NCBI GenBank assembly: GCA_963782055.1
Contig: CAWAIF010000003.1
Span: forward strand, 1,920,001 to 1,984,000
DNA length: 64,000 nucleotides
Origin: an uncultured delta proteobacterium
Lineage (GTDB): Bacteria; Myxococcota_A; Polyangia; Polyangiales; Polyangiaceae
Direction: 5' to 3'
Position 1 is the stretch's first letter. Each line of letters opens with the position of its first letter. Below are positions 1 through 64,000 of the stretch, one piece after another. The translations under genes were made by a program, and so were the position numbers. Under the pieces are notes generated by a model that was not told the DNA's origin, did not search any database, and saw only the letters and a list, made by a program, of their open reading frames with translations.

Positions 1-102
1 GTCGCTGGCGTTGTTGTTGTCGTCGCCGCTGCAGCCGACGAGGACGGAGCCGCCGAAGGCGGCGGTGAGGGCGAAGAGAGCCAGTGCGTGGGTGGTCTTC
101 AT
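1..102 (-). CDS. 5' end of a lipoprotein running off the window (possibly the partner of the DUF4331 gene)
   Basis: Minus strand from ATG at 102 reads MKTTHALALFALTAAFGGSVLVGCSGDDNNNASD (signal peptide, lipobox LVGC). GAGGAGG RBS at 109-115; 14 nt downstream of the DUF4331-like gene. Confidence 0.75.
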   Translation of the reverse strand, partial: MKTTHALALFALTAAFGGSVLVGCSGDDNNNASD

Positions 103-116
103 GGTGGGCCTCCTCG

Positions 117-833
117 TCACGGCTTGTTGTAGGTGGCGGCCCAGGCGGCGACCGCGCTGCCGCCCTTGGTGACGAGCGACTTGTCGACCGACACCACGAT
201 GGCGAGCGAGTTGAGGTTGGCGAAGAAGTCGGCGGGGGCGCCGCCGTCGCTCGCGTGCTGGAGCTGATCGCGCAGCGCCTTGGAGGTGCCGGCGTTGAGG
301 GTGGGGCACCCCGCGGTGTCGAAGGTGAGGCTCCCGGCTGCGCCCTCCACCGCCTTCACCGTGGCCTGGAAGCCGTCCAGGTTGAAGAAGAAGGGATCCG
401 CCCGGACGCCGGCGAAGACCTTGACCTTGCCGTCGGTGCTGGAGAGGCCCGTCGTCGCGCTGGCGTCGCCCGTGACCATCTCGTCGGTGCCGACCCAGCA
501 GGAGATCTTCTGCGCCACATCGAAGGTGCAGATGATGTCCTCGTCGGCGGTCGTCGCACCGAACTTCTTGCCGCTGCTGGTGTGAAAGACGTACTGCACG
601 CTGTCGGAGAACTTGGCCGAGGTCTTGTCCGCAGCGGGCAGGACGGTCATCGCGAGGACGAGGTTGCTGCCGTCCATCCACGCGTACATGTCGTTGATGT
701 CCGCGGTGGGCTCGTTGACGACGGCCGGCGAGTCGAGGTGGTCGGCGGACTGCGCCATGCGCGAGAAGCCGAGCACCGAGGCGATGCAAGCGGCGCCGGC
801 GGCCGCCGCCCATCCGAAGGTCTTACGTTTCAT
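117..833 (-). CDS. Secreted DUF4331-family protein
   Basis: Signal peptide followed by ADHLDSP..ADINDMYAW and VFAGVRADPFFFNL, motifs typical of DUF4331. Start taken at MKRKTF. Confidence 0.75.
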   Translation of the reverse strand: MKRKTFGWAAAAGAACIASVLGFSRMAQSADHLDSPAVVNEPTADINDMYAWMDGSNLVLAMTVLPAADKTSAKFSDSVQYVFHTSSGKKFGATTADEDIICTFDVAQKISCWVGTDEMVTGDASATTGLSSTDGKVKVFAGVRADPFFFNLDGFQATVKAVEGAAGSLTFDTAGCPTLNAGTSKALRDQLQHASDGGAPADFFANLNSLAIVVSVDKSLVTKGGSAVAAWAATYNKP

Positions 834-917
834 GAAGAGGCCCTTCCCCGTAGCTGCCGGAGGCACTACGCCGCCGGTCGTGCGGGACTACGCGCCGGGG
901 GGGCCACCGGATCGCCG

Positions 918-1676
918 CTAGGGGTTGCCTTCTCGTCGCCAGGCCGGCGTTTCTTCGTCGCGGGGGCGGCCGATGAGGAGCTCGTGGGGCGAAAAGCCCG
1001 CCTTGTAGTGGAGGGAGGGGCAATCGAGTACGCGGTAGCCGAGGTAGACGTGGGGCTGCCCGCCCGCGCGCGCTTCGTCGAGGAGCGTGAGCACGTTGGC
1101 GATGCCGAGCGACTCGTGGCGGAGGGCGGGGTCGTAGAAGAAGTAGGCTGCGCTGAGGGAGCGCGGGGTCTCGTCGAAGAGGCCCACGCCGACCAGTCGT
1201 CCACCGTCGGCGTCGTCGTAGAAGGCGGCCTCGCGCGCGCACGGATGAGGGAAGGCGAAGTCCAGCGCGTAGCGCTCGCCGTCGATGGGGCTCGGCTCCC
1301 AGCCGCGGCCGGCCTCGCGCGAGGCGTGCCAGCGCTGGTAGAGGTTCATCCGCTCGCGGTCGACCTGCGGGCGCGAGACGACGCGGCGAAGTCGCGCCGC
1401 CCGACGCCCGGCGCGCCGCTGGCTGCGGGTGGGGGTGAAGCTCGCCACCGGCACGCGCAGGGTGACGCACTCCCCGCACGGCGCGCACACCGGCCGGAAG
1501 TAGCACGGACCGAAGCGCCTCCAGCCGCGCTCGAGCATGGCGTCGAGCTCGCCGGCGGTGACGTCGAGCATGATGCGCACCTCGAGCGAGGACTGCCGGT
1601 CCGGCAGGTACGCGCACGCATGCGGCTTCTCGATGATGCGCTGGAGCAGGCGCGCCACCCCCCCATCACGACCCAT
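918..1676 (-). CDS. bpt: Bacterial ATE1-like aminoacyl-tRNA--protein transferase (arginyl/leucyltransferase, N-degron pathway)
   Basis: HACAYLP, GWRRFG..YFRPVC..C..C..LRV, LSAAYFFYDP, SLG, VYLGY...SLHYK motifs. Start uncertain. Confidence 0.88.
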   Translation of the reverse strand: MGRDGGVARLLQRIIEKPHACAYLPDRQSSLEVRIMLDVTAGELDAMLERGWRRFGPCYFRPVCAPCGECVTLRVPVASFTPTRSQRRAGRRAARLRRVVSRPQVDRERMNLYQRWHASREAGRGWEPSPIDGERYALDFAFPHPCAREAAFYDDADGGRLVGVGLFDETPRSLSAAYFFYDPALRHESLGIANVLTLLDEARAGGQPHVYLGYRVLDCPSLHYKAGFSPHELLIGRPRDEETPAWRREGNP

Positions 1677-1720
1677 TTCTCCCCCGCGCGCAACCCGCGC
1701 GCACATGTTACAGCACGGGG

Positions 1721-3280
1721 ATGCGGCTCGGACGGCGCGCGGTGCTCCAGTCGGCCGTCGGCGCGGCTCTCGCCGGCTGCGCCGGCAGGCCGTCGCGAGT
1801 CGCCCCACCGCGGGCGCCGGAGGTGCCTTTCGGGGTGCAAACGGGGGAGGTGACCCCCGGCCGGGCGGTGGTGTGGAGCCGCGCGGACCGCGACGCGCGG
1901 ATGGTGGTGGAGTGGTCGCTGCGCGAAGATTTTGCCAATCCGCGGCGTGTCGAGGGGCTGCGCGTCACCGCCGACACCGACTTCACCGGGCACCTGCTCC
2001 TGGAGGGCCTCCCCGACGCAGCGCGCATCCACTACCGCGTCGTGTTCGACGACGCCGGCCGGCAGAGCGAGCGCGTCGTCGGCAGCTTCCGCAGCGCCCC
2101 GCGCGCGGGCGAGACGGTCACCTTCGCGTGGAGCGCCGACACGTGCGGTCAAGGCTTCGGGATCGACCGCGCCCGTGGCGGCTTCCGCATCTACGACACC
2201 ATCCTGCGGCAGGAGCCCGACTTCTTCGTTCACGCCGGAGACCTGATCTACGCCGACTCCCCCGTCCTGCCGGAGATGAAGCTGGACGACGGCACGGTGC
2301 TGCGGCACGTGGTCACGCCCGCGAAGTCCAAGGTGGCGGAGACGCAGGACGAGTTTCGCGGGCAGTTCCAGTACAACCTGCTGGACGACAACGTGCGCCG
2401 GATGAACGCGCGGGTCGCGCAGCTCGTGATGTGGGACGACCACGAGACGCACAACAACTGGTTCCCCGGCCAGCTCCTGGACGACGCCCGCTACACGGAG
2501 AAGCGCGCCAGCGTGCTCGCCGCGCGCGCGAGGCGGGCGATGTTCGAGTACACCCCCATCGTCTCGGCCTCGCCCGCCGAGCGCGAGCGCGTCTACCGGC
2601 ACATCCCCTACGGCCCGCGCCTGGACGTCTTCCTGCTCGACGAGCGGAGCTACCGCGGCAAGAACACGCGAGGCCTGGAGGACGCTGGCGATCCCGACGC
2701 CGCCTTCCTCGGGCGCACGCAGCTCGCGTGGCTGAAGGAGGCGCTCGTGGCCTCGCGCACCACCTGGAAGGTCGTCGTGACCGACATGCCCCTCGCGCTC
2801 GTCGTGACCGACGCTCGCAAGGACGCCCCTCACGCGATGGAGGCGTGGGCCAACGGCGACGACGGCCCGCCACGCGGCCGCGAGCACGAGCTGGCCGACC
2901 TCCTCGCGCACCTCAAGGCGCACGGCGTCCGCGGCGTCGTCTTCCTCACGGCGGACGTCCACTACTGCGCCGCCCACCGTTTCGACCCCTCGCGCGCCGT
3001 GTTCAAGGACTTCGACGCCTTCCACGAGTTCGTCGCCGGCCCGATGCAGGCGGGTACCTTCGGCCCCAACGATCTGGACCCCACCTTCGGCCCGGAGGTC
3101 CTCTTCCAGAAGGCGCCGCCGAAGGGCAAGGCGAACCTCGCCCCCATTTTAGGCATGCAGTTCTTCGGCACCGTCCGCATCGACGGCATCACCGGCACGA
3201 TGACCGTCGCCCTCTGGGACGTCGCAGGCACCAAGCTCTACGAGATCGAGCTCGAGGCGCCGCGCCAGAACCCGGCTTGA
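1721..3280 (+). CDS. phoD: PhoD-family alkaline phosphatase, Tat-exported lipoprotein
   Basis: GRRAVL twin-arginine motif plus LAGC lipobox; GDLIYAD, WDDHE..NNW, LDERSYR, LTADVHY motifs. Confidence 0.93.
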   Translation: MRLGRRAVLQSAVGAALAGCAGRPSRVAPPRAPEVPFGVQTGEVTPGRAVVWSRADRDARMVVEWSLREDFANPRRVEGLRVTADTDFTGHLLLEGLPDAARIHYRVVFDDAGRQSERVVGSFRSAPRAGETVTFAWSADTCGQGFGIDRARGGFRIYDTILRQEPDFFVHAGDLIYADSPVLPEMKLDDGTVLRHVVTPAKSKVAETQDEFRGQFQYNLLDDNVRRMNARVAQLVMWDDHETHNNWFPGQLLDDARYTEKRASVLAARARRAMFEYTPIVSASPAERERVYRHIPYGPRLDVFLLDERSYRGKNTRGLEDAGDPDAAFLGRTQLAWLKEALVASRTTWKVVVTDMPLALVVTDARKDAPHAMEAWANGDDGPPRGREHELADLLAHLKAHGVRGVVFLTADVHYCAAHRFDPSRAVFKDFDAFHEFVAGPMQAGTFGPNDLDPTFGPEVLFQKAPPKGKANLAPILGMQFFGTVRIDGITGTMTVALWDVAGTKLYEIELEAPRQNPA

Positions 3281-3350
3281 CGGCCTGACTCGGGTCGTAG
3301 ATGCTGGCTGGCTCGGCCCGCCGTGTCGCGCGGGCCCTCTTGCACAGGGG

Positions 3351-4604
3351 ATGACCATCATGAAGATCGAGCACAACGGGCCCAAGGCACTCGGCGCGGG
3401 CGTCGCGCTGGCCCTCGCCACCTGGCTCGCCACGAGCCTCGGCGCCTGCAGCAGCGACACCCCGGCCGCGACGGTGGACTCCGGGCCGAGCTGCGGCTCG
3501 GGGAGCCAGCTCTGCGGGGAGTCGTGCACTCCCGTGGCGCGCGACCCCGAGAACTGCGGCGCCTGCGGGAAGGCGTGCGCGGCCGGCGAGGTGTGCTCGC
3601 AGGGGACCTGCGCGCTCGGCTGCGGCGGCGGGACGACCGAGTGCGGTGGCGTCTGCGCCGACACCAACAGCGACCCGACCAACTGCGGCGCCTGTGGCAC
3701 CAAGTGCAAAGGCGGGGAGGTGTGCTCGCAGGGTCAGTGCACAGCGACGTGCGCCGACACCGAACAGGCGTGCGGCCAGTCTTGTGTGGACACCCAGACG
3801 GATCGCACAAACTGCGGCGGCTGCGGCGCCATGTGCGGCGATGGTGAGATCTGCGTCGCCGGCAAGTGCGCGCTCTCCTGCCAGCAGGGGCTCACGCTCT
3901 GCTCCGCCCAGGTCGGCGACGGCGGCGTGAACGACGCCTCGGTGGACGCGGCCGACGCGTCGAGCGACGGCGGCCTCGGCGTCCCCTACTGCGCCAACCT
4001 CCAGACGGACAACGCCAACTGCGGCGGCTGCGGCGTCGCGTGCGGCCCCGGCGAGACGTGCTCCGCCGGCGCGTGCACCACGACGTGCCAGCCCAACGAG
4101 ACGCTTTGCACGCCCGACGGCGGCGCCCCGTACTGTGCCACCACCGACAGCGACAACAAGAACTGCGGCGGCTGCGGCAACACCTGCCCCGCAGGGCAGA
4201 CGTGCTCCTCCGGCACGTGCGTGACCGGTAGCTGCGCGGTGGCCAACGGCATGACCTGGTGCTTCAACCCCGCCGCGTGCGGCCAGGCCTGTGACGCCGT
4301 GTGCAAGTCCCTCGGGCTGACGCTGGAGAGCGACACGACCGCCTGGTTCAACGCGCAGAACACCCAGCAGCTCTGCAAGAACATCTCGGAGGCGCTGGGC
4401 CTGGGGAGCGCGGTGAACTTCAGCGGGTACAGCTATGCCTGCCTCGAGGACTCCTACGGCACCCACGCGCAGGGTGGCGGCCTGAACGGGACAATCTACT
4501 GCTCGAGCTCGACCACGTGCCCCGCCGCCCACGTGAACGTCATGGATCAGGGGGGCGTGGCTTGCGGTACCACCTCGCGGCGATCCGTCTGTCCCTGCAA
4601 GTAG
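3351..4604 (+). CDS. Cys-rich repeat lipoprotein (myxobacterial DxxNCGxCGxxC / Stig1-like repeats)
   Basis: Lipobox LGAC; five DxxNCGxCGxxC repeats; DGG/DAS spacer; unique Cys-rich C-terminal domain. Confidence 0.85.
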   Translation: MTIMKIEHNGPKALGAGVALALATWLATSLGACSSDTPAATVDSGPSCGSGSQLCGESCTPVARDPENCGACGKACAAGEVCSQGTCALGCGGGTTECGGVCADTNSDPTNCGACGTKCKGGEVCSQGQCTATCADTEQACGQSCVDTQTDRTNCGGCGAMCGDGEICVAGKCALSCQQGLTLCSAQVGDGGVNDASVDAADASSDGGLGVPYCANLQTDNANCGGCGVACGPGETCSAGACTTTCQPNETLCTPDGGAPYCATTDSDNKNCGGCGNTCPAGQTCSSGTCVTGSCAVANGMTWCFNPAACGQACDAVCKSLGLTLESDTTAWFNAQNTQQLCKNISEALGLGSAVNFSGYSYACLEDSYGTHAQGGGLNGTIYCSSSTTCPAAHVNVMDQGGVACGTTSRRSVCPCK

Positions 4605-4616
4605 CTTGTTCGTGGC

Positions 4617-4647
4617 GAGGGCGGCCTCCCTTCGCGGGGCCGCCCTC
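4617..4647. terminator. GC-rich hairpin between convergent genes (possible bidirectional terminator)
   Basis: GAGGGCGGCC ... GGCCGCCCTC perfect 10-bp stem; no strong U-tract. Confidence 0.45.
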
Positions 4648-4667
4648 CGCCGGGTTCCGCGCCTCGC

Positions 4668-5119
4668 TCAGTTGGAGAGCGCGCAGACGCCGGCGTCCCC
4701 GCAGACGGCCGTCTTGCCTGCGCACGGGTCGTTCAGGCAGGTGACCTGCTGGCCGTTGCACGTTGGGTCGGGATCGCTCGCGCCGAGGGCGTAGCACGTG
4801 CACGGCTCGAGCAGCTTGTCGCTGCAGTAGCTGGAGAAGGTGCGGCAGCCGCCGCCGTCACCGCAAGCGGAGGGCGGCAGCGAGGCGTCGCCCGCGGCGT
4901 CGTCCGCCGCGTCGGCGACCCCCGCGTCCTGCGAGGCGTCGGCCCCCGCGTCCGACGCCGCCTCGGCCGCGCCGTCGGACGGCTCAGACACATCCCCGGC
5001 CGTGGCGTCCTGGGCGCGTCCGGCCCGTACGTGATGTCGTCCCCCGTGCAAGCGACGAGGAGCAGGGAAGACCCGACAGCAATGAGGCCAGCGCCGGGAC
5101 GAACTGCGCGCGATAGCAT
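4668..5119 (-). pseudogene. Small Cys-rich lipoprotein split by a frameshift at ~5015 (real lesion or sequencing error)
   Basis: Signal peptide/lipobox (MLSRAVR...LLVACTGDDITYGPDA) is in one frame; the DAG-rich linker and Cys-rich domain (AQDATAGD...CALSN) are in another. Confidence 0.7.
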
Positions 5120-5194
5120 GGCTCGAGCGTACCCCGACCGGCACCCGCCGTCCTGCCCTGCTCGCGCCCGGGCGGCGTGCTACATACGACCCCG

Positions 5195-6355
5195 ATGCGC
5201 CGCACCCTCGTCGTCGGGGACCTGCACCTGAGCGCGCACACGCCCCGCGCCGTCGCCGCGGACTTCGCCGCGCTGCTCCGAGCCAGCGCGGGGGCCCGCG
5301 TCGTCATCGCCGGCGACTTCTTCGACCTCTCCGCCGAGACGCCCCGCGTCTCCGCCGACCGCGCCATCGAGACCGGCTTCGGCGCCCACGGAGAGCTCCG
5401 CCGCGCCCTCGCCGAGCACGTGGACGCCGGAGGCGAGCTCGCCTGGCTCGCGGGCAACCACGATCCGGAGATGGGCGGCCGCGGCGCCAGCGAGCGGCTG
5501 CGTGGCGCGCTCGGCCTCGGCGAGGAGACCGCGTCCCGGCTGACCTCGTCGCCCTGGTTCTTGCGCGAGGGAGACCTGCACGTCGAGCACGGCCACCTCT
5601 ACGATCCGGACAACGCCCCCGAGCACCCGCTCGTGCCGCCGCGCGCCAGCCTGGGCGTCCACTTCGTGGAGGACTTCATCGCGCCCACCGGCGCCTACAG
5701 CTACCTCAACGCCAACGACGATACCCCCCTGCGCCTCCTCGTCCACGCCTTCCGCGCCTACGGCCCCCGCGGGCCGGAGGTCGTCGCGCGCTACTTCATG
5801 ACCGCCGCGCGCGCCCTCGCGCGGAGCGGCCCGCGCTTCGCCGGCGAGGGCGAGTGGGAGGCCGGCGAGGCCGAGCTCGACGCCTTCGTCGCGGGGGCCG
5901 GCGTCGACGCCGGCGTCGCCCGCGCGCTCCTGGACGAGCGCGCCACGCCCACCATGCGAAGCTTGCATAATACAATCGCCCGCCTCTACCTCGATCGCGT
6001 GGCGGGCACCGTCACCATCCTCGCCGGCCTGGCGACGCTCGCCGCCGGCCGCCGCCGCGCGGGCGCCGCCCTGGTGGGCCTCGGCGCCGTCGGCCTCGCC
6101 GCGAGCTGGTCGCGCGGACACGATCGCTACGGCGGCACCGTCGCCGCCCGGCTGGAGGACGGCGCGCTCCGCGTCGGTCGTGCGAGCGGCGCGTCCCTCG
6201 TGGTGATGGGCCACGCCCACGTCGCGACCCAGCGCGACGGCTACGCCAACACCGGCAGCTTCGCCTTCCCGCGCGGGGCCCCGGGGCGCCCCTACCTGGA
6301 AATCGAGGGCCCGCCGGAGCGCCCTCGCGCCGCCCGTCGCTTCTGGAGCGCGTAG
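5195..6355 (+). CDS. Calcineurin-like metallophosphoesterase (LpxH-like) with a C-terminal hydrophobic hairpin
   Basis: GDLH, GDFFD, GNHD, HGH and GHAH motifs in canonical order. Confidence 0.85.
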   Translation: MRRTLVVGDLHLSAHTPRAVAADFAALLRASAGARVVIAGDFFDLSAETPRVSADRAIETGFGAHGELRRALAEHVDAGGELAWLAGNHDPEMGGRGASERLRGALGLGEETASRLTSSPWFLREGDLHVEHGHLYDPDNAPEHPLVPPRASLGVHFVEDFIAPTGAYSYLNANDDTPLRLLVHAFRAYGPRGPEVVARYFMTAARALARSGPRFAGEGEWEAGEAELDAFVAGAGVDAGVARALLDERATPTMRSLHNTIARLYLDRVAGTVTILAGLATLAAGRRRAGAALVGLGAVGLAASWSRGHDRYGGTVAARLEDGALRVGRASGASLVVMGHAHVATQRDGYANTGSFAFPRGAPGRPYLEIEGPPERPRAARRFWSA

Positions 6356-6373
6356 CGCGCGCGCGGGAGCCCG

Positions 6374-7300
6374 TCACGAGCTGCGCGGGTAGATCAGCAC
6401 GTACTCGTGCGGCCGAGGCCGGAACAGCACCGCCTTCCCGCCCAGCTTCGCGCCGTCGTAGTGGGCGTACCACTCCATCTTCTTCCACGAGTCCGTCGGC
6501 TCGATGAACTCCGGCACGTACGTGTCCAGCTCGGCGTACCGGCCGTGCGTGTATTCTGCAAGCTTCGGCCCGAAGGCCCAGGCGGCGCGCTCCGGCGGCG
6601 GGGCGAGGTCGTTGTGCAGCGCCCCGCCGTAGGTCACCACCACCTTGCCCGCGCCCGACGCCGCCGCGCGGTCGCGCGCGACCATCGCCTCGCTCTGCGT
6701 CGCCGTGAGCCGGGCGATGAGCGAGAGCGACGCGACGATGGCGTCCGCCCCCGCGTCGTTCACCGCGTCCATGTCCGCGCACGTCGGCCGGAGCAGGTCC
6801 GGGACGATCCCCAGCGCGTGCGCCGCGTTCCCCATCTGCACGTACTCATTCTGGTCCTGCGGCGCCTGCTTCGACGTGACCACCTTCTGCTTCTGCCGCA
6901 CCGCCTGCGTCTTCGCCTTGCATCCCTTCGGAGGCATCATCAGCTCGACCAGGAGGTCCGAGGCGCGCCCGTGAAGCAGGGGCAGCAGCGTCGTGGTGAA
7001 GCGCCTGGCCGACGACGCCACCTTCGCGCCCTTCTGCGCATGAGCTTCCCCCACCGACAGCACCTCCGGCTGCTCGTCCAGCACGGTCAGCAGCGCGTCC
7101 TGGGGCTTGTCGAACGCCAGGCAGCCGAGCTCCCCGCACGGAACGCCGCCGTGGGGGCCGGGCGCCGCCACGGCGGCGGACGACGCGGCCGGGCCGGCGG
7201 AGGCCGAGGCGCTCACCGTCGCCGGCGACGCCGCCCCGTCCTTCTTCCCGCACGAGAGCGCCAGCGCGACCGCGACCAGACCGACCGACCATCCCCGCAT
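6374..7300 (-). CDS. Hypothetical lipoprotein
   Basis: MRGWSVGLVAVALALSC lipobox, Ala/Ser linker, globular domain with GEAH and YGGALHND; high GC3. Confidence 0.75.
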   Translation of the reverse strand: MRGWSVGLVAVALALSCGKKDGAASPATVSASASAGPAASSAAVAAPGPHGGVPCGELGCLAFDKPQDALLTVLDEQPEVLSVGEAHAQKGAKVASSARRFTTTLLPLLHGRASDLLVELMMPPKGCKAKTQAVRQKQKVVTSKQAPQDQNEYVQMGNAAHALGIVPDLLRPTCADMDAVNDAGADAIVASLSLIARLTATQSEAMVARDRAAASGAGKVVVTYGGALHNDLAPPPERAAWAFGPKLAEYTHGRYAELDTYVPEFIEPTDSWKKMEWYAHYDGAKLGGKAVLFRPRPHEYVLIYPRSS

Positions 7301-7393
7301 CGTCACGCGAGGGTAGCACCTCGGCCCCGCGCTCACAGCCCCGCAAGCGAACCCATCGCGCCGGCCCCGGGCTCTCACCGTGTGGAGGTAGCA

Positions 7394-7810
7394 ATGAGTA
7401 CCGTGGCCGTCACCCAAGAGAGCTTCGTGTCCCTCGTGGAGAAGGAAGGGATCCTCGTCATCGACTGGTGGGCGGCCTGGTGCGGTCCGTGCCGCGCCTT
7501 CGCCCCCGTCTTCGAGAAGGCGTCCGCCAGGCACCCCGACGTCACCTGGGGCAAGGTCGACACCGAGGCCGAGCCGGAGATCGCCGGGGCGATGGGCATC
7601 CGCGCCATCCCCACCCTGAGCATCTTCCGCGACGGCATCCTGGTCTTCCACAACCCCGGGATGCTGCCGCCCGCCGCGCTGGAGGACGTCCTCGCCAAGG
7701 TCCGCGCGCTGGACATGGACAAGGTCCGCGAGGACATCGCCGAGCAGGAGAAGGCGCGTGAGGTCGCGCCGGAGGTCGCGCCCCAGGCGGCGGCCGCCAC
7801 GACCGCCTGA
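7394..7810 (+). CDS. trxA: Thioredoxin
   Basis: WAAWCGPC active site, IRAIPT motif, GGAGG RBS upstream. Confidence 0.93.
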   Translation: MSTVAVTQESFVSLVEKEGILVIDWWAAWCGPCRAFAPVFEKASARHPDVTWGKVDTEAEPEIAGAMGIRAIPTLSIFRDGILVFHNPGMLPPAALEDVLAKVRALDMDKVREDIAEQEKAREVAPEVAPQAAAATTA

Positions 7811-7821
7811 GCCGAGCGCGT

Positions 7822-7944
7822 GCCCGCGCGCGCGTGAACGTGCACGACCCCGTCTCCCGGACGGCGCAACCTTCCGTTCCCGGGGCCCGGCAGCACCTCC
7901 CTCTTCCGGGTGCGGGGTTCGTGCACGTCCACGCGCGCGCGGGC
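7822..7944. repeat. Long intergenic inverted repeat (31/32-nt arms) enclosing two small hairpins
   Basis: GCCCGCGCGCGCGTGAACGTGCACGACCCCG (7822-7852) is the reverse complement of 7913-7944 with one mismatch and one bulge. Confidence 0.85.
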
Positions 7945-7958
7945 CGCGGCCGTCGCCG

Positions 7959-9074
<1,116 letters not shown>

Positions 9075-9076
9075 GG

Positions 9077-10645
9077 TCACCCCCCGAAGAACTCGCGCAC
9101 GCGCTTCATGCGCTTGCGAAGCAGGAGCGGGATCTTCCACGCCCCCAGCACGCGGCCGATCTGCGCGTCCGCGAGCGCCTCGCCCAGCTTGCCGAGGTCG
9201 CTGTCGAAGGGCATCCAGAAGATCTCCGGGGCCGTCGCCTCGTCCACCACGAAGGCGCGCGGCCGGGCGAAGGTGGTGAGCGACCAGCCGCTGTTGGCGA
9301 CGCCGAAGCCGGTGGCGCGCGTCCCGGTCCACGGCAGGGCGGGCACCGCTCCGGTGAAGGCGTGGTTGTTCACGTCCACGATGCCGACCTCCAGCCGCTC
9401 GGCCAGGCGCTCCGCGCGGGCCACGTCGCGCGTCCAGATGGACGCGCCCAGGCCGTACTTGCCCGCGTTGATGCGGCGCACCGCCTCGTCGGCGCCGTGG
9501 ATGCGCACGACGGCGAGCACCGGGCCGAAGGTCTCCTCCCGCACCACGTCCATCGCGTCGGTGCAGCCGTCCAGCAGCGTGGGCTCGTAGCCGAAGCCGG
9601 CGCCCGTCCGCTTGCCGCCGCACACCACGCGCGCGCCCTTGGCGACGGCGTCGCGCACCTGCGACTCGACGATCTCCAGCTGCCTGGCGTTGGCCATGGG
9701 CGAGACCTCCACGTCGGGCTCGCCGGGGCCGGTGCGCAGCCGCCGCCACGCGCTCTCCAGCCGGGCGACGAGCTCGTCGGCGATGCGGTCCTCGACGTAG
9801 ACGATCTCGATCGCCCCGCAGGCCTGCCCGCTGTTGGAGAGCGCCCAGTGGGTGATGGCGGCGGTGGTGCGCCACAGATCGCAGTCGGCCAGCACGATGG
9901 CGGCGTCCTTGCCGCCCATCTCGACGCTGGAGGGGATGCCCAGCTCCGCGCAGCGCACCCGCACCGCCTTGCCGGCGCGCACCGAGCCGGTGAAGACGCA
10001 CGCGTCGATGCCGGCGTCGACGAGCGCCGCGCCCACCGTGCCGTCGCCCTGGATCACCTGCGCGACGCCGAAGGGCAGCTCCCTCGCCAGGTGCTCGACG
10101 AACCATGCGCTGGTGCGCGGCGTGTACTCCGACGGCTTGAGCAGCACCGCGTTGCCGAGCAAGAGCGCGGGGATCACCGACCGGTAGAGTCCCGCCACCG
10201 GGAAGTTCCACGGCGCGATGACGCCGATGACCCCGCGGGGCACCAGGTCGATGCGCGCGCGCTTCTTGGGGAAGTTGATCGGGTTGAGGCGCACCGCCTC
10301 CCGCGCGTGCCGCTCCACGATCTTCTTCCACGAGGTGACGGCGTCCAGGTGGCCGAGGCCCTCCGTGAAGAGGCCCTCCACCTCGTGCTTGCCCATCTCC
10401 TCCTTCGCGAGGGCGACGACGCGATCGCGATCGCGGAGCATGGCCTTCGCAGCGCGGGTCAGCGCCGCCGCCCGCGCCTCGAGTGTCCGCCCCGCCCACT
10501 CCGGCTGCGCGACCCGCGCCGCCTCGACGGCGCGCCGCAGCTCGTCGCGCGTGGCCATCGGCAGCGGCTGCAGCTCCGATCCGTCGAGGGGGGAGACGCG
10601 GTGGATCGCGGGAGAATGGGGCGTCGTGCCGTTCTGGTGGAGCAT
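9077..10645 (-). CDS. Aldehyde dehydrogenase family protein
   Basis: PWNFP, KPSE, FTGS, EMGGKD (catalytic Glu), GQAC (catalytic Cys), EETFGP. Confidence 0.93.
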   Translation of the reverse strand: MLHQNGTTPHSPAIHRVSPLDGSELQPLPMATRDELRRAVEAARVAQPEWAGRTLEARAAALTRAAKAMLRDRDRVVALAKEEMGKHEVEGLFTEGLGHLDAVTSWKKIVERHAREAVRLNPINFPKKRARIDLVPRGVIGVIAPWNFPVAGLYRSVIPALLLGNAVLLKPSEYTPRTSAWFVEHLARELPFGVAQVIQGDGTVGAALVDAGIDACVFTGSVRAGKAVRVRCAELGIPSSVEMGGKDAAIVLADCDLWRTTAAITHWALSNSGQACGAIEIVYVEDRIADELVARLESAWRRLRTGPGEPDVEVSPMANARQLEIVESQVRDAVAKGARVVCGGKRTGAGFGYEPTLLDGCTDAMDVVREETFGPVLAVVRIHGADEAVRRINAGKYGLGASIWTRDVARAERLAERLEVGIVDVNNHAFTGAVPALPWTGTRATGFGVANSGWSLTTFARPRAFVVDEATAPEIFWMPFDSDLGKLGEALADAQIGRVLGAWKIPLLLRKRMKRVREFFGG

Positions 10646-10758
10646 CGCCGGGGTGCCATAGCACGACCGCGAAGGGGTCGCCGAGAGGCAAGCCGGGGCG
10701 GCGCGGGGCCCGGGCTCAGCTTGTCCGCCCCCCCGCGCCGGTGTACAGACCCCGGGCC

Positions 10759-12669
10759 GTGCTGTCGCATCTCGACGTCCCCACCGCCTCCCCCGACCTC
10801 GGCAAGGCTCAGCTCCGGTCCGCCCTCGCCTTCGCCGAGGCCATCATCCCCGGCTCCGCGCAGACCCCCGCCGCCGACGAGACCACCATCGCCCGCGTCC
10901 AGCAGGTGCTCGGCAAGCTCTCCCCGCAGGTCGTCCGCGGGTGGACGGGCGCGCTCCAGCTCCTGGACCAGGCAGTCCGCCTGCAGGCGGGCAAGCCCTT
11001 CCACGCGCTGACGCGCGCCAAGCAGGAGGCCATCCTCGCGGGCTGGGAGAAGAGCCCGGTCCTGCGCGGCCCGCTCCATGCCCTCTCCTACGTCTTCAAG
11101 ATCGCCCACTTCGATCAGCCGCGCACCTACGAGGCGCTCGGCGGCCACCTGCGCGTCCTGTCCAACGTGGAGGTCGCCCGGTGGGAGCAGCAGATCCACC
11201 GCGCCCAGGACTGGCAGGAAGACCGCGACGTGGAGTGCGACGTCGTCGTCGTCGGCACCGGCGCCGGCGGCGCGGTCGTCGGCCGCGAGCTCGCCGACCG
11301 CGGCTTCGCGGTCGTCTTCGTGGAAGAGGGCGGGCGCTTCCGCCGCGACGCCTTCATCGGCAGCTTCCTGCACGCGCACTCGACCTACTACCGCAACTCC
11401 ATCACGCTCGGGAACGCGCCCATCACATTGCTCATGGGCAAGCTCGTCGGCGGCTCCACCGCGGTCAACGGCGGGACCTGCCTGCGGCCGCCGCCGTGGG
11501 TGCTGGAGGAGTGGGCGGAGCGTCTGGACTGCGACGACTTCTCCGCCGAGGGCATGGGCCCGCTGCTCGATCGTGTCGAGGGCGTGCTGCAGGTCTCCAC
11601 GCCGGAGCGCAAGTACATCGGCCCCATCGCCGACGTGATGGACCGCGGCGCCTCCGCCTTCGGCTGGCACACCGCGCCCATCCCGCGCAACGCCGTGGGG
11701 TGCGAGGGCGAGGGCTTCTGTGACTACGGGTGCGCCTCCGGCGCGCGCCGCAGCGTGGACATCTCGTACCTGCCCGGGGCGCTGGAGAAGGGCTCCATCG
11801 TCCTCACCGAGCTGCGCGCCGAGCGCGTCCTCACCGAGGCCGGGCGCGCCGTCGGCGTCGAGGGCCACGACGGCACCGGCCGCCGCTTCCGCGTGCGCGG
11901 CAAGGCGGTGATCCTTGCGGGCGGCGCCATCCCCACCCCGATGCTGCTGCTGCGGCAGGGCCTCGCCAACTCCAGCGGGGAGGTGGGCAAGAACCTCAGC
12001 CTGCACCCGAGCGCGGGCTTCGGCGCCTACGTCGACGACGTGCTCGACCCGGAGCGCTACATCCCGCAGGGCTACATGGTCGACGAGTTCCTGCGCGAGG
12101 GCATGCTGCTGCTCGCCGCGCAGCCGGACGTGAACATCGCCCACATGATGTTCCCCTTCACCGGCCGCCGGCTGATGCGCGCCATCGACTCGCTGCCGCA
12201 CCTCGCCCTCTTCGGCACGATGATCCGCGACAGGAGCCGCGGGCGGGTCTGGTTCGACGTCGGGGGCAACCCGGCGATGACGTACAACCTCCTGCCCGAG
12301 GACATCGACCTCATGCACAAGGCGATGATCAAGACCGGGGAGATGTGCTGGGCCGCCGGCGCGCGCCGCATCTACACCGGCCTCATCGGTGCCGACTCGG
12401 TCGAGAGCCGCGCCGACTGGGAGCGCTTCAAGAGCTACACCATCACCCCCGCGGAGCTGGCCCTCATCAGCTACCACCCGCTGGGCACCTGCCGCATGGG
12501 GCGTGACCCGCGGACCAGCGTCGTCGACCTGGACCACCAGGTGCACGACGTCCCGGGCCTCTTCGTGGTGGACGGCAGCACCGTGCCCGGCCCGCCCGGC
12601 GTCAACCCGCAGGTGATCATCATGGCGATGGCCACCCGCGCCGCCGCTCGCATCGCCGCCCGCCTCTGA
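10759..12669 (+). CDS. GMC-family FAD oxidoreductase (long-chain alcohol oxidase-like architecture)
   Basis: VVVGTGAGG FAD motif, VGGSTAVN, CxGxGFCDYGC, catalytic YHPLGTCRMG and GVNP. GTG start assumed. Confidence 0.9.
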   Translation: MLSHLDVPTASPDLGKAQLRSALAFAEAIIPGSAQTPAADETTIARVQQVLGKLSPQVVRGWTGALQLLDQAVRLQAGKPFHALTRAKQEAILAGWEKSPVLRGPLHALSYVFKIAHFDQPRTYEALGGHLRVLSNVEVARWEQQIHRAQDWQEDRDVECDVVVVGTGAGGAVVGRELADRGFAVVFVEEGGRFRRDAFIGSFLHAHSTYYRNSITLGNAPITLLMGKLVGGSTAVNGGTCLRPPPWVLEEWAERLDCDDFSAEGMGPLLDRVEGVLQVSTPERKYIGPIADVMDRGASAFGWHTAPIPRNAVGCEGEGFCDYGCASGARRSVDISYLPGALEKGSIVLTELRAERVLTEAGRAVGVEGHDGTGRRFRVRGKAVILAGGAIPTPMLLLRQGLANSSGEVGKNLSLHPSAGFGAYVDDVLDPERYIPQGYMVDEFLREGMLLLAAQPDVNIAHMMFPFTGRRLMRAIDSLPHLALFGTMIRDRSRGRVWFDVGGNPAMTYNLLPEDIDLMHKAMIKTGEMCWAAGARRIYTGLIGADSVESRADWERFKSYTITPAELALISYHPLGTCRMGRDPRTSVVDLDHQVHDVPGLFVVDGSTVPGPPGVNPQVIIMAMATRAAARIAARL

Positions 12670-12676
12670 CGTTCTT

Positions 12677-12720
12677 CGCTCCCCCTCTGCGCGGGGAGCG
12701 GGGGCTGGGGGGGTGAGGGC
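12677..12720 (-). repeat. REP-like CCCTCACCC...CTCCCC/GGGGAG palindromic element
   Basis: Minus strand reads CCCTCACCCCCCCAGCCCCCGCTCCCC-GCGCAGAG-GGGGAGCG, with a CGCTCCCC/GGGGAGCG stem; resembles widespread high-GC intergenic repeats. Confidence 0.5.
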
Positions 12721-12777
12721 TGCGCAGAACGGTACGCAGTAGCGCGGCGTCGCAGGGCGCGGTATAGGCGCCGGCGC

Positions 12778-14397
12778 ATGCTTCAGGAGGATGTCGTGAG
12801 TAGCGCGCCCGTGCCGCGCGAGCGTGCTGCGGCGGACGCGCCGCGCGAGCTCCGCCACACGCCGTTCCCGCGCGTGGTCGGCAAGGCGATGCTCGTCGCC
12901 GCGCACGCGCAGGTCCGCCGCTGGGACAAGGCGCTCACCCGCGTGCGCGAGGAGCAGGAGGAGATCCTGCTCTCCATCGTGAAGCACGCCGCGCAGACCG
13001 AGTACGGCCGCGCCCACGACTTCGCGGGCATCCGCGGCTACGAGGACTTTCGCGCGCGCGTCCCGGTCGGCGACTACGACGCCTTCTCCCCGTACATCGA
13101 CCGCATGCGCAAGGGCGAGCGTGACCTGCTCGTGCCCGAGTTCATTCGCTACTTCGGCAACTCGTCGGGCAGCTCCACCCAGGGCAAGCCCAAGTTCCTG
13201 CCCATCGCCGAGCGGCAAATCGGCATCCAGCGCCGGGCCGGCACCGACGGCCTGATGCGCACGCTCGTGCACCTGCACGAGGACCAGTTCACTCGCGGCT
13301 TCACCCTCGGCCTCTTCCCGCCCACCACCATGCGCGAAGAGGGCCCGGTGCTCATCACGAGCAACCCGGCGCTGATGGTGACCAAGCTGCCGCTCGTCTC
13401 CCGCCCGGCGTACCTCCCGGACGAGGAGTGCAAGCGCATCTCCGACTACGACACCAAGCTCTCGCTCATCGCGCACAAGTACATCGACCACGACGTGCGC
13501 GCCCTCGCCGGCACCACGTGCTGGTTCTCGCTGATGTTCGAGAAGCTCATCGCGGAGGCGAAGCGGCGCGGCCGCGGCGCCCGCTCCGTCCACGAGATCT
13601 GGCCGAACCTGCGCATCCTGCTGGGCGGCGGCGTCTCGGCGGACCCGTACATGCCCGTCATCCGCGAGCTGATGGGCCGCGACGACGTGCTCCTCGTCGA
13701 CAGCTACAACGCGACCGAGGGCGGCATCTACGCCGCGAGCGATCACACCGGCCGTCCGGGCATGCTCCTTCTCCCGCACCGCGGCACCTTCTTCGAGTTC
13801 GTCGCGCTGGAGGAGCACGACAAGCCCGACGCGAAGCGCGTCCCGCTCTGGGAGGTCGAGCTCGGGAAGAGCTACGCGATCGTCGTCACGACGGTCAGCG
13901 GCCTGTACGCCTACAAGCTCGGCGACATCGTCCGCTTCCCGGAGGAGAACCGTATGGAGTTCGTCGGGAGGCTCTCCGGGTGCCTCTCGGTGACCCAGGA
14001 GCTGACGACGCACGTAGAAATCGAACGGGCCGTTGCGCACGCTCTTTCGCAGGTCCCGGCGGTCACCGTGGACTTCGGGGCGTCCGCCAAGATCGGCGCC
14101 AAGTCCCGCTACGTTCTCTTCGCGGAGTTCGCCCCGGGCAAGCGCCCGGCCGACATGGAAGCCTTCGCGAAGGCCTTCGATGAGGGCCTTTGCAGGGAAA
14201 ATCGCGTGTATAGGGAGCACCGGCATGACGACGTGGCCATCCTCCCCCCGGTGATCACCCCCCTGCGCGCGGGTGGGGCCAGGGGGTACCTGGAGGAGGT
14301 CACCCGGGGCAACGTGCAGGGGAAGTTCCCCCGCATCATCGACCCCTCCCGCCTGTCGCAGGTAATGGCTTACGCAGAAGGCGGCCCCTCCGCCTGA
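12778..14397 (+). CDS. GH3 (auxin-responsive) family acyl-acid amido synthetase
   Basis: Three GH3/ANL motifs: SSGSSTQGKPK, YNATEG, YAYKLGD; also N-terminal TEYGRAHDF and C-terminal QGKFPRI. Confidence 0.88.
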   Translation: MLQEDVVSSAPVPRERAAADAPRELRHTPFPRVVGKAMLVAAHAQVRRWDKALTRVREEQEEILLSIVKHAAQTEYGRAHDFAGIRGYEDFRARVPVGDYDAFSPYIDRMRKGERDLLVPEFIRYFGNSSGSSTQGKPKFLPIAERQIGIQRRAGTDGLMRTLVHLHEDQFTRGFTLGLFPPTTMREEGPVLITSNPALMVTKLPLVSRPAYLPDEECKRISDYDTKLSLIAHKYIDHDVRALAGTTCWFSLMFEKLIAEAKRRGRGARSVHEIWPNLRILLGGGVSADPYMPVIRELMGRDDVLLVDSYNATEGGIYAASDHTGRPGMLLLPHRGTFFEFVALEEHDKPDAKRVPLWEVELGKSYAIVVTTVSGLYAYKLGDIVRFPEENRMEFVGRLSGCLSVTQELTTHVEIERAVAHALSQVPAVTVDFGASAKIGAKSRYVLFAEFAPGKRPADMEAFAKAFDEGLCRENRVYREHRHDDVAILPPVITPLRAGGARGYLEEVTRGNVQGKFPRIIDPSRLSQVMAYAEGGPSA

Positions 14398-14463
14398 CCA
14401 ATTGACTATTCCACTCGCGGCCCGGCCCCGCCAAAACACGATCGGCCGGAAAAGGCCGCCAGG

Positions 14464-15726
14464 ATGTCCGCCCCGGTTCGGCGGGCGCCCTCGACGGCGC
14501 AGCAGCAGGAGAGAGCCTTGAAGAAGCTGGGAGTCCTCATCGTTGGTGTTCACGGTGCAGTCGCCACGACGCTCGTCGCGGGCGTGGAGATGATGGTCAA
14601 GGGCCTGACGCCGCGCTTTGGCATGGTGACCGAGAAGGGCGAGGCCAACATCGCCGAGGCGCTGACCCAGTGGCTCGACTTCGCCCCGCTCGAGGGCATG
14701 GTCTTCGGCGGCTGGGACCCGCGCTTCGACAACGCGTACGAGGCGGCGCTGCACCACAAGGTGCTGCCGACCGACGCGCTCCGTCCGGTCCGCGAGAAGA
14801 TGGAGACGACGAAGGCCTGGCCGGCCATCTTCGCCAAGAACGGCAAGACGCCCGAGGGCAACGTCGCCATCGTGAAGAACATCCGCGAGGAGATCGCGGC
14901 CATCCAGAAGAACATCACCGACTTCAAGAAGCAGCACGGCGTCGATGACGTGGTGATGGTGAACCTCCTCTCCACCGAGCCGTACCTGGAGGAGGCCGAC
15001 ATCCACAAGTCGCTCGCCGCCTTCGAGAAGGCGCTCGACAGCGACGACCGCCGCATCAACGTCTCGATGCGGTACTTCTACGCCGCGAACGCGCTGGGCG
15101 TGCCGTACTGCAACTTCACCCCGAGCCTCACCAACGTGCCCGCCCTGGTGGAGCACGCCGAGAAGAACAACAACCCCTTCTGCGGCATGGACGGCAAGAC
15201 GGGGCAGACGCTCATCAAGACCGCGCTCGCCTCGGTCTTCCGCGCGCGCCGCCTGCACATCGAGGGCTGGTACTCCACCAACATCCTCGGCAACAACGAC
15301 GGCTTCGTGCTGGCGGACCCCGAGTCCAACAAGACCAAGGTCATGTCCAAGCAGAGCGTGCTGGACTCGATCGTCGGCTACAAGGTGGAAAACCACCAGG
15401 TCCACATCCACTACTACAAGCCCCGCGGCGACTCGAAGGAGGCCTGGGACAACATCGACCTCGTCGGCTTCGCCGGCGTGCCGATGCAGATGAAGGTGGA
15501 CTTCCTCTGCCAGGACTCCGCCCTCGCGGCGCCGCTCGTGGTCGACCTCGTCCGCCTGCTGCAGATCGCCAAGGAGAACGGCGAGAAGGGCATCCAGCGG
15601 CAGATGTCGATGTTCTTCAAGTCGCCCTACGCCAGCCCCGGCGAGACGCCCGTGCACGACTTCTTCAAGCAGGAGAAGCTGCTGGTCGACTGGGCGCAGC
15701 ACATCGCCAAGCGCACCAGCCGCTGA
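14464..15726 (+). CDS. ino1: myo-Inositol-1-phosphate synthase
   Basis: IVGVHGAVATT, FGGWD, NLLSTE, GMDGKTGQTLIK, WYSTNILGNNDG, DSKEAWD, DSALAAPLVVDL. Real start may be TTG at 14518. Confidence 0.93.
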   Translation: MSAPVRRAPSTAQQQERALKKLGVLIVGVHGAVATTLVAGVEMMVKGLTPRFGMVTEKGEANIAEALTQWLDFAPLEGMVFGGWDPRFDNAYEAALHHKVLPTDALRPVREKMETTKAWPAIFAKNGKTPEGNVAIVKNIREEIAAIQKNITDFKKQHGVDDVVMVNLLSTEPYLEEADIHKSLAAFEKALDSDDRRINVSMRYFYAANALGVPYCNFTPSLTNVPALVEHAEKNNNPFCGMDGKTGQTLIKTALASVFRARRLHIEGWYSTNILGNNDGFVLADPESNKTKVMSKQSVLDSIVGYKVENHQVHIHYYKPRGDSKEAWDNIDLVGFAGVPMQMKVDFLCQDSALAAPLVVDLVRLLQIAKENGEKGIQRQMSMFFKSPYASPGETPVHDFFKQEKLLVDWAQHIAKRTSR

Positions 15727-15769
15727 GCGGCAGGCCGGATGCTCGTTTTTCGCGAGAAGATCCGATCGC

Positions 15770-17101
15770 ATGCCGGCGATGACCGACACCCCCGCGGTCC
15801 TGGGCGGTAGCCCGCTCCTCCAGAAGAGCGAGCACCGCCCGTGGCCGCTGGTCACGGAGGAGGAGCGGCGCGCGGTGATGCGCGTGCTCGACCGCGGCGT
15901 CCTCTCCGGCTCCTACGCGCCCGAGGCGCTGGCGCTGCAGGAGGAGCTCGCCTCCTTCGTCGGCGCCAAGCACTGCCTGCTCACCCACTGCGGCACGAGC
16001 GCGCTGCAGCTCGCCCTCTGCGCCGCCGGGGTGGGCCAGGGCGACGAGGTCGTGGTCCCCGCCTACAGCTTCGTCGCCACGCCGCTCGCCGTCGCGCTCC
16101 AGGGCGCGGTCCCGGTCTTCGCCGACGTCGACGCGGTCACCGGGGAGCTGGACGTGGCCCTGGCGGAGGCGGCGATCACCCCGCGCACGAAGGCGATCAT
16201 GCCCGTGCACATCCACGGCGCGGCGTGCGACATGGACGCCTGGCTGGCCCTCGGCGAGCGGCGCCACGTCGCCATCGTGGAGGACGCAGCCCAGGCCCAC
16301 GGCGCGCGGTGCGGCGACAGGCCGGTCGGCGCGCTGGGCGTGGCCGGCGGCTTCTCCATGCAGTCGAGCAAGAACCTCCCGGGAGGGGAGGGCGGCTTCT
16401 TCGTCACCAACGACGACGCCGCGGCCGAGCTCGGCAACCGGCTGCGCAACTTCGGCCAGGACCTGCACCTGGCGGACGCCGCCGGCTTCGACCTCGCCCG
16501 CGCGCTGGATGGCACGCGCGCCCTCGACTCGCAGTTTCTCGGGTCGATGTACCGCGGCAACGAGATGATGGCCGCCTTCGCCCGCGCGCAGCTCCGCCGC
16601 CTGCCGGAGCTCACCGCCCGCGCCCAGCAGACCGGCGCGCGCCTCGCCGCGAAGCTGGCCGAGCTGCCCGGCGTCACGCCGCCCGTGGCCCGCCCCGGCC
16701 GCACCTCGGTGCACCACAAGTTCCGCGTCCACATGGACCCCGCCGCCGCCGGCCTCTCCTGCTCGCCGAAGACCCTGCGCGACGCCATGAAGGCCGCGCT
16801 CGCCGCGGAGGGCTGCGAGGTCGTCTTCTGGCAGTCGGCCCCGCTCCCGGCGCAGGCCGTCTTCCAGCAGCGCGCCGGCTTCCCCTTCGGTGGCCTCGAG
16901 GGAGGCACCGATCTGGCGCACAACTACGAGACCGCGCGCTACCCCGCGACGTCGAAGCTGCTCGACGGCTCGCTCGTCCTCTTCTCGCAGTCGCACCCGT
17001 TCATCGCCCAGGATCCCGACGTGGCCCTCCGGTACGCCGACGCCTTCGCGCGGGTGTGGCGCCACCGCGAGGACGTCGTCGCCGCGCACGCGCGCGGCTG
17101 A
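15770..17101 (+). CDS. DegT/DnrJ/EryC1/StrS PLP aminotransferase, inosose-aminotransferase-like
   Basis: CGTSAL, PAYSFVAT, PVHIHG, EDAAQAHG, FSMQSSKNLPGGEGG (PLP lysine). Confidence 0.9.
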   Translation: MPAMTDTPAVLGGSPLLQKSEHRPWPLVTEEERRAVMRVLDRGVLSGSYAPEALALQEELASFVGAKHCLLTHCGTSALQLALCAAGVGQGDEVVVPAYSFVATPLAVALQGAVPVFADVDAVTGELDVALAEAAITPRTKAIMPVHIHGAACDMDAWLALGERRHVAIVEDAAQAHGARCGDRPVGALGVAGGFSMQSSKNLPGGEGGFFVTNDDAAAELGNRLRNFGQDLHLADAAGFDLARALDGTRALDSQFLGSMYRGNEMMAAFARAQLRRLPELTARAQQTGARLAAKLAELPGVTPPVARPGRTSVHHKFRVHMDPAAAGLSCSPKTLRDAMKAALAAEGCEVVFWQSAPLPAQAVFQQRAGFPFGGLEGGTDLAHNYETARYPATSKLLDGSLVLFSQSHPFIAQDPDVALRYADAFARVWRHREDVVAAHARG

Positions 17102-17106
17102 CGGCC

Positions 17107-18105
17107 ATGGCGGCGACGACCCGGCGCTGGGAGCGTATCAAGGGCGTGATGCGCCTCGCCCTGCTCGGCGGCGGGCTGGCGCTGATCGTCTACCTGGTGC
17201 ACTCCGCCGGCCCGGCGAAGGTGTGGGCCGCGCTCACCGCCGCCGGCCCGTGGATCCCGCTCATCGTCCTGCTGGAGGCCGCCATCCTGGCCACCGACAC
17301 CGCGGCGTTCGCCACCATCCTCGGGCCGAGGCGCGGCAGCGTCTCCCTGAAGGGGTGGCTGCGCTCCAGCGCCATCTCGTACGTCGGGCTGGTGCTCCTG
17401 CCGGCGGGGCGCACGGCGAGCGAGGTGGGCCGCGCGACGGTGATTGCACAATACACGGGTTCGCTCAAGTCGGCCACGGCCGGCGCGCAGCTCCAGGCCG
17501 CCGCGCTCATCGCCGACGGCGCCATCTCCGGCGTCGTCGCGCTGGGCATCTACCTCATGATGGGCGACAAGCAGCACCTGCCCGCCATCCTCGCCGGCAA
17601 CTTCGTACTGGCCGCCGGCCTCGGGATGGGCCTGGAGCTGCTCCTTCACAACAAGCGCCTGGCGTCCTGGGTGCGCAAGAAGCTCCCGCGCCTCGCCAAG
17701 GGCGCGGCCGAGGGCGACGAGCACCCGCACGCGCTCGGCGTCGCGCCGACAGCGTGGAGCATGGTCGGACGCCTCTTGCAGGTGCTGCAGTACGGCATCG
17801 CGGTCAAGGCCGTGGGCGGGAGCTTCGGCCTGGCGGGCGCGCTCGTCGCCCACGGCGTGCACATGGTGGGCGCCACCGCGGGCATGGCGGTGCCCAACCA
17901 GGTGGGCGTGGCCGACGGCGCCTACGTCGCCTTCGCCGACGTGCTTGGCTTCGGCGACGCGCCGGCGCGCGCGCTCTCCATCGCGCTCGTCCTGCGCGCC
18001 GCGCAGCTCGCCTTCGCCGCGGCCTGCCTGCTCCTGGCGGCGCTCACCCGGGAGGCCGTCGCCAAGGCCGTGCCGGCGACCGCCCAGCAGACCGACGGCG
18101 CGTGA
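17107..18105 (+). CDS. Lysylphosphatidylglycerol-synthase TM / flippase-like membrane protein
   Basis: About 8 hydrophobic segments, PAGRTASEVGR and VPNQVGVADG motifs; starts 5 nt after the aminotransferase stop. Confidence 0.72.
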   Translation: MAATTRRWERIKGVMRLALLGGGLALIVYLVHSAGPAKVWAALTAAGPWIPLIVLLEAAILATDTAAFATILGPRRGSVSLKGWLRSSAISYVGLVLLPAGRTASEVGRATVIAQYTGSLKSATAGAQLQAAALIADGAISGVVALGIYLMMGDKQHLPAILAGNFVLAAGLGMGLELLLHNKRLASWVRKKLPRLAKGAAEGDEHPHALGVAPTAWSMVGRLLQVLQYGIAVKAVGGSFGLAGALVAHGVHMVGATAGMAVPNQVGVADGAYVAFADVLGFGDAPARALSIALVLRAAQLAFAAACLLLAALTREAVAKAVPATAQQTDGA

Positions 18106-18126
18106 GAGGACGGGCGGCGCGCGCGG

Positions 18127-18810
18127 TCAGCAGCCGCCGCAGCTCTCGCCGCAGAAGACCTGGGCCTCCTGCACGCACGTGGAGTCCCACGTGGTGGTGC
18201 AGCACCCCGTGTCTCCCAGGAAGTCGCAGATGAGGAAGGTGCAGGCGTCCGGGTCGCACGTGTCGGAGAGCGCGCCGCCGGTGACGCACGGCGAGTGCGT
18301 GCAGGTCCCCAGGTCCACCGTGCACGTCGTCGCGCAGGAGCCGCCGGTGCAGGTGCCGCTGCAGAAGGTGCCGCAACCCCCGCAGTTGTTGGGGTCGTTG
18401 CCCAGGACATCGGTGCAGGCGGAGTTGCAGCACTGATCGCTGCCGGTGCACGCGTTGCCGCACGTGCCGCAGTTGCTGGAGTCCGCGCTCGTGTCGATGC
18501 ACGAGCCGTTGCAGCACGCGCCGGAGGTACACTGCGTGTTGCAGTCGCCGCAGTGGTCCATGTCGGTCTGCAGGTCGACGCAGGTGTTGCCTCCGCACAT
18601 CTCGCAGCCGCCGCCGGAGTCGGTGGTGGTGCCGGAGTCCTTCTTGTTGCCGCCGGAGTCGAGCGTGCCCCCGCCGTCGACCTTGCCCCCGCCGTCGACC
18701 TTGCCGCCGTCGCCCGTGCCCGGGTCGTCGATCAGCACGCCTGTCGCGCACGCCGGCGCGCCCAGGAGCGCGACCAGCGCCAGCCCACCTGCCAGTCGAA
18801 AGACCTTCAT
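18127..18810 (-). CDS. Cys-rich repeat lipoprotein
   Basis: Signal peptide ending APAC; DGGKVDGGGKVDGGG repeat; three Dxx(H/N)CGxC repeats. Confidence 0.8.
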   Translation of the reverse strand: MKVFRLAGGLALVALLGAPACATGVLIDDPGTGDGGKVDGGGKVDGGGTLDSGGNKKDSGTTTDSGGGCEMCGGNTCVDLQTDMDHCGDCNTQCTSGACCNGSCIDTSADSSNCGTCGNACTGSDQCCNSACTDVLGNDPNNCGGCGTFCSGTCTGGSCATTCTVDLGTCTHSPCVTGGALSDTCDPDACTFLICDFLGDTGCCTTTWDSTCVQEAQVFCGESCGGC

Positions 18811-18887
18811 CGCCGCACCGCCTATCCCCATCGTGATGCTAGCGCAGACGGGGGGCAGGGGCAGGGCAATCTTTCCCAATCGGGCGG

Positions 18888-19775
18888 TCAGCGGAGGCCG
18901 AGCGCGCTCCAGTCCAGCTTGCCGTCGCGGACGGGGGGGCACCAGTAGTAGCCGCCGCTCACCGCGCGGGTGAAGCCAAGCAGGGCGTCCACCACGCCGT
19001 CGTCCAGGCCGGCCATGCGGCGGAGCACGCGCTCGTAGCGATCCGGCGAATCGCCGTAGGCGACGAACATCAGCCCCTGCTCCGCGACGCCGCCCCACGG
19101 CATCGAGCGGCGAACCATGAAGGCGGGGGGATCGAAGCCCTCCTGCTCGGTGCGCTTGACGTGCGCCGTCGGCGGGGCGTCGTCCATCTCCGCGTTGTCG
19201 CGGTTGCGGCGGCCGATCACCTGGTCGCGCGCCCCCGGGTCGAGCGCGGCGAGGCGCGCGAGGTCGTGCACGTAGCGCTGCACCCCGACGAAGGTGGAGC
19301 CGTCCAGACCCGGGCCCTCGTCCAGGACGATGGCCGCCTCGATCGCGGCCTCGCCCTCGGGGTTCGCGGTGCCGTCCAGGTAGCCGGACAGATCGCGCCC
19401 CTCGCGGTAGCGGAAGGTGGCCGTGTCCTCGCGGAGGCGGAAGCCCTCGCCGAGCGTGCTCGCCAGCGCCGTGGCGCGGTCGTAGACCTCGCCCGGCTGC
19501 TCGCCGCCGAGCAGGGCGACGAGCCCGCCCTGCGTGGAGGGGAAGGCGATGCCGGGGCCGCTCACCGCGGGAAAGGCGCGCAGGCCGGGCACCGTCGCGT
19601 CCATCCGTGCCACCAGGGGCAGCCCCACGCCCAGCACGCCGCGCGCCGGGTCGAACTCGTCACGGAGGCGCGCGAGCGCCGGTCGCGGGTCGATGTGCGT
19701 GTCGGTGTCGAAGACGAGCACGCGCCCCACTGCGGGGACGGGCCGCAGGACGGCGGCTTGCCAGAGGTGAGTCAT
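18888..19775 (-). CDS. Dyp-type peroxidase
   Basis: DLSGYLDGTANP (GXXDG), IGR, proximal AHV, RRSMPWG. Confidence 0.92.
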   Translation of the reverse strand: MTHLWQAAVLRPVPAVGRVLVFDTDTHIDPRPALARLRDEFDPARGVLGVGLPLVARMDATVPGLRAFPAVSGPGIAFPSTQGGLVALLGGEQPGEVYDRATALASTLGEGFRLREDTATFRYREGRDLSGYLDGTANPEGEAAIEAAIVLDEGPGLDGSTFVGVQRYVHDLARLAALDPGARDQVIGRRNRDNAEMDDAPPTAHVKRTEQEGFDPPAFMVRRSMPWGGVAEQGLMFVAYGDSPDRYERVLRRMAGLDDGVVDALLGFTRAVSGGYYWCPPVRDGKLDWSALGLR

Positions 19776-19787
19776 GGCGCTGTCCTC

Positions 19788-21158
19788 TCAGGGCTTGGGG
19801 CCGATGACCTTTCGCATCGAGGCGGGAACCGCCGGCAGCGTCGCGGTGGGCAGGCGCGGCTTGGTCGGCGCCGGCGCCGGGACGGAGTCCTCGTCCTCGC
19901 GTCGCGGATCGCGCATCAGCGAGACGTAGCGGCCGATGGAGACCGACACGTCGCTCGGGGCGTCGACCAGCTCCAGGCCGATCGCCCACGCGCCCCACTG
20001 CTTGTCCGGGCGGGCGGCCTTCGCCCATCGCACCGTCGCCTGGCAGCTCGCGATGTGGCCCTCGATCGGCAGCGCGAAGCGCACGGTCACCTTCTCCCCG
20101 GCCGTCAGCGCCGTGGGCGCGAGCATCAGGATGCCGCCCTCCGAGATGTCCTCCGAGCGGCCGTCCACCGTGATGCCCGACGCGGTCACCACCCGCAGCG
20201 GCGTGAGGTAAGGCGCACGGGGGTGCTTGCGCACGTCCTGGGCCTGGGCAGGCCCCTCCAGGAGCTGCGTGCCGCGGCCGACGGCCGCCGGGATCGCGGC
20301 CCGAAGCTCGCGCCCGAGGGCGGCGGCGTCCGCCGGACGCTCCTCGCTGCGCTTGGAGATGGCCCGCTGCACGATGCCCGCGAGCGCAGGATCCACGCCG
20401 GGCACCAGCTCGCGCAGCGAGGGAGGCGGAACGTCCGGCGCGCACAGCGCGCGCACGATCTCGGCGTAGTTGCCCTCGTAGACGACGTGCCCGGTCAGGC
20501 ACTCGAAGAGGATGGCGCCGAGGGCGTAGACGTCCGCGCGGGCGTCCACGTCGCCGCCGGCGAACTGCTCCGGCGACATGTACGCCGGCGTCCCCACGAT
20601 CGCCCCGACCGCGGTGAGCTTGACCTCGCCGTCGGCGAGGGGCTGCTTGGACGTGCCGAAGTCGAGGAGCTTGATGCGCTCGTTGCCGGCCCCGTCGCGG
20701 TAGACCACCACGTTGCTCGGCTTGACGTCGCGGTGCACCACGCCTGCTACGTGGGCGACCGCGAGCGCGTCGCACAGGCCGAGCCCGAGCGCCACGGCGT
20801 CGACCGCGGGGAGCCTGCCTCGCGCCGCGAGCAGGCCCTCCAGCGTGCGGCCCTCCAGCAGCTCCAGCGCGACGTAGGGCCGGCCGTTGACCATGCCCGC
20901 GTCGAGCACCGAGACGATGCCCGGGTGCCGGAGGCGCGCGAGCACCCGGGCCTCGCGCAGCAGCCGCTCGCTCTGGGTCTCGAGGGCGAGCGGGTCCACG
21001 TTCGGTGCGACGATCTTGAGCGCGACCCGCTGCCGCAGGAGCACGTGCTGCGCCTCGTAGACCACGGCCTCCGTCCCGCGTCCGAGCATCCGCCGCAGCT
21101 CGTAACGGCCGTCGATGATGTCGCCGAGCTCGAGGGGCTTGGAGCTGGGTTCGCTCAT
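19788..21158 (-). CDS. Ser/Thr protein kinase with C-terminal PilZ domain
   Basis: VALK, HRDVKPSN, DFG, YMSPE; PilZ motifs RKHPR (RxxxR) and DISEGG (DxSxxG). Confidence 0.9.
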   Translation of the reverse strand: MSEPSSKPLELGDIIDGRYELRRMLGRGTEAVVYEAQHVLLRQRVALKIVAPNVDPLALETQSERLLREARVLARLRHPGIVSVLDAGMVNGRPYVALELLEGRTLEGLLAARGRLPAVDAVALGLGLCDALAVAHVAGVVHRDVKPSNVVVYRDGAGNERIKLLDFGTSKQPLADGEVKLTAVGAIVGTPAYMSPEQFAGGDVDARADVYALGAILFECLTGHVVYEGNYAEIVRALCAPDVPPPSLRELVPGVDPALAGIVQRAISKRSEERPADAAALGRELRAAIPAAVGRGTQLLEGPAQAQDVRKHPRAPYLTPLRVVTASGITVDGRSEDISEGGILMLAPTALTAGEKVTVRFALPIEGHIASCQATVRWAKAARPDKQWGAWAIGLELVDAPSDVSVSIGRYVSLMRDPRREDEDSVPAPAPTKPRLPTATLPAVPASMRKVIGPKP

Positions 21159-21169
21159 TTCGACACTCC

Positions 21170-22399
21170 TTACACTAACGCGGGAAAGGGCGGGCCCGGC
21201 CTGGCGAGGAGGTACCCCTGGATCCAGTCGCACCCTGCGCCGAGCAGAAAATCCAGCTCCTCGGTGGTCTCGACCCCCTCCGCCACCACCCGGACTCCCA
21301 GATCGTGACAGAGCTGGACGACGATGCCGACGAGCTTCTGCTTGGTCTTCTTCAGGTGTACGTCGCGAATGAGGCCCATGTCGAGCTTCACGACGTCTGG
21401 CTCCAGCGTCGCGAAGCAGGTGAGGCCCGCGTAGCCCGCCCCCAGGTCGTCCAGCGCGACGGCGTAGCCCAGGCCGCGGAGCCGCGCGACGCGCTCCATC
21501 ACGTCGGGGATGGCCTCGATCGACGCACGCTCGGTCAGCTCCAGCACGATGCGCCGCGCGTGCGGGGCGAACCCCTCGGTCCGCGAGTAGAGATCCTCGT
21601 CCAGCAGATCGTGCGGGTGGAGGTTCACGAAGACGAGCGCGTCCTCCGGCGCGCGCGCGAGGTCCTCGGCAATCCGCCGGCGGATGGCGCGTCCCAGCAC
21701 GTGCGTCGCCTGCAGCCGCTCAGCCGCGGCGAGCAGCGCGGGGGGAGTCGGGAGCGCCGGCTCGCGGCTGCGCAGCAGCGCCTCGAAGCCGACGATGCGC
21801 CTCTCGCGAGCGTCCACGATGGGCTGGTAGGCCATGTGGAACGTCTGCAGGGCAGACTGGAACACCCGATACGCCTCCCCGCGGCCCGAGGCCACCTTCT
21901 CCACGCCGCCGACCAGGGCGAGCGCCTCGCGCTTGGCGCGCGCCTCCCGCCCGCTCTTCACCGCCTCGTCCAGCGCGCCGACGAAGGTGAGGCCGTCGAT
22001 GGGCTTGACCAGACAGCGTCGCGCGCCGAGCTCCATCGCCCGCATCGCCGAGGCGAGGCTGGGGTCTCCCGCCATGATGATCACCGGCAGATCCTCCAGC
22101 TCGCGGCGCACGTGCTCGAGCAGGGTGAGGCCGTCGGTGCCCGGCATCGACAGGTCGGTGGACATCGCGTCGAACGTCTGCTCGCGCAGGGCGATCATCG
22201 CGCTCTCGGCGTCGAGGGCGGTCACCACCTCGAAGCCCTTGATCTCCAGCAGCCGGCGGAAGCTCTTGAGCACCGGCTCGTCGTCGTCGACGAGGAGGAT
22301 CCGCGGCCGCGAGGCGGGCTCGCTGGCGGCGTCCACCGGGCGGCTCCTCACGAAGGAGTCGGAGAGGGGGTTTGAAGACAGCTCCTTGGCGGCGATCAC
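21170..22399 (-). CDS. Response regulator receiver + EAL c-di-GMP phosphodiesterase
   Basis: ILLVDDD, TDLSMP, LVKP; EALLR, VNL, LELTE, DDLGAGY, VKLD, AEGVE, QGY. Confidence 0.92.
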   Translation of the reverse strand: MIAAKELSSNPLSDSFVRSRPVDAASEPASRPRILLVDDDEPVLKSFRRLLEIKGFEVVTALDAESAMIALREQTFDAMSTDLSMPGTDGLTLLEHVRRELEDLPVIIMAGDPSLASAMRAMELGARRCLVKPIDGLTFVGALDEAVKSGREARAKREALALVGGVEKVASGRGEAYRVFQSALQTFHMAYQPIVDARERRIVGFEALLRSREPALPTPPALLAAAERLQATHVLGRAIRRRIAEDLARAPEDALVFVNLHPHDLLDEDLYSRTEGFAPHARRIVLELTERASIEAIPDVMERVARLRGLGYAVALDDLGAGYAGLTCFATLEPDVVKLDMGLIRDVHLKKTKQKLVGIVVQLCHDLGVRVVAEGVETTEELDFLLGAGCDWIQGYLLARPGPPFPALV

Positions 22400-22521
22400 G
22401 TGCGGCTCCCATTTCCGGCCGGCAGCTCCGAAGCCACCGGCCTCATGGACATACGACCCGCCAGCGTGGCCGCCTTAGCGGCCCCCCCGTCATTTTGTAA
22501 AGACGAAGGATCTCGCGGGCT

Positions 22522-23343
22522 TCAGGGGACGCTTTCAGACCGGATCGCCGCCATCAGGGCCGCGTGCAGGCCCGGGCTGGAGGCGGTCACCACCTCCGAG
22601 CGGCTCACCGCGTCCGGCCCGCCCGCGTAGTCGGTCACGACGCCCCCCACCTCCTGCACCAGGACGATGCCCGCGGCCATGTCCCAGGGCTGCAGGCCGC
22701 GCTCGAAGAAGGCCTCCCCGCGCCCCGCCGCGACGTAGGCGAAGTCCAGCGCGGCCGCGCCGAGCCGCCGGATGCCGGCGACGCGCTTCATCACGCCGGC
22801 CAGCTCCCGCAGGTAGCGCTCGTGACCATCGCGGCCGAGGTGCGGGACGCCGGTGTGGACGACGGCGTGCTCCAGATCGCCGATGGTGGTGCCGGCGAGG
22901 CGCCTGTCGACCTGGCTGGAGCCCGGCGTCACCCGCCGCACCCACGCCCCCTGCCCGCGCTCGCCCCAGAAGAGCTCGCCCTTGACCGGGTCCAGGATGA
23001 CGCCCGCGGCGGGCCCGGCGTCGTCCCAGAAGGCAATCGAAATCGCCCAGTGCGGGATGCCGTGGAGGAAGTTGGTGGTTCCGTCCAGCGGGTCGATGAC
23101 GAAGCGGGCTCCTGTCGAGATGCGCCCCTCGCTCGTCTCCTCCGCCTGGAAGGGCACCCCCGGGTGGGCGTGGCCGAGCCGCTCCTTGATCACCGCCTCG
23201 GACCCCACGTCGGCCTGCGAGACGAAGTCGGACGGCCCCTTCTCGGAGACCGTGAGCGAGCCCAGCCGGGAGAAGCCGTCGAGCAGCACCGACGAGCCGG
23301 CGAGGGCCGCCTCGATCATGGAACGGATGAGGGAGGAGGGCAT
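22522..23343 (-). CDS. suhB: Inositol monophosphatase
   Basis: DFVSQAD, EE, IDPLDGTTNFLHG, RRLGAAALD, WDMAAG. Confidence 0.92.
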   Translation of the reverse strand: MPSSLIRSMIEAALAGSSVLLDGFSRLGSLTVSEKGPSDFVSQADVGSEAVIKERLGHAHPGVPFQAEETSEGRISTGARFVIDPLDGTTNFLHGIPHWAISIAFWDDAGPAAGVILDPVKGELFWGERGQGAWVRRVTPGSSQVDRRLAGTTIGDLEHAVVHTGVPHLGRDGHERYLRELAGVMKRVAGIRRLGAAALDFAYVAAGRGEAFFERGLQPWDMAAGIVLVQEVGGVVTDYAGGPDAVSRSEVVTASSPGLHAALMAAIRSESVP

Positions 23344-23451
23344 GGGGCGAGGACTTTACTGCGAAAACCGCCAGGCTGTATGCTCCCCCGCCTTGCCCGC
23401 CGTCCCGCCCCCTCGAGCCCGCCGTCCTGCCTGCCCCGCGAGGGAGCCACG

Positions 23452-25986
23452 ATGATCACCCCCGGGCAGCGCGGACCCGGCGAGGGGACGCGGGCGTTCG
23501 TCACCTTCGTGGTGCGCTGGGGGAAGGTGATCTGGGCGCTCGCCCTGATCCTGGCCATCCCCGCCACCTGGCGCACCGTCGAGCTGTACGCCAACCTCAA
23601 GAGCGACCTGGAGGAGCTGCTGCCGCGCGACTCGCCCAGCGTGCTCGCCCTGGACGAGATGCGCGCCCGCAACCCGGGCCTGCAGTACCTGGGCGTGGTC
23701 GTCGACACCGGGACGCCGGACAACCTCGCCGCGGGCGACAAGTTCCTGGACGACCTGGCCGCGCGCATCCGCACCTACCCGCCGGACATGGTGCGCGAGG
23801 TGCGCGTGGGCACGTCGGTGGAGCACGCCTTCATCGACGAGCACGCGCCGCTGTACGTCGACCTTCCCGACCTGAAGATCATCCGCAAGCGCATCGAGGC
23901 GCGCCGCGACTACGAGGTGTCCAACGCGACCGGGGTGTCGCTCGACGACGACGAGCCGCCGCCGAGCATCGACATGTCGGACATCGAGAAGAAGTACGAC
24001 GCGCGCATCGCCCGGCGAGGGCAGGGGGCCGAGGGGGACCGCTTCGCCAGCAAGGACAAGCACCTGACGATGCTCTTCGTCGAGGCGGGCGGCTTCTCCT
24101 CCGGCGCGGACAAGGCGCGTGCCCTGCTCGACCGCGTCAAGGGAGACGTCAACGCCCTCGGGGGCCCCGCCCACTACGCGCCCGGAATGCGCGTCGGCTA
24201 CGCGTCGGACGTCGCCATCTCGGTGGAGGAGCTGGAGGCGCTTCAGGCGGACCTCTCGCTCTCGTCCATCCTCGTCGTCTTCGCGGTGATGGCGGTGATC
24301 GTCATCTACTACCGGTGGTGGAAGGCCATCCCGGTGCTCATCCCGCCGCTCTTGCTCGCGGCGGTCTACGCCTTCGGGCTCGCCTCGCTGCCACCCTTCG
24401 GGGTCACCGAGCTCAACTCCAACACGGCGTTCCTGGGGTCGATCATCGTCGGCAACGGGATCAATTTCGGGCTCATCCTGCTCGCGCGCTACAAGGAAGA
24501 GCGGCGCAAGGGCAAGAGCGTGGACGAGGCGCTGGTCTGGGGCGTCTGGGGCGCGCGCGCGGGCACCCTGGCGGCGGCGCTGGCGGCGGGCGCGTCGTAC
24601 GCCTCGCTCATCATCACCGAGTTCCGCGGCTTCCGGCAGTTCGGCTTCATCGGCGGCCTCGGGATGGTCACCGCGTGGATGACGGCGTTCGTCCTGGTGC
24701 CCCCGCTGCTCAAGTGGATGGACAAGGAGCCGGACGCCGTCGTCGAGACGGGCCCCGACTCCACCCGCTCCGGCGGCAAGCGGCGCTTCAGCGTGATGCG
24801 CTACTTCGTGCACCTGGTGGAGAGCGCGCCGGGCGTGATCGTCGCGGTGACCATCGTGCTGACCGCGCTGTCGGCCTACAAGGTGTCGCGCTTCGACTCG
24901 TCGTACCTGGAGTACGACTTCAACAAGCTGCGCCGCTACGACACCTGGACCAACGGCGAGGGCTACTGGGGCCGCAAGATGGACAACTTGCTCGGCCACT
25001 ACCTCACGCCCACCATCCTGATGTTCGACACCCCCGAGCAGGCGACGGCCGCGGAGAAGCGCATCCGCGACTCCTTCCAGAAGGGGCGGCTCGGCCACTT
25101 CGTCGCCTCGGTCCGGGCGATGGACGATGTGCTGCCGCAGGACCAGGACGCCAAGATCAAGGAGGTGCGCGCCATCCGCGACGCGCTGACGCCGCGTGTG
25201 CGCGCGGCCATCCCCGACGACAAGCGCGCCCGGCTGGACGAGCTGCTGGGCGACGCGCACCTGACCAAGGTCGGGGTGGGGGACCTGCCCTCCACCTTCC
25301 TCACCGGCCTGCGCGAGCGCGACGGCACGGTGGGCCGGCAGGTGCTCGTCTACCCGCGGCCGAGCGAGGAGCTCTGGCACGCCGACGCCATGCACGAGTT
25401 CGTCGGCCTGCTGCGCGATCTCGCCAAGCAGGATGGCGGCAAGGCGGGGCGCGTGGCGGGATCCATCCCGCTGACCTCGGACATCGTGAAGTCCATCGCG
25501 CGCGACGCGCCGATCGCCAGCTTCGCCTCCTTCGCGGGGGTGGTGCTGGTGGTGCTGCTGGTGCTGCGCGCCAACAAGGCCTCGGCGTACGTCATCGGCT
25601 CGCTGGTGGTGGGCGTGCTGTGGATGGCGGCGGCGACGATGGCGCTCGGAGTGCGCGTCAACTTCGCCAACTTCATCGCCTTCCCCATCACCTTCGGGAT
25701 CGGCGTGGACTACGCCGTGAACGTGATGGCGCGCTATGTCCAGGACGGCGGGGGCGACGTGCGCGGCGCGATCCGCTCGACGGGCGGCGCGGTGGCGCTG
25801 TGCTCCACGACCACGATCATCGGCTACTCGTCGCTGCTGCTCGCGAAGACCAGGGCGCTGTTCTACTTCGGACTCGTCGCGGTGATGGGGGAGCTGGCGT
25901 GCATCACGACCGCGGTGATCGCGCTGCCGGCGCTGCTGCTGCTCGTGTCCAGGCTGAGGGGGCAGAAGGCGCAGCCGGAGGCGTGA
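23452..25986 (+). CDS. MMPL/RND-family lipid exporter
   Basis: Two TM repeats with large periplasmic loops; IIVGNGINFG and ITFGIGVDYA motifs. Confidence 0.88.
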   Translation: MITPGQRGPGEGTRAFVTFVVRWGKVIWALALILAIPATWRTVELYANLKSDLEELLPRDSPSVLALDEMRARNPGLQYLGVVVDTGTPDNLAAGDKFLDDLAARIRTYPPDMVREVRVGTSVEHAFIDEHAPLYVDLPDLKIIRKRIEARRDYEVSNATGVSLDDDEPPPSIDMSDIEKKYDARIARRGQGAEGDRFASKDKHLTMLFVEAGGFSSGADKARALLDRVKGDVNALGGPAHYAPGMRVGYASDVAISVEELEALQADLSLSSILVVFAVMAVIVIYYRWWKAIPVLIPPLLLAAVYAFGLASLPPFGVTELNSNTAFLGSIIVGNGINFGLILLARYKEERRKGKSVDEALVWGVWGARAGTLAAALAAGASYASLIITEFRGFRQFGFIGGLGMVTAWMTAFVLVPPLLKWMDKEPDAVVETGPDSTRSGGKRRFSVMRYFVHLVESAPGVIVAVTIVLTALSAYKVSRFDSSYLEYDFNKLRRYDTWTNGEGYWGRKMDNLLGHYLTPTILMFDTPEQATAAEKRIRDSFQKGRLGHFVASVRAMDDVLPQDQDAKIKEVRAIRDALTPRVRAAIPDDKRARLDELLGDAHLTKVGVGDLPSTFLTGLRERDGTVGRQVLVYPRPSEELWHADAMHEFVGLLRDLAKQDGGKAGRVAGSIPLTSDIVKSIARDAPIASFASFAGVVLVVLLVLRANKASAYVIGSLVVGVLWMAAATMALGVRVNFANFIAFPITFGIGVDYAVNVMARYVQDGGGDVRGAIRSTGGAVALCSTTTIIGYSSLLLAKTRALFYFGLVAVMGELACITTAVIALPALLLLVSRLRGQKAQPEA

Positions 25987-26309
25987 AGGGCGGGCGCACC
26001 GAGAAGACCCGCTGAAGGCGTGGATGTGCGTGAGTGCCGCCTCGCAGGGCGCCGGCACGGGTCACCTTGCCTACCGGTTGTCGGTCCGCGGACTGGAAGA
26101 CTTCCGCTCCCTGTCGGCGGCGCCCCCGGGCGCGGACGTGGCCTATGACATCACGCTGGGGAAGCAGATCGCCGGCCTTCGCCTCGTGGGCGGCTCCCTG
26201 GAGCTGCTCGATGCCACCCCGCCCGGCGCGGGAGTGTGCACGGTGCACGTGACGTGGGACAATCAGGGCGTGGCCTTCGTGGACACGAGCAACCACGCCC
26301 ACTGCCTCG

Positions 26310-26780
26310 CGGGCCGGCACGACGACGGCCTTCTACTCCGGCGACATCACGGCTTCCGGCGACTGGGAGGATTGCATCAAGGATGACGCCCTCATCCAGA
26401 TCGGGTGGTATTGCTACAACTCAAGCGGGACACTCCACGAGGTGGGGTTGCTCAGGGCAAATGATTGGGGTCTGTACGACATGCTCGGTAACTCGATCGA
26501 GTGGGTGCAAGATGGCTACCACGACCTGCCGGCCGACCCCGTAACCGACCCATACACGCCACAGCCTGGGTACGAGGCGACCAGTCGAGGTGGGGCATAC
26601 ACGCTTTGGGCGAGCAGGGAACGCGCGGCGAGTCGGAGCTTGGCGCCGCCGTTTGCACTTTCCGGCTTCCGTCTCGCGCGAACCCTCGCGTCCGGTGAAG
26701 ACGCCGGACCTGACCCGTTCCCCGACGCCGGCTACGACTGGGAGGCGGGGGCGAGTGCGCTGGACGCATCGCCGGAATGA
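26310..26780 (+). pseudogene. 5'-truncated FGE-sulfatase (SUMF1/formylglycine-generating enzyme fold) domain fragment
   Basis: Frame reads RAGTTTAFYSGD...IGWYCYNS..LHEVGLLRANDWGLYDMLGNSIEW..D...RGGAY...GFRLAR. In-frame TGA at 26250-26252; the upstream LPTEAEWE half is absent. Confidence 0.75.
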
Positions 26781-26832
26781 CCGCCCGTGACGGCCTTGGA
26801 GCGTCTGGTCGCCACCCGGCCCCGGCGACCCC

Positions 26833-28152
<1,320 letters not shown>

Positions 28153-28189
28153 GCCGGGCGCCCGGACGAGAATACGTCCTTCGCGGGCG

Positions 28190-29272
28190 TCAGCGGCAAT
28201 CGTAGCGCTGGTAGACGACGCCGTTGTCGGTCATCTCGGCGTGGAGCACGCCCCCGCCGTCCAGCACCACGATCTCCTTGAACGTCTCCTCCGGCATGGT
28301 GTTGGCGGCGAACTGCACGTTGCCCAGCGGGTGCCCGTCGGACTCGGCGAGGCAGTAGAGCAGCACCATGGGGTTCTGGTCGCCGGGGGCGATCTCGCTG
28401 GCGAAGTAGATGACGCCCTGCCTGTCGGAGTCGAGGGCGAGCAGGTTGGCGACGTGCACGCCGAGCAAGAGCTCCCGGGTGAAGAGCGCGTCGCCGGTGG
28501 CGCGGGTGATGGCGCTGACCCACACGCGGCCCGCGGCGGCGTCGGTGATCCCCGCCGAGAGATACAGCTTGCCGTCGCGCGAGGGGCGCCCGGGGATCTC
28601 GCTGCGGTCGCCCGCGTTGCCGCTGGTGTCGCCCAGCTTCACCAGCGGGCCGTGCTCGCGCTCGGCGTAGACGTCGTCGCCGTCGGTGAAGAGGCCGGTG
28701 ACCGCGCCGCCCTCGTCGATGCCCTTGCCTTCGAGCGTCAGCGTCCCGCGGTCCTTGCCGTGCGGGCCGTAGAGGCGGACCTGCCTGTCGCCCAGCCGGT
28801 CCAGCACGGCGACGGTGCCGTCCTTGGCCACCGCGACGTCCTGCGCGCCGTCCAGATCGATGTCGGTGCTGCCCTCCACCGTCCCGTCCGGGCCGACGTG
28901 CACGATGCGGTGGTTGACCTGATCGAGGATGTCCACGCCGCCCTTGCCGTCGGCGGCGAGGCTCATCGGACCCTCCGGGTTGGCCTCCTTCGGGCGCTTG
29001 TGCCCCAGCTCGCCCTTGCCCGATCCCCAGCCGAAGGTGGCGAACTTGCCGCTCGTCGGTGACGGGGAGGTGTCGGCGTCGGCCATCGCCGCCAGCGCGC
29101 TCGTCCCCGTCGCCGGCGTCGAAGGTCGTCCGGCGGGTGGGAGATCGCGCGTGCTTGCGACGGTGCTCGCGACAGGTCGCGAGTCGCGATGAGCCGCCGT
29201 GGATCGCCAGATCCACACGATCACCGCGAGGAGGATCACCGCGGCCACGACGGCGACGACGCGCTTGGGCAT
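28190..29272 (-). CDS. Membrane-anchored hypothetical protein, probable beta-propeller (NHL-like)
   Basis: N-terminal TM, Pro/Thr linker, GPMSLAADGKGGVDILDQVNHRI blade-like repeats. Confidence 0.7.
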   Translation of the reverse strand: MPKRVVAVVAAVILLAVIVWIWRSTAAHRDSRPVASTVASTRDLPPAGRPSTPATGTSALAAMADADTSPSPTSGKFATFGWGSGKGELGHKRPKEANPEGPMSLAADGKGGVDILDQVNHRIVHVGPDGTVEGSTDIDLDGAQDVAVAKDGTVAVLDRLGDRQVRLYGPHGKDRGTLTLEGKGIDEGGAVTGLFTDGDDVYAEREHGPLVKLGDTSGNAGDRSEIPGRPSRDGKLYLSAGITDAAAGRVWVSAITRATGDALFTRELLLGVHVANLLALDSDRQGVIYFASEIAPGDQNPMVLLYCLAESDGHPLGNVQFAANTMPEETFKEIVVLDGGGVLHAEMTDNGVVYQRYDCR

Positions 29273-29406
29273 GGGCGTCACGGTGAGCACAAAGCGGACC
29301 GCCACGCCACACGGAGTTTCGGGGCCAGCTCGTCGGGCGCGCGGCGATCTAGTTGCAGAATACAACTATGATGGCGGTGTGCTCGCCTGTCAGGCGCCTG
29401 CACACA

Positions 29407-29454
29407 TGGCGGTACACCTGCTTCCATGGGATTTTCGCTGGCACGAACCTCGCT
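29407..29454 (+). promoter_or_regulatory. Two candidate sigma54 (-24/-12) promoters
   Basis: TGGCGGTACACCTGCT (29407-29422) and TGGCACGAACCTCGCT (29439-29454) both have GG-N10-GC spacing. Confidence 0.35.
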
Positions 29455-29467
29455 CTAAGAGGTGGCC

Positions 29468-30358
29468 ATGACCTCTCCGCTCCGCCTCGTCGCCGGCGCC
29501 GTCGCCCTCTCGCTGAGCGCCCTGTTCGCGCTGCAGGGTTGTAGCTCGTCGACCGAGTCGTCCGATGGCGGCAACCTGGTGGGCGCGATGGAGTCCGACC
29601 TGGGAGGGTCGGTGAGCTACCCGATCGGGACCACGCTGCAGACCACGGCGAACCTCAACTTTCGCACCGGTCCGTCGACGGGCTACAAGATCCTGCGCGT
29701 CATCCCGCTGGGCGGGCAGGTGGTGACGGTCAACCAGACCTCGTCGAACAACGGCTTCCTCAACGTCAAGTACAGCGGCAGCACCGGCTGGGCGTACGCG
29801 GCGTACCTGCAGCCGGTGAACAACGGCGGTGGTGGTGACGACGCCGGCGGCGGGGGTGGCGACGCCGGCGGCGGCAACACGTCGGGGGCTTCGGGCGCGA
29901 TCGCCCGCGCCAAGGAGGGCGTCGGCTTCTCCTACTGGTGGGGTCACGGCCGCTTCCTCTCCAGCGGGCCGACCTCGTCGAACAAGGGAGCGTGCAGCGG
30001 GAGCTGCCCGAGCTGCTCGCACTCCGGGAGCTACGGCGCGGACTGCTCGGGGTACGTCGCGAAGGCGTGGCAGGTGCCCTCGAGCAACAGCAGCGTCTCC
30101 GTCGATTCGCACCCGTACTCGACGTACAACTTCTACAACCAGACGACGTCGTGGAAGACGGTGTCGCGCGGGTCAATGAAGGCGGCGGACGCGCTGGTGT
30201 ACCGGTCGGGGAGCTCCGGGCACATCCTGATGTACGAGTCGGGCGACGCCTGGGGGAGCCTCTGGAGCTACGAGGCGCGCGGCTGCTCGTACGGCATCGT
30301 CCACAACCTCCGGACCGCCTCGAGCGCGTACAAGGCGATCCGCCGCGACGGGTACTGA
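29468..30358 (+). CDS. Lipoprotein with SH3b domain and NlpC/P60-like cysteine peptidase (peptidoglycan hydrolase)
   Basis: LQGC lipobox; LNFRTGPSTGY...GW (SH3b); YWWG, DCSG (catalytic Cys), GHILMY (His). Confidence 0.85.
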   Translation: MTSPLRLVAGAVALSLSALFALQGCSSSTESSDGGNLVGAMESDLGGSVSYPIGTTLQTTANLNFRTGPSTGYKILRVIPLGGQVVTVNQTSSNNGFLNVKYSGSTGWAYAAYLQPVNNGGGGDDAGGGGGDAGGGNTSGASGAIARAKEGVGFSYWWGHGRFLSSGPTSSNKGACSGSCPSCSHSGSYGADCSGYVAKAWQVPSSNSSVSVDSHPYSTYNFYNQTTSWKTVSRGSMKAADALVYRSGSSGHILMYESGDAWGSLWSYEARGCSYGIVHNLRTASSAYKAIRRDGY

Positions 30359-30368
30359 CGGTTCAGGT

Positions 30369-32432
30369 TCACGGGCGGAGGCTCGCAGCGAGGGTCCGGG
30401 CCTGGCGGCCCAGGGCGTCCGGATCGCCCACCCCGAGGCTGATGCTCAGTTGCCCGCCGGCGATGCGGGATCGCACGACGGGCGCCACCATCACCTGGCC
30501 GTCGAGGAGGATGGCCATGCGCCGGTCGATCCAGTCCCCGGTCGCCTGCTCGAAGCGGTCGGCGGCCGCCGGGGAGAGGGTGACGAGCACCGAGGCTGAG
30601 CCCCCCGCGTCGAGGGGAGCGACGGCGTCCTGGACGTCCGCCGTGGTGATCAGGGGCTTGCCCGTCAGCAAGTAGCTGCGCCAGCCTGTCATCGTCTCCC
30701 GGCCCTGCGGCGTCGTCTCGCTCGTCCGTGCGACGCCGAACCGGTGGCCGGCGGGGATCGGGACCTCTGCTAGCCAGCGCTCGAGGCGCGCGCGCGCCGC
30801 CGCCTCGTCCTCGCCCGCACGCCGGTCGACCGTGGCGTAGGCGACGATGCGGGTGGCGCCGTCGTCCCCCGGCAACGATTCGTGCAGCAGCTCCACGCCG
30901 TCGCTCGGGCGCGCGTCGGAGAGGACGTTGGTGTCGTCGTCGATGCGCACGATCTCCAGCGCGGCGCGGCGCGCGTGCCCGCCCGGCGAGTAGCCGGCGA
31001 CGCCCGCCACGAAGAGCGCGGCGGCCGCGCAGACCGCGAGGGGGATCACGACGGGCCGCGGGCGCGTGGCTCGCGGCGCGCGGAGCTCCTCCGGGCTCGC
31101 CGGCTCCTTCAGCCGCGCTCCTCCCGGCAGGAGGCGCCCGAGCAGATTCATCGCGGCGTCGTGCTCCGCGGCGGGCACCACGATGCGCGCGGGCGCGAAG
31201 GGCGCGAACGCCTGAAGCAGGGAGAGCACGCCCATTCCCTCGGCGCGCGCGTCAATCCCCTGACACTCCAGGACGGCGCGGATGGCGTGCGCCGCGGTGA
31301 CGCGGCGGTCCTCCCAGACGGTCACCCACGCCGCCCCGCCGCGGCGCAGCCGCGCGCTCCGCGTCAGGTCGAGCGTCGCGGCGACGAGGAAGGGCACGAA
31401 CACCAGGCTGCTGCCCGTGGCGAGGTACAGCGCCCGGCTGGCCAGCGCGAGCACGACGAAGAAGAGCACCGAGGGCAGGTACGTCCTGCGGACCGCCGCG
31501 CGCGCCTCCTCGCCCGGCTGCGCGGCGAGCCGGCGCGCCAGCCGGCGAAACTCGGCGGGCCTGTGCATCGCCCAGCCGAAGGCGACGTTGAGCGCGGAGG
31601 CGAGCACGACGACGACCGCGAGCCGCGCGACCAATCCCGCGGGCAGGGGCGGCGCCGGGATGTCCAGCACGCGGAGCGACGACCACGCGCCCGCGAGGGC
31701 GAGCGCCGCGGAGTAGGCGACGATGGACCCGGTGGGCACCGGGACCACGGGGCGCGCGAGCAGGCTGCGCGCGCCGCGGTAGGGGCTGCCGTCGTCGGTC
31801 ACCGCCACGGGCGGGGCCTCCGCCGCGGCGATCGCGCGCAGGGTCGCGTAGGCGACCACGCCGATCGCGAGCGCGGCGACGACCCACTGCCGCCCGTCCG
31901 CGGGCGCGTGCGCGACGCCGCCGACGAGGACCCGGAGGGCCTGGGCGGCGGCGAGCATCACCAGGCCGTTGGCGAGCCCCTGCGCGGTGATGGCCCGCGC
32001 GATGAGCACGCTCACCGCCACACCGGCAGCGAGCGTCAGGGTGACGGTCACGCGGAAACCCCACCCTGGCTCGGTGACCACGTCGCCCAGGCCGGCGGGA
32101 CCGCTCTCCAGCGCGAGCGCCACGCCGAGGCCCTGCAGCAGCGAAAGGGCCGCCGCCAGCCACCCGACGGCGAGGTCCAGCTTCGCGCGGCCCCCGGGGT
32201 TCTCGTGGCGCAGCCGCGACCACGCGGGGACGAGGTACGCGGCGATCTCCACGAGCACGTACGCCGACAGCACGGGCATGACGCCCAGCGCGAGCACGCC
32301 GGCGAGGTAGCCCTTCCCGAAGGGGACGAGCGCCCCGAGGCGCACGCCGGGGAGACGAAGGTACTCGCCGGCGAGGAGGAACGTGCCGATCGCCGCGAGG
32401 GTGAGGCCGAGGCGCCGGGGAAGGGAGGGCAC
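30369..32432 (-). CDS. SecY-like membrane domain fused to a DUF2007-like domain and a SecD/SecF P1-head-like domain
   Basis: SecY-like LPGV, VLALGVMPVLSAYVLVE, GRAKL, LTLAAG, ITAQGLANG; middle AIRAVLECQGIDA; C-terminal ADRFEQAT...RRMAILLDGQVMVAPVVRSRIAGG (SecD P1). Confidence 0.72.
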   Translation of the reverse strand: MPSLPRRLGLTLAAIGTFLLAGEYLRLPGVRLGALVPFGKGYLAGVLALGVMPVLSAYVLVEIAAYLVPAWSRLRHENPGGRAKLDLAVGWLAAALSLLQGLGVALALESGPAGLGDVVTEPGWGFRVTVTLTLAAGVAVSVLIARAITAQGLANGLVMLAAAQALRVLVGGVAHAPADGRQWVVAALAIGVVAYATLRAIAAAEAPPVAVTDDGSPYRGARSLLARPVVPVPTGSIVAYSAALALAGAWSSLRVLDIPAPPLPAGLVARLAVVVVLASALNVAFGWAMHRPAEFRRLARRLAAQPGEEARAAVRRTYLPSVLFFVVLALASRALYLATGSSLVFVPFLVAATLDLTRSARLRRGGAAWVTVWEDRRVTAAHAIRAVLECQGIDARAEGMGVLSLLQAFAPFAPARIVVPAAEHDAAMNLLGRLLPGGARLKEPASPEELRAPRATRPRPVVIPLAVCAAAALFVAGVAGYSPGGHARRAALEIVRIDDDTNVLSDARPSDGVELLHESLPGDDGATRIVAYATVDRRAGEDEAAARARLERWLAEVPIPAGHRFGVARTSETTPQGRETMTGWRSYLLTGKPLITTADVQDAVAPLDAGGSASVLVTLSPAAADRFEQATGDWIDRRMAILLDGQVMVAPVVRSRIAGGQLSISLGVGDPDALGRQARTLAASLRP

Positions 32433-32538
32433 GGAACGGGCGTACCCCGTCGGCCGACCGCGGGCAATGCGCCCCTCCCGCTCGCGGCGGTCCCGGCGGG
32501 CATTGAGGCGGAGATCCCTTTCCTCTAGATCAGCGTTG

Positions 32539-33774
32539 GTGATCACCTTGCTTCGCCTCGTCCGATCGCGCGTCTGCCTGGCGGGACTGCTGCTCCTCGC
32601 CGCCGCATGCGCCTCGCATGCGCCGGCCGCGGGCACGGCGGCGATGGCGGCCGCTCCTGGCGCGACGGGCTCGGCCCCCGCCACGGCGCCGCCCGTCGCG
32701 CCGTCGCCCGTCGAGCTGGTGGAGTCGGCGCCGGTGGAGACGACGCTCGATCACCCCGAGGTGCCCAACGCGTCCGACGTCTGGGTCCAGATGATCGACG
32801 GCGCCCGCCGGTCGCTGGACATCGGCGCCTTCTACATCAGCGACGCGCCGAAGAGCCGCATGCACGCGGTGCTCGAGGCGATCGACCGGGCCGCCGACCG
32901 CGGGGTGCACGTGCGGCTGCTGGTCGAGCAGATCTTCTACGCCAGGTACCCCGCGTCGGTGGACGCGCTGGCGCGCCACGCCAACGTGGAGGTGAGGCAC
33001 TTCGACATGTCCAAGACCATGGGCGGCATCCTGCACGCCAAGTACTTCGTGGTGGACCGGCGCGAGGCCTACGTCGGCAGCCAGAACTTCGACTGGCGGT
33101 CGCTGGAGCACATCCAGGAGATGGGCGTGCGGCTGCGCAGCCCTGCGCTCGCCGCGGAGCTGGACAATCTCTTCCAGGCGGACTGGGACGTGATGGGCGG
33201 CGCGCCGCCGTCGCGCTGGAAGCAGGCGTGGCACGGCCCGGTGATCGCGCGCGGACCCGGCGTCACGGTGAGGCTGGGCGAGAGCCCGGACGGCTACCTT
33301 CCCGACCCCTCGCTGAGCGAGCTCTCCGGCCTGGTGCGCTGGATCGACGGAGCGGAGGCGCGCGTGGACGTGCAGGTGCTCACCTACAAGGCGAAGATGC
33401 GCGACGGCTCCCCCTTCACCACGCTGGATGACGCCCTGCGACGGGCGGCTGCGCGCGGGGTGCACGTGCGCCTGCTGGTCTCCAGCTGGGGGGCGAAGGC
33501 GGAGACGCTCCACGCGCTCGCCAGGGTGCCTGGCGTGGAGGTGCGCGTGCTGACGATCCCGAAGTGGTCCGGCGGCGACATCCCCTTCGCGCGCGTGGCC
33601 CACGCCAAGTACGCGCTCTTCGACGACGACAGGGCCTGGGTGGGCACCGGCAACTGGGAGGGGGACTACTTCCTGAAGAGCCGCGACATCAGCGCCTTCG
33701 TGGAGGGGCGCGCCTTCACGGCGGAGCTGCGTCACGTCTTCGAGGACGGCTGGAAGATGGCCGCCCCGAGCTGA
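32539..33774 (+). CDS. Phospholipase D superfamily lipoprotein (PLD3/K4L-like)
   Basis: Two HKD motifs, HAKYFVVD..YVGSQNFDWRS and HAKYALFD..WVGTGNW; LAAAC lipobox. Confidence 0.88.
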   Translation: MITLLRLVRSRVCLAGLLLLAAACASHAPAAGTAAMAAAPGATGSAPATAPPVAPSPVELVESAPVETTLDHPEVPNASDVWVQMIDGARRSLDIGAFYISDAPKSRMHAVLEAIDRAADRGVHVRLLVEQIFYARYPASVDALARHANVEVRHFDMSKTMGGILHAKYFVVDRREAYVGSQNFDWRSLEHIQEMGVRLRSPALAAELDNLFQADWDVMGGAPPSRWKQAWHGPVIARGPGVTVRLGESPDGYLPDPSLSELSGLVRWIDGAEARVDVQVLTYKAKMRDGSPFTTLDDALRRAAARGVHVRLLVSSWGAKAETLHALARVPGVEVRVLTIPKWSGGDIPFARVAHAKYALFDDDRAWVGTGNWEGDYFLKSRDISAFVEGRAFTAELRHVFEDGWKMAAPS

Positions 33775-33810
33775 AGCCGACGCGTCCGGAAATCGCTCCG
33801 TGGCGAACGC

Positions 33811-34275
33811 GAGGGGCCCCCCCTCACCCGTGGTGGTCGACCTCCGGCAGCGGCTTGCTCCTCAATCGCCCCGTCGCGAACGCGAGCGGCGTCAGCGTCG
33901 GCGTGACGGACCCCGCCAGCGGGAACGCGGCACCGACCACGTTCCTGGGACGGACCTCCATGACGCACGGCCTCTGCGGCTCGACGTGGCTGAAGGCCCA
34001 CGTGGACCCCACCACCACTGGACCGCTCGGCCATCCTGCGGGAGACTGCCCGTAGGGAGAACGAGCGATGAGCCGCCGAGGTCCGCCCCGTGCAGCCCAC
34101 CAGCCTCCCCGATGGCGCGCGCCCGGCGCGCGACATCGAGGGGAGGGGCGCCACGCGCAGGGCCCACGCGCAAGCTCGCGCGCGCGCCGGAGCCCGTGAT
34201 CCTGCACCCACCGATCGGCGCGCGCGCGAGCGAGCATGGGCCCGAGCATGGCGCCTGGAGGGGCCCCCCTCACCC
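33811..34275. repeat. 18-19 bp direct repeat flanking an orphan ~430-bp segment
   Basis: GAGGGGCCCCCCCTCACCC (33811-33829) and GAGGGGCCCCCCTCACCC (34258-34275) differ only in C-run length. Confidence 0.6.
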
Positions 34276-35382
34276 CTTCTCCTTGAGCACCTTCTGGATC
34301 ACCGACCAGGCCGCCCCCGCGTCGCTGTTGACGTCGTCCCAACGCCCCGCGAACCGCCCGCAGAAGGAGCTCTTGAGGATCTCCGGGAGCATGCGGCGCT
34401 GATCCCCCTCGAAGAGGGGATGCTTGAGGAATACACATACCTCGTCGGTCGCGCGCACCGAGAGGCTCGCGCGCATCTCGGGGGCGCGGCGCACCGCGGT
34501 GGCGAGCGCCACCACCTCCTCCAGGAGCGCCTTGCCCACCTCGGGGTGGCGCGCGGCGAGCAGCTTGGTCTCCTCCTCCGGAGGCGGGTAGTCCATCTGC
34601 AGCGGCGCGAACCGGTCGAGCTGCGCGGCGTCGATGCCGAAGGTCCCGGAGAACTCCGACCCGCGGTTGATCGCCGCGATGAACTGCACGTTGTCCGGGA
34701 TGGGCAGGAAGGTGTTCTTGATGGGGTGGAAGACGCGGCGGGTGGAGTCGAGCGCGGGCATCAGGGCGTTGCGCGCGCTCTCCTGGCAGCGGTTCAGCTC
34801 GTCCAGGAAGACCAGGTAGCGGCGGCCGGGGTGTTCGCCCGCCTCCTCCAGCGCCACCAGGATGTCCGTCTTGACGAAGTCGGTCACCGGCTGGCCGCCT
34901 TCCCCCGCGCGCACGTGGATGGCGGCGAAGAAGTCGCTCGCGTCGACGACCGCCCCGCAGTTGAAGAAGACGAACTCCATGCCGAGCTGCTTGGCGATCG
35001 TCCGGGCGAGCACCGTCTTGCCGCAGCCCTGCGGGCCGTCCAGCAGGATGTTGAGGCCGCTCTCCAGCGCGACCTGGAGCTTCTTGCCGACGACGGGGTC
35101 GATGTAGACGCCCTCCAGCTTGAACTCCTGCGCCCGCACGAACTCCACCTCGATGGTGCCGCGGTCGTCGCGCTCCGGCTTGGTGACCGCCTTGATCCGC
35201 ACCATGCACGGCACCCCCGGCTGGATGCGCACGTCGTCGCAGAGCACCACCTTGGGGGCGCGCTTGCCGTCCAGGTGCGTCGCGCGGAAGCGGAAGCCGG
35301 AGTCGGTCTGCGGGTTGGTCCAGAAGGTGGTCTCCATCACCGCGCCGAGGGTGACTTCTTCGATGCTGAGCTTTCCGGTCAT
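34270..35382 (-). CDS. MoxR/CbbQ/NorQ-type AAA+ ATPase (AAA_5) with N-terminal beta domain
   Basis: Walker A GPQGCGKT, Walker B VFLDELNR, AAIN, DAAQLDRF, SVR. Confidence 0.9.
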   Translation of the reverse strand: MTGKLSIEEVTLGAVMETTFWTNPQTDSGFRFRATHLDGKRAPKVVLCDDVRIQPGVPCMVRIKAVTKPERDDRGTIEVEFVRAQEFKLEGVYIDPVVGKKLQVALESGLNILLDGPQGCGKTVLARTIAKQLGMEFVFFNCGAVVDASDFFAAIHVRAGEGGQPVTDFVKTDILVALEEAGEHPGRRYLVFLDELNRCQESARNALMPALDSTRRVFHPIKNTFLPIPDNVQFIAAINRGSEFSGTFGIDAAQLDRFAPLQMDYPPPEEETKLLAARHPEVGKALLEEVVALATAVRRAPEMRASLSVRATDEVCVFLKHPLFEGDQRRMLPEILKSSFCGRFAGRWDDVNSDAGAAWSVIQKVLKEKG

Positions 35383-35406
35383 GGGTGAGTCCTGGGGGCT
35401 ACGAGG

Positions 35407-38400
35407 CTAGGAGGATAGGGTGCGCGCCACGAGCTGGGCCACGATTCGACCGAAGCGCGCGACGGTCTTGTCGATGGTGTCGTCGTCGCAGACGACGTAG
35501 TGCGGGAAGCACACCTCGGCGAGGGGCTGCACCGCCACCTGCGCGCACACCATCCGGAAGCGGCGAGTGAGGGTGACCACCAGCTCGCGCAGGGCGGCGA
35601 CGGAGCACTCGGTGGGCAGGCCGTCGCTGATCATGACCAGGAGCTTCGCCTTGCGGGGGCTCGCCTTCGCCACCCCGGCGACGTGGTAGAGGGCGGCCGC
35701 GTCGTTGTTGCCGCCACCGGCGTCGAGGGCGTAGGCGGCGCAGCGGGAGGCGTCGCCGCAGTCGTAGATGACCTTGTCGGTGAAGCCGAAGACGCGCAGG
35801 TCGACGCCGCGCATCCCGCGCGCCGCCTCCGCGAGCAGGGTGCCGAAGAGGCGGGCCTTGGCGATGTTGTCGCGCGATTGCATCGACCCCGAGCAGTCGA
35901 TGACGATGCCCAGGAAGAGGTCGGTCGTGACGCGCGTCTCCCGCGCGACGAGCACGCGCGGCTCGCCGCGCAGGATCATGGGCAGCACCCGCGTGCGGTC
36001 CAGGCGGCGGCCTCTCAGGCGCATGCGCTGGGGGACGTGGCTCAGGCCGAGCTGCTCCAGGTACTGGCGCATCAGCCGCGCCGGTCGCTGCACCTGCCGG
36101 GCGAAGGCGGCGTACTCCGCCGCGTCGAAGGGGACGCGCTCGACGTAGGTGATGCGGTCGAAGTCGTTCTTCGGCGCGATGTTGATCCACGGCTTGCCGC
36201 CGGGCACCGACGGGCCCTCGCGGTCGTCGCGGGCGCGCGGGTCGAGCACACGCTCCACCTCCCGGTCGACCTCCTCCTGGCTGATGCCCTCGCCCCAGAT
36301 GATCTCGTCGGAGCGCGACTGCTCCAGCGACTCGTGCGGGCCGAAGCTCTCGACGAGATGGACCTCCCAGCCGAAGAGATCGCGGAGCTGGTGGGCCACC
36401 TCCAGCAGCTCGGGCATGGTCTTGTGGCGGAAGCGGCCGTCGAAGAGCTCCAGCGCCTCGGCGACGAGCGGATCGTCGTGGCGGTTGCCCAGGCCCATGC
36501 GCAGCGCCCGCACGAAGCGGGAGAAGGCCAGTCCGCTCCGCTCCATCGCGAAGAGCAGCGGGCCGCTCTCCACCACCACGCTGTCCGGATCGCGAGAGAC
36601 GCCCAGGCGCGAGATGGGGAGCACCACCGCGGCCGCGGCGCCCAGGTGCGCGAGGAGCTTCTGCACCTCGATGTCGCGGTCGGTGTGCTGGAAGGCGTAG
36701 GCGGCGAGGCGCTTGAGGCGGTCGCCGTAGGAGGCGTCCAGCGCGCGCAGGTTGCGCTCCAGGTGCTCGTCGGCGACCAGGTTCAGCAGCCCGTGGATGC
36801 CCTCCTGCTGCGCCTCGTTCCAGGCGGCGTCCGCCTCCTTGCCGCGGTGGTACATGTGGTGGCCGAGCTCGTGGAGGATGAGACCCTCGACAATCTCCCG
36901 GCCGTTCTTGTCGCCGCGCAGGATGGGCAGCGGCGTGACGAAGACGCGGCGCTCGCGCAGTCGGGTGTGGCCGAGGCTCTGACCGCCGGTCATCTGGACG
37001 CGGTACTTCTTGCCGACCAGCTCCATCCCGGTGCGCACACCCCACGCGAAGGTCTCCGCCACGCGGGTGAGCTTGTGAAAGCGGCCCAGCCCGTAGCGCA
37101 CCGAGTTGGCCGCGCGCTGGCGGATGGGATCGGAGGCCGAGCAGGTGAGCACCATCTCGTAGGCCTCCTCCTTCGCGACCATGTCCACCGAGGTCGGCGC
37201 CAGGTGCCCGAGCAGGGAGCCCTCCTTCGCGAGGGAGTTGCCCGCGGCGAGGAAGGAGCGCGTCGTGGTGAGCACCAGCTCGCGCGGGGCGCCGGCGAGG
37301 AGCGTGGAGGCCCTGGAGCTCTCCAGCTCCTGCTGCATCACCAGCGAGAAGGCGAAGAAGTCGCCGCGCGCGTGCAGGTGATGGGCGGCGGAGCGGCGCA
37401 GCGATCCCATGCGTCCGGTCCCCTCGTCCAGGAAGGCGCGGAGGGCGGCGACCGATCGCGCGCCCTCGCCCTCCGCCATCAGCAGCGGCACCGCGCGCAG
37501 GTAGGCGTGCGGATGCTCGGAGGCGGCCAGCTCGATCGCCAGCTCCAGCGGGGGGACGCCCAGCGCGACGAGGCGGTCCCAGTGCGCGGGCTGGAACCAT
37601 CGCGCCTCCGACGGCTCGCGCGCGCGCTCGATGGCGGAGGCGAGCGCGCCGGCCTCCCCGCGCTCCGCGAACGCCAGCGACAGGGCGAAGCGCACGTCGC
37701 GCGGCGCGGACGTGTCGGCGCTGCGCGCGCGCAGGCGATCGAGGGCGGGGCACCGGTCCCAGAGCGGCACGCTGTCCAGGATGGGCTGCACCGCCGGCGC
37801 GGCGTCGGCCGCCTCGATCACCGCGGCGAGGTGCGCGCAGCCCTCCACCCCCAGCTCGATGAGCCGCAGCGTCGCCTCGTGCACCAGCGCCAGGTGCTCG
37901 CTCCGGCAGTAGGGGGCGATCTCCTCCACGCGCGTGCTCGCCCGGACGCGCGCCAGCGCGCCGATGTCCGGCTCCCGCGGCGGCGGCCGCGGCGGGGGGC
38001 GCGCGGGCAGACCCACCGAGTCGATCCACCGGGAGAGCCGCTCGCGCGTCCCGGCGTCCAGATCGGGGAGCATCAGCCGGACGCGCGGCTCGAAGGGCTC
38101 CGCCACCGCGGGCATGGCGCGCGCCAGCACCCGCAGCGCCCCGGCGCACTGCGGACCGACCGGCTCGCCGAGCCCCTCGAGCAGCGCCTCGAAGGCCGCC
38201 GCGCCGGCGAGGGCGTCGAAGCGGGGGCGATCGCGCGAGGCGAGCACCGCGAGGGCGTCGGAGAGGCCCGCCAGGGCGTCGGCGCGCACCGGGCCGAAGC
38301 GCAGGGCGCGCAGGCCCCGCACCGCGCCGGCGAGATCCCCGAAGAGGGCGACCGCGCCCTCCAGCAGCGCGCGGCCGTGACGCTCCCAGCGCCAGAGCGC

Positions 38401-40470
38401 CGCGTGGCCGAGCAGGTTCAGGTCGGCGTCGCGGTCGATGAAGGCGCGCACCAGCGCCGCGTCCAGATCGCGCACGAAGGTGGGGTCCTCGCTGCCGTAG
38501 CGAAGCAGCATCGCGTCCGCCTCTGCGGGCGGATCGAGGGATGCGAGCAGCGCCAGGCACACCGCCGCGTCGGGCACCGGGCCGTCGGTGCGCCGCGACA
38601 GCGCGGCGGCGAGCCCCTTGCGCCCGCCGCGCGCGAAGGGCGCGACCTTGCTCGCCAGCTCCGCGCGCTTGCACGTGACGATGTCGCGCAGCGCCATGTC
38701 GTCGGGCATGCGCGCCGCCGGCTCCGGCGCCGGCTCCAGCGCCACGCGCGCGCGCGCCCACTCGGCGACCGCGGGGTGCGCGTGTTCGACCAGCCGGTGC
38801 GCCAGGGCCGCCTCCGGCCCGTACGGGAAGGACGGGCTGCCGTCGATGGCGCCGAGCAGGGCGAGCAGGTTGGGCGCCTTCGCCACCGTCTCCGCGAAGA
38901 GCTCGGCGGGCATCGAGCGCGCGGTCACGTGGAGAATACATAGACCCAGGTCCAGCGTGTCTCCCTCCTCCTCGCCGTGCGGGGCGCGCCACCGCACCAG
39001 GAAGGAGCCGAGCTCCGCGCCCAGCGCGTCGGCGGCGATCTCGGCGATGCGGGTGGCCCGCGGGGCCGGCAGGCGCGCGTTGACCATGGCGCCCAGCACC
39101 GCGCGCAGATCGTCGCGCGCCACCTGCCCGAGGAAGACGAGCTGGTGCACCGCCGCCTTCTCGGCGAAGACGCGCAGCACGGTGCGCCGCGAGGCGGGGA
39201 CCGTCATCGCGTTGACCAGCTTCAGCGCGCCGGTCACGTCCTTGTCGGGCAAGAGCAGCACCGGCGCCGACTCCGCGGGGCGCGCGTCGACGGCGCGGGC
39301 GAGGTTCTCGAGGCCGACCCACTCCTCCAGCCGCTCGTAAGGCTCCTTCTGGAGCATGCGCGCGAGGGGCGCGATGACGCGAAGGTCCGGCCCTCCGTCC
39401 GGGTGGAGGCAGAGCGCCGCGAACAGGTGCGGCTGCAGGTAGGCCGGGGACATCTGGAACAGCGGACCGCGCTCCATCCCGCGCCGCGCGGCTTCGCGGC
39501 GCACGTCGGCGCCGAGCCAGCCCCAGTGGATCATCGGCGGGAAGGCGCAGAAGATCAGGCCGAGCAGGGCCTCGGGGAAGCCGCCACGGACGCGGGCCAT
39601 GCGGATGAGGGAGACGAGCGCGCGCCGCGAGACCGGGGAGCGCGCCAGCGGCGCGTAGACCTCCGCGAGCTCCGCGGGCACGTCCCAGAAGAGGTCGAGC
39701 ACCCGGTCGACGTCGTCGCCGCTGGCCTCGAGGAGGCGCTCCTCCGGCGGGCCGGGGTAGCTGGAGGCGATGTACGGGTCGACGGCCGCGTCGGGTCGGG
39801 CGCGGGCGCCCTTCAGCCACTCCACGAGCTCCTTCGAGCGCGCGCGGAGCAGGGTGCGCGCCAGCGCCGGCGGGATCACCCCGTCGCGCGCGTAGTCGAG
39901 CAGCACGCCGACGGCGCCGGCGGGGCAGGGGGGCACGCCATCCTGCGCGCGGGCGAGGACGCGCGGTCGCAGCGCCTCGTCGGCGAGCAGGTAGAAGGTG
40001 AGCTCGGACGCCTTCTCCGCGGCGCCCCCTTCGACGGCCAGGGCGCGAACCGCGGGATCGGAGTGAAAGAGCGCGTGCACCCATCGTGTCGGCTGGCGCG
40101 TGGCGATGGATCGGAGCGCCTCGACCGCCGCGGTGCGACGCGCGTCGAGCGGCGTGGCGTCGTCCTCGCCGGCGGGCGGGCCGGAGCCGATGGCGCGGAC
40201 GACGGCGTCGACGCCCAGCCAGCCGTCGGCGTCGCCGAGGCATGCGAGGGCGCGCGCGTGCAGCGGGGCCGCCGCGGCATCGTCGAGCAGGTCCAGCAGG
40301 GGCCCGAAGAAGGGCACACGCTCGCGGGCGCCCAGCCTGGCGAGCGCCTCGAGCAGGTCCGGCAGGCGCGCGTCGTCGTAGGCGCGGGAGGAGAGCAGCC
40401 GGAAGCAGAGGAGATCGCGCACGACGGGGTGAGGATAGGTCAGGAGGGGCGCGCGCGTCCCACGCCCCAA
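35407..40470 (-). CDS. Large helical-repeat / HExxH / VWA domain protein (MoxR partner)
   Basis: HEAT-like DPAVRALA repeats; LILHELGHH...NLVADEHLE; MIDAS DCSGSM...GGGNND...SDGLP. Start uncertain. Confidence 0.85.
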   Translation of the reverse strand: MGRGTRAPLLTYPHPVVRDLLCFRLLSSRAYDDARLPDLLEALARLGARERVPFFGPLLDLLDDAAAAPLHARALACLGDADGWLGVDAVVRAIGSGPPAGEDDATPLDARRTAAVEALRSIATRQPTRWVHALFHSDPAVRALAVEGGAAEKASELTFYLLADEALRPRVLARAQDGVPPCPAGAVGVLLDYARDGVIPPALARTLLRARSKELVEWLKGARARPDAAVDPYIASSYPGPPEERLLEASGDDVDRVLDLFWDVPAELAEVYAPLARSPVSRRALVSLIRMARVRGGFPEALLGLIFCAFPPMIHWGWLGADVRREAARRGMERGPLFQMSPAYLQPHLFAALCLHPDGGPDLRVIAPLARMLQKEPYERLEEWVGLENLARAVDARPAESAPVLLLPDKDVTGALKLVNAMTVPASRRTVLRVFAEKAAVHQLVFLGQVARDDLRAVLGAMVNARLPAPRATRIAEIAADALGAELGSFLVRWRAPHGEEEGDTLDLGLCILHVTARSMPAELFAETVAKAPNLLALLGAIDGSPSFPYGPEAALAHRLVEHAHPAVAEWARARVALEPAPEPAARMPDDMALRDIVTCKRAELASKVAPFARGGRKGLAAALSRRTDGPVPDAAVCLALLASLDPPAEADAMLLRYGSEDPTFVRDLDAALVRAFIDRDADLNLLGHAALWRWERHGRALLEGAVALFGDLAGAVRGLRALRFGPVRADALAGLSDALAVLASRDRPRFDALAGAAAFEALLEGLGEPVGPQCAGALRVLARAMPAVAEPFEPRVRLMLPDLDAGTRERLSRWIDSVGLPARPPPRPPPREPDIGALARVRASTRVEEIAPYCRSEHLALVHEATLRLIELGVEGCAHLAAVIEAADAAPAVQPILDSVPLWDRCPALDRLRARSADTSAPRDVRFALSLAFAERGEAGALASAIERAREPSEARWFQPAHWDRLVALGVPPLELAIELAASEHPHAYLRAVPLLMAEGEGARSVAALRAFLDEGTGRMGSLRRSAAHHLHARGDFFAFSLVMQQELESSRASTLLAGAPRELVLTTTRSFLAAGNSLAKEGSLLGHLAPTSVDMVAKEEAYEMVLTCSASDPIRQRAANSVRYGLGRFHKLTRVAETFAWGVRTGMELVGKKYRVQMTGGQSLGHTRLRERRVFVTPLPILRGDKNGREIVEGLILHELGHHMYHRGKEADAAWNEAQQEGIHGLLNLVADEHLERNLRALDASYGDRLKRLAAYAFQHTDRDIEVQKLLAHLGAAAAVVLPISRLGVSRDPDSVVVESGPLLFAMERSGLAFSRFVRALRMGLGNRHDDPLVAEALELFDGRFRHKTMPELLEVAHQLRDLFGWEVHLVESFGPHESLEQSRSDEIIWGEGISQEEVDREVERVLDPRARDDREGPSVPGGKPWINIAPKNDFDRITYVERVPFDAAEYAAFARQVQRPARLMRQYLEQLGLSHVPQRMRLRGRRLDRTRVLPMILRGEPRVLVARETRVTTDLFLGIVIDCSGSMQSRDNIAKARLFGTLLAEAARGMRGVDLRVFGFTDKVIYDCGDASRCAAYALDAGGGNNDAAALYHVAGVAKASPRKAKLLVMISDGLPTECSVAALRELVVTLTRRFRMVCAQVAVQPLAEVCFPHYVVCDDDTIDKTVARFGRIVAQLVARTLSS

Positions 40471-40588
40471 TCAGGCGCGTCGCCGGCTCGCAACCACTGC
40501 TCGACCGCGAGCACGAGCGCGATCGCACGCCGCGGCCTCGAGTCTTGTCTAGCCGCGCACCTCCCCACCGCCTTCGCCGCACGTGGGA

Positions 40589-41854
40589 TCAGTTGCCGAC
40601 GAGGCCGTACCAGACGTTCTTCCGGTTGCCGAGGGTCGAGGTGATGATGAACGCGCCCACGCCGTTCGTCAGCTGCGACGCGGTGATCGAGAGCTGGAGC
40701 TTGTCGCCGTTCTTGCCGGTCGTCTTGTCCCACGAGAAGGTCATCTGAGCGGGGAGGTTCTTCTGGGTGATCGCGTCGACCGCGTCCACGGTCCACGGAC
40801 CGGAGGTCGGGGCGTCGCTGAAGAGATCGACCTCGACCGTCTTCGTCTGGCCGGCCGGGATGGTCACGCCCTTGCCAAGAGCCCCGCCGCTCTGGACGTC
40901 GTCGGTCAGGACCGGCATCGCGTTGAAGTAGGGTGTCCCGTCGTCCGGCTGGCACGGGTCGTGAGCCGCCTTCGCCGCGGCGTTCGACCAGGAACGCTGC
41001 ACCACGGTGCCGATGTCGGCCGGCGTGTAGAAGGAGTGGAGCTGGTCGGCGCACATGTCGCCGACCTCGGTCCCTCCGAGGACGTTCGCCCAGGCGGTGT
41101 GGGCGTCGTCCACCTGGCTGTACGAGGGAGGACTGAACGGGTCGGTCGCGGCCTCGATGATCTCGTGGGTCGTCGTCGCGAAGGTCTCCTCGAGCAGCGT
41201 CCGGCCGTCGGTGCTGTCGCAACGCCCGACGACGGCGTAGGCCACGCTGCTCGCCTGGAAGGTCGCGCTGCCGTGGTAGCCGTTGAAGACCTGGCAGATG
41301 GCGTCGCCACCCTGGGTGAGGGCCGTCGTCTTGGGGTAGAAGATGGTGTACAGGGTGTTCGCGTCGGGGGCGGGGAACGCGGCGTCCGTCCCGAGCTTGT
41401 TGGCGAGCCACGTCTGGACCTCGGCGTCGGTGATCGCCGCGGGGGCGTTCTCGGTCAGCTGCACCGGGGTGTCGACGGTGATCGCGCCGACGCCATACTC
41501 CGAGGAGATGGCCGGCCAGTACTTCGAGGCGGGGAGGTTGTTCAGGGCCGTCGTCACGTTGCCGGTGAACGAGGTGTCGTCGTCGGCGAAGTAGACGGGC
41601 ACCACCTTCGGCGCGGCGAGGATGGCCCCCCCCGCGTTGACCACCTGGGGAGCGTCCACCTGGAAGGCGGGATAGGCGGGGCCCGCCGCGTCAGGCCCGG
41701 CTTCGACAGGCGGAGTTGCGTCGGCGGCCGCGTCGCCGCCTGCGTCGCCGCCGGCGTCGCCACCCGCGTCGGGTTGATCACCGGAGCCGCTGCTGCACGC
41801 GGTGACGGCGAGGCCAAGCGAACAGATGACGGGCAAGAGGGCGAGTGTGCGCAT
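40589..41854 (-). CDS. Lipoprotein with HExxE motif (putative metallo-hydrolase, EXORDIUM/PHI-1-like)
   Basis: VTAC lipobox, DAGG repeats, GYH, TTHEIIEAATDP, EVGDMC. Confidence 0.72.
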   Translation of the reverse strand: MRTLALLPVICSLGLAVTACSSGSGDQPDAGGDAGGDAGGDAAADATPPVEAGPDAAGPAYPAFQVDAPQVVNAGGAILAAPKVVPVYFADDDTSFTGNVTTALNNLPASKYWPAISSEYGVGAITVDTPVQLTENAPAAITDAEVQTWLANKLGTDAAFPAPDANTLYTIFYPKTTALTQGGDAICQVFNGYHGSATFQASSVAYAVVGRCDSTDGRTLLEETFATTTHEIIEAATDPFSPPSYSQVDDAHTAWANVLGGTEVGDMCADQLHSFYTPADIGTVVQRSWSNAAAKAAHDPCQPDDGTPYFNAMPVLTDDVQSGGALGKGVTIPAGQTKTVEVDLFSDAPTSGPWTVDAVDAITQKNLPAQMTFSWDKTTGKNGDKLQLSITASQLTNGVGAFIITSTLGNRKNVWYGLVGN

Positions 41855-41944
41855 GGAAGGAGCTCTCCGGGGACAAGACAAACCAACGCGCACCGTACCG
41901 CGGCGCCCTCGAGCGACGCAACGGCAGCCACGGATCGACGGCGG

Positions 41945-42325
41945 TTACTCGTCGCTGACGCGCATGGACTGGATCACGTGCGCGTCGGCGGTGCGCTCGT
42001 GGTTGTCGAACCAGTTCTCCAGCAGATCGATGAACATCCCCATCAGCTCGGTCTCGCGCCTGCGGCACTCCTCGCGGAGCACCCGGAGGCGCCGCAGGAA
42101 GGTGGTGTGGGCGCCGCGGTGCTCCTCGAGCTGCGTGTACCCTGCTTTTGCCATCTCCTCCTCTTCGTGCTCGAAGTGGAGGCGCACGTCCTCGAGCAGC
42201 TCGTCGACGCGCTGCGCGAGATCTTCCCAGGTCGCCCCGGTGGCGTGGGCTCGCCCGAGCGCGCTGATGTGGCTCCGGATGTGGCCGTGCTGGGCGAGGA
42301 TCCCGCGGGGTAGGTGTGGTCGCAT
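41945..42325 (-). CDS. Bacteriohemerythrin
   Basis: QH...HFEHEE..M...Y..LEEHRGAH...WFDNHERTAD di-iron ligand pattern. Confidence 0.88.
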   Translation of the reverse strand: MRPHLPRGILAQHGHIRSHISALGRAHATGATWEDLAQRVDELLEDVRLHFEHEEEEMAKAGYTQLEEHRGAHTTFLRRLRVLREECRRRETELMGMFIDLLENWFDNHERTADAHVIQSMRVSDE

Positions 42326-42328
42326 CTC

Positions 42329-43012
42329 TCAGGGCTTGCCGTCGGCCGGTTGCACCTCGAAGTCTTCCGTGACCTCGCCGCCGGCGCTCACCGTCACGGG
42401 CTCGGTGACCGTCGGCGCGCGCGGGACCCACGCCGTCGCCTTGTAGGTGCCGGGCGGCACGCCTTCGATGACGTACTTGCCGTCCGGGCCGATCTTGCCG
42501 AAGTAGGTGGACGGGATGACGAGCAGGTAGCCGAGCATCTCCGGGTGGATGTTGCACAGGAGCGCGACCGGGCCCGGTGTGTCGAAGGTCCTCGCGACAG
42601 GTTCCCCCTTCTTGAGGAAGCCGGTGTCCCAGCCCTTGACGTCCGGCGAGAAGACGTGATGCGGGACCGGATCGGTGTTCTCGAAGGTCGCCCTGCCGCC
42701 CGCCGTGAGCACCGCGATGAAGGGGGTGAACTCCTTGTGGTGGATGGCGATGTCCGCGGCCATCAGCTTCCCGGGCTGTCTGGGCGCGTCGTCGATGTAG
42801 ACGACGCCGCCGAGCGGAGCGGGCTTGTGAGTGGTCGAGAGCAGGACGGTGCCGACGATGCTCGGGTTGGCCGGTGCGGGGGCGGGAGCCGTCGGCGGCG
42901 CAGCACCGGAGACGGGCGCGGACGGCGCCGGGGCGCCGTTGCAGCCCGCGGCGGCGAGAACGACGGAGGTGAACATCGCGAGCCGCGGGGCCTTCAATGG
43001 GTTGGAGATCAT
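42329..43012 (-). CDS. Cupredoxin-like lipoprotein with C-terminal carboxypeptidase-regulatory-like beta sandwich
   Basis: AAGC lipobox; HHVFS and CNIHPEM type-1 copper ligands; GKYVIEGVPPGTY. Confidence 0.82.
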   Translation of the reverse strand: MISNPLKAPRLAMFTSVVLAAAGCNGAPAPSAPVSGAAPPTAPAPAPANPSIVGTVLLSTTHKPAPLGGVVYIDDAPRQPGKLMAADIAIHHKEFTPFIAVLTAGGRATFENTDPVPHHVFSPDVKGWDTGFLKKGEPVARTFDTPGPVALLCNIHPEMLGYLLVIPSTYFGKIGPDGKYVIEGVPPGTYKATAWVPRAPTVTEPVTVSAGGEVTEDFEVQPADGKP

Positions 43013-43278
43013 CTCGGGCGAGCGCTCGCAACAGTCGAGCCAGGTCTCGCGCGCGGCCCCACGCCGTACAGAGGCACCTTCCCCGTGGAGACCTGGTGCA
43101 CGCTTCGCGTCTCCATGCAGATCGTGCGCAGTCCTGCGTCGCCGGAACAGCGCGCTTGGGACAGCCTGACCCGCACGCGCGCTCGTCGTCCGGCACTCCT
43201 CCGACGGCGGAGGCCATTGCGATGCGGATGCCGCGCCACACCCCCGCCAGCCACGGCGCGGCCCGATCGCCGCGCGTA

Positions 43279-45057
43279 TCACACGACGGGGCGTGGAGCG
43301 GCGTCCTCGGTGGACGCGCGCAGCATCGACCCCCATGGGCTCCGCGCGAGGAGCGCGTCGGCGCGTGCGCGCTGCGCGAGGGAGAGCCCACCGTCGATGG
43401 CCGACGCGAACGCGTTCGCCAGCTCCGTCGCCGTCTCGAAGCGCTCGCGTGGCGCCTTGGCGAGCCCGATCGCGAGCACCCGGTCGACGTCGGCGGGCAT
43501 GGCCGCCAGCTTGGAGGGCTGGTTCGGGACGCGATAGACGACGTCGTAGAGCATGGGGGCGATGTCCTTGCCGCCAATCGCCGGGAAGCCCGTGACGGCG
43601 CGGTAGAGGATCGCCGCCAGCGCGTAGACGTCGGCGCGATGGTCCACCTCCGCGGCGCGCGCCTGCTCGGGCGCCATGTACGCCGGCGTCCCGATGATGT
43701 TACCCGCCGTGAGCGAGCCCGAGCCGTCGCCGACCTTGCTGACGCCGAAGTCGAGCAGCTTCCACACGCGGCCGCCCGGTGTCGGCCGTTCGGCGCAGAA
43801 GACGTTGTTCGGCTTGAGGTCCCGGTGGACGATGCCCTGCTTGCGCGCCGCCTCCAGCCCTGCGGCGACCTGCTCGGCGATCGCCCTGGCCTCGGGGAGG
43901 CCCAGCCGCCTCTTGGTGCGAAGCTCGTGGGCGAGATCGTGACCGCGCAGCCGCTCCATCGCGATGTACGGGAGGCCCCCGCTGGTGGCCCCCGCGTCGA
44001 AGACCCGCACCACGTTCGGGCAGTCGATGCGGGCCGTGGCGTCGGCCTCGCGCTGGAAGCGCTGCAGGTGCATCGGGTCGTCGTGGACGCCGGCTCGCAG
44101 CAGCTTGACCGCGGCGTCGCGGCGGATCGACACGTGCGCGGCCTCGTACACCTCGCCCATCGCCCCGCGCCCGATGAGCGCCCCGAGACGGTACGAGCCG
44201 ACGATCTGGTCGCTGAACTTGCCAGGCCCGCCGACCTCGCGCACGCGATCGAGCTCGGCGCGCGCCTCGGCGAGCAGCGCCTCCCGCTGCGCCACCCCGC
44301 GCACGGCCTGCTCGAGCTTGGAGACCGCGCGCAGCGTGGCTTGCTGGCTCAGGCGCGCCGTCACGAACGCGACGAGGTACAAAAACTCGACGATGACGAG
44401 GAGCGCGACGCCGTCGAGTACGCTGAGCGAGGTCATGCGTACGAGCCCGCGATCCGGGATGACGTGCGCGAGGATCCCGACGCCGAGCAGCCCGTGCGCC
44501 ACCGCCACGACGACGTAGTTGACGGTGGTGATGAGGGAGTCGGCGCCGAGGCTGAAGAAGTAGATGCCGAAGACGAGCAGGCCGCTCACCGGCGAGACCG
44601 TCCCCCAGTAGTAGATGCCCGCGATCGCGCCGAACAGGACCGGCAGCCCGGGGAGGACGATGCGTCGCTGGTCGTAGCGCGCCGGCTTCAGGGCGAAGAC
44701 GAGGATGTAGATGGCGCCCAGCGCCGAGGCGACCGACCCGGCGACGACGACGGCCTTCGCGATGGGATCGCCCTTCGAGCTCAGCGCAACGACGATGCCT
44801 CCGAGCGTCAGCGCGAGGGCCACGCGGAAGAAGACGCGCGAGCGGTCCATCTCCTCGAGGCGCATGGTCTCGATCGGTGAGGTGACGGTCGCGTGCGACG
44901 CGCTCGCGGGCGCCGGCGTCATCGACGGGGGCGCGTCCGCGATCGTGGAATCGGCGCGCTCCTCGACGCGCGCAGCGTCGCCGTGAAGATGGACGGTGGG
45001 GCCTTCGGTGTCGTCCACGCGGGGCGCATTCGAGCGCACTTTCGCGCGGAACTCCAT
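43279..45057 (-). CDS. Membrane-bound Ser/Thr protein kinase
   Basis: About 6 N-terminal TMs, coiled coil, IGRGAMGEVY, AVK, HRDLKPNN, DFG, MAPE. Start uncertain. Confidence 0.9.
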   Translation of the reverse strand: MEFRAKVRSNAPRVDDTEGPTVHLHGDAARVEERADSTIADAPPSMTPAPASASHATVTSPIETMRLEEMDRSRVFFRVALALTLGGIVVALSSKGDPIAKAVVVAGSVASALGAIYILVFALKPARYDQRRIVLPGLPVLFGAIAGIYYWGTVSPVSGLLVFGIYFFSLGADSLITTVNYVVVAVAHGLLGVGILAHVIPDRGLVRMTSLSVLDGVALLVIVEFLYLVAFVTARLSQQATLRAVSKLEQAVRGVAQREALLAEARAELDRVREVGGPGKFSDQIVGSYRLGALIGRGAMGEVYEAAHVSIRRDAAVKLLRAGVHDDPMHLQRFQREADATARIDCPNVVRVFDAGATSGGLPYIAMERLRGHDLAHELRTKRRLGLPEARAIAEQVAAGLEAARKQGIVHRDLKPNNVFCAERPTPGGRVWKLLDFGVSKVGDGSGSLTAGNIIGTPAYMAPEQARAAEVDHRADVYALAAILYRAVTGFPAIGGKDIAPMLYDVVYRVPNQPSKLAAMPADVDRVLAIGLAKAPRERFETATELANAFASAIDGGLSLAQRARADALLARSPWGSMLRASTEDAAPRPVV

Positions 45058-45686
45058 CACCGCTTGGTCGACGGCTGGGCGGGCAGCTCGCGGCGGCGCG
45101 ACAGACAGAGCCATCCGCGGGGCGCCTCGTCGTCGAGGTTCACGCCGAAGGGCACCCCCCGGAGCGTCACCACCTCGAGTGCCGGCTCGACGGCGGCGGC
45201 GATGTCGCGGACCGAACGACGGGGCGGGCCCACGTCGCGCGGGGCGCCCTCGGTGCTGCCGACGAGGCTGAGCCAGAGGCCGGCGGGCGCGAGGAGCGCG
45301 GCGACGCGGCCCGCGAACCGCGCTCGCCGCTCGGCATCGTCGAAGACGTGGAAGCAGCCGCGGTCGAAGACGAAGTCGAAGGGCCCCGCAGGCGGATCGC
45401 CGCTCAAGAAGTCGACGACCTCCAGCCGGCACGGGCGGCCCGCGGCGGCGGCGCGGGCGCGCGCCTTCTGGATGGCGAGCGGCGAGAGGTCGACGCCCAG
45501 CACGTCGAAGCCTTGCTCGGCGAGCCACACCGCGTTCGTCCCTGTCCCGCAGCCGACCTCCAGCGCTCGCCCGGGCGGGACCGTGCCGGCGCGCACCATC
45601 TCCACCAGGTGGTCGTCCGGCCGCCCCGTATCCCACGGCGGCGGTTCGCCTTCGGCGTAGCGCGCGTTCCAGTCCGGTTGCGTCAT
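45057..45686 (-). CDS. Class I SAM-dependent methyltransferase (TPMT-like)
   Basis: WNARY..PPWD, LEVGCGTG, GVDLS, FDRGCFH. Confidence 0.9.
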   Translation of the reverse strand: MTQPDWNARYAEGEPPPWDTGRPDDHLVEMVRAGTVPPGRALEVGCGTGTNAVWLAEQGFDVLGVDLSPLAIQKARARAAAAGRPCRLEVVDFLSGDPPAGPFDFVFDRGCFHVFDDAERRARFAGRVAALLAPAGLWLSLVGSTEGAPRDVGPPRRSVRDIAAAVEPALEVVTLRGVPFGVNLDDEAPRGWLCLSRRRELPAQPSTKR

Positions 45687-45804
45687 GTCCATCCCGGTAC
45701 CCCGGGGGCGGGTGCTCGTCCAGCGTCGCCCTCGAAGCCAGCGCACCCGACGCCCACCAAAAGGCTGGGGTCGCTCGCGCCACCACGATAAAGGTGGTGG
45801 CGGA

Positions 45805-48045
45805 ATGACCGACGCCCAAGGTCTCGCGCCTCCCCCGCCCGGTCCCGAGCGCCACCTCGGCCTCGTCGGTGCCACCGGCGTCGGCATCGGCGCGATCGTG
45901 GGCGGCGGCATCCTGGCGCTGGCGGGTAGCGCTCTCGCGCTCACCGGGCCGAGCGCGATCCTGGCGTTCGGCCTGAACGGCGTCCTCGCGGTGATCACGG
46001 CGGTGAGCTTCGCGGAGATGTCGACGGCGTTCCCCGAGTCCGGCGGCACATACACCTTCGCCAAGAAGCTGTTCAGCGTGCGCACCGCCTTCGCCGTCGG
46101 CTGGATTGCCTGGTTCGCGTACATCGCGGCCGGCGTCCTCTACGCGCTCGGGGCCTCGACGTACGGCCTGTTGTTCGTGCGAAGCGTGCTCGCGCTGTTC
46201 GGCGTGCACCACGTGGCGTCGCTGTCCGGGCGGGGCGCCGCGATCGGCGTCGCGTGCCTCACCACCGCCTTCTACACCTGGCGCCAGATCCGCCGCGCCT
46301 CGGGCGGCGGCCAGTGGGAGACGTGGGGGAAGGTGGCGCTCTTCGCGCTGCTCATCGTGACGGGCGCCTTCGTGTACCTCGAGCAACCGGCCGGCGTGAC
46401 CATGCGCACGATGCGGCCGTTCTTCGCGCACGGCGCGTCGGGACTGCTCGGCGCCACGGGCGTGACGTTCATCGCGCTCCAGGGCTTCGACCTCATCGCG
46501 GCCGTCGGCGGCGAGGTGAAGGATCCGCGGCGCACGATTCCGAGGGCCATGCTGGGATCGCTCGGCGCCGCGCTGTGCATCTACATCCCGCTGCTGTTCA
46601 TCATCGTGACGATAGGCGCGCCCGCCGGCAAGACCATCGTCGAGCTCAGCCGCCACCAGCCGGACACGCTGATGGCGGCGGCCGTCGAGCAGTACCTCGG
46701 ACGAACCGGGTACTGGATCGTGCTCGTCGCCGCGATCCTGTCGATGGTGTCGGCGCTCAACGCCAACCTGCTGGCCGCCTCGCGCGTGGCGCTCACGATG
46801 GCCCAGGATCGAACGCTGCCGAGCGTCATCGGCCAGGTGCACGCGCGCAACAAGACGCCGGTGATGGCCGTCTACACGAGCGGTCTGGCGCTGGTGGCGA
46901 TCGTCCTGATGGTCCCGGACGTCGCATCGGCGGGCGCCGCCGCGAGCTTGATCTTCCTCATCTGCTTCGCGTTCGCGCACGCCATGGCGTTCGTGGCGCG
47001 CCGGCGCAACGCGCTGGGCGGGGGTTTCCGCGCGCCCTACTTCCCGCTGTTTCCGGTGGTCGGAGGCCTGGGCTGCGCCGGGCTCGCCGTGTACCAGGGC
47101 TTCGCGGTCCCGCAGTCCGGGGTGATCGCCCTCATCTGGCTCGGGCTCGGCGTGCTCCTTTATTTCGGGCTCTTCGCCAACCGCGCCCAGACCGTCGACG
47201 CGCTGGCCGAAGCCTACAATCCCACCTTGCTGCGGCTCCGCGGCAGGAGCCCGCTGGTGCTGGTACCCATCGCGAACCCGAGGAGCGCGCACGCTCTCAG
47301 CGAGATCGCTCACGCGCTCGCGCCGCCGGGGTACGGCCGCGTGCTCCTGCTGAACGTCGTCCCGCCGCTCGAGGCCGAGGGTGAGGACGCGCACGGCACG
47401 CTGCGCGCGCTGCAGGAGGTGCTCACGCCCGCGCTGCGCGGGGCGCTCGCGTCGGGCCAGGCGCCGGAGGCCCTGCTGACGATCGCGCCCGCGCCGTGGG
47501 ACGAGATCGCGCGCGTCGCCGGCGAGCACGCCTGCGAGAGCGTGCTGCTCGGCTACGGCGTGGCCGCCGGCGCGCCGTCGCGCGATCTCGAGCCGCTGCT
47601 CAATCGTCTCAGCTCCGACGTCGCCTTCCTGCGCGCGCCCGACGGCTGGCGGCCGGCCGACGTCGAGCGCATCGTGGTGCCGATCGGCGGGCGCGGCGGC
47701 CAGCACGAGCTGCGCGCGCGGCTGCTCGGCAGCCTGGCTCGCGACGCGCGGCGCAAGGTCGTCTACCTGAGCGTCGTGCGCCCCGACGCTTCACCGCGCG
47801 ACGTGAAGCTCGCCGAGCAGGTCGTCAAGCGCCTCGCGAGCGACGAGACCGGCGGTATCGCGACCTTCGAGCTCGTGCGCGGCACGGATCTCGGACAGGT
47901 GATGAGCCAGCAGGTGGGCCACAACGACTTGATGGTCCTCGGCCTCCAGCAGCTGCCCGGCGGGCGCAAGGTGTTCGGCAACGCCACGCAGAAGATCCTG
48001 AAGGCCACCTCCGCGCCCGCGATCATGATCAGTCGCGGGCGCTGA
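45805..48045 (+). CDS. APC-family permease with C-terminal tandem USP-like domains
   Basis: GAIVGGGI, SFAEM..AFPESGG, GFD..GGEVKDP; C-terminal VLVPIANP and IVVPIGG. Confidence 0.88.
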   Translation: MTDAQGLAPPPPGPERHLGLVGATGVGIGAIVGGGILALAGSALALTGPSAILAFGLNGVLAVITAVSFAEMSTAFPESGGTYTFAKKLFSVRTAFAVGWIAWFAYIAAGVLYALGASTYGLLFVRSVLALFGVHHVASLSGRGAAIGVACLTTAFYTWRQIRRASGGGQWETWGKVALFALLIVTGAFVYLEQPAGVTMRTMRPFFAHGASGLLGATGVTFIALQGFDLIAAVGGEVKDPRRTIPRAMLGSLGAALCIYIPLLFIIVTIGAPAGKTIVELSRHQPDTLMAAAVEQYLGRTGYWIVLVAAILSMVSALNANLLAASRVALTMAQDRTLPSVIGQVHARNKTPVMAVYTSGLALVAIVLMVPDVASAGAAASLIFLICFAFAHAMAFVARRRNALGGGFRAPYFPLFPVVGGLGCAGLAVYQGFAVPQSGVIALIWLGLGVLLYFGLFANRAQTVDALAEAYNPTLLRLRGRSPLVLVPIANPRSAHALSEIAHALAPPGYGRVLLLNVVPPLEAEGEDAHGTLRALQEVLTPALRGALASGQAPEALLTIAPAPWDEIARVAGEHACESVLLGYGVAAGAPSRDLEPLLNRLSSDVAFLRAPDGWRPADVERIVVPIGGRGGQHELRARLLGSLARDARRKVVYLSVVRPDASPRDVKLAEQVVKRLASDETGGIATFELVRGTDLGQVMSQQVGHNDLMVLGLQQLPGGRKVFGNATQKILKATSAPAIMISRGR

Positions 48046-48113
48046 GCGCGTCGCCGGAAAATTCTCGCCCCCGTTCGCAATCACCGGCGCTGATCCGGTA
48101 CGCTCGAGAGTTC

Positions 48114-50264
48114 GTGGCCAAGGACGGGAAATTCGGCACATTCGGCGGAGTTTTTACCCCCAGCATCCTGACGATCCTGGGCGTCATCATGTACCTGCGC
48201 CTGCCGTGGGTGGTGGGCAGCGGGGGCCTGTACGTCGCGCTCGGCATCATCGCGGTCTCCCACGTCATCAGCATCAGCACCGGGCTCAGCATCTCCAGCA
48301 TCGCCACCAACAAGAAGGTCGGCGCCGGCGGTCCCTACTACATCGTGTCGCGAAGCCTCGGGCTGCCGATAGGCGGCACGCTGGGTGTCGCCCTCTTCAC
48401 GGGCCTGGCGTTCAGCGTGAGCTTGTACGTGATCGGCTTCTCGGAGAGCTTCCTCAGCTACCTGCACATCGGGCTCACCCCCTCGGCGATCCGGATCTGC
48501 GGCAGCGTCGTCCTGGTGCTGCTCACCACCGTCACGCTGATCAGCACCGAGTTCGCGATCAAGACGCAGTACCTGATCCTGCTGGCGATCGTGCTCTCGC
48601 TGATCAGCGTGTTTCTGGGGTCCTGGACGCCGGTGGCGGGCGCCGGTCCCGCGGTTGCCCCGAAGCACGCGGCGCCGATCGCCGTGCTGTTCGGCATCTT
48701 CTTCCCCGCGGTCACCGGCTTCACCGCCGGTGTGAACATGTCCGGCGATCTGAGGAACGCCAAGAAGAGCATCCCGATCGGGACGATGCTCGCCATCGTC
48801 GTCGGGGCCGTCGTCTACGTCGGCCTCGCCATCTTTCTGGCCCACCGCGTGCCGGCGAAGGCGCTCGTCCAGGATCAGGACGTCCTCATCCACCTCGCCT
48901 CGATCCCCGCGTTCGTGGTGGCGGGCATCTGGGGAGCCACTCTCTCCAGCGCGATCGGCAGCATCATGGGGGCGCCGCGCATCCTGCAGGCTCTGAGCAT
49001 CGACGGCATCACCCCCCGCTGGTTCGGGCGCGGCTACGGCAAGGCCAACGAGCCGCGAAACGCGCTCGTCCTGGCGGTGGCCATCGCCGAGGGAGGCATC
49101 CTGATCGCCCAGCTCGACGCCATCGCCCGCATCGTCTCGATGGTGTTCCTGGCCACCTACGGGTTCTTGAACTTGAGCGCGGCGATCGAGAGCTGGGTCA
49201 GCCCCGACTTCAGGCCTTCGTTCCGCATTCCCAAGCTCGTCAGCATCGTCGGCGCCGTCACGGCGGTGCTGGTGATGATCAAGCTCGACATCCTGGCGAT
49301 GGCCGGCGCCACGCTGCTGATGGCGGGGCTCTTCTTCTACCTGCAGCGCAAGCGCCTGGAGCTGGAGGCGGGCGACGCCTGGGCCGGGATCTGGTCGTCG
49401 CTCATCCGCGCCGGGCTCGCCCGGATCAGCCGCCAGAGCGAGCGGAAGCGCAACTGGCGCCCCATCATCATGCTGTTCCGCTCGCCGGACTCGCCGGCGC
49501 GGGGCGCGCTTCGCGACATCGCGCGGGCGCTGGTCTCCGAGAACGGGATCGTCACCGACTTCGAGCTCTACGACCCGGCCTCCCCCGCGCCGAGCGCGAC
49601 GCCGTCTGCCGCGAGCGAGGTGGACGACGCGCGGCTCGGCGTGTTCGACAAGAAGCTACCCTGCAAGGACCGCTACGAGGCCATCGAGAACGTGTGCCGC
49701 TACCACGGCTTCGCCGCGCTCGAGCCCAACACCCTGCTCGGCCCATCGACACGGTCCCGAGCGCTTCTCCGATCTGCTCGATCGGGTGTCCGAACGGGAC
49801 TTCAACATCCTGCTGTTCGATCCCGCACCCGAGCAGGCGCCCAAGCGCCGCATCGACGTGTGGTGGAGCGTCAACGCGGGCAATCTCGGCTTGAGCATCG
49901 CTCTCTTGCGCTTCATCACCCGCGAGCCGGGCTGGGAGCGTGCCAGCCTGCGGCTGGTGCTGCTCAGCCCCGACAGCTCCGCGAACGACAACCTGCGCAG
50001 CGCCGCGCGCCACTTGCTCGCCGAGGCGCGGTTCGACGCGAGCATTCACGTGGTCAACGACACGCTGCAGGAGAAGATCTTCGAGGACTGGGTGCTCGAG
50101 GAGTCCGCCGAAGCCGACCTCACGCTGGTCGGGTTGCCCAACGATCCCGGGCAGGTGACGCCCGAGTACCAGTCGCGGATCGACCACCTGGTGGAGACGC
50201 TGCGCGGGGTGCTGCTGTTTCGCGCGTCGAGCATGTTCGACGAGTCGCTGCACGTCGCGCGTGA
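48114..50264 (+). CDS. SLC12-like cation-chloride cotransporter, N-terminal part (family similarity ends at a frameshift ~49740)
   Basis: FGTFGGVFTPSILTILGVIMYLR, GGPYYIVSRSLG, FFPAVTG..AG.NMSGDL, NWRP, EPNTLL; sequence after 49740 in this frame looks out of frame. Confidence 0.85.
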   Translation: MAKDGKFGTFGGVFTPSILTILGVIMYLRLPWVVGSGGLYVALGIIAVSHVISISTGLSISSIATNKKVGAGGPYYIVSRSLGLPIGGTLGVALFTGLAFSVSLYVIGFSESFLSYLHIGLTPSAIRICGSVVLVLLTTVTLISTEFAIKTQYLILLAIVLSLISVFLGSWTPVAGAGPAVAPKHAAPIAVLFGIFFPAVTGFTAGVNMSGDLRNAKKSIPIGTMLAIVVGAVVYVGLAIFLAHRVPAKALVQDQDVLIHLASIPAFVVAGIWGATLSSAIGSIMGAPRILQALSIDGITPRWFGRGYGKANEPRNALVLAVAIAEGGILIAQLDAIARIVSMVFLATYGFLNLSAAIESWVSPDFRPSFRIPKLVSIVGAVTAVLVMIKLDILAMAGATLLMAGLFFYLQRKRLELEAGDAWAGIWSSLIRAGLARISRQSERKRNWRPIIMLFRSPDSPARGALRDIARALVSENGIVTDFELYDPASPAPSATPSAASEVDDARLGVFDKKLPCKDRYEAIENVCRYHGFAALEPNTLLGPSTRSRALLRSARSGVRTGLQHPAVRSRTRAGAQAPHRRVVERQRGQSRLEHRSLALHHPRAGLGACQPAAGAAQPRQLRERQPAQRRAPLARRGAVRREHSRGQRHAAGEDLRGLGARGVRRSRPHAGRVAQRSRAGDARVPVADRPPGGDAARGAAVSRVEHVRRVAARRA

Positions 50265-53235
50265 GGCCTCGGTGTCCTTCCACCCGCCGCCCATGGGAGA
50301 CGAGGGGCGCGCCGCCTTGCCCGAGCTCGTGCTGCCCCAGACGCCGGACCTGGCCGACGTCGTGTCGGAGCTCGCCGATGGGTACCGGCACCTGGTCACC
50401 CGGTTTCACGAGGACTGCGTGCAACGCATCCACGCGCGCCACGTCGAGCTGGTCCGCAGCATCATCGCGCCGATGGACACCTACTTCGACGCGCTCACCA
50501 GGGCGGTCGAGGTCGGCAACGTGAGAAGGTTCCGGAGCGCCCAGCAGCGCGCAGAGGGCGTGCTGCTGGAGGACTGCCGGGCGGCCGTCGCCGCCTTCGC
50601 CGAGAAGCATCTGGACGAGCAGCACGGCATCCTCACCGAGCGCATCGACGCCTTCTTGAGCGACGGCCGCGTCGTGGACCGGCGGCGCAAGCCGGAGGAC
50701 CTCGTCGTCCATCGCCGTCGCGAGGACTTCGAGCCGCGCGCGAAGGACTCCGACCACGTGCGCGCCTTCAAGCTGCGTCGCAGACTCGTCGCGCGCTTCC
50801 GGCGCGGCAAGGAGGTGACGTATCGCGTCCCGCTCTCGGCGCTGAAGGACTACTACTTCCACGTGGCCGTTCACGACGGCCTGGCCGTGGCCGCCCGCCA
50901 GCTCGAGACCGACACGCATCAGCTCATGATCGCGCTCGGCAAGGTGCTCGACTCCGTCCAGGCGCCGCCCAGCGCCGAGCCCGAGGCGCTCTTGGCGGCC
51001 ATCGAGGAGCAGCATCGCCGGGTCGTGGGGCGGCTGCAGGGGCTGGTGCGGCGCGCCAAGGAGCACGCCAGCGGTCTCCAGTGGTCCCTGCTCGTGACGG
51101 CCCGGCAGGTCGCCGTCGGGCTCGCGGCCGACCTCGATCGACTGGACGTTCGCCGCCTGATCAAGAAGGAGCGCCGCGTCCCCCGGGACGCCGCGACGCT
51201 GCGCTCCGAGCTCCGGGAGCTGCCGGCGCGTTGGAAGGAGAGTCAGGCGCGTCTGGTGGAGCTGGACGAGCTCGCGCTCCGGCTCTCGTCATTTCAGCAC
51301 CGCCTGACCGCCGCGGTCACGAGCGAGCACGAGGCGATGCTGCGGGAGGTCAACGACGGCGTCCTTCGTCGCTGCAAGGAGGTCGAGGCGGAGCTCGTCG
51401 GCTACCTGGAGCAGCTCGCGGTCGCGCCCCCGGCGGCCGTACCGCGGCTCGGCGCGCCGCACGACTTCAGCGCGGCGCTGGAGGTGCGCCCGCTGGTGGA
51501 GGCCGTGCTGCGCAAGGGGGGCGAGCTGGCGCTGGAGCTGCCCGAGACGCTCTCGGCGCTGAGCGCCGAGTCGGTCCGCGCCCTGGAGGAGGGCCGCGCT
51601 GACTCGCCGGAGATGACGGAGCTGCCGGTGCGTCGGCTGGTCCAGTTCCTGGTGGAATCCAAGTTCGTGGGGGCGTTGCAGGAGGAGCTGGCGAAGATCC
51701 CCAAGACGGAGCAGCGAGCCGCCGGGGTCGCGCAGGACGCGCTGCGTCTCGTCCGTTTCCAGATCGGCGAGGTGGACGCCGCGGAGGCCGCCGAGCGCGC
51801 CACCTTGCGCGAGCAGCTCGTCCCCGTCGTGCAGAACGGCCTCGAGCGCCTGCGCGCGGAGATCGCGCGCCTCACCGAGTTGATGCCTCAGGTGACCGCC
51901 GCCTTCGGCAAGGAGCTCGAGAGCGTGGTGGAGGGCACGAACGCCTACGACCTCGGCGCCACCTCGCAGAACCTCGAGCAGCACATCCGGCTCCATCAAG
52001 GGCGGGCCGCCGTGAGCGGCGCGCGGGGGCTGCTGCGGCGCAGCGTGGGCACGGCCCGGCGGGCGCTGGTGGACCTCACCTATCGCAAGAGCGAGGGCGT
52101 GCTGCTGGCGCGCCAGCTCGGGGACGCCGCGCGTCACGATGGGGCGCTGACCGATCGCCTGGCGTCCTTCGTCCACGACAACACGCCCAGGCCGGAGGTG
52201 CTCGAGGCGCTTCCCTTCTATTACCGCCAGCTCTTCTTCGGGCAGTCCGCGCTGTCGGACGCGTTCTGGGTGGGGCGCAGCAAGGAGCTCGTCCGCGCGG
52301 AGCAGGCCGTGGCCGCGTTCCGTCGCGGCGCACGGGGCGCCGTGATCGTCACCGGGCCTCGGGGGTCGGGCAAGACGACGCTGGCGCAGCGCATCGTCTC
52401 GGAGCTGCTCACCGGTCGCGAGGTGGTGCGGGTGCAACCCCGGCCCGGAGGCTCCATCCAGCTCAAGCGCTTCGACGCCGCGGTCGCCAAGGCCCGCGAT
52501 GCGTCCGGCACCGCCGACGCGGTCGTGCGGGGGCTGCCCGACGGGAGCGTCGTGCTCATCGACGACCTCGAGCTCTGGTGGGAGCGAAGCGGCGAGGGGT
52601 TGGCGGTGATCGATCGCATCCTGGAGCTCGTCGATCGACACGGCGGACGCGTGCTCTTCCTCCTGTCTGTCGGGCGCCAGGCCCTGACCTTGATCGACCG
52701 CTTCCGGCCCCTGTCGGACCATGCCCTGTGCGTGCTGCGTTGCGGGCCCGTGCCGGCCGAGACCCTGAAGACCATCGTGACCTCGAGGCACGCATCCACC
52801 GGGATGAGGTTCTCTCTCGACGAGCGACCCGAAGACGAGCTCGGCGAGCTGCGCCTGGCGCGCTTGTTCTCCAGCTACTTCGATTACTCCGGCGGCGTGG
52901 TGGGGGCCGCGCTGCGCGGCTGGATCGCGCACGTGGACAAGGTCGGCGAAGACGCGCTCTCGGTGCGCGTTCCCCGTCCCGACCACTGGGAGCTGGTCGA
53001 CGAGCTGCGACGCGACTGGGTGGCGCTGCTCTTGCAGCTCCTGCTCCACAAGCAGATGTCACCCACGCGGCTGGAGCGGGTGACGGGGCTCGAGCGTCAG
53101 GCCCTGGCGCGGGAGGTCGACACCCTGCGGCGCGTCGGACTGCTGGTGGAGAGCCGCAAGCGCGTGCTCGAGCTCAATCCCTTCGTCGTCCACATCGTGG
53201 CCGCGAGGTTCGTGAGGCAGGGGTTGCTGGCATGA
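49786..53235 (+). CDS. C-terminal part of the cotransporter fusion: SLC12-like cytosolic domain, long helical region, P-loop ATPase, wHTH-like end
   Basis: RIDVWW SLC12 C-domain motif; Walker A GPRGSGKT, Walker B VLIDDLE; frame is open back to 49741. Confidence 0.8.
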   Translation: MSERDFNILLFDPAPEQAPKRRIDVWWSVNAGNLGLSIALLRFITREPGWERASLRLVLLSPDSSANDNLRSAARHLLAEARFDASIHVVNDTLQEKIFEDWVLEESAEADLTLVGLPNDPGQVTPEYQSRIDHLVETLRGVLLFRASSMFDESLHVAREASVSFHPPPMGDEGRAALPELVLPQTPDLADVVSELADGYRHLVTRFHEDCVQRIHARHVELVRSIIAPMDTYFDALTRAVEVGNVRRFRSAQQRAEGVLLEDCRAAVAAFAEKHLDEQHGILTERIDAFLSDGRVVDRRRKPEDLVVHRRREDFEPRAKDSDHVRAFKLRRRLVARFRRGKEVTYRVPLSALKDYYFHVAVHDGLAVAARQLETDTHQLMIALGKVLDSVQAPPSAEPEALLAAIEEQHRRVVGRLQGLVRRAKEHASGLQWSLLVTARQVAVGLAADLDRLDVRRLIKKERRVPRDAATLRSELRELPARWKESQARLVELDELALRLSSFQHRLTAAVTSEHEAMLREVNDGVLRRCKEVEAELVGYLEQLAVAPPAAVPRLGAPHDFSAALEVRPLVEAVLRKGGELALELPETLSALSAESVRALEEGRADSPEMTELPVRRLVQFLVESKFVGALQEELAKIPKTEQRAAGVAQDALRLVRFQIGEVDAAEAAERATLREQLVPVVQNGLERLRAEIARLTELMPQVTAAFGKELESVVEGTNAYDLGATSQNLEQHIRLHQGRAAVSGARGLLRRSVGTARRALVDLTYRKSEGVLLARQLGDAARHDGALTDRLASFVHDNTPRPEVLEALPFYYRQLFFGQSALSDAFWVGRSKELVRAEQAVAAFRRGARGAVIVTGPRGSGKTTLAQRIVSELLTGREVVRVQPRPGGSIQLKRFDAAVAKARDASGTADAVVRGLPDGSVVLIDDLELWWERSGEGLAVIDRILELVDRHGGRVLFLLSVGRQALTLIDRFRPLSDHALCVLRCGPVPAETLKTIVTSRHASTGMRFSLDERPEDELGELRLARLFSSYFDYSGGVVGAALRGWIAHVDKVGEDALSVRVPRPDHWELVDELRRDWVALLLQLLLHKQMSPTRLERVTGLERQALAREVDTLRRVGLLVESRKRVLELNPFVVHIVAARFVRQGLLA

Positions 53236-53975
53236 GCGGCGCGTTCGGGTCCCTCGGTCTGGAGGCGGCGTTCCTCCTGGTGCTGGGCGCCGCGCTGTGG
53301 TTCGCCGCGCGCGGCGTGCGGTGGGTGATCGGCGTGTTTCCCATGAACAAGGAGCGGCGCGCCGCGCTCTTGCGCACCAGCCCGGTCGCCGGTGCGGCCC
53401 TGACGCTGCTGTACCTGCTCTTCCCGGCGCGCACGCTCTTTCGCCGGCAGCCCGTGGCGCTGCCCATCGTTCTCGCCCTGGTCGTCACGGCGTTCGTCGC
53501 CGCCGCCTGGCCGATGGCCCGCGACTTCCTGGCCGGCGTCGCGCTCAAGACCGGGCGAGTGTGCGACGAGGGCGACGAGGTGCGCATCGGGGACGTGGAG
53601 GGGCGTGTCGTGCGCATGGGCCATCGCGTGCTCGTGATCGAGACGCGAGACGGAGACGAAGCGATCCTGCCGTACGCCGGAGTCGCGAGAGAGGCGGTGG
53701 TGCGCACGCGCACGCTCGGCGGCGTCACCCCTCACAAGTTCAGGATCGAGGCTCCTCCGGCGGACCCGTTCGCGGAGCTTCGCGCGCAGATCATACGCGT
53801 CACGCTGCTCTGCCACTGGTCGGCCTTCGCGCGAGAGCCCGAGGTCGTTCCGGCAGGCGACAGGAGCATCGAGGTCACGGTGTTCTGCCTCGACGGCGCT
53901 CACGGTCGCGACATCGAGACGGCGGTGCGCAGCGCGATCCGGGAGGGGGGCTCGCCGCGCGCCGCCGGCGGGTGA
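53232..53975 (+). CDS. MscS-family mechanosensitive channel-like protein
   Basis: 3 TMs, ARDFLAG, GDEVRIGDVEGRV; ATGA overlap with the upstream stop. Confidence 0.8.
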   Translation: MSGAFGSLGLEAAFLLVLGAALWFAARGVRWVIGVFPMNKERRAALLRTSPVAGAALTLLYLLFPARTLFRRQPVALPIVLALVVTAFVAAAWPMARDFLAGVALKTGRVCDEGDEVRIGDVEGRVVRMGHRVLVIETRDGDEAILPYAGVAREAVVRTRTLGGVTPHKFRIEAPPADPFAELRAQIIRVTLLCHWSAFAREPEVVPAGDRSIEVTVFCLDGAHGRDIETAVRSAIREGGSPRAAGG

Positions 53976-54060
53976 CTGGCGCCGTTCGCCGCACGCTTTG
54001 CGCTTGCGTCGCGGGTGCCTCGACCGAAGGCTGGTGAAGCGCGGCGATCGGCGAGCGTAG

Positions 54061-56265
<2,205 letters not shown>

Positions 56266-56340
56266 CGCGCGCGGGTGGCTGGGGGTGAGCGGCGGCGCGT
56301 CTACACGTCGGCGCGGATCGGTGTAGCCTCTCCGGTCGCC

Positions 56341-56898
56341 ATGGAACCATCGGAGAGCACCGGTCACGAAGTGGTCCTGCGTTTCTGGTTCGAGGAGACG
56401 ACGCCGCAGCAACACTTCCGCAAGGACGCCGCCTTCGACGCGCTCATCCGCGAGCGCTTCGGCGACCTGCAGCGTGCCGCGTCGCGCGGCGAGCTGTTCG
56501 GATGGCGCGACACGCCCGGCGGGCGCCTGGCGGAGATCCTCGTGCTGGACCAGCTCTCGCGGAACATCTTTCGCGACTCGGCCGAGGCCTTCGCGTCCGA
56601 CGCCGTGGCGCTGGTGCTCGCGCAGGAGGCGGTGCGCTGCGGCGCCGACGCCGCGCTCCCCCCGGAGCGACGCGCCTTCCTCTACATGCCCTACATGCAC
56701 AGCGAGTCGCGACGGGTCCACGCCGTGGCGGCGACGCTCTTCGAGTCACTGGGCATCGCCGAGAACCTGAAATACGAGCTCGCTCACAAGGCCATCATCG
56801 ATCGCTTCGGCCGCTATCCGCATCGGAACGCCGTGCTCGGGCGCGAGTCCACCGACGAGGAGCGAGCCTTTCTGCAGGAGCCCGGCTCCTCCTTCTGA
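56341..56898 (+). CDS. DUF924 family protein
   Basis: FWF, LDQLSRNIFR, FLYMPYMHSE, FGRYPHRN..LGREST. Confidence 0.92.
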   Translation: MEPSESTGHEVVLRFWFEETTPQQHFRKDAAFDALIRERFGDLQRAASRGELFGWRDTPGGRLAEILVLDQLSRNIFRDSAEAFASDAVALVLAQEAVRCGADAALPPERRAFLYMPYMHSESRRVHAVAATLFESLGIAENLKYELAHKAIIDRFGRYPHRNAVLGRESTDEERAFLQEPGSSF

Positions 56899-56961
56899 GC
56901 GCTGAGACGCGCGTTCCTTGCGTTCCTCGACGTCGCCGGGCGCGTGCGGTACGACGGCCGC

Positions 56962-58047
56962 ATGCCCATCGACCACTACGTCACCCTCGGCCACTCCGGT
57001 CTCCGCGTCAGCCCGTTCTGCCTCGGCGCCATGACCTTCGGCAAGGAGTGGGGGTGGGGCTGCGAGCCGGCAGACGCGAAGCGCATCGTCGATCGCTTCC
57101 TGGATCGCGGCGGCAACTTCATCGACACCGCCAACGGCTACACCAAGGGCCACTCCGAGGCGATCCTCGGCGAGCACCTCGGACACGACCGGAGCAAACG
57201 CGACCGCGTGGTGCTCGCCACCAAGTTCCTCAGCAACATGTTCCTCGGCGACCCGAACGGCGGCGGCTCCAACCGCAAGGCGGTCATTGCGCAGTGCGAG
57301 GAGTCGCTCCGTCGCCTCCGCACCGATTACATCGACCTGTACTGGATGCACGCCTGGGACAGGACGACGCCGATCGAGGAGACGATGCGCGCGCTCGATA
57401 CGCTCGTCGAGCAGGGCAAGGTCCGCTACCTCGGCTTCAGCGACACCCCGGCGTGGAAGGTGGCGCAGGCGCAGACGATGGCGCAGCTCCGGGCGTGGTC
57501 GCCGCTCATCGCGCTGCAGATCGAGTACTCGCTCCTGCAGCGGACGGTGGAGGGCGAGCTCGTCCCCATGGCGCGCGAGCTCGGCCTCGGCATCACGCCG
57601 TGGGGACCGCTGCGCGGCGGCGCGCTGAGCGGCAAGTACAAGCGCGCCGACAGGGGCAAGCACCAGGCCGGTCGCGGCGCGCGCGTGACGAGCTACCTCG
57701 ACGACCGCACGTTCGATCTCCTCGATCTCATGGAGCGCACCGCGACCGAGCTCGGCACGACGGTGGCGCGCGTCGCGCTCGCGTGGGTGCAGGGGCGTCC
57801 GGGCGTCGCGTCCACCATCATCGGCGCGCGCACCATCGAGCAGCTCGACGACAACCTCGGCGCGCTGGACGTGAAGCTCGGCGCCGCGCACGTGGAGGCG
57901 CTCGACAAGGCGACGACGCCGGCCCTCCCGTTCCCCACCGACATGCTCGGCGCCGTCCCGACCTTCGCGTTCGGCGGCACGACCATCGACGGTCAGTCGT
58001 CGACGGCGTGGCCGGCGGCGCCGCAGAACGACGGCGAGCGGTTCTGA
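56962..58047 (+). CDS. Aldo/keto reductase
   Basis: LGHSGLRVS, DTANGY, ATK, DYIDLYWMH, GKVRYLG. Confidence 0.93.
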   Translation: MPIDHYVTLGHSGLRVSPFCLGAMTFGKEWGWGCEPADAKRIVDRFLDRGGNFIDTANGYTKGHSEAILGEHLGHDRSKRDRVVLATKFLSNMFLGDPNGGGSNRKAVIAQCEESLRRLRTDYIDLYWMHAWDRTTPIEETMRALDTLVEQGKVRYLGFSDTPAWKVAQAQTMAQLRAWSPLIALQIEYSLLQRTVEGELVPMARELGLGITPWGPLRGGALSGKYKRADRGKHQAGRGARVTSYLDDRTFDLLDLMERTATELGTTVARVALAWVQGRPGVASTIIGARTIEQLDDNLGALDVKLGAAHVEALDKATTPALPFPTDMLGAVPTFAFGGTTIDGQSSTAWPAAPQNDGERF

Positions 58048-58066
58048 GCGTCGAAGACCCCAGACC

Positions 58067-59527
58067 TCAGGTTCCGCAGAACGTCGCCCGGACGCGCTCG
58101 TGCGGCTCGGGCGGCTCGGCGAGGTGCGCGGCCTCCGGCTGATCGTCGAACGGGCGCGCGAGCACGCGCACCAGCGTCTCGAACGGGCGGAGATCGCCGT
58201 CGGTCGCCGCGGCGATCGCCCGCTCGATCCGGTGGTTTCTGGGGATGAACGCGGGGTTCGCGCGGCGCATGGCCTCGCCGCGCGCCTCCGGGTCGCTCCC
58301 CTCCGCGGCGAGCCGCGCGCGCCACCGCTCGGCCCACTCGTGGAAGGCGCCCGGATCGTCGAAGAGCTCCGCGGCGGCATCCGGCTGCGCGGCGACGTTC
58401 GACAGCGCGCGGAAGAAGACCGTGTAGTCGACCTCGCTCGTCGCGAGGCGCGACATCAGGTCCATCGCCAGCTCCAGATCGCCGGGGACCTCGGTCGCGA
58501 GTCCGAGCTTCGCCCGCATCACGCCGCCGAACGCCGTGTCGAACCGGGCATTGAAGGCGTGGAGTCGATCGGTCGCGAGCCGCGCGGCCTCCTCTTCGTC
58601 CTTCGAGACGAGCGGCAAGAGCGACTCGCCGAGACGCGCCAGGTTCCACAGCGCCATGCGTGGCTGGTTCATGAAGGCGTACCGTCCGCCCACGTCGATC
58701 GAGCTGAACTTCTTCTGCGGGTGGTACTCGTCGAGGAACGCGCACGGGCCGTAGTCGATCGTCTCGCCGGAGATGGAGGTGTTGTCGGTGTTCATGACTC
58801 CGTGGACGAACCCGACGCCGAGCCACCGCGCGACGAGCGAGGCCTGCGCGTCCACGACGTGCTCCAGGAGCGCGAGCGCGGCGTTCGGAGCGGAGAGCGC
58901 CTCGGGGTAGTGCCGCTCGAGCGCGTGCTGCGTGAGCGTCTTGAGGGCCTCGACGTCGTCGCGCGAGGCGAAGTACTCGAAGGTACCGACGCGCAGGTGG
59001 CTCGCGGCGACGCGCGCCAGCACCGCGCCGGGCAGCGCGGTCTCGCGCTGGACCGGCTCGCCCGTCGCGACCGCGGCCAGCGCGCGCGTCGTCGGGATGC
59101 CGAGCGCGGCCATCGCCTCGCTCACGACGTACTCGCGGAGCACCGGGCCGAGGGCGGCTCGCCCGTCGCCGCCCCGCGAGAAGGGCGTCCGGCCGGCGCC
59201 CTTGAGCTGGATGTCTCGGCGCTTGCCGTCGGTGCCGACGACCTCGCCGAGCAGCACGGCGCGGCCATCCCCGAGCCGCGCGACGAAGGCGCCGAACTGG
59301 TGGCCGGCGTAGGCGAGGGCGATCGGATCGGAGCCTTCGGCCCGCGCGTTTCCGGCGAGCACGGCCACGCCGTCGTCGGCGGCGAGCGCGGCCGGGTCGA
59401 GCCCGAGCAGCGCCGCGAGCGGCTCGTTGAGCGCGAGGAGCGTGGGCCTTCGCACTGCCGTGGGCGTCGTGCGCGTGAAGAAGCGATCGGGGAGGCGCGC
59501 GTAGGTGTTGTCGAAGGCGATGAGCAT
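58067..59527 (-). CDS. selO: Protein adenylyltransferase SelO (YdiU/UPF0061)
   Basis: YAGHQFG, LGDGRA, QLKGAG.TPFSR.GDGRA, HGVMNTDN, IDYGP, C-terminal TFCGT. Confidence 0.96.
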   Translation of the reverse strand: MLIAFDNTYARLPDRFFTRTTPTAVRRPTLLALNEPLAALLGLDPAALAADDGVAVLAGNARAEGSDPIALAYAGHQFGAFVARLGDGRAVLLGEVVGTDGKRRDIQLKGAGRTPFSRGGDGRAALGPVLREYVVSEAMAALGIPTTRALAAVATGEPVQRETALPGAVLARVAASHLRVGTFEYFASRDDVEALKTLTQHALERHYPEALSAPNAALALLEHVVDAQASLVARWLGVGFVHGVMNTDNTSISGETIDYGPCAFLDEYHPQKKFSSIDVGGRYAFMNQPRMALWNLARLGESLLPLVSKDEEEAARLATDRLHAFNARFDTAFGGVMRAKLGLATEVPGDLELAMDLMSRLATSEVDYTVFFRALSNVAAQPDAAAELFDDPGAFHEWAERWRARLAAEGSDPEARGEAMRRANPAFIPRNHRIERAIAAATDGDLRPFETLVRVLARPFDDQPEAAHLAEPPEPHERVRATFCGT

Positions 59528-59667
59528 GCGGCGAGGCGGACGTTAGCGGGAAATTCCGCCGGCGTGGGAATCGACGCGGCGGTGCTCTTCCCGATGCGCC
59601 CGCGTCTGCATCTCGGTGGCGGCGCCGAAAGCTCTTCCGGCGCCAGGGTCTTGTGTACACTGCCCGG

Positions 59668-60477
59668 ATGCCAGGTGCCCCGCGCGTTGCCGTCTGGGTC
59701 TCGATGCTCTTCGTCGCGGCGTGCGTTGGGGACTCGCCCGGCGGGCCGACCTCCGGGCAGGCGGGCGGGCCGTGCTTCTCCAACGGCACGTGCAACGCGG
59801 GCCTCTCCTGCGTCGGCGGCTTCTGCGTCGCCGTGGACGCGGGGGGCGACGACGGGGCCTCACCGTCGAGCGACGGCGGGGCCGACGGGTCGAGCGGCGA
59901 GGGAGGCGTGGACACCCAGAACGATCCGAACAACTGCGGGACGCTCGGCCACGTGTGCCCCTCGCATCGTTGCAAAGGGGGCGACTGCTTCCGCCGCGTC
60001 TTCGTCACCAGCGGGACCACGAAGGGTACGTTCGGCGGCGCGGCCGGCGCCGACAACGTCTGCAAGGTGTCGGTCGGAGGCACCACGATGAAGGGGACCT
60101 TCTACGCGTGGGTCAGCACGTCGTCCTCCAGCCCTGCGACCCACTTCACCAAGGGCACCGCGCCCTACGTTCTCGTCGACGGCACCACCGTGGTCGCGAA
60201 CGACTACGCGGGCCTGGCCGGCGTGAACGGGACCGTGACGCTCGCCCACGCCATCGACACGGACGAGAACGGCGTCCAGAAGGCCAACGCGGACGTCTGG
60301 ACCGCCACGCACCCCGACGGGACCGAGAACGGCCCGCCCAACTGCTCCGACTTCGGCGCGCAGCCGTCCGACGCCAACGCGCCCGTCGGCTCGTCGAGCA
60401 TGGTGAACACGACGTGGACGGAGAGCACGACGCTGCCGTGCGGGACCTTCGCGCACGTGTACTGCGTGGAGCAGTGA
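59668..60477 (+). CDS. Cys-rich lipoprotein with DUF1554/endostatin-like C-terminal domain
   Basis: VAAC lipobox; RRVFVTS...GAAGADNVC...YAWVS...DENG..VWT...YCVEQ. Confidence 0.72.
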   Translation: MPGAPRVAVWVSMLFVAACVGDSPGGPTSGQAGGPCFSNGTCNAGLSCVGGFCVAVDAGGDDGASPSSDGGADGSSGEGGVDTQNDPNNCGTLGHVCPSHRCKGGDCFRRVFVTSGTTKGTFGGAAGADNVCKVSVGGTTMKGTFYAWVSTSSSSPATHFTKGTAPYVLVDGTTVVANDYAGLAGVNGTVTLAHAIDTDENGVQKANADVWTATHPDGTENGPPNCSDFGAQPSDANAPVGSSSMVNTTWTESTTLPCGTFAHVYCVEQ

Positions 60478-60629
60478 CCAGGCTCCCGCGCCATCCGGCA
60501 TCCGGGACCACCCCGGCATCGTCGACGTGACCTGCACGCGCTGAAGCGGAGCCGGCAGCGATGCCGGACGCGCGCCCCCGGGCGGAAGTTCCGGTAGAAC
60601 ACGCCGCGCTCCTCGTCTACGGTCGCCGC

Positions 60630-61616
60630 ATGCAGACCGCGCAATTCGGTGGACCGCTCTCCGCGCTCCGGGACCCCGCCACCGGAAACCAGACGTCGGG
60701 GCGCCTGTTCGGCACCATCTCGTACGAGGCGCAAGGCGACGTATCGCAGGTGATGCCCATGGTGCAGCAGGCCGTGCTCAACGCCGCGGTCCAGGTGATC
60801 ACCGAGAAGCTCCAAACGAACCAGGTCGCGCTGCCCACGCTCGCGCAGAGCCTGCCGTACTTCGCGCAGGAGATCATCGGGCGCAGCGGCGCGCAGCAGT
60901 ACGGCGTCCAGATCACCCAGCTCGTGATGCAGGTGCAGCTGGAGAACGCGGGCATGCCGCAGCAGCCGCCGCCCCCGCAACAGATGCCCCCCACGCCGAT
61001 GCAGGCGATGCAGAGCTCGCTGGAGCAGCAGGCGCAGGACCGGCTCGACCCGCGCAACTACAACGTCAAGGCGCGGATCAACGTGGGCGGGTTCAGGATC
61101 AAGGCCAGCACCGACGGTGGGGTGGATACCGCGGGGCTCATGAGCCAGGCCAAGGACAAGGCCAAGTCGACGGTGATCTGGTGGGCGGGGGGCTGCCTGG
61201 TCTTGCTGGTCGTCGGGATCGGGCTGCTCGCGCTCGCGTTGTACGTCTACCGCCAGGCCGGGACCGCCTCGACGCCGGCCGCCGGTACCGCGACGGCGGT
61301 GGCCTGGGACGGCAAGGCGCCGTTCACGTGCGGCGGCAACGAGCACGTCAAGCTCTCCGGCGTCACCGCGAACCTCACGTCGGGCACCGCCGTGAGCGCA
61401 TCGGGCAACTGCGACCTGGAGCTCGCGGACTGCGACATCACGGCCCCGACGGCGATCGCGGCGTCCGGCAACGCGAAGGTCACCGTCACGGGTGGGAGCG
61501 TCAGCGGCAGCGATGACGCCGCGACGGCCGCCGCCAACGCTCACGTCACGTTCTCCGGCACGAAGGTGACGGGCAAGAAGAAGCAGAGCGGGCTGGGGAA
61601 AGTCGTCGGTCCCTGA
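60630..61616 (+). CDS. Single-pass membrane protein: SPFH-like N-terminus, Pro/Gln linker, C-terminal beta-helix-like domain
   Basis: LRDP..GRLFGTISY N-terminal region, TM at WWAGGCLVLLVVG, small-residue beta repeats. Confidence 0.65.
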   Translation: MQTAQFGGPLSALRDPATGNQTSGRLFGTISYEAQGDVSQVMPMVQQAVLNAAVQVITEKLQTNQVALPTLAQSLPYFAQEIIGRSGAQQYGVQITQLVMQVQLENAGMPQQPPPPQQMPPTPMQAMQSSLEQQAQDRLDPRNYNVKARINVGGFRIKASTDGGVDTAGLMSQAKDKAKSTVIWWAGGCLVLLVVGIGLLALALYVYRQAGTASTPAAGTATAVAWDGKAPFTCGGNEHVKLSGVTANLTSGTAVSASGNCDLELADCDITAPTAIAASGNAKVTVTGGSVSGSDDAATAAANAHVTFSGTKVTGKKKQSGLGKVVGP

Positions 61617-61735
61617 TCCGTCGCCCGCCTTCGCGCAGCAAATCCGCGCGCGGCTGCGCGCCGGCGCGACGAACTGGCGACCAGCCTGCCATTCGTAGTA
61701 CAGATTGCCTTCTCGGGGGGAGAAGGCGGGCGGGC

Positions 61736-62536
61736 ATGGCATCGGGCGCGAAGAAGATCTCGTCGATCGTGGGCGGAGGACTGTTCGGGGTGTTGCTCCT
61801 GCTGTGGGTGGTCCCACCGACTCACGGGATGATCCTCGGCTTCATCGAGGTCCACCTCTGGGAGCTGAAGCACGGCAAGGACCAGCTCACCTGCGGCGGC
61901 TCGCAGCGCATGACCATTCGCGGACAGAAGATCGTGGTCAAGTCCGGCGATCTGACGGGCCCCTTCGCCGACATGGGGCTGATCGACGTGGGCGGTGACT
62001 GCCAGCTCGAGATCATCGACAGCGACATCGAGGCGCCGAAGGTCCTCAGCGCGGGCGGGTCCGCCCACGTGCTCATCCAGGGCGGCCACATCACCGGCAC
62101 CGAGGAGGCCATCTCCTCCGGCGGCGACGCGGTCGTGGAGGTGAAGGGAGCGAAGGTGGACGGGAAGGTCAGCGGGAGGCCGGCCAACCTGGTCGGCATC
62201 TCCACGACGAAGGAGGGCGACACCCCGCGCGCGTCAGGACCGAAGGGGTGGGACGAGCTCGCCTGCCAGGGCGTGGCCGCCTGCTTCTCCGAGGCCGGCT
62301 TCGCCGGGAACGTGAGCGTCACCGTCACCTCGAAGGTCTCGGCGAGCGGGAAGGTGACGGGCGCCGAGCTGGAGGGCGACGCTCCCGCGGACGTGCAGAA
62401 GTGCATCGTCAAGGGCGCCCGCGCCAAGACGCTCAGTGATTACGACGGCAAGCCCGGCAAGCTGGTCTGCAAGCTGGTGGGCACCATCAACGGCGGGACG
62501 CAGATGCTCTCGGTCGACTCGACGTTCTCGCACTGA
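61736..62536 (+). CDS. Membrane-anchored protein with the same beta-helix-like domain plus a TonB-C/AgmX-like C-terminal domain
   Basis: N-terminal TM; LTCGG...CQLEIIDSDIEAP; VAACF...GNVSVTVTSKVSASGKVTGAEL...VQKCI. Confidence 0.65.
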   Translation: MASGAKKISSIVGGGLFGVLLLLWVVPPTHGMILGFIEVHLWELKHGKDQLTCGGSQRMTIRGQKIVVKSGDLTGPFADMGLIDVGGDCQLEIIDSDIEAPKVLSAGGSAHVLIQGGHITGTEEAISSGGDAVVEVKGAKVDGKVSGRPANLVGISTTKEGDTPRASGPKGWDELACQGVAACFSEAGFAGNVSVTVTSKVSASGKVTGAELEGDAPADVQKCIVKGARAKTLSDYDGKPGKLVCKLVGTINGGTQMLSVDSTFSH

Positions 62537-62542
62537 GGCGCG

Positions 62543-63934
62543 TCACGGGCAGAGGGTGACCACGTAGCCCATGTCGGAGTCGCCCCCGTCGCGGAAGAGC
62601 TCCGGCGAGGCACCGTCCCAGAGGCCGCTGTACGAGCCGGGCATGGTGATGGTGTTGCCGTCGCTCGCGATGCCGCCGGGCGCGCCACCGACGGACACGA
62701 CCCAGCGCGGTCGCCCGTCCGGGTCCAGCGAGGCGACGAAGGTGCCGTCGTCGTGCGCGACGGGGGCGCGCGCCGCGCTGGCCTTGCCCACGGTCTTGCG
62801 GTCGCCATAGCCCATGACGACGACGCTGCCGTCCTGCAGCACGGTGGCGTCGGCGAGGCCGGAGTTCGAGGACCAGGCGTCCTGCCAGCGCGGGCGACCG
62901 TCGGCGTCGACGAGCTCCAGCACCGTCGAGGGGTCGGTGCCGCGGTGGGCCTTCGCGCCGCCGCGGTGCCAGAGGAAGAAGCGCTCCCCGCTCGAGGTCG
63001 CGACGGCGCCGGGGTCGCCGCTCGCCGTGATCTGTGCGGTGCTCGTGGTCTTGCCGCCGGCGCCGATGGTCACCGCGCGCACCAGGCCCTCCTCCCCGGC
63101 CTTGGAGGTGTTCGTGCCGAGCGCCACGGCGCCGGCGGCGCTGGCCGCGATGCCGCTGGCCAGGTCCGGGAGCTTGGCCGTCCAGGCGACCTTGCCCGCG
63201 GAGTCGACCTTGAGCAGGACCACGCCCTCGTCGTCGGCTTGTCGCACCAGCGTCGTCTCCGGCGTGCGGAGCGCTCCGCCGAAGACGACCTGGCAGATCA
63301 CGCCTCCGTCGTCGGTCGCGACGATCGGGCCCGTCTCCGGACCGTCCTCGTCGTCGTCACTCAGGGCGAGGCGCCACCGCTCGTGTCCGCCGGCGTCCAG
63401 CGCGACGATGGCTGCGAGGGGCGCCTGCTTCCGCTCGGCGATGGCGATCACCGGTCCGGAAGGGGTCAGGACGGCGTCGGCCGCGTTGGCCAGGACGCGG
63501 GCGCTCCAGGCGACGTGCCCGCTGTCGCTCGCCAGCACGACGATGGGCTCCTCCGCCTTGGTGCCGATCTTCCCGATCCTGCCGGCGATCATCAGCCGCC
63601 CACCGAGCGGGGAGACGCGCTCCAGGGCGAGGTGCGGCCACGGTCCCATCAGCAGGGTGCGGGAGACGTCGCCGCCCGCGCCGCACGGCCGCGGTCCGCG
63701 CGCCTCCAGGTCGCCCCTCAGCGCGGGTGGCAGATCCGCGAAGAGCGGCGGTGAGGATGCCGGCGGCGTGACGAGCGCCGGCGCCGTCGTCGTCGCCGAG
63801 GCGGCAGGCCGGGTCGACCCCTTGCCGCGAAGCCAGACCACGGCCCCCACGATCACCGCCAGACCGACGACGGCGATCGCTGCCACGGCCGCGACGACGA
63901 ACCAGACCAGTCCGCTTCCTCCCCTTCCGTTCAT
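62543..63934 (-). CDS. Membrane-anchored hypothetical protein, probable beta-propeller
   Basis: N-terminal TM, Pro/Thr/Ala linker, repeated (L/V)DxxGxxxW blades. Confidence 0.72.
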   Translation of the reverse strand: MNGRGGSGLVWFVVAAVAAIAVVGLAVIVGAVVWLRGKGSTRPAASATTTAPALVTPPASSPPLFADLPPALRGDLEARGPRPCGAGGDVSRTLLMGPWPHLALERVSPLGGRLMIAGRIGKIGTKAEEPIVVLASDSGHVAWSARVLANAADAVLTPSGPVIAIAERKQAPLAAIVALDAGGHERWRLALSDDDEDGPETGPIVATDDGGVICQVVFGGALRTPETTLVRQADDEGVVLLKVDSAGKVAWTAKLPDLASGIAASAAGAVALGTNTSKAGEEGLVRAVTIGAGGKTTSTAQITASGDPGAVATSSGERFFLWHRGGAKAHRGTDPSTVLELVDADGRPRWQDAWSSNSGLADATVLQDGSVVVMGYGDRKTVGKASAARAPVAHDDGTFVASLDPDGRPRWVVSVGGAPGGIASDGNTITMPGSYSGLWDGASPELFRDGGDSDMGYVVTLCP

Positions 63935-64000
63935 CGGAGCGGACGGTACAACGGACGCGGCGCCTGGTGTGGAGGGGAAGCGTGCCGGCCAGCGGCCGCG

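Follow-up and report, generated by a model that had tools for sequence, protein, structure and literature searches.

A SecY paralogue with a DUF2007-like domain and a SecD P1 head on one chain belongs to a conserved, undescribed family

Background

As a rule, SecY and SecDF occur as distinct proteins. On the reverse strand of a stretch of 64,000 nt from an uncultured delta proteobacterium, one gene appears to join parts of both in a single polypeptide. This raises the question whether the gene is genuine and what its product might do. From the letters alone, the initial annotation had described a diverged SecY followed by a DUF2007-like domain, a transmembrane (TM) helix and a SecD P1 head, and this architecture proved right in each part. 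The product is a membrane protein made of four parts: a SecY fold, a DUF2007-like domain, an eleventh membrane helix and a P1 head. The latter two follow the cytoplasmic DUF2007-like domain on the same chain as the SecY-like domain.

Results and discussion

The gene and its start

The complete open frame is intact and covers positions 30369..32684 (-), corresponding to 771 aa; the reading frame and all motifs quoted in the initial annotation were found in its translation. Within this frame we place the gene at 30369..32432 (-), with a GTG start at 32432, a stop codon at 30369-30371 and a product of 687 aa. The in-frame upstream extension, 32433..32684 (-), contains alternative GTG starts at 32546 and 32684, the first of which corresponds to the 725-aa database call P0002. 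The best full-length homologues start near residue 40-45 of P0002; thus the extension is not conserved, and it is probably untranslated. The start at GTG 32432 is backed by the homologue N-termini, which in an alignment of 12 sequences lie 4-8 residues ahead of a common RRL motif. The GC3 of the gene is 0.94, and the AF2 model of the protein reached a pLDDT of 91.2 and a pTM of 0.88. Pfam residue numbers from the genome-frame scan, as given below, count on the 771-aa frame.

A SecY fold without most of the plug loop and without the C5 tip

The diverged SecY N-terminus assumed initially is borne out by Pfam, fold and profile matches to residues 1-366 (31335..32432 (-)). PF00344 (SecY) was found at E 1.8e-15 with 57.5 bits against a cut-off of 32.2 (residues 130-278, 771-aa numbering), a match that spans only positions 2-137 of the 306 in the profile. 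The score for TIGR00967 was 46.9 bits, under its cut-off of 253.6. Judged by these scores, the protein is a SecY homologue and no equivalog of housekeeping SecY. The family profile covers much more of the molecule: its positions 11-380 align to residues 18-424 of E. coli SecY (5abb_A), from TM1 to TM10, at E 3.9e-48. The model shows ten transmembrane helices in two pseudo-symmetric halves, that is the SecY/Sec61alpha fold, to which Foldseek matched it at E 1.8e-8. By VIA, residues 1-370 superimpose on Geobacillus 8ya3_Y with Z 24.4 and rmsd 3.9 A over 362 aligned residues, at an identity to solved SecY chains of about 17-20%. Across eight Geobacillus SecA-SecY entries Z was 21.0-24.4, and it was 18.7 against the resting Thermus SecYEG (5aww_Y). 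To read an open-like model as a functional state was considered and rejected, since the best-matching chains all come from one species group.

Among the 87 aligned family members the SecY motifs PG, ALGxxP, GR and GxxNG are kept, as is the C4 arginine (R219, equivalent to E. coli R256). Near-invariant are E62 (86/87), R75 (86/87) and G156 (87/87), of which E62 is located in TM2b at the position where E. coli SecY has Q93.

The loop between TM1 and TM2b, the site of the plug helix in SecY (residues 29-50; 32283..32348 (-)), had been suspected to be shortened, and it is: the family profile contains nothing that corresponds to residues 53-68 of E. coli SecY, 16 in number. The stretch from the glycine of the PG motif to that of ALG comprises 22 residues here, with a median of 23 and a range of 13-34 in the 87 members, and 39 in E. 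coli as counted from the profile alignment. Where the plug helix (TM2a) would be expected, the model predicts only a one-turn helix, 41-44. The cytoplasmic loop C5 (residues 290-309; 31506..31565 (-)) is also reduced in the profile alignment. Its tip, the GIRPG motif with R357, is absent, and E. coli V353-R357 appear as insert states versus the family profile. In the portions available of two papers, R357 is given a part in coupling SecY to SecA and the ribosome (PMC6021171, PMC3689939), and the first of these states that the channel of the E. coli R357E variant does not open under translocation conditions (PMC6021171). With the C5 tip missing, a SecA-driven mechanism of the canonical kind is therefore doubtful, and standard docking of SecA or ribosomes appears unlikely from the alignment. 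A driving force for the channel is not evident.

The six residues of the E. coli pore ring, I82, I86, I187, I191, I278 and I408, would correspond by alignment to V51, L55, L157, A161, S241 and F348. Four of the six positions are hydrophobic across the family on this alignment: column 51 holds I/V/L in 81/87 members, column 55 L/I/V in 76/87, column 157 F/L/V/Y/I in 83/87 and column 348 L/V/I in 67/87. The remaining two are small here (A161, S241) and mixed in the family.

Compared with housekeeping SecY (5abb_A, 5aww_Y, 8ya3_Y), the fusion protein thus shares the ten-helix fold and the motifs, together with the C4 arginine and, by alignment, four hydrophobic positions of the ring. It differs by the lack of the 16 plug-loop residues and the C5 tip, by the exchange of Q93 to E62, by three extra elements fused to it, by faster evolution and by a gene located outside the ribosomal-protein cluster.

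The DUF2007-like domain and TM11

About five residues after TM10 follows the small DUF2007-like cytoplasmic domain (residues 367-436; 31125..31334 (-)). Its presence in the initial annotation is supported by a weak Pfam match under the cut-off (PF09413, E 3.7e-4, 21.1-21.3 bits versus 25.7) and by matches at E<=0.001 in 15 of 68 members, the best at 1.4e-6. Modelled in isolation it reached a pLDDT of 84. Using VIA, it aligned over 75/76 residues with 2hfv, which we take to be a solved member of DUF2007 (PF09413), at Z 8.8 and rmsd 3.3. The likeness to DUF2007 is a match of the whole domain fold together with a weak Pfam match that stays under the cut-off here. The ring-building domains of PrgK and EscJ match equally (Z 8.1-8.9, with 8.9 for PrgK), thus the fold is a common one; PII-like and CutA chains reach Z 5-6 in VIA. 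Foldseek with the isolated domain gave no match at E<=0.001 (2hfv at E 0.58), and the best E against PDB sequences was 1.3. Among the papers listed on DUF2007, none is devoted to the family by its title.

The domain is followed by an Arg/Pro-rich cytoplasmic linker of low confidence (residues 437-461; 31050..31124 (-); pLDDT 54-72), 12 to 45 residues long in the family. The TM helix that had been placed after the DUF2007-like domain is found in the AF2 model as helix 462-480 (TM11; 30993..31049 (-)), which takes the chain to the periplasm. A fused SecE helix was also considered for TM11, but the Pfam scan at E<=10 gave no SecE family match, and in the AF2 model no amphipathic helix is predicted ahead of it, within the low-confidence linker.

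A SecD P1 head on a single helix

The periplasmic domain similar to the SecD P1 head (residues 488-687; 30372..30971 (-)) is assigned by Pfam, VIA and the identity to the genome's own SecD. PF22599 (SecDF_P1_head) was matched at E 1.9e-16 with 60.4 bits, well above the cut-off of 27 (residues 669-769, 771-aa numbering). In VIA, 131 residues aligned with 5yhf at Z 14.7, rmsd 3.3 and 34% identity, and 3aqo likewise gave Z 14.7. The head is 35% identical to residues 308-488 of the genome's own SecD (181 columns, E 9e-28), a stretch which includes residues 308-385, ahead of the Pfam head match of that SecD at 386-494. That a P1 head stands here without the SecD membrane domain agrees with the Pfam scan of the fusion protein: among its four families at E<=10, neither the membrane part PF02355 nor the P1 base PF21760 occurred, while both are present in the genome's own SecD.

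What the fusion protein has in common with SecD and SecDF (T. thermophilus 3aqp, 3aqo, 5yhf, and the own SecD) is therefore the periplasmic P1 head. In contrast to SecDF, it has neither the P1 base nor the six-helix SecD/SecF membrane domain, and its head sits on a single helix, 462-480, the sole membrane segment ahead of the head after the DUF2007-like domain. Without the six-helix domain there is no proton-driven motor. In the part available of one source, the role proposed for the P1 domain is to bind the emerging chain and to move it off the pore (PMC6028853); the same part gives the cooperation of the SecD head with the channel as a proposal only. P1-head domains occur outside translocons as well, in a 379-aa protein of a genome of the same genus and in short ORFs of the relatives G240 and G245. 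Therefore, the head alone is no proof of translocation.

A conserved family in which the head was probably captured at least twice

With a protein so rich in Ala, searches based on words picked up hardly any homologues (6 and 4 matches), so that an exhaustive search of representatives was used. It yielded 129 cluster representatives with E<=1e-30, most of them about 700 aa long, and 764 with E<=1e-10. The Pfam scan took in 68 of the 87 aligned members and found SecY and P1-head matches together in 68/68. The domain order of the fusion protein was counted in 124 rows of diverse origin; the gene studied here accounts for three of them, so the same architecture is present in other genomes too. 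A permuted architecture, P1 head - SecY-like - DUF2007, was seen in 11 rows, and the SecY-like/DUF2007 core without a P1 head in relative G013 and in 12 rows of the SecY-DUF2007 type. Both fused orders are predicted, from the sequences and the helix list, to place the P1 head outside and the DUF2007 domain inside.

The P1 tree joins the heads of the same order to SecD heads from family f1 through a branch supported at SH-aLRT 99, and the permuted heads group with SecD heads of families f8 and f15. Forcing the 41 fused heads into one clade cost 98 log-likelihood units (p-AU 0.0029). Tree and AU test together indicate at least two independent acquisitions of a SecD head by the same SecY-like/DUF2007 core.

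Whole-gene dN/dS in three pairs was 0.26, 0.36 and 0.43, with every module below 0.51 and the lowest values in the DUF2007-like domain (0.12-0.35). By these ratios, purifying selection acts on each of the three modules. The family evolves several times faster than canonical SecY, with a median end branch of 0.92 versus about 0.1. In relative G225 the gene is broken into two overlapping frames. Database labels of the members read only hypothetical protein, SecY or DUF2007 domain-containing protein. SecY together with DUF2007 was not found in any of the papers searched. The literature on SecY paralogues, among the matches listed, deals with Gram-positive SecY2, plastid SecY and canonical or general Sec, and in a further search none of the matches listed reports a SecY-P1 head fusion by title or abstract. 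The fusion protein belongs to a SecY paralogue family that is conserved but undescribed.

Proposed function and its alternatives

We infer, with a probability of about one half, that the fusion protein works as a self-contained accessory channel through which a set of protein substrates would pass. The whole SecY fold, the four hydrophobic ring positions, the purifying selection and the apparent double capture of the head favour a role related to translocation. A polypeptide would cross via the SecY-like pore or lateral gate. At the outer face, the tethered P1 head would hold the emerging chain and impede its back-sliding, that is, it would play the part proposed for it in SecDF, here without the proton-driven membrane motor. 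The DUF2007-like domain, directly behind TM10, would replace the plug and the docking loops; it would close or gate the cytoplasmic mouth, or receive a substrate or partner. A more specific version, an export channel independent of a motor in the form of a one-chain mini holotranslocon with a plug-poor pore, a DUF2007-like cap and the SecD head as passive exit ratchet, is offered only tentatively.

The same parts might serve perception instead of transport. The P1 head would then sense unfolded or newly exported proteins, the SecY-like bundle would be a scaffold and the DUF2007-like domain would signal to a cytoplasmic partner. Such a sensor or regulator would fit the occurrence of P1-head domains on small non-translocon membrane proteins, the loss of the docking loop for SecA and the ribosome, and the finding that the most constrained module is the DUF2007-like domain, whose small alpha/beta fold resembles regulatory proteins (PII-like, CutA). 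However, the full ten-helix fold, the hydrophobic ring columns and the SecY motifs far exceed the needs of a scaffold. Furthermore, the core exists without the P1 head, which makes the head an add-on and not the input of the system, and no regulator gene consistently adjoins the gene at the homologue loci. We regard this reading as rather unlikely. Somewhat less probable is a modulator or quality control factor of the housekeeping Sec system, which would titrate SecE, SecG, YidC or signal peptides, or return unfolded periplasmic proteins towards the cytoplasm. Entry from the periplasm would also suit a channel that is poor in plug and bears a substrate-binding head outside, and in a genome with one SecA and one SecE any partner would have to be shared; but no gene for a protease or unfoldase is linked, and a gene dispensable in close relatives does not fit general quality control.

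The loss of the plug might also have opened the SecY bundle for cargo other than polypeptides, be it ions, small peptides, metabolites or, through scrambling, lipids. The short plug loop throughout the family, the proximity of the model to substrate-engaged SecY structures in the Z scores above, and the statement, in the part available of PMC6028853, that the plug governs channel permeability, are in line with a conduit of this type. Yet we consider it improbable: the only role proposed in that part for the P1 head, which recurs here, concerns an emerging polypeptide (PMC6028853), the open-like model may mirror the species of the matched chains and not a state, and neighbours of the transporter type are lacking at the homologue loci. 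Finally, long branches relative to canonical SecY, the split gene in G225 and the patchy occurrence could be taken for a decaying paralogue or an assembly chimera without function. This is close to refuted by the intact frame, the rows of the same domain order, the confident model, dN/dS far under 1 in every module and the near-invariant E62, R75 and G156; the gene is, in particular, no assembly chimera.

An accessory protein-conducting channel of this build would be of interest in several respects. A conserved natural fusion that puts a SecD head and a SecY-type pore on one chain, and apparently arose twice, argues that head and pore work together at close range. As a single polypeptide it is a compact object for structural and biophysical work. 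Moreover, a channel which is short of most of the plug loop and of the R357 loop and is nevertheless under selection provides a natural test of the need for both. If special proteins are exported by it in soil Myxococcota-like bacteria, this would be a new Gram-negative accessory secretion route. Should the mini holotranslocon be true, the double capture at opposite chain ends would be natural evidence that the P1 head acts directly where a SecY-type pore opens, and a first functional anchor would be gained for the wider SecY-DUF2007 paralogues.

Genomic location

The fusion gene lies outside the spc cluster, as had been assumed, and a canonical secY was confirmed within ribosomal-protein genes elsewhere in the genome, in the order S8, L6, L18, S5, L15, SecY and then S13, S11. 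With the Gram-positive SecA2/SecY2 system (aSec), as far as the portions available of the sources describe it, the genome shares a diverged second SecY that is kept in addition to the housekeeping one and presumably handles special substrates. In contrast to that system, there is no SecA2 here, the genome having one SecA (SecA_DEAD match) and one SecE. Genes for Asp proteins, glycosyltransferases, serine-rich adhesins or a dedicated substrate were not found near the fusion gene; the phylum and the added domains are different as well.

In a genome of the same genus (98% complete) no match to the fusion protein was obtained, and the gene is missing at the syntenic site. The distribution of the family is patchy, and close relatives can do without the gene. 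No conserved neighbour and no recurrent partner or substrate was found among 24 proteins at 10 homologue loci, which apart from serpins bear no relation to each other, nor at five further loci, and no gene for a cytoplasmic protease or unfoldase is linked in the flanks or at the 10 homologue loci. The fusion gene itself is flanked by a convergent gene for an SH3 lipoprotein and a divergent PLD-like gene. Serpins are located near two related homologue loci, and DUF1554-like proteins near two other ones.

Gene and domain organization

The window has a G+C content of 70–75%, and the minus-strand frame 30369..32684 is open over 771 codons with a GC3 of 0.94. The N-termini of the relatives lie 4–8 residues ahead of a common RRL motif, at about residue 40–45 of the 725-aa database call. 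Because the relatives begin near there, the GTG at 32432 is the likely start, which yields a product of 687 aa and upholds the gene bounds 30369..32432 (-) of the initial annotation. The gene lies between one convergent and one divergent gene and looks monocistronic.

In this frame Pfam recovered the order SecY, DUF2007, SecD P1 head that had been proposed from the sequence: a SecY domain (E 1.8e-15; 57.5 bits, cut-off 32.2) covering only profile positions 2–137 of 306, a DUF2007 domain (E 3.7e-4) which at 21.1 bits stays under its cut-off of 25.7, and a SecDF_P1_head domain (E 1.9e-16; 60.4 bits, cut-off 27). NCBIfam is in accord, yet far under its equivalog cut-offs (SecY 46.9 vs 253.6 bits, SecD 45 vs 244.4). 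Neither the SecD/SecF membrane domain nor the P1 base had a Pfam match, in keeping with the claim that the SecD membrane domain is missing.

The AlphaFold2 model, built from an 87-row alignment, has a pLDDT of 91.2 and a pTM of 0.88. Residues 1–366 form ten helices, which superpose on SecY as the initial annotation had anticipated (8ya3_Y, Z 24.4, rmsd 3.9 A over 362 residues); the comparison with resting Thermus SecYEG gave Z 18.7. Since the family profile aligns with residues 18–424 of E. coli SecY at E 3.9e-48, TM1–TM10 are all homologous to SecY. About five residues past TM10 a beta-alpha-beta-alpha-beta-alpha domain is modelled at 369–434, followed by an Arg/Pro-rich linker of low confidence and an eleventh helix (462–480). 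Folded alone (pLDDT 84), this middle domain had no Foldseek match at E<=0.001; in a wide VIA comparison it matched PrgK (Z 8.9), 2hfv (Z 8.8, 75 of 76 residues) and EscJ-type domains (Z 8.1–8.4), and next PII-like and CutA chains at Z 5–6. The label 'DUF2007-like' is fair, although this type of fold is widespread. The predicted likeness of the C-terminus to the SecD head was borne out by structure: the beta-rich domain 488–687 superposes on the SecDF P1 head 5yhf with Z 14.7, rmsd 3.3 and 34% identity over 131 residues.

Changed and retained features of the channel

A shortened plug region had been suspected, and the profile alignment agrees: E. coli SecY residues 53–68 (16 residues) of the TM1–TM2b loop are without counterpart in the fusion family. 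It is in this loop that SecY has its plug, which a review defines as what lies between helices 1 and 2b (PMC6028853). Counted from the PG glycine to the ALG glycine, the loop has 22 residues in the fusion protein (family median 23, range 13–34, n=87) and 39 in E. coli SecY. Also absent from the family are the five residues V353–R357 at the C5 tip. The E. coli mutant SecY(R357E) is described as not opening under translocating conditions, from which its authors concluded that the link between the SecA cycle and plug opening is disrupted (PMC6021171). Earlier biochemistry tied R357E to impaired ribosome binding, an effect not reproduced in PMC3689939.

Other features of SecY are kept, namely the motifs PG, ALGxxP, GR and GxxNG, the C4 arginine (R219, E. 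coli R256; 79 of 87 members) and D355, which corresponds to D415. In TM2b a near-invariant glutamate (E62, 86/87) takes the place of Q93. The pore ring, mapped by sequence and not in 3D (I82→V51, I86→L55, I187→L157, I191→A161, I278→S241, I408→F348), has four columns that are hydrophobic family-wide and two that are mixed. The channel part has the entire SecY fold but lacks the R357 loop and most of the plug loop; of SecD, the outer part has the head and not the motor.

Sec components of the same genome

The genome (7.58 Mb, 3 contigs) also encodes a canonical SecY (379 bits), found, as had been supposed, among ribosomal protein genes (S8-L6-L18-S5-L15-SecY, further on S13 and S11), together with one SecA, one SecE and a normal SecD–SecF pair. 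In SecE (L059:1027-1665 (+); 212 aa) three helices are preceded by an acidic, D- and E-rich N-terminal extension of about 85 residues, and a NusG-like ORF lies just downstream of its gene. The SecD of this genome (L023:1489-3534 (+)) and those of the window's own family f1 (L013–L022) carry extra sequence at residues ~308–385, before the Pfam head match. This stretch is common to the fusion's head: domain 488–687 aligns with SecD residues 308–488 (35% identity, E 9e-28), that is, from ahead of the Pfam match (386–494). With an HMM derived from the fused P1 head, the f1 SecDs covered all 205 positions at 195–224 bits and SecDs of other families matched partially at 79–99 bits.

Conservation, architectures and phylogeny

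An exhaustive search of 1.84 billion representatives yielded 2923 matches at E<=0.001, of which 764 reached E<=1e-10 and 129 reached E<=1e-30. The top matches are mostly 690–760 aa long and align end to end; the 87 full-length aligned members share 26–40% identity with the window protein. Scanned singly, all 68 members tested had both SecY and P1 head, and 15 had DUF2007 at E<=0.001. The fusion is shared by a family and is not an assembly chimera. Source names are 'hypothetical protein', 'preprotein translocase subunit SecY' or 'DUF2007 domain-containing protein [Deltaproteobacteria bacterium]'. Myxococcota are commonest in an ESM Atlas cluster of 140 members, and the eight loci located in reference genomes all come from Myxococcota MAGs (Polyangiaceae, Labilithrix, Myxococcales, Polyangiales). 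For three pairs the dN/dS of the gene was 0.26, 0.36 and 0.43; the DUF2007-like module (0.12–0.35) was the most constrained in two of them. The fusion is real, conserved and under selection. In one same-order relative from the same family (G225, L030:3622-5957 (-)) the SecY part (ORF 4878-5957) and the DUF/P1 part (ORF 3622-5397) lie in two overlapping frames, due to either a frameshift or a sequencing error.

By the DUF2007-like domain profile, 14 of the 301 genomes sampled from the phylum carry the family (13 of 209 genera); six of the 14, like the window, supplied profile rows and match by construction. Besides the window's genome, f1 has 1 carrier among 23; the counts are 4/5 in f8, 2/26 in f15, 1/18 in f2 and 5/101 in the rest.

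Sorting the collected sequences with HMMs cut from the family alignment gave 124 rows of SecY-DUF-P1 (three of them the window gene), 11 of the permuted order P1-SecY-DUF and 12 of SecY-DUF. Several of the last are probably cut at contig ends; one genome (G013) has a complete SecY-DUF ORF of 449 aa. In every architecture the DUF2007-like domain follows the SecY-like domain, with the head at either end. Flanked by helices in both orders, the head would be kept outside the cell.

In a SecY tree of 69 rows (one partial row left out; same-order proteins represented by 22 random picks) the 17 canonical SecYs form one side of a branch of length 1.97 (SH-aLRT 100), and the end branches of the paralogues are about ten-fold longer than the canonical ones. 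The P1 tree (59 rows) is split by a branch of SH-aLRT 99 into two groups: same-order heads with ten f1 SecD heads and one stand-alone head, and permuted heads with five f8/f15 SecD heads and two stand-alone heads. Forcing all 41 fused heads together cost 98.07 log-likelihood units (p-AU 0.0029, somewhat optimistic since the test was framed after tree and bit scores were known). The simplest reading is that a SecY-like/DUF2007 core acquired the resident SecD's head at least twice.

In this phylum the SecD head seems to serve as a periplasmic module that can be reused. A 379-aa protein of a same-genus genome (G190, L024:1672-2811 (-)) is hydrophobic in its N-terminal half and ends in a P1-head-like domain (PF22599, E 4.3e-13), its head region being 36% identical to that of the window protein; G240 and G245 contain further short P1-head ORFs of 318 and 302 aa, respectively.

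Possible function

The likeliest reading, to which we give a probability of about 0.5, is an accessory protein-conducting channel that would operate without canonical use of SecA or ribosomes. The P1 head would catch the emerging chain, and the DUF2007-like domain would take over functions of the cytoplasmic mouth, standing in for gating or receiving. The main rival, a sensor assembled from Sec parts, is consistent with the presence of P1 heads on small non-translocon proteins; we regard it as rather unlikely. A literature search, conducted mostly outside subscription journals, returned no account of a SecY-DUF2007-P1 fusion and no function for DUF2007; the parts are known, the combination is not.

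Genomic context

The DUF2007-like domain profile matched nothing in G190 (98% complete), where 138 bp separate the sigma-54 activator gene from the PLD-like gene at the syntenic site; the corresponding interval of the window is about 4.3 kb long and holds three genes. Encoded in this block (28150-32450) are, besides the fusion protein, an SH3_3 lipoprotein and a membrane-anchored protein of 391 aa that matched no Pfam family. Between its PLD-like and AAA genes, G190 carries an additional stretch of about 5 kb. Neighbours at the relatives' loci are mutually unrelated.

The lipoprotein-like protein (29462-30358 (+), 298 aa) converges on the fusion gene, the two stop codons being only 10 bp apart; by eye, and without a family match, the C-terminal half with its Cys and His residues looks like NlpC/P60-type peptidases. 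The longest ORF of the divergent PLD-like gene (32383-33774 (+), two PLD-type domains) overlaps the 5' end of the fusion gene; if begun at the first ATG (~32464), about 31 bp separate the two start codons. At 34270-40470 (-) the gene for a 1687-aa protein, which matches VWA weakly at its C-terminus, is followed directly by one for a MoxR-like AAA_5 ATPase (370 aa); the two look like a MoxR-VWA pair in which the partner is unusually large. At 19788-22399 (-) a Ser/Thr kinase ending in a PilZ domain adjoins a response-regulator-EAL phosphodiesterase, a pair that may link c-di-GMP to kinase signalling.
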